DNA of 50,085 bases from Candidatus Thorarchaeota archaeon (GTDB lineage: Archaea > Asgardarchaeota > Thorarchaeia > Thorarchaeales > Thorarchaeaceae): contig JBHLRQ010000012.1 of the NCBI GenBank assembly GCA_048882385.1, positions 1-50,085 of the forward strand, written 5' to 3'. Positions within the stretch are counted from its first letter, which is position 1, and every line of letters starts with the position of its first letter. Position numbers and translations under genes: made by a program. Shown piece by piece: positions 1-50,085 of the stretch. The notes beneath the pieces were generated by a model. It ran no database searches and had not been told where the DNA came from. It saw nothing but the letters and a program-made list of their open reading frames with translations.

Positions 1-615
1 CAGCATCCTGTCTATCACATCAACTGCTTTCTCATTGTTGGGATACATCGTCGAGAGAAGTCTTAGATGTCCACCAAGTTCGGATTTCTTCTCCACTAAT
101 GTTACCTTGAAGCCCCTTGAACCTATATCAACTGCAGCTCTCAAACCAGTAACTCCTCCTCCAACAACGAGGGCATGTGGAGCAACTTTAACAGTCTTTA
201 CCTCCAATGGTTCGAGTAGTGCAGCCCTAGCTACAGCCATTCTCACTAGATCTTCAGCCTTCTTAGTGGCTTTCTCAGGCTCTCGAGCATGGCACCAAGA
301 ACAATGTTCGCGGAGATTCACCTGTTCGAAAACATATCTATTGAGACCTGCTTCTTCCACAACACGTCTAAAAGTTGGCTCATGCATTCTCGGCGAGCAA
401 CTCGCCACAACCACACGATTGAGATTGTTCACATGAATCATATCTTTGATTAATTGCTGTCCCGAATCACTACACATGAACATAAAGTCAGAAGAATGCT
501 CTACGTGTGGAAAGTGCTGTGCATTCCGAGCAAGAGATTGGACATCAACAGTTCCTGCTATATTATGACCACAGTGACAAACAAATACACCAATCCTTGG
601 TTCATCCTGAGTCAT
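1..615 (-). CDS. hdrA: HdrA-like flavoprotein, 5' part (runs off the window; not in the ORF track)
   Basis: Manual translation from ATG 615 (TAATG overlap with the upstream stop): MTQDEPRIGVFVCHCGHNIAG...VVASCSPRMHEPTF...NLREHCSWCH...ALVVGGGVTG. This is the HdrA N-terminal Fe-S domain plus the FAD GxGxxG motif; the frame is open to base 1. Confidence 0.9.
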   Translation of the reverse strand, partial: MTQDEPRIGVFVCHCGHNIAGTVDVQSLARNAQHFPHVEHSSDFMFMCSDSGQQLIKDMIHVNNLNRVVVASCSPRMHEPTFRRVVEEAGLNRYVFEQVNLREHCSWCHAREPEKATKKAEDLVRMAVARAALLEPLEVKTVKVAPHALVVGGGVTGLRAAVDIGSRGFKVTLVEKKSELGGHLRLLSTMYPNNEKAVDVIDRML

Positions 616-1955
616 TATGGTTCACCTCCTCTTGCGAGTATTATACTCGCTCGCATTGCTGCTGCGCTTCCTGCAGCAACAGAGTCCGGTATGTCTTTTG
701 CAGATTCAGCGCATCCTGCTACAAAGACACCTGAAACACTAGTATCAACAGGATTACTTGCAGGATACTTTATTGGGATGAATCCGTCCTCACTCACATC
801 GAGTCCAACATTCTCCGCTAGCAATTTCAGATCCGCGGGTGGAAGAATACCTGGACATAGTACTAACAGCTCGTGTTCATGTTTGAGAAACTCACCAGTT
901 TCAGTGTTCTCAGCCCAAATCGTTAGATTCTTTGTACTCGGATTTTCTGCAACCTCACCAACCCTACCACGGATGAATTTGATGCCAAACCGTTCCTTTG
1001 CCATATTAGTGAATTCTTCGAAACCCTTCCCATACGCTCGAATGTCAGCATAATATATTGTTACATTCTTGACATTGTCATGTTGTAACTCTTTAGCCAT
1101 GACTGCATTTTTCACGCCATACATGCAACAAACTCTACTGCAATATGGTACTCCCTTCTGTACATCACGCGCTCCCACACATTGGACAAAGCCAATTGAC
1201 CTTGGTATTTTTCCATCGCTTAGTCTCATGAGGTTTCCATGAGTCGGGCCTGCAGCATTGATAAGCCGTTCATATTCAAGCGCATTTATCACATTCTTGA
1301 AACGACCATATCCAAGTCGGTGATACTTAGAAACATCAAATAACTGATATCCAGTAGCGATCACTATGGCTCCAACTGGAATCTCAATCTCCTCGTCTTC
1401 CATCGAGAGATCGATTGCCTCTCGATCACACGATTTGACGCACAGTTCGCACTTGATACAGTTCTCACTGTCGATAGTGTATACGAGAGGCGTATTCTGC
1501 GGGAAACCAATGTATATTGCTTTTCGATAGCCTAAGTTTTGATCAAACTCGTTCTTGACTTGTATCGGACAATGAGGAACGCAGTCACCACAACCCGAAC
1601 ACTTGTCCTCAATGACCTTTCTTGCTTTCTTGAGAACCCGAACACGGAAATCCCTAGCTTCACCAGTAATTCCCTTAACTTCACTGTAAGTCAAGAGTTT
1701 GATATTCGGATGTCGGGAAACCTCACTTAATCGTGGAGTAAGAATACACGCACTGCAATCCAATGTTGGGAAGGTCTTATCCAACATTGCCATCACACCA
1801 CCAATTGAGGGAGTCTTCTCAACAAGAACTACCTGGAACCCTTGATCAGCAATATCCAACGCAGCTTGCATACCTGCAACTCCACCACCAATGACGAGTG
1901 CAGTTTCTGAAGGTCTGAGAGATCCAAGGTCTACTTGATCACCTGCTACTGTCAC
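615..1955 (-). CDS. hdrA: HdrA-like FAD/Fe-S core subunit (lacks N-terminal domain and C-terminal ferredoxin)
   Basis: [22 protein letters not shown], two CxxCxxCxxxC motifs, QCVGARD...YCSRVCC, GVFVAGC...KDIPDS. Confidence 0.9.
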   Translation of the reverse strand: MTVAGDQVDLGSLRPSETALVIGGGVAGMQAALDIADQGFQVVLVEKTPSIGGVMAMLDKTFPTLDCSACILTPRLSEVSRHPNIKLLTYSEVKGITGEARDFRVRVLKKARKVIEDKCSGCGDCVPHCPIQVKNEFDQNLGYRKAIYIGFPQNTPLVYTIDSENCIKCELCVKSCDREAIDLSMEDEEIEIPVGAIVIATGYQLFDVSKYHRLGYGRFKNVINALEYERLINAAGPTHGNLMRLSDGKIPRSIGFVQCVGARDVQKGVPYCSRVCCMYGVKNAVMAKELQHDNVKNVTIYYADIRAYGKGFEEFTNMAKERFGIKFIRGRVGEVAENPSTKNLTIWAENTETGEFLKHEHELLVLCPGILPPADLKLLAENVGLDVSEDGFIPIKYPASNPVDTSVSGVFVAGCAESAKDIPDSVAAGSAAAMRASIILARGGEP

Positions 1956-2383
1956 TTAGTATTACCTCCTGCCTTCAGCGGACTAGGTCCGAGCCGTCTA
2001 ATTGAGTCTGTCATCTCAGTTATTCCATCTGCCCACTGTTGCCCTTCTGAAGCGCTTGCCCAAAGAAGTTTGAGTCTATCAGAATGAAGACCCATAGTCT
2101 TCATTGCCATCTGAAGAGCATCGAAGCGAACTTGTGTCCGATAGTTACCAGTGGCATAATGGCAATCCCCAGGGTGGCATCCAGTGACCATGACACCATC
2201 TGCGCCACCTTTGAAGGCCTCTAACACCATCACTGGATCTACACGACCTGAACACATCAGGCGAATCACTTTTGCATTCGGAGGATGTTGGATGCGAGAA
2301 ATTCCAGCTAAATCTGCACCTCCGTATGAACACCAGTTGCATGTGAAAGCAACAATACTTGGTTCAAATCGCTTCGGACTCAA
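1952..2383 (-). CDS. mvhD: MvhD/FlpD [2Fe-2S] subunit
   Basis: AFTCNWCSYGGADLAG, MCSGRVDP, GCHPGDCHY, WASASE; start and stop overlap the neighbouring genes. Confidence 0.93.
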   Translation of the reverse strand: MSPKRFEPSIVAFTCNWCSYGGADLAGISRIQHPPNAKVIRLMCSGRVDPVMVLEAFKGGADGVMVTGCHPGDCHYATGNYRTQVRFDALQMAMKTMGLHSDRLKLLWASASEGQQWADGITEMTDSIRRLGPSPLKAGGNTK

Positions 2384-5300
2384 TGTATCACCTCTCCTTT
2401 CACTTTAGCTGCTGCTAATATCTGCGGCAGAATCTGTTGTTTGCGATAATGTCGCATGTCTATAGCGTGCATTGGACATCCTCCAGCGCAGGTTCCACAC
2501 CCTTGACATAGTTCAAACATGACCCTACGTTCCTCTCCTGACCCAGAAATAGCTCCATACGGACAAAGGTCAAGGCAAAGGTCACAGTCTATACAGAGAT
2601 CTGTATCAATCTCGGCATAGATTGGTTCAACAAAGAACTTGCCAGGAGCCATTAGAGATTGCGCTCCAGCTGCAGCTCCTTTACCATAAGCTACAGCTTT
2701 CGGAATGTCCATTGGTCCTAATACTGCACCAGCTAGAAATACTCCATCTTGGAAAGAATCAACTGGACGCAGTTTTGGGTGAGCTTCCATCAGGTAACCA
2801 TACTCACCCGTGGAAACCTTCAATTTTCTAGCTAACTCTGGAGTATCATCGTTGGGCAAAAGGGCTGTAGCCAAGACAACTAAGTCCGTTGTCGTTTCAA
2901 GACGTTCTCCGGTGTAGAGGTCTTCAGCCATAACAACAAGTGATTTAGTTTCAGGGTCTTCTTCAATCTCTGAGGGTCTGCCTTTGACAACTATTACTCC
3001 CTTTTCTCGAGCTCTTCTATAGAGACCTTCGTAGCCAAGACCATGAGTCCTGATATCCATTGCATATACTATTATTTCAGTTTCAGGATACTTCTCCTTG
3101 ATTTGGATTGCTTGTTTTAACGAGTTCTCACAACCTATGTAGCAGCAGTAGTCCTGGTCAAACCTACGGTCTCGAGAACCTACACATTGCACAAAGGCTA
3201 CTCGTTTGGGTATCGTATGATCAGATGGTCTCTTTGGTTTACCCTGAGTAGGTCCAGCTGCATTGGTCAATCTTTCAAGCTGGGCATTCGTGATTACATT
3301 CTCAAAAGTACCATATCCGAACTCACGTGTGTCTAGTGGGTCATAGGTTTTGAAGCCCGTGGCAACTATGATTGCACCAACATTGAGTTCGACAATTTCG
3401 TCCTTTAATGAATGATCAACCGCGTCTAGCTTGCAGGCTTCAACACATTTCTCACACTCACAACATACACCACAGTTTAAACATCGGTTAGCTTCTGTGA
3501 TCGCCATCACTTTGTCAAAGCTCAACTCGACCTCTTCAAAGGTGCTCTTCCGTTTTGTCATGCTAAGATGGCGCATTATTGGAGCATAGCCTAACCTCAT
3601 CTTAGTTTCATCAACCTCGACATCTTCGATTGGAATGAGAATCTCTTCTCTTCCCTCAGAGAGGTCAACACCACGCAAAAAGCGGTCAATAGACTTTGCA
3701 GCTTCTTTTCCTGCAGCCACAGCCTCTACAACCGTGCCACCTCCGCCAAAGACAACAGCACCTCCTCCAAAAACGCCTTTCACGTTGGTTTCAAGTGTTA
3801 CTGGGTTTACCTCTAGAGAACCCCACATATTCGGCTCAAGTTTTTCTAATAGCGATTCAGATGTTACCTCTTGTCCAATTGCGATGATAATATTGTCCAA
3901 AGACATCTTAAACTCGGAATTAGGAATAGGCACAGGTCTTCTTCTGCCAGATTCATCCGGAGCACCCAAACGCATCCGAATGCATTTCATTCCTGTAAGG
4001 ACCTTATTCTTCTCTAGAATTTCTATGGGAGTAGCAAGGAAGTCAATCTTGATTCCTTCCTCTTCCGCAGCGATCACTTCTGAGAGAATTGCAGGCATTT
4101 CTTCTTTAGAGCGCCTATAGACAATGTTTACCTTCTTTGCTCCCAATCGTCTTGCTGTTCGTGCAGCATCGATGGCGGCATTACCACCACCAATCACTGC
4201 CACATTATTGCCAAGTTCAACAGATTTTCCACTATTTATCTTATCTAGAAAAGAAAGGGCATGATATACACCCTTTGTGTTTTCTCCTTTGACATCTAAC
4301 TTGCGACTTCCCGGAGCACCAGTGCCAACAAAAATAGCTTTGAACCCTTGTTGTTTTAGCTCATCGATAGACTCAACTTTAGTTCCAGTCTGAATGGTGA
4401 CTCCGAGCTGTGTGACAATTCCAACTTCGTAGTCAAGGATATCTCGCGGAAGACGATATTCAGGTATTCCCCATCGTAGTAGTCCACCCGCTTTCTTCCT
4501 CGCTTCAAAGACCGTTACGGAGTATCCCTCTTGGACAAGGTCATATGCACACGCAAGACCTGCTGGACCTGCTCCTACAATAGCCACAGGTTTCTTGGCT
4601 TTCTTTTTGTCAGGTTTGACAGCCTCGAATTTGATTCCACCATTGTTTCGTTCATAGTCTACCAAGAATCGGTGAAGATTCTTGATACTGATGGCCTCAT
4701 CATATTTGCCACGCTCACAATCAAGCATACAAGGATTCGTACAGACACGCCCAAGGATTCCAGGGAATGGCGAGCTTCTACGATAGATTTCAAGCGCTTC
4801 ATCAAATCGTTCCCCTTTAAGAAGAGTGATGAAAGCTTGAATATTTACATGAGCAGGACAAGCAATCCTGCATGGTGATGTACCCTTCTTGTCAATAGTA
4901 AATTTATTGGGAACAGCTTGCGGGAATGGTCTGTAGGCTGCTTTTCTTGTTGCAATTCCAAACTCATACTCGCTTGTTACACTTACTGGACAAACACTCT
5001 CACAATCGCCGCATCCATTGCATTTCTCCCAGTTAATAAAAGGAGACTTCTTTCTGACCTTTAACCTGAAGTTGCCTACATACCCATCAACCTCATCTAC
5101 CTCACTATAGGTCATGAGATTGATTTTTGGATGCTGACCCACTTTCGACATAATTGGACCAAGTATACAAATAGCGCAGTCATTCTGTGGAAACACCTTG
5201 TCTAGTAGTGCCATCTGGCCACCAATCGTAGGACGACTCTCGATCAGATGAGTTTCAAAGCCAGCATTTGCTAAGTCAAGAGCAGCTGATATTCCAGCTA

Positions 5301-5763
5301 CTCCACCACCAATTACTGCAGCGCTCTGAACTACATCAACAGACTTCCGTTCAAGCGGTTCGAGATACTTAACTCGTTCAACAGCCATTGCTACGAGTTC
5401 CTGGGCTTTCATCGTTGCAAAATCATGATCATCCATATGGACCCAACTGACATGTTCTCGAAGGTTGACTTGATCATAGAGATATCTGTTCAAACCAGCT
5501 TCTTCAACGCATGCACGAAAAACTGGTTCATGGGTTCGGGGAGTGCATGACGCAACTACTATTCTATTGAGACTATACTCTTTGATGGCTTGCTTGATAT
5601 TCTCTTGTCCATCATCAGAGCACGCAAACAAAAGATCCACGGAATGCGTTACATCCGGCAATGTTGCTGCATAGCTCGCTACAGCCTCACAGTCCACAGT
5701 TCCTGCAATATTCAATCCACAATTGCATACAAATACACCAATTCGCAAATCTGAATCACTCAT
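2380..5763 (-). CDS. hdrA: HdrA with inserted GltD/NfnB-like pyridine-nucleotide oxidoreductase (HdrL-type fusion), 1127 aa
   Basis: HdrA N-terminus ([28 protein letters not shown]); insert with [38 protein letters not shown]; HdrA C-terminus with a 2x[4Fe-4S] ferredoxin. Confidence 0.9.
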
Positions 5764-6656
5764 CTACTACCACCTCCCATAATCTTGGCAATTATTTTGT
5801 CTGTCTTGATGGTATGAAGATCGAGCCCAAGCTCCTCGGGTTTGTATCCAAATCCCAATGCTAGAATCTGAGGATAGTGTAGAACTGGTAGTTCAAGATC
5901 ATCCATTCCGAACTTACGTTTGATTCCTCTCTGTCCCATGTCATGTTGAAGATGACAGAGTGAACAGACTGTTACGATTCCATCCACACCTGCTTCATTC
6001 ACGTCCATAAGACGTTCATGAAGTACTCTATCAGCTAAATCGTCATGAACTCCTCGAAGTAGTCCACCACAACAACGATGGCGGCCTGCATATTGGACAC
6101 TATTGACACCAAACTGTTCTAGGAGTTCATCTGCAAAGATAGGTCTCTCAGAATATTCAATGTTCAACAGCTCGTGAGGTTTAAGCATGTGACATCCATA
6201 ACGAAGACCGATTGAGATACTGCTAAGATCCCTGGTAGATTTCCGACTTATCTCATCAGCTCCAATATCTTTGTGGAGGAAATCGACCAAATGTCGAGAT
6301 TCAACTTTGCCTTCATAATGAAGACCAACTCCCCGAAGAATTTCATCAATTCGTTCACGCATGTCAGGATAGTTCTCAAGAACGTGATTCACGCGTTTGT
6401 ATGAGTGGAAACATCCACTACAAGGAGTCAATAGGTCAAGACCCATCTCTTCAGCCTTGGCCAAATTTCGAGCAGCCATTGCAATAGATGTTGTAAGGTC
6501 AAGCGACTGCATCCAGAATGGTGCACAACAGGACTCATTTGGAATATCAATCGTTTCAACACCCAGATGCTCCAATACTTTCCTGGTTGCAGCTTCATAT
6601 CCTATTAGAGACCGTCTTGTTGGTACTAGACATCCCCAAGCAATTGCTTTTTTCAT
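5760..6656 (-). CDS. hdrB: Heterodisulfide reductase subunit B-like (two CCG domains)
   Basis: GC, SCCAP, CSGC, YGCH, RCCGG, CSLC: the 10 Cys of two CCG domains. Confidence 0.9.
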
Positions 6657-7207
6657 TCTGAATCCTCCTCCTTCTGATTCGCTGCAATTACAACATCGAG
6701 TCCTCCTGCCCGCATGATAGCTCTTAGTTGTACAGTATCAGGGTCCTGCAGGGGAGGTAATCCGAGATTTTCTCGCATTTTATCCACCAGTCCAGTCCTA
6801 GCACTAACACGTCCATTCTTCCGAACCATCTCAGCCATCTTGATATAACCAGGAGCAGCATTTCCATCCTTACTAGCCATGTTTCGTAAAACAGTGACTA
6901 CATCTGTAAAGTTCACTTGCTGGACGCAACGTTCCTCACAAGTAAAACAAGCAGCACAAAGCCAAATCTGATCGCTGGATAGAACTTCATCCTTTAAACC
7001 CAGTAGAACATTACCTAGAACCTTTCTAGGTCTATAATCAATCACTGAGCCAACTGGACATCCACCGCTGCATGCTCCACACTTTAAGCAACGGAGTAGA
7101 CCCTCTCCACCGACCATACTGGCGACATCATGTTTGAAGGACGCCTCAACATCTTTGTCCCGGACTGGGAAATCGCCTCGGTATCCTCTTTTATCTGTTT
7201 GTTCCAT
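6653..7207 (-). CDS. hdrC: Heterodisulfide reductase subunit C-like
   Basis: [12 protein letters not shown] and [14 protein letters not shown]; C-terminal R..LGLPPL. Confidence 0.9.
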
Positions 7208-7209
7208 TG

Positions 7210-8094
7210 TTACCTCACACCTGTCAATGAACCAAGTATTCGACTAGGACTTGTTCGATTCATATGTAACCCAAGTTCATCATCGAGAATCCCAAGGGCT
7301 GGACCCAAAAACTGAGGGAGTGTCATTACAGGAATTCTCGATTTCTCCCACCGCCCACCGAATTGGACCTGAGTAAGTTGAATATCACAATATGAGCATG
7401 CAGAAACGATTCCTTCGCCACCTGCTTCTTTGATGTGCCTAACTTTATTCAGACCTACTTTCCCTGCCAGTTTTTCATTCATAGCGAGTAACGGTGCTCC
7501 ACAGCATTGCATCTTCTCAGGATAGTCAATGGGAATACCACCTGCTATCTGAATAATGGAATCAATGATGGTTGGCGTTTCAGCACAGCTAGAGTGCAGG
7601 TTTTCAAATGGTCGAGTCACATAGCAGCTGTAGTGACTTGCTAATCTAATACCATCGTAAGGATTTGTGATTGATGATTCGATTCTCTCTAGGCCTATGT
7701 CTTCTTGAAATACATCAAGAAGATGCTTCACATTCACTTTCCTATTATACGTTAGGCCTTCTTCAGCTAGAAGATCATTTACTTCTGCCCTTGCTGTCTT
7801 CCGTCTATCGAGGAGTTTTTTTACATGCTTGAGAGATCCTGCACAAGCGGCACAGATTGCCAAAAGATCTTTCCCAGTCTTTTCGGCTAGCGCAAGCAAT
7901 CTTCCTCCTAAAGCTAGGAAAGCTTTCTCATTGAGAGATTCAATAAACAATGCTCCGCAACAGTTCGCATTCCTGAGTGGCCCAATACTTATTCCAAATT
8001 TGTCTAATACAATATTCGTGGCAACCTCATAGGCAGGAAGACGCACTGGTGTAGAACAACCTCTGAACAGCACATAATCCCTCATGTAGTTCAT
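7210..8094 (-). CDS. hdrB: Heterodisulfide reductase subunit B-like, second copy
   Basis: FRGC, NCCGA, CAAC, HYSCY, QCCGA, CSYC. Confidence 0.87.
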   Translation of the reverse strand: MNYMRDYVLFRGCSTPVRLPAYEVATNIVLDKFGISIGPLRNANCCGALFIESLNEKAFLALGGRLLALAEKTGKDLLAICAACAGSLKHVKKLLDRRKTARAEVNDLLAEEGLTYNRKVNVKHLLDVFQEDIGLERIESSITNPYDGIRLASHYSCYVTRPFENLHSSCAETPTIIDSIIQIAGGIPIDYPEKMQCCGAPLLAMNEKLAGKVGLNKVRHIKEAGGEGIVSACSYCDIQLTQVQFGGRWEKSRIPVMTLPQFLGPALGILDDELGLHMNRTSPSRILGSLTGVR

Positions 8095-8582
8095 CCACCT
8101 TCCTGAAAGTACTTGGATTTCACACGTTTCGTGTAACGCTTATTCCAGGTCAATCTGGAACTCAAACCGAGTTCCTTGCGCTCATCTGCAACAAAATCGG
8201 AATAGGCATTCTTCTGTGACCAACCATCAGCCAGAATGGAATGTGTTGCTTTGAGAAAAGCTGGTTGAACAAAACCTTCCTTGATAGCAAACCTTCTTAC
8301 AACATTGAAAACATCTGAAAGATTTACTCCATGTTGACAGGTTCTCTCACAGAGATGACATGTCTTGCATAACCAAGGCTGCTCACTCTCCATAACTGCT
8401 TCCCTAGCACCAACAAGAATCTTCTGAACAACTTGACGGGGATTGTACTCGGTACCGGATGCAATTGCACAGCTTGCAGTACAAACACCACATGCTATGC
8501 ATTTATTGATCACTTCACCACCAGGCATTGTTGCCAGTTGTTGAGTGAAACTTGAGGATGGAATGAGTCTTGTTCGAACCAC
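8091..8582 (-). CDS. hdrC: Heterodisulfide reductase subunit C-like, second copy
   Basis: CIACGVCTASC and PWLCKTCHLCERTC; GTG start; ATGA overlap with hdrB. Confidence 0.87.
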   Translation of the reverse strand: MVRTRLIPSSSFTQQLATMPGGEVINKCIACGVCTASCAIASGTEYNPRQVVQKILVGAREAVMESEQPWLCKTCHLCERTCQHGVNLSDVFNVVRRFAIKEGFVQPAFLKATHSILADGWSQKNAYSDFVADERKELGLSSRLTWNKRYTKRVKSKYFQEGG

Positions 8583-9369
8583 CTAAGTGCACCTATTGAA
8601 TTGGCTATGATCCTGAGCAATGATGTCAACGGTGTCTTTTGGTATGTCTTTTTTGTAGATTCGAAGCACGATGTTTCCAATTTTGTTCAAGTCATCGTCC
8701 TAGTCAATGAATTATATCCGTCAAAATTGCGCTATATGTTTCAGTGTCTCAGATGGAGCATCGTTTCAGAAGGATTGCACGTTTCCAAATGATTACTGTC
8801 AGATAACTGCTCATAAACATACGACAAATCCCTGATTTGTGTCGAGCCTAACTTTTTTGAAACGATGTAAGGAAATGTTAATGAACGACAAAAGAATGTT
8901 CAAAATGAAACATCACTGTTTTTGGCCAAATTAGGCTTAAGCTGAGCTATGCACAAAATGAAAGTGAAATATTAGAAATTAATTGGAAATCCTGAATAAC
9001 ATCAAACATTACAATCGAGGAAAAGCCTGTTTTTGATATATATTCAAATTTGCTTAGTAAATTCCGCGAGAAAATGAGAGTTACATTAGTTAATAGAAAA
9101 TGAAATTTTTTGAAATTCGTAAATTTGATGATTCTTTTCATTAGAAGAATATTGCTAGATGCACGTTTTCGTTCATATTATTTGCATAAGCTCAATATTT
9201 CAGAAACCATCAAAGAGAGGAAATCTTAAGATTTACGTGATTTTTTGGTATGACTTTTCATGATGATACAGAAAATCTTTCAATACATAAAGAAAAAGAG
9301 ATATCTATTGCCTAAATCATGCATCTCTTTGTTCTTTGTCGTGTGGACGAAGGATGGGAGCAATTGTCA

Positions 9370-10143
9370 ATGAAATCAAAATGGATTCGAATAGCAGCAG
9401 GACTATCAATGATGGTCCTTTGTATATCAGTGTACACCAACACCTCTCAAGCAGCTGAAGTATGGAGAGAAGAATTTGACAGTGGGCTCACGGGATGGAC
9501 AACATTTGCTTTTGAGTCATGGCAAAGTGGACCGGTTGTTGAGGGGAATTTCTCAACAGCTGATGATATGCTAACAGTGTTGGACGATGATGTCAATTTC
9601 GCTCGTCACGACAGCGCAAATGTGGTTGGAACTTGGAGCTTTGACATGTATATACCAGACACTCCAAACGGGTGGATAGGTGTTGCATTCATGTCGAATG
9701 GAACTCGGCCACTTGAATTAGACACTAGAATGATAGCAATTGAAGCAACAACAGATGGGACTGATCGATTCGTCATTTGGTGGCTTAGAGGAGCGAATAA
9801 TGGTGTGGCAGACACTGTTTACACACCTGGAGGAAGTATTGTAGGATGGCATCATATTGATGTCACAAGAACATCTGGCGGATCGTTCAATGTATTCTTC
9901 AATGGGACGTTCGAATACACTACACTCACAAATGATGTTACTCAATCAACTTACCTAGAATGCTTCGCAAGTAATGCAACAGGTGCAGCATTTGATAATA
10001 TCATTGTAAGCGATACAATTGATGTCACAACGCCAACTCTTACTCCAACAGCTCCGCCTATTTTATGGGAACTGGTTATGATTGGTGGCGGGGTTGCTAT
10101 AGTCGTGATACTGCTTATCATTATAGTTCTGAAACGAAGGTAA
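9370..10143 (+). CDS. Secreted, C-terminally anchored protein with a probable concanavalin/LamG-like beta-sandwich
   Basis: Signal peptide MKSKWIRIAAGL...SQA (start moved from 9319 to ATG 9370); GTWSFD and WHHIDVTR..G.FNVFFNG motifs; Pro/Thr linker, TM helix, KRR tail. Confidence 0.75.
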   Translation: MKSKWIRIAAGLSMMVLCISVYTNTSQAAEVWREEFDSGLTGWTTFAFESWQSGPVVEGNFSTADDMLTVLDDDVNFARHDSANVVGTWSFDMYIPDTPNGWIGVAFMSNGTRPLELDTRMIAIEATTDGTDRFVIWWLRGANNGVADTVYTPGGSIVGWHHIDVTRTSGGSFNVFFNGTFEYTTLTNDVTQSTYLECFASNATGAAFDNIIVSDTIDVTTPTLTPTAPPILWELVMIGGGVAIVVILLIIIVLKRR

Positions 10144-10145
10144 AC

Positions 10146-10190
10146 AAAAGGAATGAGGGTTATATGAAACTCTCAATCCCCTTTTTTCTT
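10146..10190. terminator. Hairpin with A/T tails between convergent genes (probable bidirectional terminator)
   Basis: AAAAGGAATGAGGGTT-atatga-AACTCTCAATCCCCTTTTTT. Confidence 0.6.
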
Positions 10191-10195
10191 CACTT

Positions 10196-13100
10196 TTATG
10201 GTGGTTGAACGGCAGCTTGAATCATTGGCAATATTTGACTTCGTCTGTAATGTTTCATGTCGATGGCTTCTTGCGGACATCCACCAGAACAAGTTCCACA
10301 ACCTCGACAGAGCTCTTTCATTATGACCATTTTATCCTCCTCGAGTTTGGGAGCTGAGTATGGACAGAAATCAGCGCAGAGCTCACAATTGGTACATTTT
10401 TCATTATCAATCTCAGCATAGAGAGGTTCAATGTCAAAGCGACCAGCAGAAATCAGGGATTGAGCCATAGCCGCTGCACCCCTTCCTTGAGCTACAGCAT
10501 TCCTAATATCTGCAGGTCCAATACATGCACCAGCGAAAAAGATACCATCATTGAAGGACTCAATGGGACGAAGTTTCGGATGAGCACACATGAAGAATCC
10601 ATGCCTGTCAGTATTCACGCCAATTGTTCGTGCAATTTCCAATGAGTCGTGCTGGGGACGCATAGGAGTTGAGAGGACAACCAAGTCATATGTTAATGAA
10701 GTATTACGACCAGTGTAGAGATCTTCTGCAAATATCCGCAAACCCTTGGATTGAGCGTCATACTCAATTTCAGATGCCTTTCCTTTGATTACTATTATAC
10801 CCATTTTCAGTGCTCTTTGATAGAGCTCTTCATATCCAGGACCATGAGTTCGGACATCGATTGCATAGATGTTAACTTCTGTATCTGGATATTTTTCTTT
10901 GATTTGTGTAGCTTGCTTCAGAGAGTTTTCACAGCCAAAATAACAGCAATAGTCCGAATCTGCTCTTGGATCTCTGGCACCAACGCATTGTATGAACGCA
11001 ATGCTACGAGGCGTCTTGCCATCCGAAGGTCTTTGAATCTTGCCTTGTGTTGGTCCTGCAGCGTTTGTGATTCTCTCAAATTGAGCGTTAGTGATGACAT
11101 CCGGGAGAGAGCCATAGCCATATTCTCGAGATTCCAATGGTTCGTACGATTCTCCACCTGTAGCTACGATAATAGCCCCAACATTGAGATCTAATATTTG
11201 ATCAATCATATTGTGGTCAATTGCATTTGATTCGCACTTTTCCATGCAAAGTTTGCATTCGCTACAAATCGCGCAACTTACACAACGATTCAATTCCTCC
11301 TCAGCTTTCTTCTTAGAAAGACCAAACTCTACCTCCTCAAAGCTGCTTCTTCTCTTACTTCTATTCAATGACTTTGCTGTTATTCTTATCATATGTTGTA
11401 CTCGAGTAAAATCAACCTCATCAGATGATAAAACATGAATTTCTCGTTCTCGACCTTCTAGAAGATCAGATCCATTCAAGTATCGATCGATCGATTCAGC
11501 CGCTTCCTTTCCATGAGCGATTGCTTCGATCACACTAGATGGTCCAGTTACAACATCTCCGCCTGCGAAAATACCAGGTATATTAGTTTCGAGAGTGGTT
11601 GTATCTACACGGAGATATCCATTTGGTGTTCTGTCTAACATGTTAATTCCAGAGAGGTCAGGTCGTTGACCAATTGCGATGATAATCGTATCGCCTTTGA
11701 TGGTTGGTCCAGCCGCTCCAGAAAATACTGGTGCGAATTTCCCTTCAGGAGTGTACACCGATCTACAAACCTTTGTGGTCAGTCCTTTGATGATTCCCTT
11801 ATCACTAAGAATCTTTGCTGGACCTAGAGAACCTAGTATTTCCACACCTTCAAATTCTGCATCTTCGATTTCCCAGTCGTGGGCAGGCATTCTGTCTTTT
11901 GAAAAAAGATCTCTGGTTTCAAGGCACACAAGCGTGACTTTTTTGGCTCCAAGTCTTATTGATGATCTTGCACAATCTATCCCCACGTTTCCTCCACCAA
12001 TGACAATTATATTCTCTCCAAAACTCTTTGGTGGTTTTCTCCTCTTTACAGACCTCAAAAATGGAATACCATATAGAATTCCTCTTTGCATTCCCTCAAT
12101 CTTCAACTCTGCAGGATTTTGCGCACCAATTGCTAGGTAGACTGCATCATAATTCTCCTGTAATTGTTCCAAGCTGATGTCCTTCCCTAAGGTTGTATTC
12201 ATCTGAGTTTTGATGCCATGTCCAAGTACCCAACCAATATCTTGCATAGCTACTTCATTTGATACGCGATACTCTGGAATACAGTTTGTTATTAGACCGC
12301 CTGGTTTCTTGGAAGAATCAATTATTGTAACAGAATATCCTCGTAAAAGAAGATCAAGAGCACATGTCAATCCAGATGGACCTGCACCAACAACTGCTAC
12401 TTTCTCGGATTTTGTTGGAGATATCTTCTCTGGAATATCATGTTCATTCTCGGTAACATAATCGGCAACATATCGTTTCAATTGCCTAATTGCCACAGGT
12501 TCATCAAATTCACTCCTAGCGCAACTGCTCTCGCAAGGGTGATGACATACCCTGCCAAGAATTCTCTGAAGAGGAGCAGCTTCACGAAGAACATCAAGCG
12601 CCTCTTTCAATTTTCCTTCTCTGGCAAGTCCAATAAATGCCTGATTGTTGACCTTTGCGGGACATGCATTTCTACACGAAGAAATTCCCGTCTTCTCTAT
12701 TGTGTATGTATTGGGTACAGCTTGTGGAAAAGGTCTGAAAATTGCCTTACAATCAACAAGACCATACTCATATTTATTGGGGATTGACATCGGACATACT
12801 GGGACACATTCGCCGCACGAATTACATTTCTCAGAATCAATAAACCGAGCTTTCTTCCGAACCTTCATTTTGAAGTTGCCTACGTATCCCTCAACATCTT
12901 CAACTTCGCTATAGGTCATGAGGTTGATGTTTGGATGCTGCTCAACTGAAGCCATTATTGGCCCCAAAATGCAAATGGCGCAATCATTTTGTGGAAATAC
13001 CTTGTCAAGTAGTGCCATTTGCCCACCAATTGTAGGGCGACGTTCAATCAAATGAACCTGATACCCACCATTTGCCGCACTAAGGGCAGCAGAGATTCCT

Positions 13101-13570
13101 GAAACACCGCTACCAATGACTGCGATTTCAGGAATTATTGGTACACTCTCATAATCAAGTGGCTCTAAAAGACGTGCCCTGGCAACTGCCATTTCCACCA
13201 GACGTTTAGCCTTTTCATTGGCACCTCTCTCATCATGCATCGTACACCATGACACATGTTCCCGGATATTTACCATCTCGAAGAGAAAACGATTGAGTCC
13301 TGCACCTTCGATCGTCTTCCGAAATATTGGTTCATGGGTTCTGGGTGTACATGATGCAACAATTACCCTGTTCAGATTTTTCTCCCTGATTGCATCCTGA
13401 ATCGTCTTAAGTCCATCAGTTGAACATGTGAACATCAAATCTGCGGAATGTGCAACATTAGGCAAAGACTTAGCATGTTCACTTAACATGATTACATTTA
13501 CAGAACCAGCTATGTTGAGGCCACAATGGCAAACGAAAACACCAATCCTCACATCCTTCTCATTTCCCAT
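10196..13570 (-). CDS. hdrA: Second HdrL-type HdrA/GltD fusion
   Basis: Same architecture as 2380..5763 ([60 protein letters not shown]-terminal ferredoxin). ATG 13570 is preferred over TTG 13585. Confidence 0.9.
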   Translation of the reverse strand: MGNEKDVRIGVFVCHCGLNIAGSVNVIMLSEHAKSLPNVAHSADLMFTCSTDGLKTIQDAIREKNLNRVIVASCTPRTHEPIFRKTIEGAGLNRFLFEMVNIREHVSWCTMHDERGANEKAKRLVEMAVARARLLEPLDYESVPIIPEIAVIGSGVSGISAALSAANGGYQVHLIERRPTIGGQMALLDKVFPQNDCAICILGPIMASVEQHPNINLMTYSEVEDVEGYVGNFKMKVRKKARFIDSEKCNSCGECVPVCPMSIPNKYEYGLVDCKAIFRPFPQAVPNTYTIEKTGISSCRNACPAKVNNQAFIGLAREGKLKEALDVLREAAPLQRILGRVCHHPCESSCARSEFDEPVAIRQLKRYVADYVTENEHDIPEKISPTKSEKVAVVGAGPSGLTCALDLLLRGYSVTIIDSSKKPGGLITNCIPEYRVSNEVAMQDIGWVLGHGIKTQMNTTLGKDISLEQLQENYDAVYLAIGAQNPAELKIEGMQRGILYGIPFLRSVKRRKPPKSFGENIIVIGGGNVGIDCARSSIRLGAKKVTLVCLETRDLFSKDRMPAHDWEIEDAEFEGVEILGSLGPAKILSDKGIIKGLTTKVCRSVYTPEGKFAPVFSGAAGPTIKGDTIIIAIGQRPDLSGINMLDRTPNGYLRVDTTTLETNIPGIFAGGDVVTGPSSVIEAIAHGKEAAESIDRYLNGSDLLEGREREIHVLSSDEVDFTRVQHMIRITAKSLNRSKRRSSFEEVEFGLSKKKAEEELNRCVSCAICSECKLCMEKCESNAIDHNMIDQILDLNVGAIIVATGGESYEPLESREYGYGSLPDVITNAQFERITNAAGPTQGKIQRPSDGKTPRSIAFIQCVGARDPRADSDYCCYFGCENSLKQATQIKEKYPDTEVNIYAIDVRTHGPGYEELYQRALKMGIIVIKGKASEIEYDAQSKGLRIFAEDLYTGRNTSLTYDLVVLSTPMRPQHDSLEIARTIGVNTDRHGFFMCAHPKLRPIESFNDGIFFAGACIGPADIRNAVAQGRGAAAMAQSLISAGRFDIEPLYAEIDNEKCTNCELCADFCPYSAPKLEEDKMVIMKELCRGCGTCSGGCPQEAIDMKHYRRSQILPMIQAAVQPP

Positions 13571-14042
13571 AAATACACTTCCCAATAATTAAGGTCCAAG
13601 AAATTGGGTGTCCGCAAATCAATGCGGTTGTATGAATTGGTGACGCGTAGAGTTTTTCAGGATTGCATCGGACTTGTGTCTTGGCTCAACGATTCAACAG
13701 AACCATTCTTGAAAATAAGTGGTTTCAAATTGTAATAAGACCTTCTAGATTTTAAACACACAAAAAACGAATCTTTTTGATGGATAGCTAAATATTCTTA
13801 ACCATGATAGAAATTTAATTTTGTATGAAAACGTACATCGAGACTAGCCCAGAAGATACGTTTTGATCACAGAACATAGAATCTGATAGTTAGTAGTGAT
13901 ATCAGAGCGGATGTACGGGATAGATAGCAAAAAGGATACTGGATTGAAATCTACTTATTCTATTTTTCGACCATCAATTGCATTCTTCGAAAGCTTCGAG
14001 TTAGAATCAATCGATTTTCAGACCTATCTCTAAATCAAAATT

Positions 14043-14071
14043 GTTTGAGGGTCTCACGAGACCCTCTAAAC
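14043..14071 (-). terminator. Stem-loop just downstream of the small ORF 14080..14292
   Basis: Perfect inverted repeat GAGGGTCTC-ac-GAGACCCTC, extended by GTTT/AAAC; T-rich tract follows on the - strand. Confidence 0.6.
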
Positions 14072-14079
14072 TTTCGTTC

Positions 14080-14292
14080 CTATAGATGTGATTTCCTTCG
14101 TAAACCCGGACCCTGAGTTAGACGAAGGATCTGCTCAGATGTCAGAGCAGTATACTCCGAATCCGGAAACATCACATTCTCGTGTTTATCATGAATAATG
14201 TCTGCAAAATACTTAGTATACCATCTGATTTCTTCCTTGCTGCGTTGTCGAATTACTTTTCGTCTCCTTTTCCGGGATAAACTTCCTGACAT
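14080..14292 (-). CDS. Small Arg-rich hypothetical protein (70 aa)
   Basis: GGAGGT RBS at 14302-14307; own terminator hairpin; N-terminal SRKRRRKVIRQRSK. Confidence 0.7.
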   Translation of the reverse strand: MSGSLSRKRRRKVIRQRSKEEIRWYTKYFADIIHDKHENVMFPDSEYTALTSEQILRLTQGPGLRRKSHL

Positions 14293-14511
14293 TCTTGTTT
14301 TACCTCCATGAGGATCAAGACATCCAGAGCAGCTGTTCGCTTGTAGCTACAGTCCGCAAACCTGGTCTCCTCCCCCGAGAAGACCACAAAGAAAACGAGG
14401 GCATCACGAGGAAGAAGACAAAGCATTAGTTACCACTAATCGGGTGGAACCAATACTGAAGTGTCATATTTCCTCGCATTGTAAACGCCTCCTTGTAAAA
14501 TTCGGATATAA
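14293..14511 (-). promoter_or_regulatory. Structured 5' leader with a 17-aa uORF (14426..14479)
   Basis: Hairpins at 14422-14457 and 14363-14386; AAGGAGG at 14488-14494 before ATG 14479; TTATAT box at 14506-14511. Confidence 0.45.
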
Positions 14512-14542
14512 GCTTTGACTTTAAAGTAGATGATTTTCGGTT

Positions 14543-15106
14543 TCAATTCAATGCCCTGGTTGGAGTCAAACCTCCAAAAGCTATGTAGTCGAAACTTGAG
14601 TCTACAGAGTCTTTCGCAATTGTGGCACATCTCTTCCTAAATCTTTCTTGAAAGCTAGCATATTCCTCATCCCAAATCATCGCTTCCGCATTAGAGATGA
14701 ATCTGAACGTGAAGGTTACTGGTTTTCCTTTCTTTCTTGGCAAGGTAGTTTTTTCTCTAAGTCTTTCAGCCCTCTCTCGTATTAGATTCGAAATAACTTG
14801 GAGATGTGCAGCTGCAGATTCCAGAAAAGCTATTTTTTTCCGTACACTGAGAGCACCATCACCTTCAAGAATGATTTCCTCTGAATATTCAGTATTGATA
14901 CTATAGTATTTGATTGATCTACCGATACTCTCTATTCTTACATTGAACACTCTTTCTTTAACAAATCGAGAGAGATGATGAGACATCGTACTTCTGTTGA
15001 TGTCTACAACCTCCATTAACTCCTGAGCTGTGATTTCTTTGTTTAGGAGAACCTCGACATATATACGAGCTCTCACAGGATCTGCGAGAAGTTCTGGTAG
15101 CGTCAT
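14543..15106 (-). CDS. ArsR-like winged-HTH transcriptional regulator
   Basis: LADPVRARIY...TAQELM...INRSTMSHHLSRF...KYY. The real start is probably ATG 15106, because the longer ORF overlaps the divergent gene. Confidence 0.8.
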   Translation of the reverse strand: MTLPELLADPVRARIYVEVLLNKEITAQELMEVVDINRSTMSHHLSRFVKERVFNVRIESIGRSIKYYSINTEYSEEIILEGDGALSVRKKIAFLESAAAHLQVISNLIRERAERLREKTTLPRKKGKPVTFTFRFISNAEAMIWDEEYASFQERFRKRCATIAKDSVDSSFDYIAFGGLTPTRALN

Positions 15107-15185
15107 ATCAGTACACCAACATAGATTGCTTTCGGAAGAGACCTTATAAGTCCGACGTCGTCTATACGTTACGATGTAAACAATA

Positions 15186-15206
15186 TATTTCGATAATATC
15201 GAAATA
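15186..15206. promoter_or_regulatory. Perfect palindromic operator between the divergent regulator and hydrolase genes
   Basis: TATTTCGATA-A-TATCGAAATA (10-bp arms). Confidence 0.7.
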
Positions 15207-15232
15207 ATATGATTATGTAGGATGAATACGAG

Positions 15233-16258
15233 ATGGAAGAAATCAATGTGCATGGACTTGATGACCTATTGCAGAAAATGGCGGAGCAAGACAAATTCTC
15301 AGGAGTAGCGCTTGTTCACAGAAATGGAGATGTTATGTTTGAGAAAGCGTATGGTCTTGCTTGTAAAACTTTCAACATTAAGAACAACATGAACACCAAA
15401 TTCAATATTGGTTCTTTAAACAAGTTGATTACAAAAACCGCAATTTTGCAATTAATGCAGCAGGGCTTAGTAGATCTCGATGACCTTGTTGGAAAGCACC
15501 TCCCAGAGTTCCGAAAAGACATTGCTGAGAAAGTCAAAATCAGACATCTCATCTCATTCACATCGGGATTAGGGGACTACTTCAATGAGAAATTCTCCTC
15601 GGCAATAGGTCAGCTAAGAAAGCTTGACGATTTCGTAGAGTTATTTATTGACGACCCTCTGTTGTTTGAGCCAGGAGAAAGACGTCACTATAGCAATGCT
15701 GGATACGTTGTATTAGGTAAGATCATAGAAGCCATTTCAGGAATGGATTACTACGACTACATTCGAGAGAACGTCTACAGATTAGCAGGGATGACTGATT
15801 CTGATCACTATGAACTTGATGCTCCGGTTGAGAATCGAGCAACGGGCTACACAAGAATGAGTGATTGTTGTGCACCAGAAACGACCGAAAGAAGAAGTAA
15901 TCACTTTATTATAGGCTCACGTGGAAGTCCTGCAGGAGGAGGATACTCAACAGCAAAGGACCTCATGAGATTCGATCTGGCTATCGATAATGCCCTCTTA
16001 TTAGATCCTGAACGTTCCAAGAGGGTTATGAGACCCATAGATGCTCCAGAATCAGATCCGAAAACTGCAGTTCTGGCAGGTGGTGCTTCGGGTCTATGCG
16101 CGTTATATTTCAAGTTTTTTGAATTGGGATACTCTGTCTTTATTCTATCCAACTATGATCCACAAGATGTTGAACCGCTTGTGAAACCCATTCGAGCTCT
16201 CTTCATACCTGAAGAAGAAGAAGAGAGAGAAGTTGTCAAATTTAGAGATGAGAAATGA
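15233..16258 (+). CDS. Serine hydrolase, beta-lactamase/AmpC (D-Ala-D-Ala peptidase) family
   Basis: SxxK (GSLNK), LISFTSG, LFEPG..YSN.GY.VLG, PAGGGYST; no signal peptide. Confidence 0.88.
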   Translation: MEEINVHGLDDLLQKMAEQDKFSGVALVHRNGDVMFEKAYGLACKTFNIKNNMNTKFNIGSLNKLITKTAILQLMQQGLVDLDDLVGKHLPEFRKDIAEKVKIRHLISFTSGLGDYFNEKFSSAIGQLRKLDDFVELFIDDPLLFEPGERRHYSNAGYVVLGKIIEAISGMDYYDYIRENVYRLAGMTDSDHYELDAPVENRATGYTRMSDCCAPETTERRSNHFIIGSRGSPAGGGYSTAKDLMRFDLAIDNALLLDPERSKRVMRPIDAPESDPKTAVLAGGASGLCALYFKFFELGYSVFILSNYDPQDVEPLVKPIRALFIPEEEEEREVVKFRDEK

Positions 16259-16261
16259 TAA

Positions 16262-16591
16262 CTACTTCAAGTCGAGTAATTCAACTTCAAAGATAAGAGT
16301 GGAGTTCGGTGGAATGAGACCATTACCCACATCCCGGTCGCCATACGCAAGTCCCGGAGGAATCGTCAGCTTACGTTTTCCGCCAACCTTCATTGTGAGA
16401 ACTCCGTCATCCCAACCTTGAATTACCTGACCCACACCAATTTGAAATTCAAAGGGTTGACCTCTATCAATAGAACTGTCGAACTTCTTCCCATCAGTTA
16501 ACCATCCGGTATAGTGAACGACAACTTTCTGTCCTCGGACAGGAGAATCGCCTGTTCCTTCAACAATGTCTTCAATTTGTAGTTCTGACAT
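16262..16591 (-). CDS. FKBP-type peptidyl-prolyl isomerase
   Basis: VHYTGWL.DGKKFDSS, VIQGWD, LAYG, IPPNSTLIFEVELL. Confidence 0.96.
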   Translation of the reverse strand: MSELQIEDIVEGTGDSPVRGQKVVVHYTGWLTDGKKFDSSIDRGQPFEFQIGVGQVIQGWDDGVLTMKVGGKRKLTIPPGLAYGDRDVGNGLIPPNSTLIFEVELLDLK

Positions 16592-16708
16592 AGTTTTTTT
16601 GTCTGAACAATGGTATTAATATCGTTCTATAATTCTGGATGATTTTCTGGAAATGCTTTTAGACGACTGAGGAATTGTTTTACCAAGTGTATTTCAGGAA
16701 GAGAGAAT

Positions 16709-19261
16709 GTGACAAATCCGACTCAAGACGTGCTTGCACAGGCAAAAGCCTTCATTGAGAAAGGAGAATACAAAACAGCTCTGGATAGTCTTCAATCATC
16801 TTATGTAGAGTTCAAAGATCCTGTGATGACCTTTGACGCACTAGTTATGATAGCAGAATCTTCATGGCGTTGTGGAAAATTGGACGATGGTCTTGTCGCA
16901 ATACAGAAGGCTGAGCAGCTCTTAGCAACTAAGGAATTGAATCAGCTGCAAGAGGAAGAAGATTTTCAGAAAAGGAAAGCTAGTCTCCTCTCTAATGCAG
17001 GGGTTATCCACTGGTATAAGGGAAATCTTGATCGGGCATCAGAATATTATCAACACAGCCTAAAAATCAGTGAAAAGATTGGGAACAAAAAGGGAGTTTC
17101 AACAGCCTTCAATAATATTGGTCTTGTTTATTGGACTAAGGGAGATTTGAAACAGGCAACTGAATACTATAAGAAGAGTCTGCAAATTTACGAAGAGTTG
17201 CACGACGAGAATGGGATAGCTAGCGTGTTAAACAACTTAGCCAATATTGGTACTACAACAGGAGAATTAGATCAAGCGCTGGAATATTTTCAACGGGTTC
17301 TTGAAATCAGAAGAAAATTCGACAATAAGAGTGACATCGCTAGGTGTCTGATCAATATAGGGGTCGCCTACAGGTTGAAAGGAGATCTTGACAAATCCAC
17401 TGATTACTACAACAAGAGTTTAGCCATACAAGAGGGTCTCAACATCGGACAAGAGTTTGCACTTGCACTCAACAATCTAGGAGACATCTACAACCTGAAA
17501 GGAGAATTAGATCTTGCTTTGGAATTCTACCAACGCAGTCTGCTCATCTACGATGGCATTGGAGTGAAAGAAGGTATTGCGCTTGTTCTAATGAATATTG
17601 GAGACTGCCATGCAAGAAAAAACAATATTGATTATGCATTCGAATACTTCGAAAGAAGTCTGCATATATCCAAAGAAATGGGAAACACACGACTGATTTC
17701 TAATGTACTAAATCAACTGGTTAGCTTGGCTTTGGATAATAGTGATCTTGAAGCCGCAAAGGAATACTTTTCACAACTTGAGCAAATCAAAGAAAAATCA
17801 GACAATCCAATTCTTAATCAACAATATTCGATCGCAGAAGCACTCATTCTGAAGAAAAGCAATCGGACCCGTGATAGAGTCAATGCAGAGGAAATTCTCG
17901 AGAAGGTTGTGGGGGAAGATGTCATTGATCATTCCTTGACTACTGTAGCAATGATACATCTCTGTGATCTGTTACTGCTCGAACTCAAAACAACACGTGC
18001 AGAAGAAGTACTTGCCAAGGTTAAAGAATTGACTCAAAAACTAGTCACAATTGCGGAGGAACAGGCTTCACACCCTCTTGTTGTTGAAACGTATTTACTA
18101 CAATCTAAACTGGCTCTAATCGAGTTCGAAGTAATTGAAGCGCGCAAACTGATGACTGAAGCAAAGAGGTTAGCTGATGAGAAAGGACTCCAAAGGCTCA
18201 GTCAAATAGTACAGAACGAAATAGATACTCTTCAGAATGAGGTTAAGAGATGGGAGTCCATTCTAGAAGTAAAACCATCCACGGAAGAGATGGTCAATCT
18301 TACCAATCTGGATGATCTCTTATCCAGAATGGTCCAGAAGACTGTAGAAACCCTTGGTGTAGAACAAACCCCCAGACAAGGAAGCTCAAAGTATTCTCTT
18401 GTTCACAGAGATTTTCTCAAAGGGACTGAAAAATCAGAGAGGAGCAAGTTCAGAGTAGGCATTGCACAATTGGGACTTTCAGAGAGTGGCGACATTCTAA
18501 ATGAGTTATATCAGGAGAAGGATGAGGGACTCATTGGGCTTCGAGAAAAGTCTGTTGAGAGTACGAGAATGAAACTAGAAGAAATGATAACGAAAGCTCA
18601 TTCTCAAGGAGTCGATATGCTTCTCTTTCCTGAAATGACTATTGACCTGAGTTACGAACGGTTAGCTAAGGATGTGGAGAAGCTTGCCAAGGAACATGGT
18701 ATCTACATCATTCCAGGTTCGTTCCATAACAGCGAAACTAGACGCAATGTCTGCAGAGTGTATGGACCAGATGGTCTTCTGTGGGAACAGGAAAAACACA
18801 TTCCAGCAATCATCCATATCGAAGGCAAGAGATTCCTAGAGAAGATTGAAACCTCCGCTGGTCCGAAGAATACAATCGTCTGCAACACCGAATTTGGTAG
18901 AATAGCTATTGCAATCTGCCGTGACTTCCTTGACATGGACCTGAGGGTTGAACTGAAAAACTCTGATCCCCCAGTTGACCTTGTCATAAACCCGGCGTTC
19001 ACACCTGTTACAGTAGATTTCAGGGCAGCGCACTTTGACGCTCGAAGATCCATCTATGCCTATTGTTTCTTCGCTAATGTAGCAGAGTTTGGAAACTCTC
19101 TTATCTATACGCCAGAGAAAGAACGAGTAGAGCTTAATGTTCCTTCGAAGAAAGAAGGAATCATATACAAAGACGTGGATCTCTTCGAGTTACGCGCTGA
19201 ACGAAAGAAATGGGAGCAAGAGAGGAAAAAGCAAACATCCTTCATTCAAAGCACTAGGTGA
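16709..19261 (+). CDS. TPR-repeat protein fused to a C-terminal carbon-nitrogen hydrolase (nitrilase-superfamily) domain
   Basis: About 40-aa TPR repeats (NNIGLVY, NNLANIG, INIGVAY, NNLGDIY, MNIGDCH); C-terminal VGIAQ, LFPE, QEKH, ICRDF, ANVA (E-K-C triad). Confidence 0.85.
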   Translation: MTNPTQDVLAQAKAFIEKGEYKTALDSLQSSYVEFKDPVMTFDALVMIAESSWRCGKLDDGLVAIQKAEQLLATKELNQLQEEEDFQKRKASLLSNAGVIHWYKGNLDRASEYYQHSLKISEKIGNKKGVSTAFNNIGLVYWTKGDLKQATEYYKKSLQIYEELHDENGIASVLNNLANIGTTTGELDQALEYFQRVLEIRRKFDNKSDIARCLINIGVAYRLKGDLDKSTDYYNKSLAIQEGLNIGQEFALALNNLGDIYNLKGELDLALEFYQRSLLIYDGIGVKEGIALVLMNIGDCHARKNNIDYAFEYFERSLHISKEMGNTRLISNVLNQLVSLALDNSDLEAAKEYFSQLEQIKEKSDNPILNQQYSIAEALILKKSNRTRDRVNAEEILEKVVGEDVIDHSLTTVAMIHLCDLLLLELKTTRAEEVLAKVKELTQKLVTIAEEQASHPLVVETYLLQSKLALIEFEVIEARKLMTEAKRLADEKGLQRLSQIVQNEIDTLQNEVKRWESILEVKPSTEEMVNLTNLDDLLSRMVQKTVETLGVEQTPRQGSSKYSLVHRDFLKGTEKSERSKFRVGIAQLGLSESGDILNELYQEKDEGLIGLREKSVESTRMKLEEMITKAHSQGVDMLLFPEMTIDLSYERLAKDVEKLAKEHGIYIIPGSFHNSETRRNVCRVYGPDGLLWEQEKHIPAIIHIEGKRFLEKIETSAGPKNTIVCNTEFGRIAIAICRDFLDMDLRVELKNSDPPVDLVINPAFTPVTVDFRAAHFDARRSIYAYCFFANVAEFGNSLIYTPEKERVELNVPSKKEGIIYKDVDLFELRAERKKWEQERKKQTSFIQSTR

Positions 19262-19334
19262 TTTGCTCTTACTAGTCGATTATCATTCCTTATTCAAAGA
19301 CTAATATTCGTTTTACAATTCAATGGCTTATAAT

Positions 19335-19790
19335 CTAGATTTCTCGCATCATTGAGGGTGAGCTTGTACAGATAGTTGTAAACTCTATAGATTGCTTCAT
19401 GTCCTCCGGAACTTTGTCACGAGTCACAACAGCCCATCCCTTGTTCTCAAAGAATTTCTCAGCTGTATCTGTTAGTAGGAACAACCAATTGATTCCTTTC
19501 TCTTTAGCAAAATCAATCATGCTCTCGACCAGCCTCGAGCCTAGTCCTTTTCCTTGGTAATCGGGATGCACAGCCAGAGATCTAAGAAGTCCAGAGTCCC
19601 TATAGATTTCAAGTCCCACCGAACCTATAAGAAATTCAGGGCCAGCAACTGCATCCGGACGTCTAATTATTAAGAAGTTCTCCATGTTGAGTTTAATTCC
19701 ATCGGGAGGAAGGTTTGCTTCACGTAGTAAGACTACCACTGCATCATAGTCAGAACTCTTAGCTCTTTCAATCTCGAAATTATTTCTCAT
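19335..19790 (-). CDS. GNAT N-acetyltransferase (ArsN2/ArgA-like)
   Basis: LLRSLAVHPDYQGKGLG, LFLLTDTAEKFF, SIEFT..C. Confidence 0.85.
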   Translation of the reverse strand: MRNNFEIERAKSSDYDAVVVLLREANLPPDGIKLNMENFLIIRRPDAVAGPEFLIGSVGLEIYRDSGLLRSLAVHPDYQGKGLGSRLVESMIDFAKEKGINWLFLLTDTAEKFFENKGWAVVTRDKVPEDMKQSIEFTTICTSSPSMMREI

Positions 19791-19917
19791 AGATAAAGGA
19801 GTGCAACTTTTTGTTATAATAGACTCGAAATACGCTAAGAATTATGAGTCGAGTTTGAATGGGTCAACAAGAGTTAACCAAAGGTTTTCTTAGGAATCGA
19901 GTGTACTCATAAAATGC

Positions 19918-20721
19918 GTGGTGACTATGCTAGAGATCAGGCATATGAAGGAAGAGGATTGGGACGAATTCCATAAGATGGACATTGAGATTTTCCCAGA
20001 TGATGTAATGAGAGAAGAGTCTTTTAGAAAATCTCTCGAGGGAAATGGATGCTTTGCGCTCACTCTTGACAGACAGATCATTGGAAATCTTATTGTGACT
20101 CGTTTTGGAAAAGATATTGGGTATCTTAATCGGATTGGAGTTGCCAAGGAATATAGGGGAAAGGGCTTTGGTTCCAAACTTATGGAACATGCATTAGACT
20201 GGTTTAATGAACAAGGCGGGATTGGTACTGTGCAACTTTTTGCAGACCTAAACGAGGCAGCTCAAGGCTTGTATAGAAAGCATGGATTTATGAAAGCAGG
20301 AACAACTTGGCACTACTTCGTTCCGTATAATTCCGTTAGACCAAAGAGAAAGTTCACGTGTCAAGAGATAGAAGAAGACGAAATTGAATTAGTTGGTGGA
20401 AAGTTTCCTTCAACCCCTCCTGAACAGATTCGAAGATATTTAGCTTCTGACGAATATCACATACTGACATTAAAAGATAAGAGTGGAAACATTGAGGGAT
20501 TTTGCAGGTTTACGCCTTCGTTTCCAGGATGCATGCCTTTTGAGATTACCAATGTGGAGTGTTTCGACGATTTCATTGCAGGATTGTCGGAGTTCAAGTT
20601 TGCAGAGCATGACTATTGTCGAGTGACATTCACTGATCTTCCAGAACTCGCAGAGCTATGCGAGAAGAGAGAATATCGTCTACACCACAAATTACACAAG
20701 ATGTCGCTTAAGCTCAGTTGA
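19918..20721 (+). CDS. GNAT acetyltransferase with C-terminal extension
   Basis: RIGVAKEYRGKGFG, NEAAQGLYRKHGF. Confidence 0.85.
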   Translation: MVTMLEIRHMKEEDWDEFHKMDIEIFPDDVMREESFRKSLEGNGCFALTLDRQIIGNLIVTRFGKDIGYLNRIGVAKEYRGKGFGSKLMEHALDWFNEQGGIGTVQLFADLNEAAQGLYRKHGFMKAGTTWHYFVPYNSVRPKRKFTCQEIEEDEIELVGGKFPSTPPEQIRRYLASDEYHILTLKDKSGNIEGFCRFTPSFPGCMPFEITNVECFDDFIAGLSEFKFAEHDYCRVTFTDLPELAELCEKREYRLHHKLHKMSLKLS

Positions 20722-20799
20722 TGGATGACTTTTGGTATTTCTAATTACAATAGCAAAGTGTCAAATATCGGTCGGAGCTTTGATAGGTGACCACATGGA

Positions 20800-21699
20800 A
20801 TGGTGATTCTTATGACAAAAGTTGCTGTGATTTCCACAAACGAAAGAGTCTATGGAGTGAACAAGTCATTCGAACTCTTGGGGATTAATCCTGTCAAGGG
20901 AAAGAAGGTTGTCCTCAAACCCAACTTCAACACAGCAGACCCACCACCAGCCTCAACGCACATGGATACTTTTAGACAGATACTGGTGAAGATTCAGGAG
21001 ATGGGTGCAGAGTCTATGACCGTTGCAGAGAGATGCGGACCAGCAAACACAGAAGAAGCATTCAGGAAGAAAGGACTCTATGAACTTGCAGGTGAATTTG
21101 GATTCGATATTGTAAATCTCGAAACAGCTTCGGAAGACCAATGGGTCATGAAAAATCCTGAGGACAGTCACTGGAAGAATGGATTCCTTTTTGCGAAGGT
21201 GTATGATGAGGCAGAGAGCGTTATCGAAACCTGTTGTCTGAAAACCCACATGTACGGGGGTCACTTTACACTTTCTCTAAAGAACGCTACTGCACTTGTT
21301 CCAAGAGTGGGATACAAATACATGAGTGAACTCCACAGCTCACCGCATCAGAGAAAGATGATAGCAGAAATTAACTCAGTTTACAAGTGGGATTTGGTCA
21401 TCATGGATGGAGTTCTTGCTTTCGTGGACGGAGGACCAATGGAAGGAACAAGGAAAGACGCAAATGTCTTTGTTGCTGGAACCGATAAGATTGCGCTTGA
21501 TGCTGTAGGAGTTGCATTACTTAGGATGTTGGGAACGACTCCCGAGGTTTCCAAAGGTCCAATCATCGAGCAGGAACAAATAGCTCGAGCAATAGAGTTA
21601 GGTATAGGAATTTCCTCATTTGATGAGATTGAATTTATCACCGATTCATCGCAGAGTGAGATCCTAGTTGAGGAGATACGAAACGAATTATCCAATTAA
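20800..21699 (+). CDS. DUF362-family protein
   Basis: VVLKPNFN, LKTH...FTLSLKN, DLVIMDG...GGP, D.IALD. Confidence 0.8.
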   Translation: MVILMTKVAVISTNERVYGVNKSFELLGINPVKGKKVVLKPNFNTADPPPASTHMDTFRQILVKIQEMGAESMTVAERCGPANTEEAFRKKGLYELAGEFGFDIVNLETASEDQWVMKNPEDSHWKNGFLFAKVYDEAESVIETCCLKTHMYGGHFTLSLKNATALVPRVGYKYMSELHSSPHQRKMIAEINSVYKWDLVIMDGVLAFVDGGPMEGTRKDANVFVAGTDKIALDAVGVALLRMLGTTPEVSKGPIIEQEQIARAIELGIGISSFDEIEFITDSSQSEILVEEIRNELSN

Positions 21700-21748
21700 T
21701 TCGCGCAATACGAAAAGCACTTGAATACCTCAATTCAGCGATTATTCT

Positions 21749-22951
21749 ATGATTGAGATAAGGGAAGCCCGTGCAGAAGACCGCGAATCAGCAGTCAGAA
21801 TTCTATGGAAAGCCTTTGATCCAACATCTAGCTATGAAGATCATCTAACGAAAGAGTGGATAAAGAGATGGAATAATCCTGAAAAACAGGACTATGCATA
21901 CGTTGCTGTGGAGAATGGCAAGGTTGTTTCAAGTCTTTCATTTTTCATAACATCTGAAAATGAGCAGATTATAAGAGGTGCACCACTATGTTTCAGTGGA
22001 GTATGGGCTGTTACAACAGATGCAGCCTATCGAAGGAGAGGGCTCGTAAGGAAACTCTTTGATATTTCATTCCCAAGAATGCACGATGAGAAAGTTTCCC
22101 TTTCAATTCTAGATCCTTTCTATAGACCATTCTATGAGAAGTTCTCGTATGCTTTATCAGAAAAACGAGCCAGACATATATTCACAAGAGACCAAATCAG
22201 AGTAGGCAAAACTAGAAACGACATATCTTCAAGAGAAGCAAAAGACCCTGAAGATAGACAAACGATTGTCCAAATCGAAAGATCGATGGCAAGATTTGGT
22301 TCAAGATTCTTCTCACGTATTGAATCATTAGACTATGTAATGAAGAATGGGATTATTCACATACTTGAAGACGAGAATGGACCTGTAGGATGCGTCTGGT
22401 TTAACTTCATTAAAGGACCTCCAAATACTGCTCCTGAACTAATAGTTGGCATTTCGAGATATACGAGCGATGATGTTTTCCCCTCGATAGTTGAGTTGGT
22501 CAGAAATTACTCTGCCAATGTTAGTAAGGTAACATGGTGGGTAGATGCTGATGTCCCGGTAAGACATTATTTTGCAGACATCCACCAAACTGAATCACAT
22601 ATGATAGGTTCAATGATGATGCGAATCATCGACTTTGAGGATTATTGTAGAAGCATCAATGTGCCAGAAGAAACATCTGAAAAGGTCACTATCGAGTTGA
22701 ATGATGACCAATGTGCATGGAATAATGGCGTATATACGCTCATTCCCAATGAAGGTAAACTGTCAGTAGAAAGGAATGATTCAAAGCCAGACATATCTTT
22801 GAGCGCATTCCAGCTTTCACAAATAGCTGGAGGATTAACTCCACCTACAGTCCTGAGGTCCTTGCAAGAAATCAAATGTGATGAAGCAACTGCAAGAAGA
22901 CTTGAGGATATCTTTCCTGCTGATACGTTTGTGTCCTATCTCCGGTTCTAA
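21749..22951 (+). CDS. Eis-like GNAT acetyltransferase with sterol-carrier-like C-terminal domain
   Basis: VTTDAAYRRRGL, FYEKFSY, MMRIID, D.QCAWNNG.Y. Confidence 0.82.
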   Translation: MIEIREARAEDRESAVRILWKAFDPTSSYEDHLTKEWIKRWNNPEKQDYAYVAVENGKVVSSLSFFITSENEQIIRGAPLCFSGVWAVTTDAAYRRRGLVRKLFDISFPRMHDEKVSLSILDPFYRPFYEKFSYALSEKRARHIFTRDQIRVGKTRNDISSREAKDPEDRQTIVQIERSMARFGSRFFSRIESLDYVMKNGIIHILEDENGPVGCVWFNFIKGPPNTAPELIVGISRYTSDDVFPSIVELVRNYSANVSKVTWWVDADVPVRHYFADIHQTESHMIGSMMMRIIDFEDYCRSINVPEETSEKVTIELNDDQCAWNNGVYTLIPNEGKLSVERNDSKPDISLSAFQLSQIAGGLTPPTVLRSLQEIKCDEATARRLEDIFPADTFVSYLRF

Positions 22952-22987
22952 TCTTTGGTTCTGAAACCCATGCAATATGGAGAATCT

Positions 22988-23248
22988 CTATCGGCCTTTA
23001 TGTCTCAATCGTTCTGATACTCGTACGAACATATAGGTAAGTATACCCCATGCAATAGCGTTTACTAACAATCTTAGAGTAAGGATAGACGAATCCCTCA
23101 GCGCTGACGAACTTGGTTGAACAAGGTAAATGGCTATTGGAATACTGTCTGGAAAGATCATTGTCAACGCAACAGAGAAGATCATTACAGATACTGAAAG
23201 AATCTCCCTATATCCCCGAGAGTCAAGAGCAGGTCTGTTGAGTGGCAT
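22988..23248 (-). CDS. Small hypothetical membrane protein (two hydrophobic segments)
   Basis: Fills the gap after abfD; two hydrophobic helices, a basic tail and an AT-rich TATA-like box upstream. Confidence 0.5.
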   Translation of the reverse strand: MPLNRPALDSRGYREILSVSVMIFSVALTMIFPDSIPIAIYLVQPSSSALRDSSILTLRLLVNAIAWGILTYMFVRVSERLRHKGR

Positions 23249-23292
23249 ACTCTGGTGTATGCATTTATTAATTATTAACTATTGTTATTTAT

Positions 23293-24783
23293 TCATTTGC
23301 TTTCATCACTGCCAACTCTTGCTAATGACTTGGCAAGTTTCTTCTTCTCTTCTAAATTACTTAACCGATTTATCATGATTCTTTGTGCTTGAGGAGAACC
23401 TGCTCCATGCATTGATTCTGCGAGGTATCCAACTGCAGCTCGACCTAAAGTCAAATTCTCAATAAGTCTCAACATTTTAATCCGGTCAATTGTTTCGACG
23501 CCTTCAGCGCCAACTAGATATTTCTCAACGATTTGACGTGTTTCAGGATTGCTTAATTCACGGGCGCTTGGACACGTGACAAAGAGACCACCTGCAATGT
23601 CCTGAAGCAACCTAGAAAGTTCATACGGAAATCTTGTCACATTTTGTTTACAGACATTCGCTAATAGAAGGTCAACTAGGTAATTTCCTGCAGGAGTCTT
23701 GTGTCCAGCGGCAGAACAAGCTATGCCACATGAATAGAGGGTTTCATTCAAATGAACCATCTCAGTGATTTTATCACGGATGTGAGAAGCGTTTTCAACT
23801 CCGTTGTATTCTGCAATAGAAGCGGCTGCACCAACCAAGACATCACCAACTCCGACTTTACATCCACCATAGCTCTGTCTATGGTAAGCTGCAAATGATT
23901 CAACGAGGCGTCCACAAAACTCACTCTCACCGTTCATGAAGATTCGTTCAATTGGAACAAAGACATCATCAAACACGATGAGACATTCTTGACCTCCATA
24001 GACAGGATTTCCACAGTCTACATCTCCTGTTTCAGTTTCATCAAGACGACGAAGGTCACAGGACTGCCTACCATAGTAGTATGTTATTCCATCAGCGTCC
24101 GCAGGAACTGCACAACATATTGCGTAGTTCTTGTCTTCATTTCGCATGGCTAAAGTTGGCATGATCAGGTGTTCATGAGAGTTTATAGCTCCAGTCTGAT
24201 GTGCTTTAGCACCTCGAATAACAACACCATCATCTCTTCTTTCCACAACATGAACATAGACATCTGGATCCTTCTGCTCAGAAGGTCTCTTACTTCGGTC
24301 TCCTTTCGGGTCCGTCATACATCCATCTATGACTAGGTCTCCATCTTCTGCCATCTTTACATATTTTATGAATCGTTGGTGGTAATCTGTATCATACTTC
24401 TTGTCAATCTCAAAAGTTGTCAAATAAACAGCATTGAGGGCATCCATTCCAACACATCTCTGGAAACAGGTTCCTGAAACTTGGCCAAGTACTCGTTGCA
24501 TCTTGACCTTGTCTTGAAGATCTTCTGTACTGTTATGAAGGTGACAGAATCTATTAATCGTGTTTCCTGTAATGACGGATTTTGTTGTCATCAAATCTGA
24601 ATAATCCGAATCATGAGCTAAGTCATAGGTTAGGGCGACTGAATTGATGGATGCTCTGATTATCGGATGCTCAAGTGGATTGTCGATTTTCTCGCCAAGC
24701 ATATAGATCTTCAGAGGACCACGTTTTCTCAAACTCTCGATATATTCTTCTCCTGTCTTCAGACCCATGTCTTTCAACTCCAC
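23293..24783 (-). CDS. abfD: 4-hydroxybutyryl-CoA dehydratase / vinylacetyl-CoA isomerase
   Basis: GTCFQRCVGMD and YHRQSYGGCK [4Fe-4S] ligands, MTDPKGDRS, ESMHGAGSPQAQR; start may be ATG 24768. Confidence 0.93.
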   Translation of the reverse strand: MELKDMGLKTGEEYIESLRKRGPLKIYMLGEKIDNPLEHPIIRASINSVALTYDLAHDSDYSDLMTTKSVITGNTINRFCHLHNSTEDLQDKVKMQRVLGQVSGTCFQRCVGMDALNAVYLTTFEIDKKYDTDYHQRFIKYVKMAEDGDLVIDGCMTDPKGDRSKRPSEQKDPDVYVHVVERRDDGVVIRGAKAHQTGAINSHEHLIMPTLAMRNEDKNYAICCAVPADADGITYYYGRQSCDLRRLDETETGDVDCGNPVYGGQECLIVFDDVFVPIERIFMNGESEFCGRLVESFAAYHRQSYGGCKVGVGDVLVGAAASIAEYNGVENASHIRDKITEMVHLNETLYSCGIACSAAGHKTPAGNYLVDLLLANVCKQNVTRFPYELSRLLQDIAGGLFVTCPSARELSNPETRQIVEKYLVGAEGVETIDRIKMLRLIENLTLGRAAVGYLAESMHGAGSPQAQRIMINRLSNLEEKKKLAKSLARVGSDESK

Positions 24784-24974
24784 TACAGGAAAGGGGTTCT
24801 ATCTGATACTCTTCACCCACTTAAGAGCTATGCCATATGTCAATCAATTGCATTTCTGTAGCTGTTGTCAGAGTTTGTTTTATTTTCTAGAAAATAAGCT
24901 TATGCACATAATAATTTGCTTTATTAATCAGGACCGCTATTCGTTTCGTTTAGTATATGCGTGGAGGAGCTTCA

Positions 24975-27710
24975 ATGAAGAAGGAATACCTGAATCGAAG
25001 GGAGACATATCAAAAATTCACAGCTGTCTTTGTGATAACTATGATTATCATCTCATCTGCATCAATGATTCAAGTAATGATTGAAACGGGTCAGGATAAT
25101 GAAGTCGAACGAAGTATTGATAGTAAATTAGCGCGTAGTGTTACTAACAAACAGACGTCAGTTCTGGCTCAAGAGGGATCGTGGGTAAGCTTTGACATGT
25201 CAGCAAATGGAACCCCAGCTGAAGCTCACATTACAGGTTCAGACATGTCAGGCATCACAATTGTCGCTAATTTCCATGGATTCTGGAGAAGTAATACAAA
25301 CATAAATGGAACACAATTTGACGACCTTAAAATGCCCGGAGCTGGTTCTTTACAAAATCCAGGTGCACCTGTCCTACCATGTCTTTTTGAGTATATTGAG
25401 ATACCTCACGACATCAATGTTTCAGTTGATATCTTAACTTCATCAACTAATACTTCTACTGGCTACAACATTGGACCAGCTGTTTACGAAGATATTCCAT
25501 ATCCAATTGCAACGGGCCATAACGACACAGTACAGACAACTCCTCTACCGATAAATTATGGTCCTGAGTATTCAAATGACTCTTTCTTCCCAGGAATAAT
25601 TACTAGTACAGAAGGAGCAGCAGAAAATGAATCAATGATAATGCGAGGTCATAGATTATTAGGTTTGAGTTTCTATCCGGTCCAATATAATCCAACAAAT
25701 ACTACACTACTGTTTTACTCACAAATTGTTGCTAAAATTAATTATAGCATTCCTAAACTAATTCAGCCAGTTGAAAATCGATTGCGCTCAGATGTGTTCG
25801 ATCGAATTCTTGGTAATATGGTATTGAACTACGCATCTATTTATCCAACAGTAGCTCATCTGGCATATTCTCCAACAAGTATGGCACTGGCTCAAGAATA
25901 TGAGGGTGATGCTGAATATTTGATTATCACAACTCAGAACTTCAAGTTTCAGGCGGACAGATTGGCAGAATGGAAGGAACGGAAGGGAGTACCTTCAGAA
26001 GTTATCACTGTAACTGCTGGCGATGGTGATGAAGTCGCACAGGAAATACATGACGCATATACTAATGGAAATCCACCCCCTTCATATGTACTGCTTCTAG
26101 GGGATGTTAATGACATTCCAACTAGATATGACACAGCAATGACATCCAGCCTATTCATGTATTTCAGTGGAGACATCGCATCTGATCTTAGTTATTTCAA
26201 TATTGACGGAGCGGGTTATCTCCCAGAAATGGTATACAGCAGGATTTCAGTTGATACCCAAGAACAAGCACAGACAATTGTTGACAAGATTCTTCAGTAT
26301 GAACAATCGCCGCCATTCGATTCATCATTCTACAAAGACGTATTTTTTGCTGGCGAATTTTCTGATTTGAATCCATTAGATGGAAAAGAAGACAGTGAGT
26401 TCAAGTTTCTAAGTATTTTAGAGAGAATCAGACATTTCCTGAAGGATGAGTACACACCCCACATCAATTATTCATCAATGTATATGAACTTCGACTATCC
26501 TGGTCATGTTAGTGGGTCAAACATAGATCTAGCAGATTTGGAATTATATTATAGTACACTCTCAACATCAAATCTAGTCATAGATTCAATATCTACAACA
26601 GATTATCCGAATTTTGCATGGCTAGGTAGATATGACTGGTACTGGGATCTAATAGGTGCTGACAATCCCTTTTATGCAGATGCCCGAGACAATGTCACGC
26701 GCAGTTTCAATGAGGGTAAATTCTTGGTTTTGTACTTTGGGCATGGAGGGTCCAAAAATATGGTAACTACAGCACAGAGGGATTTTGTAGAAGGTTGGCA
26801 ACACCCATTCTTTAATACAAGTTACTTCTCTGATCTGACCAATGGCGTGGAAACTCCTCTGATAATAAGTATGGCATGTAGCACTGGGTGGTTTGATGGT
26901 GAAACAGATGAAGCTGAAATGTATGTTGGAGATCTTGGCGGCTTCTTGGGCCACAATCTATTCGAAGATTATGAGAATGAGTGTTTTGCTGAGAACATCA
27001 CAAGACTAGAGGGAGGAGGTGCAGTTGCGGCGATTTCATCATCGCGTCCGGGTCATGCAGGAGTTTCTGCATATCTAATGGATGGGATAATCGCAGCATT
27101 CTGGCCTGAATTCACAGAAGCAAGTGGTGAACCGATTCACGAAAACGGAGGAGAGCCAATATACGAGATGGGAGGGGCACTTCTTGCAGGCAAGCTCTAT
27201 GCTAAAGAAAAATGGAGAGAACTATATGATGCATCACTAATTGGATTTAGAGAAGCTTGGTATCCCCAACATAAAGCTGACACTACTTTTCATGAATATC
27301 ATCTCTTTGGAGATCCAGAAACAGAACTTTGGACTGATGTCCCATCGCCCCTAGAGGTAACATACCCAGAATCAATTGGATTATCCCCGTCTCAGAGATT
27401 GCTCATAACTGTACGGAATCAGACATCCGGTCTCCCAGTTGATCATGCAAGAGTCTGTATTCAACAAGAAATCGAGCAGGAGGACGGTATCTATCAAATA
27501 GGATATACAGATGCTAATGGAGAAATTAGTTTTTACATCGCGACTCACGCATCATCCCCAAATATCAATGTAACAGTGACAAAACACAATTATCGACCCC
27601 ATATTGGAGAAATAGTTGTTCTAGACATGATTGGTCCGGTTATTCTACTTGTTGGAGGATTAATTGTACTCGTGATAATTTTGATCATTAGAAGACAGAA
27701 AAATCGGTAA
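24975..27710 (+). CDS. Membrane-anchored gingipain-like cysteine protease (peptidase C25 with propeptide)
   Basis: N-terminal hydrophobic segment, PGAPVLP propeptide, YLIITT, YVLLLGD, catalytic YFGHGG and SMACSTG, LFGDP, VTVTKHNY, C-terminal TM plus RRQK; GGAGGA RBS supports ATG 24975. Confidence 0.88.
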   Translation: MKKEYLNRRETYQKFTAVFVITMIIISSASMIQVMIETGQDNEVERSIDSKLARSVTNKQTSVLAQEGSWVSFDMSANGTPAEAHITGSDMSGITIVANFHGFWRSNTNINGTQFDDLKMPGAGSLQNPGAPVLPCLFEYIEIPHDINVSVDILTSSTNTSTGYNIGPAVYEDIPYPIATGHNDTVQTTPLPINYGPEYSNDSFFPGIITSTEGAAENESMIMRGHRLLGLSFYPVQYNPTNTTLLFYSQIVAKINYSIPKLIQPVENRLRSDVFDRILGNMVLNYASIYPTVAHLAYSPTSMALAQEYEGDAEYLIITTQNFKFQADRLAEWKERKGVPSEVITVTAGDGDEVAQEIHDAYTNGNPPPSYVLLLGDVNDIPTRYDTAMTSSLFMYFSGDIASDLSYFNIDGAGYLPEMVYSRISVDTQEQAQTIVDKILQYEQSPPFDSSFYKDVFFAGEFSDLNPLDGKEDSEFKFLSILERIRHFLKDEYTPHINYSSMYMNFDYPGHVSGSNIDLADLELYYSTLSTSNLVIDSISTTDYPNFAWLGRYDWYWDLIGADNPFYADARDNVTRSFNEGKFLVLYFGHGGSKNMVTTAQRDFVEGWQHPFFNTSYFSDLTNGVETPLIISMACSTGWFDGETDEAEMYVGDLGGFLGHNLFEDYENECFAENITRLEGGGAVAAISSSRPGHAGVSAYLMDGIIAAFWPEFTEASGEPIHENGGEPIYEMGGALLAGKLYAKEKWRELYDASLIGFREAWYPQHKADTTFHEYHLFGDPETELWTDVPSPLEVTYPESIGLSPSQRLLITVRNQTSGLPVDHARVCIQQEIEQEDGIYQIGYTDANGEISFYIATHASSPNINVTVTKHNYRPHIGEIVVLDMIGPVILLVGGLIVLVIILIIRRQKNR

Positions 27711-27790
27711 AAGCCAAAAATCTAGCAGGATTTTTAAGTACCTTAAGATACACACAGTGATTAATCGCGTCCTTAGGAGGATTTGAAAAA

Positions 27791-27907
27791 ATGGAAATAC
27801 CAGGTTGGCTTGTAGCCATATTAGTAATACTTCTAATCTTCTTCATGCTTGATGCTTTGTATATCGTTGATATAATTCCGAATGTTGGAACTGGTTGGCC
27901 AAACTAA
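27791..27907 (+). CDS. Small hydrophobic peptide A, 38 aa (MEIPGWLVAILVILLIFFMLDALYIVDIIPNVGTGWPN)
   Basis: AGGAGGA RBS at 27775-27781, TTTTTAAG box at 27731, and a homologous tandem copy with many synonymous differences. Confidence 0.8.
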   Translation: MEIPGWLVAILVILLIFFMLDALYIVDIIPNVGTGWPN

Positions 27908-27971
27908 CTGGATCACTCCAGCATTCAAAATTAAAGCAGTGTTCTGCTTGCATATATAGGTGGATTTGAGG

Positions 27972-28115
27972 TTGGAAGTACCAGGCTGGCTTGTAGCTAT
28001 ACTTGTCATACTAATTATCTTCTTTCTTCTGGAAGCACTTGATATCATTGACTTCATTGTCATCTGCTCTGATTGGCCTTGTACATTCACGAACTCAGAT
28101 AGTCTGGTTCAGTAA
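27972..28115 (+). CDS. Small hydrophobic peptide B, 47 aa (MEVPGWLVAILVILIIFFLLEALDIIDFIVICSDWPCTFTNSDSLVQ)
   Basis: TTG start after AGGTGGA (27958-27964); 22 of the first 29 aa identical to peptide A. Confidence 0.75.
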   Translation: MEVPGWLVAILVILIIFFLLEALDIIDFIVICSDWPCTFTNSDSLVQ

Positions 28116-28124
28116 ATGTGAGAG

Positions 28125-29594
28125 TTATAGCCTTCTTTGCAGGCTGTCAAAGTAGGGTTTTAGGAATTGCAGATTCTTTTTCTCTGTGAGTGAACGAAGC
28201 TGTGGAAGAATCTCTCTTAGAAGTGTATCATCACTGTTCAAAATTGCCATATCCGCCTTGAGTATTAATGCTTGTCCAAGGATTCCAGGCAGATCCTCAG
28301 ATATAGCTCTTTCTTCCAATATTGCAAGCGAAGGAGATACTACTTCACCTTGTGTGCAAGACAGGATTTCGATCTTGGCTAGTTGGTGTAAGAATATGTT
28401 CTCCATTAGCAATGCTGTTCCTTGTTGTTCATAGATTTTTAGCCCTTGTTCAATGCTGCTCAAGGCCATTGGAAAATCACCTTGTTCCATTTCTAAAACG
28501 CCTGTTACAAAATGAAGCCATGCAAGTTGGTCTTCATTTCCAGATTTCAAAATGGGTTCACGTATTGAATCTAAAGAAATCTCAGCCTCTGTTAACTTCT
28601 TCAGGAGAACTAGCGACCATGTTTGAAATAATCGGGCGTGGTTGATCAAATATGGTCTTCCACTAAACTGATCCTCTGCCATTCGACCCCACTCCAGCCC
28701 TGATTCAGGTTCTCCCACTATATTGTAAAAGATTGAAAGGAAAGAAGAGGGATTCCCACTCTCCAAACCCGCTCGTTCTCGAACACTTACTGCTTTTAGA
28801 CACCGTTCTATCGCAGTATCGAATTCACCCCGTATTGCATCCAAAAGACTAAGATTATAGATTACGTTTGCATAATTACCAGGAAGTCCTAGACTGGATT
28901 CAACGATTTCATATGCTTCTTCCAGAACCTCTCTGGATTTCTTTCGGTCGAAGTTGATAAGGATACCTCCCTTTCTTATTAGAAGGTGGGTTTTTCGCAG
29001 CTTGTCGTCAAAATCCTCTGCAATCTGTATTCCGCTATCAATAGAGCGAAGTTGTTCCTCCGTGTCACCATCCACTTGTGCTCGAATTGATAAGAAATCA
29101 CACAATACAATTTCATAGAAACCAAAGTAAGTATTACTATCTATTAATTCACGAATCTTTTCCATTGTGGACGTCTTATACATGGTTGAAGGGTAATTTC
29201 TCATGTCAACTTCGAACTTAATCAAATACATTTCAAGAGCTATCCAGTCTTCCGGATCTGTTGCTAGAACAGCATCTGTTAATGCATGAACCTCAATTGC
29301 ATCATCATATGTGCCTTGATAAACTGATGAATAGAATAGATTTGGACCTAGTATCTGATGGTGTCCATATTTCTCTCTGATCATGTCTACAAGTTTGTAA
29401 TCCAGTCCAATCATAGCAAAATGGATTGCAAAATAAACAACCATGACAGGGCTTTCATTTTTGAGAACAAATTCAACCAGTCTATGTACGAAGTCATAGT
29501 AATCTGATGCCTCTGTCATAGTATTGTCTAGAACACCCTTTATTTCTTCATCAATGAATGGATAATATTGGGTGATCGTGCCAATTGGCTCCAT
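28125..29594 (-). CDS. Helical/TPR-like repeat protein, paralogue 1 (489 aa)
   Basis: TPR-like units (LHFVTGVLEMEQGDFPMALSSIEQGLKIYE); colinear with 31871..33340. Confidence 0.8.
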   Translation of the reverse strand: MEPIGTITQYYPFIDEEIKGVLDNTMTEASDYYDFVHRLVEFVLKNESPVMVVYFAIHFAMIGLDYKLVDMIREKYGHHQILGPNLFYSSVYQGTYDDAIEVHALTDAVLATDPEDWIALEMYLIKFEVDMRNYPSTMYKTSTMEKIRELIDSNTYFGFYEIVLCDFLSIRAQVDGDTEEQLRSIDSGIQIAEDFDDKLRKTHLLIRKGGILINFDRKKSREVLEEAYEIVESSLGLPGNYANVIYNLSLLDAIRGEFDTAIERCLKAVSVRERAGLESGNPSSFLSIFYNIVGEPESGLEWGRMAEDQFSGRPYLINHARLFQTWSLVLLKKLTEAEISLDSIREPILKSGNEDQLAWLHFVTGVLEMEQGDFPMALSSIEQGLKIYEQQGTALLMENIFLHQLAKIEILSCTQGEVVSPSLAILEERAISEDLPGILGQALILKADMAILNSDDTLLREILPQLRSLTEKKNLQFLKPYFDSLQRRL

Positions 29595-29647
29595 CTTTGC
29601 GCTCCTTCTTAATCCTAATCAATCATAGGATACTTTCTCTACTTGGA

Positions 29648-29662
29648 GAAAAATCTTGTTCA
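29648..29662 (-). promoter_or_regulatory. Conserved upstream element of TPR paralogue 1 (TGAACAAGATTTTTC)
   Basis: Identical 15-mer at 33396-33410, 54 vs 56 nt from the respective starts, while the surrounding spacer diverges. Confidence 0.65.
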
Positions 29663-29710
29663 AAACTCCACATACATCAAAACGGAGTAGAAATATGGTT
29701 GTATCATTTC

Positions 29711-30649
29711 TTAAATGCCAGAATCACGAATCATCTCTTCAATCTTTATCTTTCCAAGCCTTGTAAATTTCCGTACAGGATAGGATAATAGAACATCAAC
29801 TGATTTTGAAAACGGTGTATTCTTTGTACTTCTAGATATCTCTTCAGCATCACGAAAATGATTCGTAACGAACTTAGCAAAGAGGATTGGTTCCATTGCA
29901 GAATAAAACGAGAACCAATAATCATCAGGAAATCTTTCCCGTAGCCATTCATCGATCGCATCCATTCGTGAAACTTGTTCGTCGTACTCAATTTTGAGAT
30001 AGAACTCAGTATTCTGTCCTAAACTCAGATTCCATCTCACTGCAAACCAGAAAGCATTGCTACTTTGCATCTCTTGGATGGCTCTACTCACTCGTCTAGA
30101 AGTAAGACCGGACTGCTCAGAGATTTCACTGACCTGCATCCGAGCATCATCAAGGAGATATTTCAATACACGAAGGTGCAGATTCTTTATTTCAAACATC
30201 TCACCAGGTTTTGTTAAAATAGTATGCAGCTCAATATTCGTCACCGATTCCAAAGTTCTAAGGAATGACCCTACATTCTGTAGACCTTCTGCACCTATGT
30301 ACTCGCAATGGAGGAAGTACAGACGACCTGTTCCAGTTACAATTTGTCCGACTTGAATAATCATAAGATGAGAACCCAAATGTTCCATGAACTTTTCTTC
30401 ATTCTCGGATCCGTCAGTAGAAACTAGAGCAATAAGATAATCTGATCCCATCATAGCAGGCCTTAGCACAATCGAGTACTCTTCAATAACACCAGTTTCA
30501 ATAAGTCGATCCATTCTCTTCTTGACGGCATTGGCAGTCACTCCCAACATGTCTGCTAGAGACTGATAGGACAATCTACAGTTTTCATCAAGTGCAAGAA
30601 GAATGGTTTTATCTGTTGGGTCCAATTTGTCCACCGTGACTGAGCTCAC
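29711..30649 (-). CDS. Lrp/AsnC-family regulator with two HTH modules
   Basis: LDPTDKTILLALDENCRLSYQSLADMLGVTANAVKKRM and a second HTH, LRVLKYLLDDARMQVSEISEQSGLTSRRV. Confidence 0.85.
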   Translation of the reverse strand: MSSVTVDKLDPTDKTILLALDENCRLSYQSLADMLGVTANAVKKRMDRLIETGVIEEYSIVLRPAMMGSDYLIALVSTDGSENEEKFMEHLGSHLMIIQVGQIVTGTGRLYFLHCEYIGAEGLQNVGSFLRTLESVTNIELHTILTKPGEMFEIKNLHLRVLKYLLDDARMQVSEISEQSGLTSRRVSRAIQEMQSSNAFWFAVRWNLSLGQNTEFYLKIEYDEQVSRMDAIDEWLRERFPDDYWFSFYSAMEPILFAKFVTNHFRDAEEISRSTKNTPFSKSVDVLLSYPVRKFTRLGKIKIEEMIRDSGI

Positions 30650-31029
30650 TCAGTCTTTGGTGGTATTAGAGCTCTAAATAGATTATCTTCAGGAGCTTCT
30701 TTCAATTCTTTCGAAGCACAATAGATGCATCCTGTACCGATGACAGATAATTCAAAGCCAACTTCTCTTAGTTTCCTAAGATATTGTATATGTTCAAAAA
30801 GTCGATCAATCATTTCAGACGAATCCAAAACCGATGAACCATTTTCCTCTGGAAATGACATTTCAACCTCAATAACAAGTGAGTTTTCTTCCTCCTCCTC
30901 CTCATAACTATCAAGCAGAATTCGTACCCATGGTGTTCGATAAAGGAGAGTTGATACGTCATTTGGGTCTGTCTTTGCTCTGATTCGAGAAGCCGCTTCG
31001 TTGAATTTCTCTTTTAGGTTGAGTGTCAT
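30646..31029 (-). CDS. Hypothetical acidic protein (127 aa), coupled to the Lrp gene
   Basis: GTGA stop/start overlap; plausible amino-acid composition. Confidence 0.7.
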   Translation of the reverse strand: MTLNLKEKFNEAASRIRAKTDPNDVSTLLYRTPWVRILLDSYEEEEEENSLVIEVEMSFPEENGSSVLDSSEMIDRLFEHIQYLRKLREVGFELSVIGTGCIYCASKELKEAPEDNLFRALIPPKTE

Positions 31030-31140
31030 CTTGTGATAGAATTAGATTGAATTGAATATGAAATAGCCTACACCTGCAGGTTAGGAAAATAGCTTCACGG
31101 TATGCGTCTTGAGCAAATAACTAATTCAACCAATGCGAAT

Positions 31141-31821
31141 TTAATCACGAAAGTTCTCGAGAATCTCAACGACCTCACTATCTGATACATCATACCATTT
31201 CTTGTAGGCACTGGCTACAGCGAAGATGAATCCCGATTCAATCCTTGGACATATCAGATAATCAACTTCGCTAGCTATCAAATCGGATGCACTGCCAGAT
31301 GAGGTTGGAACTGCAACGATTATTCGGTTTGGTGCCAGAGTTCGGACTGACTCAATTGCTGCCTTCATAGTGTAACCACTGGCAAGCCCGTCATCTACCA
31401 GAATCACATCTCTGTTTGATGGCTGAATGATACCTACAAGTCCTCGGTAGTCAGCTTTGCGCCTAGCTATCTGATCTTGTGTCTGTTTCACAACCAAGTC
31501 TATCTGTCGTTGATTCAATCCAATCGACCTTACTAAGCTCTCATTTAGTAACAGTGAACCATGAGAGGTAAGTGCTCCAAATCCAGCTTCAGGGTTTCCA
31601 GGAACCTGCAATTTACGAACAATGATAGCATCTAAATCAGCATTTAGAGATTTGGAAATCTCAACACCTACAGGTACACCACCATTTGGAATTGCAAGTA
31701 CAATAGGTCTAGTTTTGAAATCAATTGATTCAAGCTCACGTGCTAAAACCCGTCCTGCTTCCGTGCGATCCTCATAGGAATACAACTGCCTAGCCTCACT
31801 TGATTTACTCAGAGCTTCCAC
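31141..31821 (-). CDS. Phosphoribosyltransferase-family protein
   Basis: DRTEAG, LAIPNGGVPV, VILVDDGLASG (PRPP loop). Confidence 0.9.
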   Translation of the reverse strand: MEALSKSSEARQLYSYEDRTEAGRVLARELESIDFKTRPIVLAIPNGGVPVGVEISKSLNADLDAIIVRKLQVPGNPEAGFGALTSHGSLLLNESLVRSIGLNQRQIDLVVKQTQDQIARRKADYRGLVGIIQPSNRDVILVDDGLASGYTMKAAIESVRTLAPNRIIVAVPTSSGSASDLIASEVDYLICPRIESGFIFAVASAYKKWYDVSDSEVVEILENFRD

Positions 31822-31870
31822 ATAAGGTGTGTGACGAAACTTGATTCAACTTTGAAATCGGGAAGCATAA

Positions 31871-33340
31871 CTATAGATTACGAATCAATCTCTCAAAATG
31901 AGGTTTCAAGAAAGGCAGGTTCTCGTTATCAGCTAGTACCTGAAGTTGGTTTGTGACGTCCCTGAGAAGTGCCTCATCACCAGTCATGATTGCCATCTCG
32001 CCCTTGAGGACTAGAACTTGCCCAATGAATCCCGATAGATTACCTGAAATTGCTCTATCTTCGAGGATAGCTAATGATGGAGAAACTATCTCATCCGAAT
32101 GACAAGATCTCACTTCAATTCTAGCAAGCTGATGAAGGAATATGAGCTCTGTGAGAAATGCTGTCCCTTGACGTTCATAGATTCTGAGAGCTTGCTCAAC
32201 ACTACTAGTAGCCAATGAGAAGTTCTCGTTTTCTGCTTCAATGAGGCCGGTGACAAAATGTAGCCATGCTAAGTGACTCTCATCTCCAGATTTTAGAACT
32301 GATTCGCGAGTTGTGTCAACCAGGACCTGAGCCTCAGTTAGGCGTTTCAGTAAAATCAGTGACCAAGCTTGATTGAGTATTGCTCGATTTAACAAGTATG
32401 GTCTGCTCTTGTATTGTTCCTCAGCCATACATGCCCACTCAAGCCCTGATTCAAAATCACCAATCACATTGTGCAAAACCGATAGTAGATAGGACGCGTT
32501 TCCAGTATTCAGACCGGCTCTCTCTCGAAGAGATACAACATCCAAGAGTCGTTTGATAGCGCTATCAAAGTCACCTCGAATTGCGTCAAGTACGCCTAGA
32601 CCATATATGATTTCAGCATACTCCACAGGTATGCATAATTTAGTTTCAACAATCTTGTACGCCCTCTCAAGCAGCGCTCGAGATTCATCCCGATCACTAT
32701 TCATGATGATTCCAGCTTTCCGTATCAGAAGGTGTGCAATGCGAACTTGTTCATCGAACTTCTCTGCTGCCCTCAGTGCTTTATTTACGCACCTCATTCG
32801 TTCCTCAGAGTCACCGTCTGCATGTGCTCGAATTGCAAGATAGTCATAGAGGCAAGCATCATAGTAACCAAAATCAGGATTTTCATCTATCATTCTACGA
32901 ATAGTGTTCAACACCGAATCTTGATAGATGGTCGTAGGGTAGTTTCTCATGTCAGCCTCAAACTTCATGAAAGTCATTTCAAGGGTAAGCCAATCAGGAG
33001 GATCTGTAGCGAGGACTGCATCAGCCAATTCATGCACCTTTTGTAAGTCCTCTACTGTCCCCTGATAGGCAGAGGAAATGAACAGATTCGGACCGAGTAC
33101 TAGATGATGACCATATTTTTCACGAATTTTGTCAATGAGTTTATAATTCAGTGAGAGGATGGAGTGATGGATAGCAAAATAAACGACCATGACCGGACTT
33201 TCTTTCTCGAGTACTAATTCACCAAGTCGATGTACAAAGTCATAGTAGTCAGATGCTGCCCCCATTATGGTCTCAAGTAAATTCTTTGTTTCCTCTTCGA
33301 TAAATGGGAAGTAGCATGTTATCGTTCCGATAGGATCCAT
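31871..33340 (-). CDS. Helical/TPR-like repeat protein, paralogue 2 (489 aa)
   Basis: Same length as 28125..29594, with shared blocks (SPVMVVYFAIH, LDAIRG.FD, LAWLHFVTG, VSPSLAILE). Confidence 0.8.
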   Translation of the reverse strand: MDPIGTITCYFPFIEEETKNLLETIMGAASDYYDFVHRLGELVLEKESPVMVVYFAIHHSILSLNYKLIDKIREKYGHHLVLGPNLFISSAYQGTVEDLQKVHELADAVLATDPPDWLTLEMTFMKFEADMRNYPTTIYQDSVLNTIRRMIDENPDFGYYDACLYDYLAIRAHADGDSEERMRCVNKALRAAEKFDEQVRIAHLLIRKAGIIMNSDRDESRALLERAYKIVETKLCIPVEYAEIIYGLGVLDAIRGDFDSAIKRLLDVVSLRERAGLNTGNASYLLSVLHNVIGDFESGLEWACMAEEQYKSRPYLLNRAILNQAWSLILLKRLTEAQVLVDTTRESVLKSGDESHLAWLHFVTGLIEAENENFSLATSSVEQALRIYERQGTAFLTELIFLHQLARIEVRSCHSDEIVSPSLAILEDRAISGNLSGFIGQVLVLKGEMAIMTGDEALLRDVTNQLQVLADNENLPFLKPHFERLIRNL

Positions 33341-33395
33341 CTTTTCACTCCCTCTTAGACGGATATCCTAGTACTACACTATGGTTCCACTCCGT

Positions 33396-33410
33396 GAAAA
33401 ATCTTGTTCA
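33396..33410 (-). promoter_or_regulatory. Conserved upstream element of TPR paralogue 2
   Basis: Identical to 29648-29662. Confidence 0.65.
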
Positions 33411-33457
33411 CACAAGAGATATTCAGAGTCTAGGTTATCCCGGAATGTATAACAGAT

Positions 33458-34471
33458 ATGGAATCAAACTTGGAGGTGGTGTTTCGTGTGTCAGATTCAA
33501 AACACAGGTTACTCTACCTTTCACAAGCTGATATCATCAAAATCAACCTACTCATGAATGAGATAATCGAGCAGTTAGAAATAGCATTCGCAGAGAAAGC
33601 TGAAGGGCGGGTCGAGATGCCACCGAAACCGGGAATACATCCAGGTGAGTCAGACAACTTCATACACGCAATGCCTGCTTACATTCCTAAAATGAAGTCT
33701 GCGGGATTGAAGTGGGTGAGTGGATTTCCAAATAACACCCAAAAAGGACTGCCATATATCTCCGGTCTACTAATCCTCAATGACCCGGAAACTGGTTTAC
33801 CCATCTGCGTCATGGATTGCGTTTGGATTACAGCCAAGCGAACAGGTGCTGCTACAGCTGTCGCAGCAAAACATCTCGCTCGGTCTGATGCATCGATTGT
33901 CGGAATTCTTGGTTGCGGAGTTCAGGGGCGGAGTAATATCGAAGCTTTGAGTGTCGTGTTTGCATTGGAACATGTAAGAGCATACGACATTGACCTTAAT
34001 CGTTCAAAAGAATACGCAAGAGAAATTGAAGCAAGTTATGGATTAGCGGTAGAAGTTGTTGATTCACCTAGGGATGCAGTTTCTGGATGTGACATAGTCG
34101 TGACTGCAGGTCCAATCCTCAAAAAACCGCACGCCACAATACAGGCTGGGTGGTTGGAGGAGGGAGCTTTCGCTTCTCTAGTTGATTTTGACTCATATTG
34201 GCACCCAGATGCAATGAAGCAAGTCAATAAATTCTGTACAGACGACATTCTTCAATTGCGACACTATCAAGAGATTGGTTATTTTCAAAACATCCCATCA
34301 ATCTATGCAGATCTCGGGGAACTTGTCGCTGGACAAAAAATGGGACGAGAAACTAATGAAGAACGTACAATTACATGCAACCTCGGACTTGCAATGGATG
34401 ATATGGCTGTAGCTCCTCTGATCTATCAGAAAGCTGTAGAGATAGGAATTGGCTCGTGGTTGCCGCTTTGA
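33458..34471 (+). CDS. Ornithine cyclodeaminase / mu-crystallin / archaeal alanine dehydrogenase family
   Basis: HAMPAY, KWVSGFP.N, ITAKRTGA, GCGVQG, GLAMDD; start may be GTG 33488 after GGAGGTGG. Confidence 0.9.
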   Translation: MESNLEVVFRVSDSKHRLLYLSQADIIKINLLMNEIIEQLEIAFAEKAEGRVEMPPKPGIHPGESDNFIHAMPAYIPKMKSAGLKWVSGFPNNTQKGLPYISGLLILNDPETGLPICVMDCVWITAKRTGAATAVAAKHLARSDASIVGILGCGVQGRSNIEALSVVFALEHVRAYDIDLNRSKEYAREIEASYGLAVEVVDSPRDAVSGCDIVVTAGPILKKPHATIQAGWLEEGAFASLVDFDSYWHPDAMKQVNKFCTDDILQLRHYQEIGYFQNIPSIYADLGELVAGQKMGRETNEERTITCNLGLAMDDMAVAPLIYQKAVEIGIGSWLPL

Positions 34472-34493
34472 GCCAATTTCAATCCAGCGGATT

Positions 34494-35102
34494 TCAGCTG
34501 ACTATACCAACTCTGACTGTCGATACTAAAGCTCTCTTTATGTTATCCCATTGGAAATTAAAACCCGCAGTTACAAGAAGATTCGAGAGACCTCCAATAG
34601 CGCTAATCAGAATCGTAGCAACACTATTAGCATCCACATCTTTTCTGAATTCACCTGATTTTATCCCCTCATTGATTACATCTTCAAGTAATTTGAGAAC
34701 AGCCATCTGTTGCTCTTTGTGTTGCTTTCTCATTTTTGGCAATCTGGATGAGGCAACCTGAAATTCCAGGTCCATCCGACACATCTCATCTGAAACTTCA
34801 CACATAGATGCAAAGACCAAATCTGCAGACCGCTCCAATTTTGCCATTGATGTTGGTTCATTATCAATTATTGTTTTGAGCTGATTGTAATTTATGGTTG
34901 CAAATTTCTTCTGGAGTTCGAGGAATAGAGTTTCCTTGCTATCAAAATAGCCATAGATTGCACCTTTACTGAAACCACTTTTCTTCACAATATCATCCAT
35001 TGATGTTTCATGGTATCCCTTTTTCGAAAATAATGAAAGGGCTGCTAGTAGGATTTTCTCCATCGTCATAGTTTTGTGTTCTTCTGATACTTTGGGAGAC
35101 AT
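34494..35102 (-). CDS. TetR/AcrR-family regulator
   Basis: ILLAALSLFSKKGYHETSMDDIVKKSGFSKGAIYGYFDSKETLF; GIKSGEFR. Confidence 0.93.
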   Translation of the reverse strand: MSPKVSEEHKTMTMEKILLAALSLFSKKGYHETSMDDIVKKSGFSKGAIYGYFDSKETLFLELQKKFATINYNQLKTIIDNEPTSMAKLERSADLVFASMCEVSDEMCRMDLEFQVASSRLPKMRKQHKEQQMAVLKLLEDVINEGIKSGEFRKDVDANSVATILISAIGGLSNLLVTAGFNFQWDNIKRALVSTVRVGIVS

Positions 35103-35127
35103 TCATGCACCTCTTTACTTCTGTTTA

Positions 35128-35145
35128 AAACTGACCAGTCGGTTT
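35128..35145. promoter_or_regulatory. Putative TetR operator (autoregulatory)
   Basis: AAACTGACCAGTCGGTTT, directly downstream of the - strand TTTATA box. Confidence 0.75.
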
Positions 35146-35210
35146 AATATAAATCTTCTGCAATAAGGGAGTGTTGCCCTTGATCTTTCAAGGACAACAA
35201 GCAAACAGTC

Positions 35211-36590
35211 CTACTCATGATCAGAAGTAATCTCACCAAGAGTCAGGATAGACCTATTCGTGCTACCGAAGATCCCGATAATTGCAAGAAGGATTCCTCC
35301 AACAAGGTACCATGCTTGTATACCGAAAGCTTCGCCGATTGCTCCAGCTAAAGCTAGACCAAAGGGAGTCATCGCAGGACCAAGACTAATTAGGACTGTA
35401 AAGACACGACCCTGAATCGCTGGGGGCACAATTGACTGCACAACAGCCATTATAGAGCCACTAGCCAAAGGGATCATCATTCCAGCGATGAACATTCCAC
35501 CTACTGCAATCAGTATCAGATTCGCTGGTGCTAGTCCAACTACAAAGATGCTCGCTGAAGCTGCGAAAAGTGCGACTATTGCAGTGAGCATTCTTCTCTT
35601 GAATCCTCCCCAGACACCAAGTGTTATCCCGCCTAGCACCATTCCAATACCCATCATTGACTCAATCAATGCTAGCTCGAAGGCACCACCTGAGAAGTGG
35701 AGCAGCACGAGGAGTGGAGTGAGAGCAAAGGCAGGAATCAGTACAACGTTAGTCAACATCAGAGCAATCGTGATGAACCTTCCACCTTTCCAGTTCTTCA
35801 TGTAGGAGAATCCTGCGATGATGTCTCTGACAACTCCAGATACACCAGCATCAGGCTTTGATTCAGAGGAGGTAGGTCGAGGAATTCTGATGAACAATAG
35901 AGGCAATATAGCCATTGCAGCTGTAACGACATCTATCAGGATTATGAAATGCATCGGCAAGAGAACCATAAGCATCGCTCCCAGTGCTGGCGCAGCTATC
36001 CTGGCTAGACCCTGAAGTGCCTGGTACATACCGTTCACTCTCGAGAGATGTTCATCTGGAACCATCAGTGATGCAGACGCTTGAAGGGCAGGCCATTGGA
36101 AGCTGCCCAGTGTTGAACGAATAGCCATAACAGCGAATACATGTATGATCTCAACTGCACCCATCGACCAGAGCAGGGACAGTCCAACAATTGTAAGAGC
36201 AGCTAGAGTATCTGAAGCAATCATTACTCTTTTTCGACTCCAACGGTCTACAAGAGCTCCAGAGAATGGACTCACAAGGACCTGTGGTAAAACAACCATC
36301 ATTGTAGCTAGAGAAAGCACTAATGCACTCCCAGTCGTATAGGTCAGCCACCAAACAAGTGCGAACTGAACAAGTGCACTTCCAACCAATGAAAATGCTT
36401 GTCCACCAAAGATCTTCATGTAGTCTCGTGTTTGGTTTTTCTGTGACTCCAGAGTCTGAGTTGAACTCTCAGTGCTCATTGATTCAGATTGAGGTATTAC
36501 AATACTAGCCTGCAGTGCGGTTTGTGAGGCACTGTCAGGGTTTGATTCGGTTTTTGAAAGCAAAGCCAATTTTACTATCTTCCTTCTCAT
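35211..36590 (-). CDS. MFS transporter (DHA3/Mef-like efflux family)
   Basis: GQAFSLVGS, GALVDRWSRKRVMI, FQWPA, QGRVF; about 12 hydrophobic segments. Confidence 0.9.
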   Translation of the reverse strand: MRRKIVKLALLSKTESNPDSASQTALQASIVIPQSESMSTESSTQTLESQKNQTRDYMKIFGGQAFSLVGSALVQFALVWWLTYTTGSALVLSLATMMVVLPQVLVSPFSGALVDRWSRKRVMIASDTLAALTIVGLSLLWSMGAVEIIHVFAVMAIRSTLGSFQWPALQASASLMVPDEHLSRVNGMYQALQGLARIAAPALGAMLMVLLPMHFIILIDVVTAAMAILPLLFIRIPRPTSSESKPDAGVSGVVRDIIAGFSYMKNWKGGRFITIALMLTNVVLIPAFALTPLLVLLHFSGGAFELALIESMMGIGMVLGGITLGVWGGFKRRMLTAIVALFAASASIFVVGLAPANLILIAVGGMFIAGMMIPLASGSIMAVVQSIVPPAIQGRVFTVLISLGPAMTPFGLALAGAIGEAFGIQAWYLVGGILLAIIGIFGSTNRSILTLGEITSDHE

Positions 36591-36596
36591 TTAATA

Positions 36597-36645
36597 AAAC
36601 CGACCATTCGGTTTTTATTATTAAAATAAACCGACTAGTCAGTTT
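36597..36645. promoter_or_regulatory. Two putative TetR operators upstream of the MFS gene
   Basis: AAACCGACCATTCGGTTT (36597-36614) and AAACCGACTAGTCAGTTT (36628-36645); the latter abuts TTTATAA. Confidence 0.75.
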
Positions 36646-36732
36646 ATAAACTTTGTGTTTTGAGAGAAAGTAGTCTAGACGTAATTGTCAATGGTCCAAG
36701 AAAGAGAAAATAGTCAACACCAAGTCTTAATG

Positions 36733-37566
36733 CTAATCAAACTGCTCATCAAGCCATATTCCTAGGGGTTTCAGACTTCCATCAGGAAATTCCGTATGCG
36801 TTCCACCAGCAGCAACATGAAACTTCTTGTTCATCGATGGAATCTCATCAAAGAATGATTGACAAGCCTCAACTGAAAAGAGCGGATCACTGTCACCTAT
36901 GCCAACAAAGACAGGCATAGTTCCGAGATTAGGAATAACAAAGTCTCGTGTTTGTACAATCTTCATGAATCGAAATGTGTAGTTAAAATTGAAAAGAGGA
37001 TCATCTAGTCCAACCATTCCCTCACGGTAATACCGAATTATTGGTTTGCTGGGTCTAAATATCGAATTAAACAATATATTCAGTTTTTGAAGAGTGGAAA
37101 TACTAGGATAAACGTCAGGCCTCGTGGTTCTGGCTCCGCTTAGTAAAACAACGCCATCTATGTTTTCGAGACAATTACCTAGAGCAAAAGCACTCGATAG
37201 AACTCCCAGGCTATGACCCATTAGAACAACTTTAGGATGAATCTGCTTGACAAAATAAATTGCCTCACAAAGGTCTCTGATATATCTCTCTTTACTCGGG
37301 TAGTCTCCTCTATTCCCATCGGAGAGACCATGTCCTCTCAGATCCAAACCATATACAGTGAAACCAAGCTCTGTGAGCGGATTAGTGATTAATCCATATG
37401 GTCCACTATATGCTGTAATCCCATGAAGTAAGAGGATACCAGTATCTTTTGTATCCGATTTTCTGGAATTCCATTTCCTAATGAAGAGTGTTTGATTATC
37501 AGAGGTTGTTAGCAAATGATGGGGACCATCAAACTCACTCCGCAGTGCTTGAATTTCAAGCGTCAT
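36733..37566 (-). CDS. Alpha/beta hydrolase (lysophospholipase / monoacylglycerol lipase-like)
   Basis: LLHG, DLRGHGLS.G.RG, GHSLG nucleophile, D..F, H. Confidence 0.88.
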   Translation of the reverse strand: MTLEIQALRSEFDGPHHLLTTSDNQTLFIRKWNSRKSDTKDTGILLLHGITAYSGPYGLITNPLTELGFTVYGLDLRGHGLSDGNRGDYPSKERYIRDLCEAIYFVKQIHPKVVLMGHSLGVLSSAFALGNCLENIDGVVLLSGARTTRPDVYPSISTLQKLNILFNSIFRPSKPIIRYYREGMVGLDDPLFNFNYTFRFMKIVQTRDFVIPNLGTMPVFVGIGDSDPLFSVEACQSFFDEIPSMNKKFHVAAGGTHTEFPDGSLKPLGIWLDEQFD

Positions 37567-37785
37567 GATATCACCCTGGGAATGTAAGTTCTCGTGCCTA
37601 AAGTATTCTCGCTATTCTGAAATAAGCGATGCTTCAGCTTGGAATATACAATCGTTTCATAAAATCATGATAATGGGGCAATCCGAAGAACTACAATAAC
37701 ACAAGATGACATGTCATAGTCTAAGAAATGATGGAATAAACGGTTCGCATATTCCAGTCTCATCTTATCATTTGCAGTTAATATT

Positions 37786-39024
37786 TCACGAATTTCTTTT
37801 TCTCCTTAATGAAACAACGATTACAGTAACGCTTGTTATAATGGGAATGGAAATACCGAGAACCACTGGGAGAGATATCAGATTTGAAGAAGTATTGCTG
37901 GTCGTCGTAGTAGATGTGCTGTTGAAGTTAGTCCAGTTCAATCTGTATGAATTAGCAGAAGGAACATATTCTTCCAGATATGCTCGAGCTTTTTCAACAT
38001 TCAATGCTCCAAATCCGGATTTCTCATCCCAACCCGTGTCCAACATATCAGTAGCACCCCAAACCATCGCATCTTCAATTTGACCATTTGATGCCCATGG
38101 AAACTGATTCCAGAGAAGAACAGCTGAAGCTGCAACTATTGGTGTTGAGCAGGATGACCCTCCGAATGTGCCATAATCACCTGTAGTCTGCATGTATGCA
38201 GGCACACCACCAGCAGGACCAACTAGAAACAACTTATCACCGTATCCACCCTCATTGAATGTACCTGTACTGTCAAATCTACCAATGACTCGAACATACG
38301 GCAATGACTGCGGAATGTCCTTTGGATGTAGTGGATAGAGAGTATTATCACATGCTGCAAAAAAGAGTGCTTCCCCGCTTTCATGAAGTTCTGTAACCTT
38401 ATTTTGAAGTTCAACCAGGACAGGATCATCTAATTCGAGCATGTATACTGTTGCGAGAAAACTCATCGTGAACACCATTTTTCCAAAGCTAGTGCCCCAT
38501 TCGAATATGTCAATTAATTTCTGTAAGTAAATTCGATACGAAACAACATCATCAGTAGGATAACTGCCCCAAGGCCACGCACAGTACAGTGGGGCGTTTA
38601 CTATCCCTGCCACTCCTATGTTGTTATTGATTGTTGAAGCTGCTACTGATGCAACTGCAGCTTCATGAGAACTCGAACTGGAAGTTGGGTAAGGTAGATA
38701 TGAAGTCATATTGTCATTCCATGAAAAACTAGCCTTTTCAGATACATTCAGGTCCCCATTTTGATAATCAATGATAGCCTCCCCCACTATACATAACCCA
38801 ACACTCTCTGGAGAATCAAAGAAGTAGCCATGGTCCCAAACACTATGAATATTGATTGCATCCAAATGCCATGGATCTCCAATAGGATCATTTGGAATGA
38901 ATCCCAGAATAAGGGGGAGATTACCAAATGAGTGGATTATGATCAAGAATATTGTTGCACACATTAAAGCAGTTGGCCTGGAGAAAAATGATCTTGAACC
39001 TGCTTTCCTAATGCCCATTTTCAA
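37786..39024 (-). CDS. Divergent subtilisin-like (S8) protease, secreted and C-terminally anchored
   Basis: WHLDAIN, NNNIGVAGI, GGSSCSTPIVAAS, GATDM...GWD..SGFG.LN; Ser/Thr linker, TM helix, RRKR. Confidence 0.78.
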   Translation of the reverse strand: MKMGIRKAGSRSFFSRPTALMCATIFLIIIHSFGNLPLILGFIPNDPIGDPWHLDAINIHSVWDHGYFFDSPESVGLCIVGEAIIDYQNGDLNVSEKASFSWNDNMTSYLPYPTSSSSSHEAAVASVAASTINNNIGVAGIVNAPLYCAWPWGSYPTDDVVSYRIYLQKLIDIFEWGTSFGKMVFTMSFLATVYMLELDDPVLVELQNKVTELHESGEALFFAACDNTLYPLHPKDIPQSLPYVRVIGRFDSTGTFNEGGYGDKLFLVGPAGGVPAYMQTTGDYGTFGGSSCSTPIVAASAVLLWNQFPWASNGQIEDAMVWGATDMLDTGWDEKSGFGALNVEKARAYLEEYVPSANSYRLNWTNFNSTSTTTTSNTSSNLISLPVVLGISIPIITSVTVIVVSLRRKRNS

Positions 39025-39391
39025 CCACTCAGATTGAATAGAGTATCTCGATATGATGGAACTAACAGTAAATTAAGAGCACTCATCACAGCAACTTTAG
39101 ATACTTCACATTTTCAATTGGACCCGGTTTAGCCTTCACATCACTAGCACTGGTTATGTGGGTTCTTCTGTACAAGCGACAGTGAAAGCCTATCTTTCAA
39201 ACTAACTGAATCGTTTGTTGTTGAAATGAGAAAGGCAGCGGCAACATTTTACCACTTCAGAAGAATGGGTCGATCTTTCATCATTCACCTTTATGAGAGC
39301 GTTCCTTCCAGACTTCATCGCTTGTTTTCATTATGGATGAACTATTGAGGAATGTATCATCAATTTATATTCGCAAATTACTAGGAAGAGA

Positions 39392-41254
39392 TTGTCAGTG
39401 GAACACATGAAGGAGAAAGTCACCCTGTCATTCACAGTACTCATAATGACGATTTTCTTCTCCAGTATTACCGCGACCATTTTTACAGTAGGCATGCAGT
39501 ACCCAGAGAGCACATATCAACCACCATTCACATTCGATGATTATGATACAGGATTTTGGGACCTGAGTGAAGCAATAACCGATCCACTGAATATCAATAA
39601 TATCTCAACAGTCATTGAATATAATGAACTGCAGAATGAAACAATTCCATTAGTTGAATGGTATTTCAGTTATGAGAGTGAAATATTCAATGGGAATCCT
39701 GTTAGAATCAATTCTGTTATATTGAGAAAACAAAATTTCTCGACATCTTCTCCAGCTATTTTGTATCTCCACGGTTATGGTGGAGAGTACATGGATTATC
39801 TAGGATTCTTTAGAGATCTTGCATCCGCAGGTTTTGTTGTTATGGGCATTGATCATCCAGGAAGAGGAAATTCAACAGGTATGCCTGAACTAACTCCGAA
39901 TACGTTTCTGAATGTAACAAATGGACCTGAAGATTCTAATCTTTATCACTCTGTATGGGCTGGAGTACGCGCGATATCATTGCTGGAGTCACTATCATAT
40001 GTCAATGATAGCACTATTGTTATAGCAGGCGACTCAATGGGAGCATGGACTACCCTCATTGTATCTGCAATAGACGCACGGATTGATGGTGTGATTCCGA
40101 TTATTGGTGCAGGGAATCTAATGTATTCAATAATGTCAGGTTCTCTAATCAATAGTGTCATTGAACCCTCATACTCTCTTGATTCAACGGAGATGCAGAA
40201 CATTGCAAGGTGGTTTGATCCAATTGCCTATGCGAGAGATCTTACCCAGCCAACTCTAATGCTCTTTGGTTCCAATGACGATTTCTTTCCAATCATGTCA
40301 ATGAAAGACACAATAGAAGCAATCAATGCACCACTGACTCTTAGAATTGTACCAAATTGGAGACATTCAATTTATGACGAATTTGGTAGCAACATCGAAA
40401 GCTGGATGGAGAGTCAATTCCGAAGTGGGCTTAATCATTCATCAATTGATGTATTCTTTAGTGAGAAGTTGTCCCTCTACGGAGGTCTCATATCAATCGA
40501 TGTGAACACAACCTCTTCAAACAAAGCCTGGGTGTGTTGGCGTTCAGGTGAACCAGGAGCAGTATGGTTAGTATCTGAGATGATTTTGACTGGTCAAGGA
40601 GCTATTCAGACTTACTCAACTGATATTTTGCCATTGACAATAGGAAAAGTTTCGTTCTTTGTACTTGTGGAATTGGAGAACTCAATGATTGTTTCCTCTT
40701 CAATCGAGGTAGCCACTGCTGGTTCAGCGTTATTTCCATTTCTACTAGTCCTCTCAGGACTTTTACTTCTGATATTGATTAGAACAGGTGAATGGAGACC
40801 AACGACCTACAATGTCGTGCGAGAGGTACCGTATCTGATTGGCATGTTAATGCTCGGATTGGGATTTGTCCTACCATTCATTACCATTCAAGGAAGGACT
40901 ACATTGTCCGTACTGGAAATAATCGAACGCTTTGGAAACACATTCCTGTTAGCTGGATGGTTTCTACCAAGTTTTTTGGCTAGTGTCTGTTTTGTACTCG
41001 CGTTGTCCACCTATCGGCATGGTTTCCAATTGCGAGTTGCAGGATTGCTCTGGACTCCAGTACTGGTGATATTGATCATTCTTTTCTTGATTCTCTATGG
41101 TATATTCGGATTCTTTGGAAGTGAGGTTCTTGTGAATTTAGGTCTTGGGGGACCTCTCTTCTTAGCTGGAATAATCTTCATGCAGTTACTCGATAAGACT
41201 GTTAGGGAAAAATTGGAAAAGAAACTGGAGGAACTACTCAACATCGATATCTAG
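39392..41254 (+). CDS. Membrane-bound alpha/beta hydrolase (esterase-like) with C-terminal multi-TM region
   Basis: LYLHGYGG, DHPGRGNS, GDSMG, GSNDDFF, H; N-terminal TM and about 5 C-terminal TMs. Confidence 0.8.
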   Translation: MSVEHMKEKVTLSFTVLIMTIFFSSITATIFTVGMQYPESTYQPPFTFDDYDTGFWDLSEAITDPLNINNISTVIEYNELQNETIPLVEWYFSYESEIFNGNPVRINSVILRKQNFSTSSPAILYLHGYGGEYMDYLGFFRDLASAGFVVMGIDHPGRGNSTGMPELTPNTFLNVTNGPEDSNLYHSVWAGVRAISLLESLSYVNDSTIVIAGDSMGAWTTLIVSAIDARIDGVIPIIGAGNLMYSIMSGSLINSVIEPSYSLDSTEMQNIARWFDPIAYARDLTQPTLMLFGSNDDFFPIMSMKDTIEAINAPLTLRIVPNWRHSIYDEFGSNIESWMESQFRSGLNHSSIDVFFSEKLSLYGGLISIDVNTTSSNKAWVCWRSGEPGAVWLVSEMILTGQGAIQTYSTDILPLTIGKVSFFVLVELENSMIVSSSIEVATAGSALFPFLLVLSGLLLLILIRTGEWRPTTYNVVREVPYLIGMLMLGLGFVLPFITIQGRTTLSVLEIIERFGNTFLLAGWFLPSFLASVCFVLALSTYRHGFQLRVAGLLWTPVLVILIILFLILYGIFGFFGSEVLVNLGLGGPLFLAGIIFMQLLDKTVREKLEKKLEELLNIDI

Positions 41255-41305
41255 ACAATCGGGCCATTTGCCGGAAGACCAACTAGTTTCTATTTTGCAC
41301 TGTCC

Positions 41306-41548
41306 TCAGATTGCTTTAAGAAATTCTTGAATCTGATACTCGTATTCCCTTGTAGAAACTGTTACTTCGATTTTGTGACCTTCATCCTTTGTTTTAATTG
41401 TAACAAACCCGAGATTGCTTGAGAACTCCACACAACATTTCGGTTCTATATCTCTGAGTTTAAGCCCAAATTTTCCATCAAAGAACTCCTTGGCCTTCTT
41501 CATCACTTCTTCATTGGACAGACTTGTTACCTTACTCATTACTTTCAT
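41306..41548 (-). CDS. Small hypothetical protein (80 aa)
   Basis: Isolated ORF with GTGA-type RBS and TATA-like box upstream; plausible alpha/beta pattern. Confidence 0.65.
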   Translation of the reverse strand: MKVMSKVTSLSNEEVMKKAKEFFDGKFGLKLRDIEPKCCVEFSSNLGFVTIKTKDEGHKIEVTVSTREYEYQIQEFLKAI

Positions 41549-41796
41549 ATGAATTCACTATAGTTAATTCATTTTTGTATATAGGTCTTCGTATACATAT
41601 TTGAAGTGCTATAAGGAAGAAAGAGGGATAGAAGGAAGGTCAAGTTGTCGGAATAGAAAATCGTGACCATACCATAGAATTTTCGTGATAAAATTAACTT
41701 GAGCGGGATATCTCACAGTATTGTTTATTCAAATTAGAACCTATCAATATCGTTATATATTTCATAGATTCTCGAGTCGAAGAGCTACATGAGAAT

Positions 41797-42759
41797 ATGG
41801 GTTCGGTGTACGAAATGAGTAAGAGAAAGTACATCAGACAGTACAAATGGTCCAACATCTATGCAATGATGCGAGGCGGAGGAGGAAACCTAAAGGAATG
41901 TACTGATGATTTCGAGGGACGCCTAGTGGTCATCACAGGTGCAACCTCAGGAATCGGATTTGCAACTGCCAGAGAATACGCTTCCCATGGTGCGAATCTT
42001 CTTTTGATCAATCGAAATGAAGAGAAGTCGATAGCCCTTTGTGAAGAGATTCGCCAAGAATTTCAAGTAGAATGTGATTATCAGATTGCGGATTTTTCAC
42101 GATTATCTGAAGTACGCAAGGTTGGAAGTGAACTTTTGGAGTCAGACCTAGAAATCGATGTTCTTATACATAATGCAGGTGTCTATTCAACAAAAAAGAT
42201 AATCACAGAGGATGATAATGAACTGGTCTTTCAAGTAGACTATCTTGGGTCTTTCGTCCTGAATTATATGCTCAAGGATAAATTGAAAGCACGAGGAAAA
42301 ACACGCATTATCTATGTTAATTCAGAAGGTCACCGCTTTGCAGTTTGGGGAATAGGACTACATGATCCCAAGTATGAGAAACGTCGACATACCGGTTTGG
42401 GAAGTTATGGTGTTGCAAAAACAGCCCAACTTCTTTCGATGATCAAATTTGCTGAATTTTTCGAAGGTAGCGGTGTGACCATAAACGCAATGCATCCAGG
42501 AACTGTTAAAACCAATACTGGTTCAAACAATGGCCGAATATACCGTTGGTACAAAAGAAACTTAGTCGATCGTATCTCCAAAGATCCACAAATATCTGCA
42601 ACAGCGCTTTATTATCTAGGAGTTTCAAAGGAAATAGAAGGAATAAGTGGAAAGTTCTTCAATCTTACAAAGGAGGAAGAACCCGCACCTCCAGCATTAG
42701 ATAGGGATGTAGCTGAGGAGCTTTGGTATAAATCAATAGAAATGGCGGGTTTGGAATGA
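41797..42759 (+). CDS. Short-chain dehydrogenase (retinol-dehydrogenase/WWOX-like)
   Basis: TGATSGIG, HNAG, YGVAK (YxxxK), HPG.V.T. Confidence 0.9.
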   Translation: MGSVYEMSKRKYIRQYKWSNIYAMMRGGGGNLKECTDDFEGRLVVITGATSGIGFATAREYASHGANLLLINRNEEKSIALCEEIRQEFQVECDYQIADFSRLSEVRKVGSELLESDLEIDVLIHNAGVYSTKKIITEDDNELVFQVDYLGSFVLNYMLKDKLKARGKTRIIYVNSEGHRFAVWGIGLHDPKYEKRRHTGLGSYGVAKTAQLLSMIKFAEFFEGSGVTINAMHPGTVKTNTGSNNGRIYRWYKRNLVDRISKDPQISATALYYLGVSKEIEGISGKFFNLTKEEEPAPPALDRDVAEELWYKSIEMAGLE

Positions 42760-44351
42760 GCGAGAACAATCATCGAATAGTCATCGTCGGCGGCGGGATG
42801 GCAGGATTGACTGCTGCTGTGTATTTAGCAAGGGCAGAACATGACGTGCTTCTACTAGAGAAGAACAAAGAATGCGGCGGACTTCTCAATTCATTTCAAC
42901 GAGAGGGATTCACATTTGATGCAGGTGCAAGATCAATCCTGAATGCAGGAGTAATTTATCCTATGCTCAAAGAACTCGGAATCGAGCTTGACTTCCTTGA
43001 TAGCCCAGTATCTATTGGAATCGAGAACAAGATCATCAGTCTCTCTCCGGAAACTGGCTTGGTTGACTATAAACGATTGTTAGAGGAAATGTACCCTGAC
43101 AGCGTCAACGATATCGACAAGATTGACACCAAAATCAGAAAAATAATGAATGACATGCGAGTCTTGTACGCAATTGATAATCCCAATTTCAGGGAAGAGA
43201 AAGATGGAGCATATCTCAAACAACTCCTTGGGTGGATGCCAAGATTTCTGCCGGTCCTACGTAGAATTAGTAAGCAGACCGAGCCCGTTGAATCCTATTT
43301 GGGAAAGTTCACTTCAAATCAATCCCTCATCGATATCATAGCCCAGCATTTCTTCAAGAAGACACCAACGTCTTTCGCCTTGGGTTACTTCTATTCCTAT
43401 ACTGATTACATATATCCAAGGGGAGGTACGGGCCAGTTACCAAAGGCGATGGTCCAAAGAATCATTGAGCTGGGCGGGAAGATTCAAACAGAAACTGAAA
43501 TAATCACAGTCAATCCTTCAGAACAAACATTGACAGACAAGGATGGCAACATCCATTCATATGATACTCTCATCTGGAGTGCGGATCTGAAGACATTATA
43601 CAGAATATTGAATCCCAGTGACTTAGAGGAAAAGGTCACTCGTGAGATCCTAGAACAGAAGGAGCTTCTTCTTTCAAAACGCGGGTGTGATTCCGTTTAT
43701 TCCTTATTTATTGGTGTAGATATACCATTAGAGGAATTCAGCTCCATCTCAAATGGGCATTTCTTCTACACACCATCAAAACAAGGCTTAGGAAAGATAC
43801 ATTGGTCGGAGCTCGATTCTTTGATCGAGAATTTTGACAATAAATCAAAGGATGAAGTTATACAGTGGTTGGACAAATACTGTCAACTAACGACATATGA
43901 AATATCAATACCAGCATTTAGAGACCCATCATTGGCTCCCGAAGGCAAGACAGGTTTGGAAATTAGCATGCTCTTTGAATATGATTTATTGAAGAAAGTA
44001 GAGGATGCCAACTGGTATGAAGAATTCCGAACCGAGGTTGAAAATCGAATGTTGGATACCCTTTCGAATTCCATCTATCCAGGCTTGAAAGACAAGGTCA
44101 TCTTTCAAACATCATCGACTCCGCTCAGTATTGCTAAGATAGTAGGAACCTCAGAAGGAGCAATCGTAGGTTGGTCGTATCTATCACCCGTTCCCGTTGT
44201 ACACGAACTCCGAAAGATTTCTAGTTCAGTTAAGACACCGATTCCAAACGTATTACAGGCGGGACAATGGGCGTATAGTCCAGCAGGAATACCTACAGCA
44301 ATCATTACGGGTTGGAATGCTGCTAAAAAAGCAATGAAGATCAAAAAATGA
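42756..44351 (+). CDS. FAD oxidoreductase, phytoene desaturase/retinol saturase-like
   Basis: GGGMAGL, LEKN..CGG, FTFDAG, YPRGG, APEGK, GAIVGW, GQW..SPAGIP; ATGA overlap with the SDR gene. Confidence 0.85.
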   Translation: MSENNHRIVIVGGGMAGLTAAVYLARAEHDVLLLEKNKECGGLLNSFQREGFTFDAGARSILNAGVIYPMLKELGIELDFLDSPVSIGIENKIISLSPETGLVDYKRLLEEMYPDSVNDIDKIDTKIRKIMNDMRVLYAIDNPNFREEKDGAYLKQLLGWMPRFLPVLRRISKQTEPVESYLGKFTSNQSLIDIIAQHFFKKTPTSFALGYFYSYTDYIYPRGGTGQLPKAMVQRIIELGGKIQTETEIITVNPSEQTLTDKDGNIHSYDTLIWSADLKTLYRILNPSDLEEKVTREILEQKELLLSKRGCDSVYSLFIGVDIPLEEFSSISNGHFFYTPSKQGLGKIHWSELDSLIENFDNKSKDEVIQWLDKYCQLTTYEISIPAFRDPSLAPEGKTGLEISMLFEYDLLKKVEDANWYEEFRTEVENRMLDTLSNSIYPGLKDKVIFQTSSTPLSIAKIVGTSEGAIVGWSYLSPVPVVHELRKISSSVKTPIPNVLQAGQWAYSPAGIPTAIITGWNAAKKAMKIKK

Positions 44352-44474
44352 TTTGCATACCAGGCATTCACCTGATAGGAAAAAAGGATAGGATGGTAAG
44401 GGTGTGAAGAGGAGGATTGTAGACGTTTTGACGAAATCTTTTATTCCAGCTGTCATATCATCGTGTGAGCACTC

Positions 44475-46205
44475 ATGACGAAGATTGAGATGAAAGACGG
44501 TGTACCCATGTGTACCCTCGAACAATACGAAACTGATTTTGCTGATCGTCATTTGGTCCATGGAGTTATTGAGAAGTGGGCCAATGAGAAACCGGATGAG
44601 ATAGGACTAATCTGTGCGAATGATGGAAGGGAATTCTCATGGAAAGATATCCACCAGGCAGCAACAGCCATTGCGATCAAGTTGACTGAGATGGGATTGA
44701 AGAAAGGGGACTTTCTTGCAACGTCGTTACCTTTCCTCCCAGAACACATTTTCCTTGAATACGCATGTTTCCAGATTGGAGTCATCCATGTGCCCCTCGA
44801 TCTTCGATTGAAGCCCCATGAGGTCATTCGTTGCCTAACCCTTGTGATGGCAAAGGCATATTGTCATCTCGGGAAGACGGAGCATGCTGACTTTGGGGCT
44901 CTGGGAAATGCTGTCAAGGAGAGTTGTCCATTTGTGGAGCACTTTATCCAGTTCTCTCCGCTAGAGGAATGCAATGAGGGAGCGACCTCTGCCTTTACCC
45001 TGGCAAAAGATGCAGATGAGCTGGCAAAAGAGGTATTCTCAGGGAGAGTTCCAGAACTGGCTCAGAAATTTGCAGCAGCGAAAGCAATTATTGTAGAAAC
45101 TGATGGATGTCAGGTAATCTATACGACGGGCTCTACAGGTGCTCCGAAGCCTGCTCTTCTCTCCCATCGTGGAATAACGTCTCAGAATCTTACCCTCGGC
45201 ATGGGTTTTGATATGACTGAGAATGACACTATGTGTGTGAATCTACCCCCTAGTCATGTCGGAGGCCAGGCAGAACAACTGATGACACCATGGTTCTTCA
45301 GCGGGAAGTGCGTGGTCCTTCACATCTTCGATCCAGAACTCACATTGGAATCTATTCAGAAGTACAAAGTGACACTCTTTGGTCAAATCCCTGCTCTCTT
45401 CGTCATGGAGTGGCGTTTGCCAAATTACTCAGATTTCGATCTCTCGAGTCTCAAATTCGGACTGTATGGTGGACAGGCGGTTTCACGTCAATTCCTTGAA
45501 CAGCTGAAAGAGATGACTCCCAGATTTGGTACTGGATTGGGGTTGACGGAAACTTCTGGGTTCTGTACCTACACACCACTTGACGGTACTGTGGACGATA
45601 TTCTTGCTGGGGTCGGATATGCCATGCCAATCACTCCCATCTCAATCAGAGAGCCGATGCTGCCTGATGGGATGGCTGGGAAGGAACTACCTCCAGGAGA
45701 GAACGGAGAGATCTGCTTCAGAGGGCCACAACTCTTCCTTGGTTATGTGAATGATGAGGATGCAACTCGAAAGACAATCTCGAAGGATGGATGGCTATAT
45801 ACCGGTGACTATGGCAGCTACGATGAGAAAGGATTGCATCTGGCAGGCCGGACCAAGCTCATCATCAAACCAAAAGGCTACAATGTGTTTCCAACAGAGG
45901 TAGAGAATTTCATTGCCAACGAATTGAAAGAGAAGATCGCTAATGTTGCTTGTGTTGGTGTCAAACATGAGGTCTTCACGGAGGCAATCTTTGCTTTTGT
46001 AGTTCCGAAAGATGGACAGACCGTAACATCCGAAGAGGTACATGAAGTAGCGAAAGGAATGGCTTCATACAAACGTCCATCGTATGTTGAAATTATCTTA
46101 GAGATGCCTTTGAATCGAGTAGCAAAGACTGACTATGTTTCTCTAAAACAAACAGCTGATGACAAAGTGGACGAGCTTCGTGCTGCAGGTAAATGGGACA
46201 ATTAG
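44475..46205 (+). CDS. Acyl-CoA synthetase / AMP-binding enzyme
   Basis: YTTGSTGAPK, GLTET, GEICFRGP, GWLYTGD, GYNVFP.EVE, K in NRVAKTD. Confidence 0.92.
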   Translation: MTKIEMKDGVPMCTLEQYETDFADRHLVHGVIEKWANEKPDEIGLICANDGREFSWKDIHQAATAIAIKLTEMGLKKGDFLATSLPFLPEHIFLEYACFQIGVIHVPLDLRLKPHEVIRCLTLVMAKAYCHLGKTEHADFGALGNAVKESCPFVEHFIQFSPLEECNEGATSAFTLAKDADELAKEVFSGRVPELAQKFAAAKAIIVETDGCQVIYTTGSTGAPKPALLSHRGITSQNLTLGMGFDMTENDTMCVNLPPSHVGGQAEQLMTPWFFSGKCVVLHIFDPELTLESIQKYKVTLFGQIPALFVMEWRLPNYSDFDLSSLKFGLYGGQAVSRQFLEQLKEMTPRFGTGLGLTETSGFCTYTPLDGTVDDILAGVGYAMPITPISIREPMLPDGMAGKELPPGENGEICFRGPQLFLGYVNDEDATRKTISKDGWLYTGDYGSYDEKGLHLAGRTKLIIKPKGYNVFPTEVENFIANELKEKIANVACVGVKHEVFTEAIFAFVVPKDGQTVTSEEVHEVAKGMASYKRPSYVEIILEMPLNRVAKTDYVSLKQTADDKVDELRAAGKWDN

Positions 46206-46219
46206 ATTTCTTATTAGAC

Positions 46220-46273
46220 TGAAAAGAGAAAAAATGGAAGGAGGTGCAACCGACGCACCCTTGTGGGGTGTGT
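46220..46273 (+). repeat. Intergenic direct repeat, copy 1
   Basis: 48/54 identical to copy 2 (48064-48117). Confidence 0.9.
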
Positions 46274-46325
46274 ATTGGATTTATTCAATAGGATAGATTT
46301 TTACATAAGTTCTCAAACTTGAACT

Positions 46326-48062
46326 TTGGAAGGGAGTTCATTGGCCAATGGTCAAATCAAGTCCATTATCATTGTTATAATCATCCTACTATTCCTTGCA
46401 GTTCCGATAACAGTATCAATCGAAAATGGGTTATCCCACCCAAACATCGAGGTAATCGAAGGGGAGGATGTTAATGCGACTGAGTCCATTCAGATTCAAT
46501 ATCAGCCATACGACCCGAAGTCTATTGTGAGACTAGTAAACGACTCAACTGTTGACTCGAGTTTTGGATGGTATATCTGGTCAAAAGAGTATTACGTTTG
46601 GTCTGGTACTGCTACTAGAGATTTTGGAATTTCAATAATTAATGTTTCAGCAATAAGACTAGGTTTGGAATTCACCAATTATGACAATCCGATTCATGTA
46701 TCACTATTCAGTTCAGTATCAGAATCGAAGAATTCTACATATCAAATTGAAAATCAAAGGGGACAAATATCTCTCGAGGTACCCATTGAAGAATTTGAGT
46801 ATGGGCAAGATGATTCCTTTCTATCACTTTCTGTTACTATTCGATTAGTTAACTGCTCATGGGATGATCTCGAATTCACAAGCTTCTGGATTGACGTAAT
46901 TACAACAGAGGTCCTATTTCCAATAACCATTGATGTGCAACGGACAAACGAGGAGAGTCTATTTTCAAATCCAAACATGAGAATCCTCAGAGGTTCGAAT
47001 GAACCAAAAATAGTGTTTGAATCAATTAATGATTCACTTCCATTACGACGTATAAATGAAACCATATTGTTACCACCAGACAACTATACGCTCTGGATGA
47101 ATTGGAATGAAGATCTTGTTGGGGAAATATCGTTATTCAATAGTTCAGCGACACTCACCTTGAAAATGAAATGTGTACGAGTGGATGCGAAACTCACCCA
47201 AGATGTTCCGGGGTACTTCATATCATTTGGGGATTACTGGGAGGATATCTATGAAGACCACCTGTTGGTACATTCACCTTATTTCTACTTCCCCCCTGAA
47301 TTCGAAGTTTCTGTTGAAATTGACAGTTGGATTAGTCCCTTTGAAGCAAGAATCTATGCATCAACAGTTATTATGCCAGGTGAAAATCAAAACATCACAT
47401 TAATGGTAAATCCGGGATTAATCTCGGTCGGTGACATATCTATCAGTAATGGAAGAATGTTCATAGCCGTCTCTTCAATCTTATTTGTGATTGCAGTCAT
47501 CCTTGTGTCTGGAAGAAAACTCACAAGTAGCACTAAGGTCATTCCATTTCTTTTCCTGTTTGCGGGAATGGTCTTTCCATGGATGCATGTCTCCAAATAT
47601 GGTTCATGGGCTAGTCCAACTCCACCTGGAGACTACTGGGAATTCTGGGGGATAAGCCCAGCAATATTCACATCATTCGGTTCTGCAGACGACTTTTCTA
47701 TTATTATAGGTCCAACCTATAGAGCCAGTCATTTATCATTTCAGATGTTAATAGGAGTTGCTTCGTTTTTACTACTCATAATCATGTTTGCTGTTGCTCT
47801 TCCAGATATTACTGATCTGTCTTTTATTCTCGAGATTTTTGATATTGGGAGTCTACCAAAAGTGAGTATCAAACAAGTAGCCTTTCTGTTATCACTTACT
47901 CTGCTTCTCGAGATACTCTACATTGACTATAGTCTGTATGGATACTCAATGGGATGGTATGGTAGTTTCTCTGTTGGAACGGGATTCTTTCTCACTGTCC
48001 TTTCAATCATCTCATTCGCGGTACTTGTAAGTAGACAGAGTTACAAAAAGCCAAAAGATTAG
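46326..48062 (+). CDS. Hypothetical membrane protein with large extracellular beta-rich domain and C-terminal TMs
   Basis: N-terminal hydrophobic helix, many N-x-S/T sequons, about 5 C-terminal hydrophobic segments. Confidence 0.75.
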   Translation: MEGSSLANGQIKSIIIVIIILLFLAVPITVSIENGLSHPNIEVIEGEDVNATESIQIQYQPYDPKSIVRLVNDSTVDSSFGWYIWSKEYYVWSGTATRDFGISIINVSAIRLGLEFTNYDNPIHVSLFSSVSESKNSTYQIENQRGQISLEVPIEEFEYGQDDSFLSLSVTIRLVNCSWDDLEFTSFWIDVITTEVLFPITIDVQRTNEESLFSNPNMRILRGSNEPKIVFESINDSLPLRRINETILLPPDNYTLWMNWNEDLVGEISLFNSSATLTLKMKCVRVDAKLTQDVPGYFISFGDYWEDIYEDHLLVHSPYFYFPPEFEVSVEIDSWISPFEARIYASTVIMPGENQNITLMVNPGLISVGDISISNGRMFIAVSSILFVIAVILVSGRKLTSSTKVIPFLFLFAGMVFPWMHVSKYGSWASPTPPGDYWEFWGISPAIFTSFGSADDFSIIIGPTYRASHLSFQMLIGVASFLLLIIMFAVALPDITDLSFILEIFDIGSLPKVSIKQVAFLLSLTLLLEILYIDYSLYGYSMGWYGSFSVGTGFFLTVLSIISFAVLVSRQSYKKPKD

Positions 48063-48063
48063 A

Positions 48064-48117
48064 TGGAAAGAGAAAGGATGGAAGGAGGTGCAACCAACGC
48101 ACTCTTGCGGGGTGTGT
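48064..48117 (+). repeat. Intergenic direct repeat, copy 2
   Basis: TGGAAAGAGAAAGGATGGAAGGAGGTGC is 28/28 identical to copy 3. Confidence 0.9.
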
Positions 48118-48154
48118 TAGACCAAATGGATGTGATTAAGGCTCTATATGCAGG

Positions 48155-48859
48155 TCAGGAGTATCCCTTTGAAGTTCGTACGATATTTCTTGCAACCAAT
48201 GATTGAAGAAGGAAACATAGCAAGATGGAAACAACTACAAATTTCTGCCCTATCGTCACAGCTAATGACAATCCTACCGAACCAGCTTGATACATTGAAT
48301 ATAGGAATAAACTAAGAACTAGTCCAAGAGCAACATAGATACCAGCATATCGATTTGGATAACTTTGAGACCCTAGTATAGCAGATGTGTGAAAGACAAC
48401 AATAGGAAGTCCTGAAACAAAAGCTAGAGCACCAAACATCAGATGAGTTTCCATGAACAGATCCGATGGTGTTAGAGCTCCACCAACAAAAGTCAGTGCA
48501 AAGAACACACCGATAATGGACCCAAGTACACTGAATACAAATTGCAGTTTCTCGCCTTTGAATAATCTAGGAAATGCTATGAAATATGGGACCAACAAAA
48601 CACCTGTGAAAAACAATGATACGTTGAATGTGAAGGAAGATACCCGATTAGGAACACCTGAATATGCAGTCATTCGACCTAGGTCACTGAAGAAATTGTA
48701 GAGTAAAGAGAAACCTAGTGAATTTGGGTCGACTGAAGTACCTCCAGCATATGTGAGGATTGCAATTGGTAGTAAAAGCAGAGCCTGTATCATACCAATC
48801 ACGCAAAGGGTAAAGGAATTCTCTTTCCAATTGTTTCTAAAGCTCATCATCATTATCAT
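48155..48859 (-). CDS. Integral membrane protein (DUF998-like)
   Basis: YAGG...NFFSDLG, G.LTP.D...H motifs; about 6 TMs. Confidence 0.7.
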   Translation of the reverse strand: MIMMMSFRNNWKENSFTLCVIGMIQALLLLPIAILTYAGGTSVDPNSLGFSLLYNFFSDLGRMTAYSGVPNRVSSFTFNVSLFFTGVLLVPYFIAFPRLFKGEKLQFVFSVLGSIIGVFFALTFVGGALTPSDLFMETHLMFGALAFVSGLPIVVFHTSAILGSQSYPNRYAGIYVALGLVLSLFLYSMYQAGSVGLSLAVTIGQKFVVVSILLCFLLQSLVARNIVRTSKGYS

Positions 48860-49685
48860 CCCACCATTTTACACCCGAACTACCATCATCTATCAAGAAT
48901 GAATCCGATTTCTCTCTTTTGAAAGGTTTCTTATAGTATGAGTCCTTCGTCACTGCTCCTGCGAGTTGTTGCGTCAACCGAATCTGTCCTAGCTCATCAA
49001 ATCTGGAATTAATGACATATACTAAGTAGCCTAGAATCAAATCTAAGAGCAGAAAACACTTGCCAATGGCATTGACACTCGCTTCTTTCAATGAGAGTGA
49101 TCTACTCTTACTCTCATGTATTGTTTCCAATCCTAGAACCAGACGACCTAGTGTCTTTCCTCCAAAATACGCCTCAAACGTAAAGAAGTATGAGAAACCA
49201 ACAACAACAACAAAAAGCATCGGTCGCCAAAAATCAAAAACTCCAAAAAGTAGAATCTCTAAGGTCAGGAATGAGATGACACTTATTACAAAACCCATAA
49301 TCAACGTCAGGATAGCTGTAACAGGAATATAGGGAGCATACGTGAGGGCTAAGAGAATAGGAGAAATATAAGCTGGATCAATAACACTCCAAACTATATC
49401 AAAGATGAAACATACAAAAGACACATCAATATATGCTGCAACACACCTGACAAGTATTTTCGCGATATATGTTTCAGACTTCTTACTGAAAATCCTCTCA
49501 ACAATAACAAGGGCAAAGACAGCCAATAGTGCTAGACCTCCAAAGAGGAGGGCGAAAGCGAGTACAATTGCATTTGGATCAATCAACAAGAATGACCTCA
49601 CGATTACCTCTAGGCACGATTTGAATAATTCGAGAAGTTGCATAAATAGCCTAGGATTCTTGACCTTCCAACTATTATGTCCCAT
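48837..49685 (-). CDS. RDD-family membrane protein
   Basis: RCVAAYID, YFFTFE...GKTLGRLVLGL, Q.RLTQ; start uncertain. Confidence 0.7.
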   Translation of the reverse strand: MGHNSWKVKNPRLFMQLLELFKSCLEVIVRSFLLIDPNAIVLAFALLFGGLALLAVFALVIVERIFSKKSETYIAKILVRCVAAYIDVSFVCFIFDIVWSVIDPAYISPILLALTYAPYIPVTAILTLIMGFVISVISFLTLEILLFGVFDFWRPMLFVVVVGFSYFFTFEAYFGGKTLGRLVLGLETIHESKSRSLSLKEASVNAIGKCFLLLDLILGYLVYVINSRFDELGQIRLTQQLAGAVTKDSYYKKPFKREKSDSFLIDDGSSGVKWWDDNDDEL

Positions 49686-49692
49686 ATTGAGT

Positions 49693-49743
49693 TGGAAAGA
49701 GAAAGGATGGAAGGAGGTGCGACTAGCGCCAACCCCCTCATCC
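49693..49743 (-). terminator. Hairpin plus pyrimidine tail after the SSB gene; contains repeat copy 3 (49693-49720)
   Basis: - strand GGATG-AGGGGGT-tg-GCG-ctagt-CGC-ACCTCCT-tc-CATCC followed by TTTCTCTTTCC. Confidence 0.65.
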
Positions 49744-49761
49744 AGAAAAATCTAGATGTGT

Positions 49762-50085
49762 TTAATATCTTGGACGACTACCGTGATCTTCAGCAGACAT
49801 GTCTACTTCTGAATTCACTTCATCAATTGGTTCTTCAGCCTCAGCAATCGAACCGAACTTTCCTAATTGTAGTCTTAGATTGCCTTTGAAGAGACCTGTG
49901 TATCCATTCGAAAGAGTGTAGGATTCGCCTTCCTCAATTGAGTCGATGGTTTCATTCCAGATTGGCATCAGGATAATTCCCGTCGAATCTCCAACTTGAG
50001 CATCTACTACTCGGTATGTTTCACCTGTCTTGCGGGATGCAACCTCACGTTCTTCACTAGTATTCAAAACCTTGAAGGTAATGTT
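49762..50085 (-). CDS. OB-fold single-stranded DNA-binding protein (5' truncated by the window)
   Basis: NITFKVL...VGDSTG.I...IW...GY...FKGNLRL.LGKFG; frame open to the window end. Confidence 0.85.
   Translation of the reverse strand, partial: NITFKVLNTSEEREVASRKTGETYRVVDAQVGDSTGIILMPIWNETIDSIEEGESYTLSNGYTGLFKGNLRLQLGKFGSIAEAEEPIDEVNSEVDMSAEDHGSRPRY

Follow-up and report, generated by a model that had tools for sequence, protein, structure and literature searches.

As a signalling system, the locus analysed here would be a functional analogue of Rap-Phr and the other RRNPP systems. Rap receptors lack an HTH. The first-pass annotation had proposed an analogous archaeal system with two cognate peptide-receptor pairs, built from a surface C25 protease, two short peptides, two TPR proteins and an Lrp/AsnC regulator. 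We analysed a window of 50,085 nt from Candidatus Thorarchaeota archaeon (GCA_048882385.1, contig JBHLRQ010000012.1; this genome is labelled G000 below), in which all six of these genes were recovered with the same coordinates. The locus is best explained as one allele of a polymorphic Thorarchaeota cassette that consists of a C25 peptidase, one or two peptides and a convergent TPR gene.

The first gene of the cassette (24957..27710, + strand) encodes a 917-aa cysteine peptidase of the C25 (gingipain) family, with Pfam matches to Peptidase_C25 (E 3.1e-50) and Propeptide_C25 (E 1.8e-16). Its catalytic His and Cys motifs are intact: in an alignment with gingipain R (PDB 1cvr), GHG and AC fall at the stretches that contain the catalytic site. 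The N-terminus carries a signal-like hydrophobic stretch and the C-terminus a hydrophobic anchor followed by RRQKNR; the enzyme is membrane-anchored, probably with an extracellular catalytic domain, in agreement with the surface location proposed earlier. The window's copy lacks a CARDB-like domain of ~350 aa that precedes the anchor in most relatives, whose open frames span 1228-1306 aa compared with 918 aa here; in one relative the CARDB match of this extra domain is weak (E 0.0014).

Two short genes follow on the same strand. Peptide a (27791..27907, 38 aa, tail NVGTGWPN) has a short N-terminus, a hydrophobic stretch and an acidic junction (D..D.IP). Peptide b (27972..28115, 47 aa, tail ICSDWPCTFTNSDSLVQ) has the same type of leader and would comprise 51 aa if read from the GTG at 27960. 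The more likely start is the TTG at 27972, which lines up with the start of peptide a and with its Shine-Dalgarno-like sequence; the 47-aa form is present in a protein collection (P0128). The two genes are paralogous, as first proposed, with 56% identity in a whole-genome search (E 1e-10), and the 9 bp noted between the stop of peptide b and that of the convergent TPR gene (28115 versus 28125) were likewise found. A promoter-like motif, AGCWGRATTTTTAAGKAMC, which comprises a TATA-like box with conserved flanks, is located at 27724..27742 (+ strand), 49-67 bases upstream of the start of peptide a, and is followed by a GGAGG Shine-Dalgarno-like sequence. It occurs in 12 of the 16 aligned peptide upstream regions (11 genomes), namely in front of 11 of 12 first or single peptide genes (the exception being G004) and of the second G043 copy. 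Upstream of the b peptides in G000, G014 and G067, only the GGAGG-like part is retained and the AGCWGRATTTTTAAGKAMC motif is missing. In the window's genome this motif has a single exact match, at the site given above, and one other place matches with 2 mismatches. Peptide b, which thus has no such motif in front of it, is probably co-transcribed with peptide a. The dN/dS ratio was ~0.16 for peptides a and b of the window (29 codons), and ratios of 0.16-0.20 were obtained for two of the four peptide pairs compared (this one and G016 versus G005). The two G002 copies, compared with each other, gave 0.43, and the fourth pair gave 0.16 with saturated synonymous sites. The peptide genes are real and under purifying selection, because dN/dS is low and the TATA-like motif and GGAGG are conserved upstream.

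The peptides, of 35-58 aa, consist of a conserved leader (a short, usually basic N-terminus, 13-19 hydrophobic residues and an E/D...D.IP junction) and a highly variable tail rich in Gly, Pro and aromatic residues. Over 120 pairs, mean pairwise identity was 0.34 in the leader versus 0.16 in the tail. The contrast is sharpest in G043, where two peptide copies are near-identical in the promoter and over the first ~95 bases of coding sequence, which specify 32 identical residues, and the likeness breaks off abruptly at the tail. Orthologues of peptide a with a GxGWP tail were found in G014 and G067, which also have b-type orthologues ending in DWP or VWP. A Lys or Arg precedes the hydrophobic stretch in 12 of 16 peptides, so the earlier caveat that a basic n-region is lacking disappears among relatives; net charge is negative in the C-terminal part of 15 of 16. 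The residue preceding the proposed junction forms a non-canonical signal-peptidase site in most peptides and is Y or D in the window's two. A conserved leader, a variable core and several precursor copies are typical of RiPP or archaeocin-like families. The peptides, which are short and hydrophobic and share this pattern with multiple copies per locus, might accordingly be read as ribosomal antimicrobial precursors, with C25 as leader peptidase and the TPR protein or a substrate-binding protein (SBP) in recognition or immunity. The "leader" here is, however, the hydrophobic part itself, and no modification enzymes, dedicated exporters or recognisable immunity genes were found in the window and the related loci read, which makes this reading quite improbable.

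The order of C25 and peptide(s) facing a convergent TPR gene recurs in 11 of the 28 genomes from the genus and in a single one from outside it; such loci were found in the window, G014, G016, G020, G024, G005, G002, G004, G021, G018 and G067, the last being the genome from the different genus. A peptide profile gave 14 matches at E <= 1e-4, spread over 11 of the 28 genomes of the genus, and all 14 were located at this one locus. When searched against 5.8 billion proteins, the same profile matched 16, of which the eight with a named source came from Thorarchaeota (7) and Promethearchaeota (1). The conserved synteny of peptide and TPR genes that had been suggested as a check was thereby found, with C25 in the same unit. 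This adjacency exceeds what chance would give, although the first-pass annotation had allowed for coincidence. The TPR family is large: it was found in 13 of the 17 genera sampled from the class, a single genome yields as many as 19 matches (which are not copy counts), tandem arrays are frequent, and its more distant members (25-32% identity) lack a partner of the kind seen here. One member could by accident have come to lie beside a peptidase gene and small ORFs unrelated to it, and close relatives could hold this order in common by descent. Yet the trio is kept while its flanks rearrange, extends across a genus boundary although its history conflicts with that of its neighbours, and contains small genes with purifying selection and a conserved promoter, and diverged paralogous modules coexist in one genome (G043). 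Chance adjacency is largely refuted by these observations and scarcely credible.

Not every locus contains the full set. In G043, C25 and the peptides are kept and the TPR gene is absent from its slot; an SBP_bac_5 (OppA-like) gene (E 6.2e-36) stands in its place. In G016 and G024, such a gene immediately precedes the TPR gene. All three cassettes with an SBP gene fall in one C25 clade (96/96), so that a single event may account for them. Non-peptide ligands, too, are bound by family-5 binding proteins, and neither a permease gene nor an ATPase gene of an Opp system is present in the window. In sister modules, C25 and TPR are retained and the peptide slot is filled by proteins of 139-159 aa (G017, G003 and G008, with a cut copy in G019), 180-190 aa (G080, G043:C145 and G094), 227 aa (G066) or about 165 aa (G015). 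These partners have no hydrophobic leader, and the Sec route could therefore not bring them to a peptidase outside the cell.

C25 and TPR share one history, and Lrp2, the product of the regulator gene beside the TPR gene, rejects it. The tree of TPR and that of C25 both contain the clades {G067, G000, G014}, {G016, G005}, {G080, G043_C145} and {G017, G003}. The pairwise identities measured for C25 correlate with those for TPR at r 0.93 (55 pairs), or 0.85 within type 1 (21 pairs), as against -0.14 and -0.09 with Lrp2, the pairs being non-independent. In AU tests of groups chosen after the other trees had been inspected, {G000, G014, G067} was rejected by the Lrp2 alignment (delta lnL 116, p-AU 4e-63) and {G000, G043} by C25 (delta lnL 73.9, p-AU 0.0008). 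The Lrp2 tree unites G000 and G043 (support 100/99). The DNA that these two have in common forms a block of 5087 bases with 89% identity, which begins at 29728, adjoining the Lrp2 stop codon; past this stop the similarity is patchy. The unit thus acts like a cassette that can be exchanged, and the co-variation of C25 and TPR may come from their sitting in one recombining block.

Alternatively, the locus may be a cassette for a surface protease that diversifies under selection or is often replaced, and block linkage alone can give the correlation. The peptides would then stay in the membrane as partners of C25 (anchor, inhibitor, assembly factor or substrate) with no intercellular signal, and the TPR protein would be a cytoplasmic helper or regulator within the block. 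No gene of the block has diverged more than C25 (G000 and G043 share 41% identity in it, and 87-97% in its flanks), and strong divergence against conserved flanks is typical of exposed proteins. The peptides lie downstream of C25 on the same strand at every locus having both, their hydrophobic stretch, with further hydrophobic flanks, could be a true membrane span, and G043 has C25 and peptides with a slot devoid of TPR. We nevertheless regard this explanation as rather unlikely, as it does not account for the persistence of TPR with C25 through duplication and at 30-45% identity, for their linkage in G066, where the orientation of C25 has changed, for variation that affects the tail and not the membrane part, with an abrupt junction, or for the peptide's own strongly conserved promoter. 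That a cytoplasmic TPR protein and an extracellular peptidase are kept together in this way points to a link across the membrane.

The genes beyond the TPR gene form a conserved backbone. Lrp2 (29711..30649, - strand, 312 aa) is a tandem Lrp/AsnC-type regulator with two winged-HTH units, and the double HTH described earlier was confirmed as two AsnC-type stretches (HTH_24, E 9.7e-23, and HTH_AsnC-type). It is 64-87% identical across relatives and lies outside the cassette. Two backbone genes were absent from the first-pass annotation. The first encodes p127 (30646..31029, - strand), a conserved 127-aa protein whose stop overlaps the Lrp2 start and whose gene immediately precedes Lrp2 in 13 related loci; it has no Pfam or NCBIfam matches, and the top structural match of its model (pLDDT 79) is at noise level (Z 6.5). 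The second, at 31141..31821 (- strand), contains a phosphoribosyltransferase domain (Pfam Pribosyltran, E 1.2e-12); its placement relative to the cassette differs among relatives, and it is a backbone gene, probably unrelated to the cassette. The second TPR gene, TPR_B (31871..33340, - strand), also belongs to the backbone. Like TPR_A it encodes 489 aa, and the paralogy and equal length noted earlier hold (59% identity, gap-free), with TPR_B forming a separate clade in the TPR tree. It has no adjoining peptide gene, its flanking gaps of 49 and 117 bases being too short for one, and within the 89%-identical block it is 97% identical in G043, whose peptide tails differ greatly. In addition, G014, G067 and G002 have two peptides and only one TPR of the TPR_A subfamily at the locus, and peptide number does not track TPR number across loci. 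The proposal of two cognate pairs is not supported by this distribution.

TPR_A (28125..29594, - strand, 489 aa) is the candidate cassette-linked receptor or adaptor. It matches Pfam TPR_12 only and has neither a signal sequence nor, by profile search, an HTH, a Rap-like feature that had been anticipated. Its AlphaFold2 model (pLDDT 95.1) is an all-helical TPR superhelix of 26 helices that aligns over nearly the full length of Rap, NprR and AimR structures (Z 18-22). Using VIA-align, RRNPP receptors made up 7 of the best 12 matches in 48,161 chains: phi105 Rap with peptide (Z 21.9, 333/350 residues aligned), RapI (21.2), NprR-NprX (20.5), AimR (19.8), pLS20 Rap (18.8), RapH (18.4) and phAimR (18.4). 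Judged on the model, this fold match is non-specific, because generic TPR proteins do equally well: MalT domain III reaches 23.0, and LGN and APPBP2 reach 21.3 each, on a par with Rap. Foldseek gave no RRNPP receptors among the matches listed (ranks to 50), and sequence profiles tie TPR_A to generic TPR families only and to no RRNPP family.

By sequence, the TPR profile matches the TPRs of LGN/Pins and kinesin light chain, the latter of which binds W-acidic motifs; PEX5 or Hop bind C-terminal peptides. TPR_A might similarly be an intracellular adaptor for Trp/Pro tail motifs (GWP, GPWP, WNHPTD) of its convergent neighbour, with C25 as a co-regulated output and not a processing enzyme. The neighbour varies with the TPR clade and the motifs stay: GxGWP in type 1a, DWP or VWP in type 1b, GPWPxTGxGGD at the end of the 139-159-aa partners, and GPWP once or twice in those of 180-190 aa. 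Three loci were read in a clade of 36-42% identity, and in two of them (G091 and G088) the convergent neighbour is a single-span protein of 404-414 aa with repeated P.WNHPTD.PDG motifs past the span. The larger partners also have no export signal. The charge distribution, however, places the small-peptide tails outside the cell, many type 1 tails contain no Trp (e.g., PAFPPESFT and PGIGPTRPD), the motif was spotted by eye, and this reading explains neither the tie to C25 nor the presence of an SBP gene in the cassette. An adaptor of this kind is therefore unlikely.

Peptide signalling by the cassette, to which we assign a probability of roughly 0.38, stands as a candidate only, resembling such a system. 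The peptide would insert into the membrane with its N-terminus inside and C-terminus outside, and its tail would be released outside the cell, for which the co-inherited C25 peptidase is the obvious candidate. The tail could then be taken up, an OppA-like binding protein being encoded by the cassette in one clade, and bound by the TPR protein, which would act on a separate regulator, possibly the adjoining conserved pair of p127 and tandem Lrp. Of the RRNPP-analogous system first proposed, the conserved, co-inherited unit of peptide, TPR and C25 and the HTH-less TPR stand, whereas the two cognate pairs find no support; the leaderless partners in sister modules and the non-specific fold match speak against signalling. 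In its polymorphism, the cassette resembles the pherotypes of agr or comQXP.

The gene content attributed to this locus by the first-pass annotation was confirmed in the window, where the C25 peptidase, two small ORFs, both TPR genes and a tandem Lrp/AsnC-type regulator are all present. The C25 peptidase gene (24957-27710, + strand, 917 aa) is followed on the same strand by peptide 1 (peptide a, 27791-27907) and peptide 2 (peptide b, 27960/27972-28115), which converge with TPR_A (28125-29594, - strand, 489 aa), the stop codons of peptide 2 and TPR_A lying 9 bases apart. The TTG at 27972 is most likely the start of peptide 2, because this start and its Shine-Dalgarno-like sequence match those of peptide 1. 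Farther along the minus strand are the regulator gene Lrp2 (29711-30649, 312 aa, with two AsnC-type HTH units), p127 (30646-31029, 127 aa), which overlaps the start of Lrp2, a phosphoribosyltransferase-domain gene (31141-31821) and the paralogue TPR_B (31871-33340, 489 aa), which aligns with TPR_A without gaps at 59% identity.

Within Lrp2, the Pfam families HTH_24 and HTH_AsnC-type each match in two stretches, best at residues 9-56, and matches to other HTH families (MarR_2, TrmB) locate the second unit at about residues 152-196. About 90-110 residues follow each HTH, and PF01037 (RAM, AsnC_trans_reg) gave no match at E <= 0.01. For p127, no family was found in Pfam or NCBIfam and no usable match in the Atlas, and the top structural match of its model (Z 6.5) is at noise level. 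In six relatives a further tandem-Lrp paralogue, less closely related (38-43% identity), is encoded divergently from p127, at L050 1-651, L051 6132-7046, L056 11048-11902, L058 8271-9116, L061 5400-6314 and L087 12789-13694 of the fetched loci; the window is without it. A double-HTH protein beside a TPR paralogue on contig C46 was considered as an Lrp2 relative and rejected (best local E 0.023). An S8 subtilase gene (37786-39024, - strand) and an S33-type hydrolase gene (36733-37566, - strand) lie about 5 kb from the Lrp2-p127-TPR_B group. Elsewhere in the window, 16709-19261 (+ strand) encodes an 850-aa protein with many canonical TPR repeats (TPR_12, E 7.8e-45; TPR_MalT, E 1.6e-30) and a C-terminal carbon-nitrogen hydrolase domain (E 3.5e-10), and 2380-5763 and 10196-13585 (both - strand) encode paralogous proteins of ~1128 aa with pyridine-nucleotide-disulphide oxidoreductase domains and several 4Fe-4S domains. 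The Cys-rich start and end of the latter resemble those of a 1021-aa protein encoded between TPR and Lrp2 in G067 (L084 6730-9795), a genome of another genus.

Surroundings of the closest TPR homologues were retrieved, and the window's proteins were mapped onto these. The order of C25, small gene and convergent TPR is also present in G014, G016, G020, G024, G005, G002, G004, G021 and G018, as well as in G067, with roughly 20-110 bases from stop to stop between small gene and TPR in these related loci. A peptide profile gave 14 matches at E <= 1e-4, all at this locus and in 11 of the 28 genomes of the genus; 12 of the 14 are in the slot that separates C25 from a TPR, another in G002 is 192 bases upstream of the same TPR, and one in G043 adjoins a binding-protein gene, with no TPR there. 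Three weaker matches at other places (E 0.006-0.03) look spurious. The C25-peptide-TPR order thus recurs in 11/28 genus genomes and G067, which bears out the expected conserved synteny of peptide and TPR genes. The contigs of G006, G042 and G043:C265 stop short of the slot. Searched against 5.8 billion proteins, the profile gave 16 matches, and those with a named source (7 from Thorarchaeota, 1 from Promethearchaeota) are all annotated as 'hypothetical protein'.

The window's genome assembly (3.7 Mb in 256 contigs) holds the TPR family in five places (six matches, two of which are pieces of one gene split by unknown bases), two C25 peptidases and 10 Lrp2 matches beyond this locus; no further copy of the peptide gene was found in it. 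Across the class, the TPR family occurs in 58 of 81 genomes and in 13 of the 17 genera sampled, and a single genome can have as many as 19 matches. TPR paralogues on contigs C46, C15 and C178 and in distant tandem arrays have no peptide partner, and no partner recurs consistently beside the more distant paralogues (25-32% identity), most of which stand in tandem arrays. Two C25 paralogues that are part of fused frames of about 2800-3000 aa lack a TPR gene in their vicinity. With the gene order recurring at this locus, chance adjacency is hardly credible.

Products of the small genes are 35-58 aa long. They begin with a short N-terminus and a run of 13-19 hydrophobic residues, after which an acidic junction (consensus LE.LGI.D.IP) leads into a tail rich in Gly, Pro and aromatic residues. 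The dN/dS ratio is about 0.16 between peptides a and b of the window (29 codons), 0.20 between G016 and G005, 0.43 between the two G002 copies, and 0.16 between G002 and G005, where synonymous sites are saturated. On sequence grounds, we consider that the peptide ORFs are real genes. Among 16 aligned upstream regions, 12 contain the motif ATAGCTGRATTTTTAAGGAACCTCA, which has a TATA-like box and lies at 27724-27742 in the window; it stands about 40-60 bases ahead of the start, and a GGAGG comes after it. These 12 belong to 11 of the 12 first or single peptide genes (all but G004) and to the second G043 copy. The 'b' genes of the pairs in the window's genome (G000), G014 and G067 keep only the GGAGG-like part, and a and b are therefore probably carried on one transcript. 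The idea of a promoter common to other genes was not borne out, as the only exact match to the motif in the window's genome is at this locus, with one other place matching at 2 mismatches. In peptide b of G014 (L052 1267-1371, - strand), CTA stands at the aligned start, with no ATG, GTG or TTG, and the Shine-Dalgarno-like sequence and the frame are kept; this may reflect an unusual start or decay.

Mean pairwise identity of the peptides is 0.34 up to a conserved proline and 0.16 beyond it (120 pairs). The two G043 copies are identical in their first 32 N-terminal residues; in their DNA, near-identity begins 85 bases upstream, reaches about 95 bases into the gene and breaks off abruptly there. 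Both paralogues are kept in G000, G014 and G067, with tails GxGWP and DWP or VWP. A locus for antimicrobial peptides is, in our estimate, quite improbable. A Lys or Arg precedes the hydrophobic stretch in 12 of the 16 peptides, and the C-terminal part is net negative in 15 of the 16, so that the established positive-inside rule predicts an N-in/C-out topology with the tail outside the cell. Inspection of the sequences revealed no canonical signal-peptidase cleavage site in the peptides. An alternative, a surface-protease cassette with peptides that are retained in the membrane, is somewhat unlikely in our estimate.

The C25 peptidase itself scores far above the Pfam cut-offs for both the catalytic domain (171.9 bits against 23) and the pro-domain (60.3 bits against 22). 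Its His motif 'yfGHGgs' aligns with 'ytGHGse' of gingipain R (1cvr) and its Cys motif 'ismaCstG' with 'fdvaCvnG'; the aligned His and Cys of 1cvr are the residues that we take to be catalytic. Assignment as the type IX sortase PorU was rejected (NCBIfam equivalog, 50.7 bits against a cut-off of 420). Because a signal-like stretch stands at the N-terminus and a C-terminal anchor is followed by RRQKNR, the catalytic domain should be outside the cell, on the side predicted for the peptide tail. The protein resembles gingipains and PorU in its catalytic domain, pro-domain and aligned motifs, and differs from them in being archaeal, in having a C-terminal hydrophobic span as an anchor and in lacking the type IX secretion C-terminal domain. 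When the window's C25 gene (24957-27710) was compared in length with those of L050, L052, L056 and other loci, most relatives had open frames of 1228-1306 aa, with a weakly CARDB-like domain of about 350 aa between a conserved TVTKHN..PH.G stretch and the C-terminal anchor. The window's protein is without this domain and looks like the product of an in-frame loss, because the anchor follows directly. In G021, the C25 match (L083, G021:C89, 2185-4860) carries a single in-frame TGA close to its beginning; translation may really start downstream of this codon, or the gene may be damaged.

To compare the histories of the genes, trees were built for TPR (27 rows) and C25 (17 rows). Both contain the clades {G067, {G000, G014}}, {G016, G005}, {G080, G043_C145} and {G017, G003}, and pairwise identities of C25 and TPR are correlated (r 0.93 for 55 pairs from 11 genomes; r 0.85 for 21 pairs within the peptide-bearing type, type 1), whereas those against Lrp2 are not (r -0.14 and -0.09); these correlations are descriptive, as the pairs are not independent. 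The Lrp2 tree joins G000 with G043 (100/99). Groups chosen after the other trees had been seen were compared in AU tests, in which the Lrp2 alignment rejected {G000, G014, G067} (delta lnL 116, p-AU 4e-63) and the C25 alignment rejected {G000, G043} (delta lnL 73.9, p-AU 0.0008). The DNA of the window and that of G043 align in a single block of 5087 bases (89% identity) that runs from the TetR gene as far as base 29728, next to the Lrp2 stop; past this point, similarity is reduced to patches of 66-83%. The tree discordance, the AU tests and the breakpoint near the Lrp2 stop together argue that C25, the peptides and TPR_A form an exchangeable cassette and that Lrp2, p127 and TPR_B belong to a conserved backbone. 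The shared block includes TPR_B, whose G043 counterpart is 97% identical. TPR_B does not vary with the peptides, which speaks against its role as receptor of a second pair, and the two cognate peptide-receptor pairs envisaged in the first-pass annotation also find no support in G014, G067 and G002, which have two peptides and one TPR of the subfamily at the locus. The co-variation of C25 and TPR could be read as a sign of pherotypes, but linkage alone could give the same pattern.

In other TPR clades, the slot is filled by larger proteins. G017, G003, G008 and G019 (4 of the 28 genus genomes) have one of 139-159 aa with the ending GPWPxTGxGGD, whose gene converges with that of its TPR in every case, and G080, G043:C145 and G094 have one of 180-190 aa with GPWP motifs. 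The slot protein of G066 has 227 aa; C25 is inverted there, and the small gene is still convergent with TPR. That of G015 has about 165 aa. A hydrophobic leader is absent from all four kinds. In a TPR clade at 36-42% identity, the convergent neighbour is a single-span protein with P.WNHPTD.PDG repeats in 2 of the 3 loci read (G091 and G088), and no C25 turned up there at distances of up to about 6 kb. Two such single-span proteins, encoded at L089 7677-8891 and L092 7196-8440 (both - strand) convergently with TPR genes of this sister clade, are 404-414 aa long and have 5-9 tandem copies of the repeat after the span. We regard as rather unlikely an alternative in which TPR would be an intracellular adaptor that binds Trp/Pro motifs.

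G043 holds two module types. Its type 1 contig ends within the first 14 codons of a TPR gene diverging from C25 (L082 11780-11821), and the contig that carries the other C25-TPR module has at its end the part of a TPR gene that encodes the last 200 residues (L088 6836-7465); the two cassettes may stand back to back. In the type 1 cassette of G043, the place of TPR is taken by an SBP_bac_5 protein (E 6.2e-36) of 610 aa, which has both a signal sequence and a C-terminal anchor. G016 and G024 have intact homologues, encoded between Lrp2 and TPR in the former (62% identity) and directly upstream of TPR in the latter (53% identity). The three SBP-bearing cassettes fall in one C25 clade (96/96), and the gene may therefore have entered the cassette in a single event. 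The window contains no such SBP_bac_5 gene, no permease genes and no Opp transporter; the G043 protein has 7 matches elsewhere in the window's genome.

The TPR_A model, built with 41 homologues, has 26 helices at a pLDDT of 95.1. Against 48,161 representative chains, its top match is MalT domain III (Z 23.0, 329 residues aligned, rmsd 4.2), followed by phi105 Rap with peptide (21.9), LGN (21.3), APPBP2 (21.3), RapI (21.2) and NprR-NprX (20.5), and then by AimR (19.8), APC5 (19.8), Pins (19.6), pLS20 Rap (18.8), RapH (18.4) and phAimR (18.4). The model is thus predicted to have the fold of RRNPP receptors, and its alignments to Rap, NprR and AimR each extend over the greater part of the chain. 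This match lacks specificity, because generic TPR proteins such as LGN (21.3) and MalT (23.0) score alike. The expected resemblance to Rap, PlcR and AimR was accordingly obtained in part, since Foldseek against the PDB listed generic, mostly eukaryotic TPR proteins and only the wider aligner found the RRNPP receptors. By sequence, TPR_A belongs to none of the Rap, NprR, PlcR, PrgX, Rgg or AimR families: Pfam assigned TPR_12 and TPR_2 only, NCBIfam gave nothing relevant, and no RRNPP receptor was among the best 60 of 87 PDB sequences matched by a 41-sequence TPR profile (E <= 1). TPR_MalT is recorded for P0050, P0060 and P0114, 3 of the 120 family members listed. As modelled, TPR_A is built like RRNPP receptors and equally like other long TPR solenoids. 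Its best structural match, MalT domain III, is one of the TPR-like sensor domains of STAND regulators; TPR_A, by contrast, stands alone at 489 aa with neither an NTPase nor a DNA-binding domain.

Because a cytoplasmic TPR, an outside peptidase and a small, putatively exported peptide stay together, the most economical account is that the peptide tail links the two proteins, in other words signalling. The tail would be released outside the cell and taken up, and TPR would bind it and then act on a separate regulator. We put the probability of this reading at about 0.38, because we infer each mechanistic step and because the leaderless partners of the sister modules do not fit. In outline, the signalling idea of the first-pass annotation is favoured by the cassette polymorphism and the binding-protein gene, and the same leaderless partners count against it. 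By analogy, the reading gains some support in that the polymorphism resembles agr/comQXP pherotypes and the SBP gene recalls PrgZ.

Among known systems, RRNPP pairs (Rap-Phr, NprR-NprX, PlcR-PapR and AimR-AimP) likewise place a cytoplasmic TPR-type protein beside a short-peptide gene with a hydrophobic leader and a variable C-terminal part. TPR_A resembles Rap in having no HTH, and a separate regulator lies close by; the TPR_A model aligns with nearly the full length of Rap, NprR and AimR (Z 18-22). Unlike the RRNPP systems, the present one has an archaeal host and no sequence-profile membership. Its peptide gene meets the TPR gene tail to tail, whereas RRNPP peptide genes follow the receptor gene in the same direction. 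Its unit includes a dedicated C25 peptidase gene, its hydrophobic stretch is long with no clear signal-peptidase site, and its sister modules have large leaderless partners. On the Enterococcus plasmid pCF10, the OppA-like PrgZ is encoded at the pheromone-response locus, and the receptor and peptide genes are transcribed toward each other. The PrgX-PrgQ-PrgZ arrangement is matched here by an SBP_bac_5 gene beside or replacing TPR in three genomes and by convergent peptide and TPR genes. It differs in that the SBP gene is confined to one cassette clade and absent from the window, in that the promoters of pCF10 face each other whereas the window's 3' ends meet 9 bases apart, and in that there is no plasmid or conjugation context here. 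In agrBDCA and comQXPA, the processing enzyme, peptide and receptor vary together beside a conserved response regulator; the cysteine peptidase AgrB is a membrane protein, and an N-terminal helix keeps AgrD in the membrane. Similarly, C25, peptide tail and TPR co-vary here beside a conserved Lrp2 with a discordant tree. No component is homologous to those of agr/com, however, the candidate receptor is cytoplasmic rather than a membrane histidine kinase, and there is no sign of peptide modification.

To our knowledge, peptide cell-to-cell signalling with intracellular TPR receptors is confined to Firmicutes and their mobile elements, and the archaeal signalling molecules reported so far are small non-peptide compounds. 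A literature search of titles and abstract starts yielded no description of peptide signalling in Archaea or of the Thorarchaeota module, and in PMC12700828 the word 'archaea' occurs only in the reference list. We tentatively propose, as a possible but doubtful extension, that the locus is the first archaeal peptide-pheromone system, with alternative pherotype cassettes of an extracellular gingipain-like peptidase, an exported propeptide and a cytoplasmic Rap-like TPR receptor that would diversify jointly and be swapped among Thorarchaeota lineages beside a conserved tandem-Lrp output regulator. If so, an Asgard archaeon would have reached the logic of RRNPP and agr signalling independently. 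Should the signalling reading prove wrong, the cassette would still be a rapidly evolving surface-protease module, hitherto undescribed, whose small partner gene is conserved. All parts of the cassette can be expressed and tested with synthetic peptides, with no need for culturing, and a co-diversifying cassette of protease, peptide and receptor in Asgard archaea, if true, would open social behaviour or kin recognition to concrete tests in the prokaryotes most closely related to eukaryotes.
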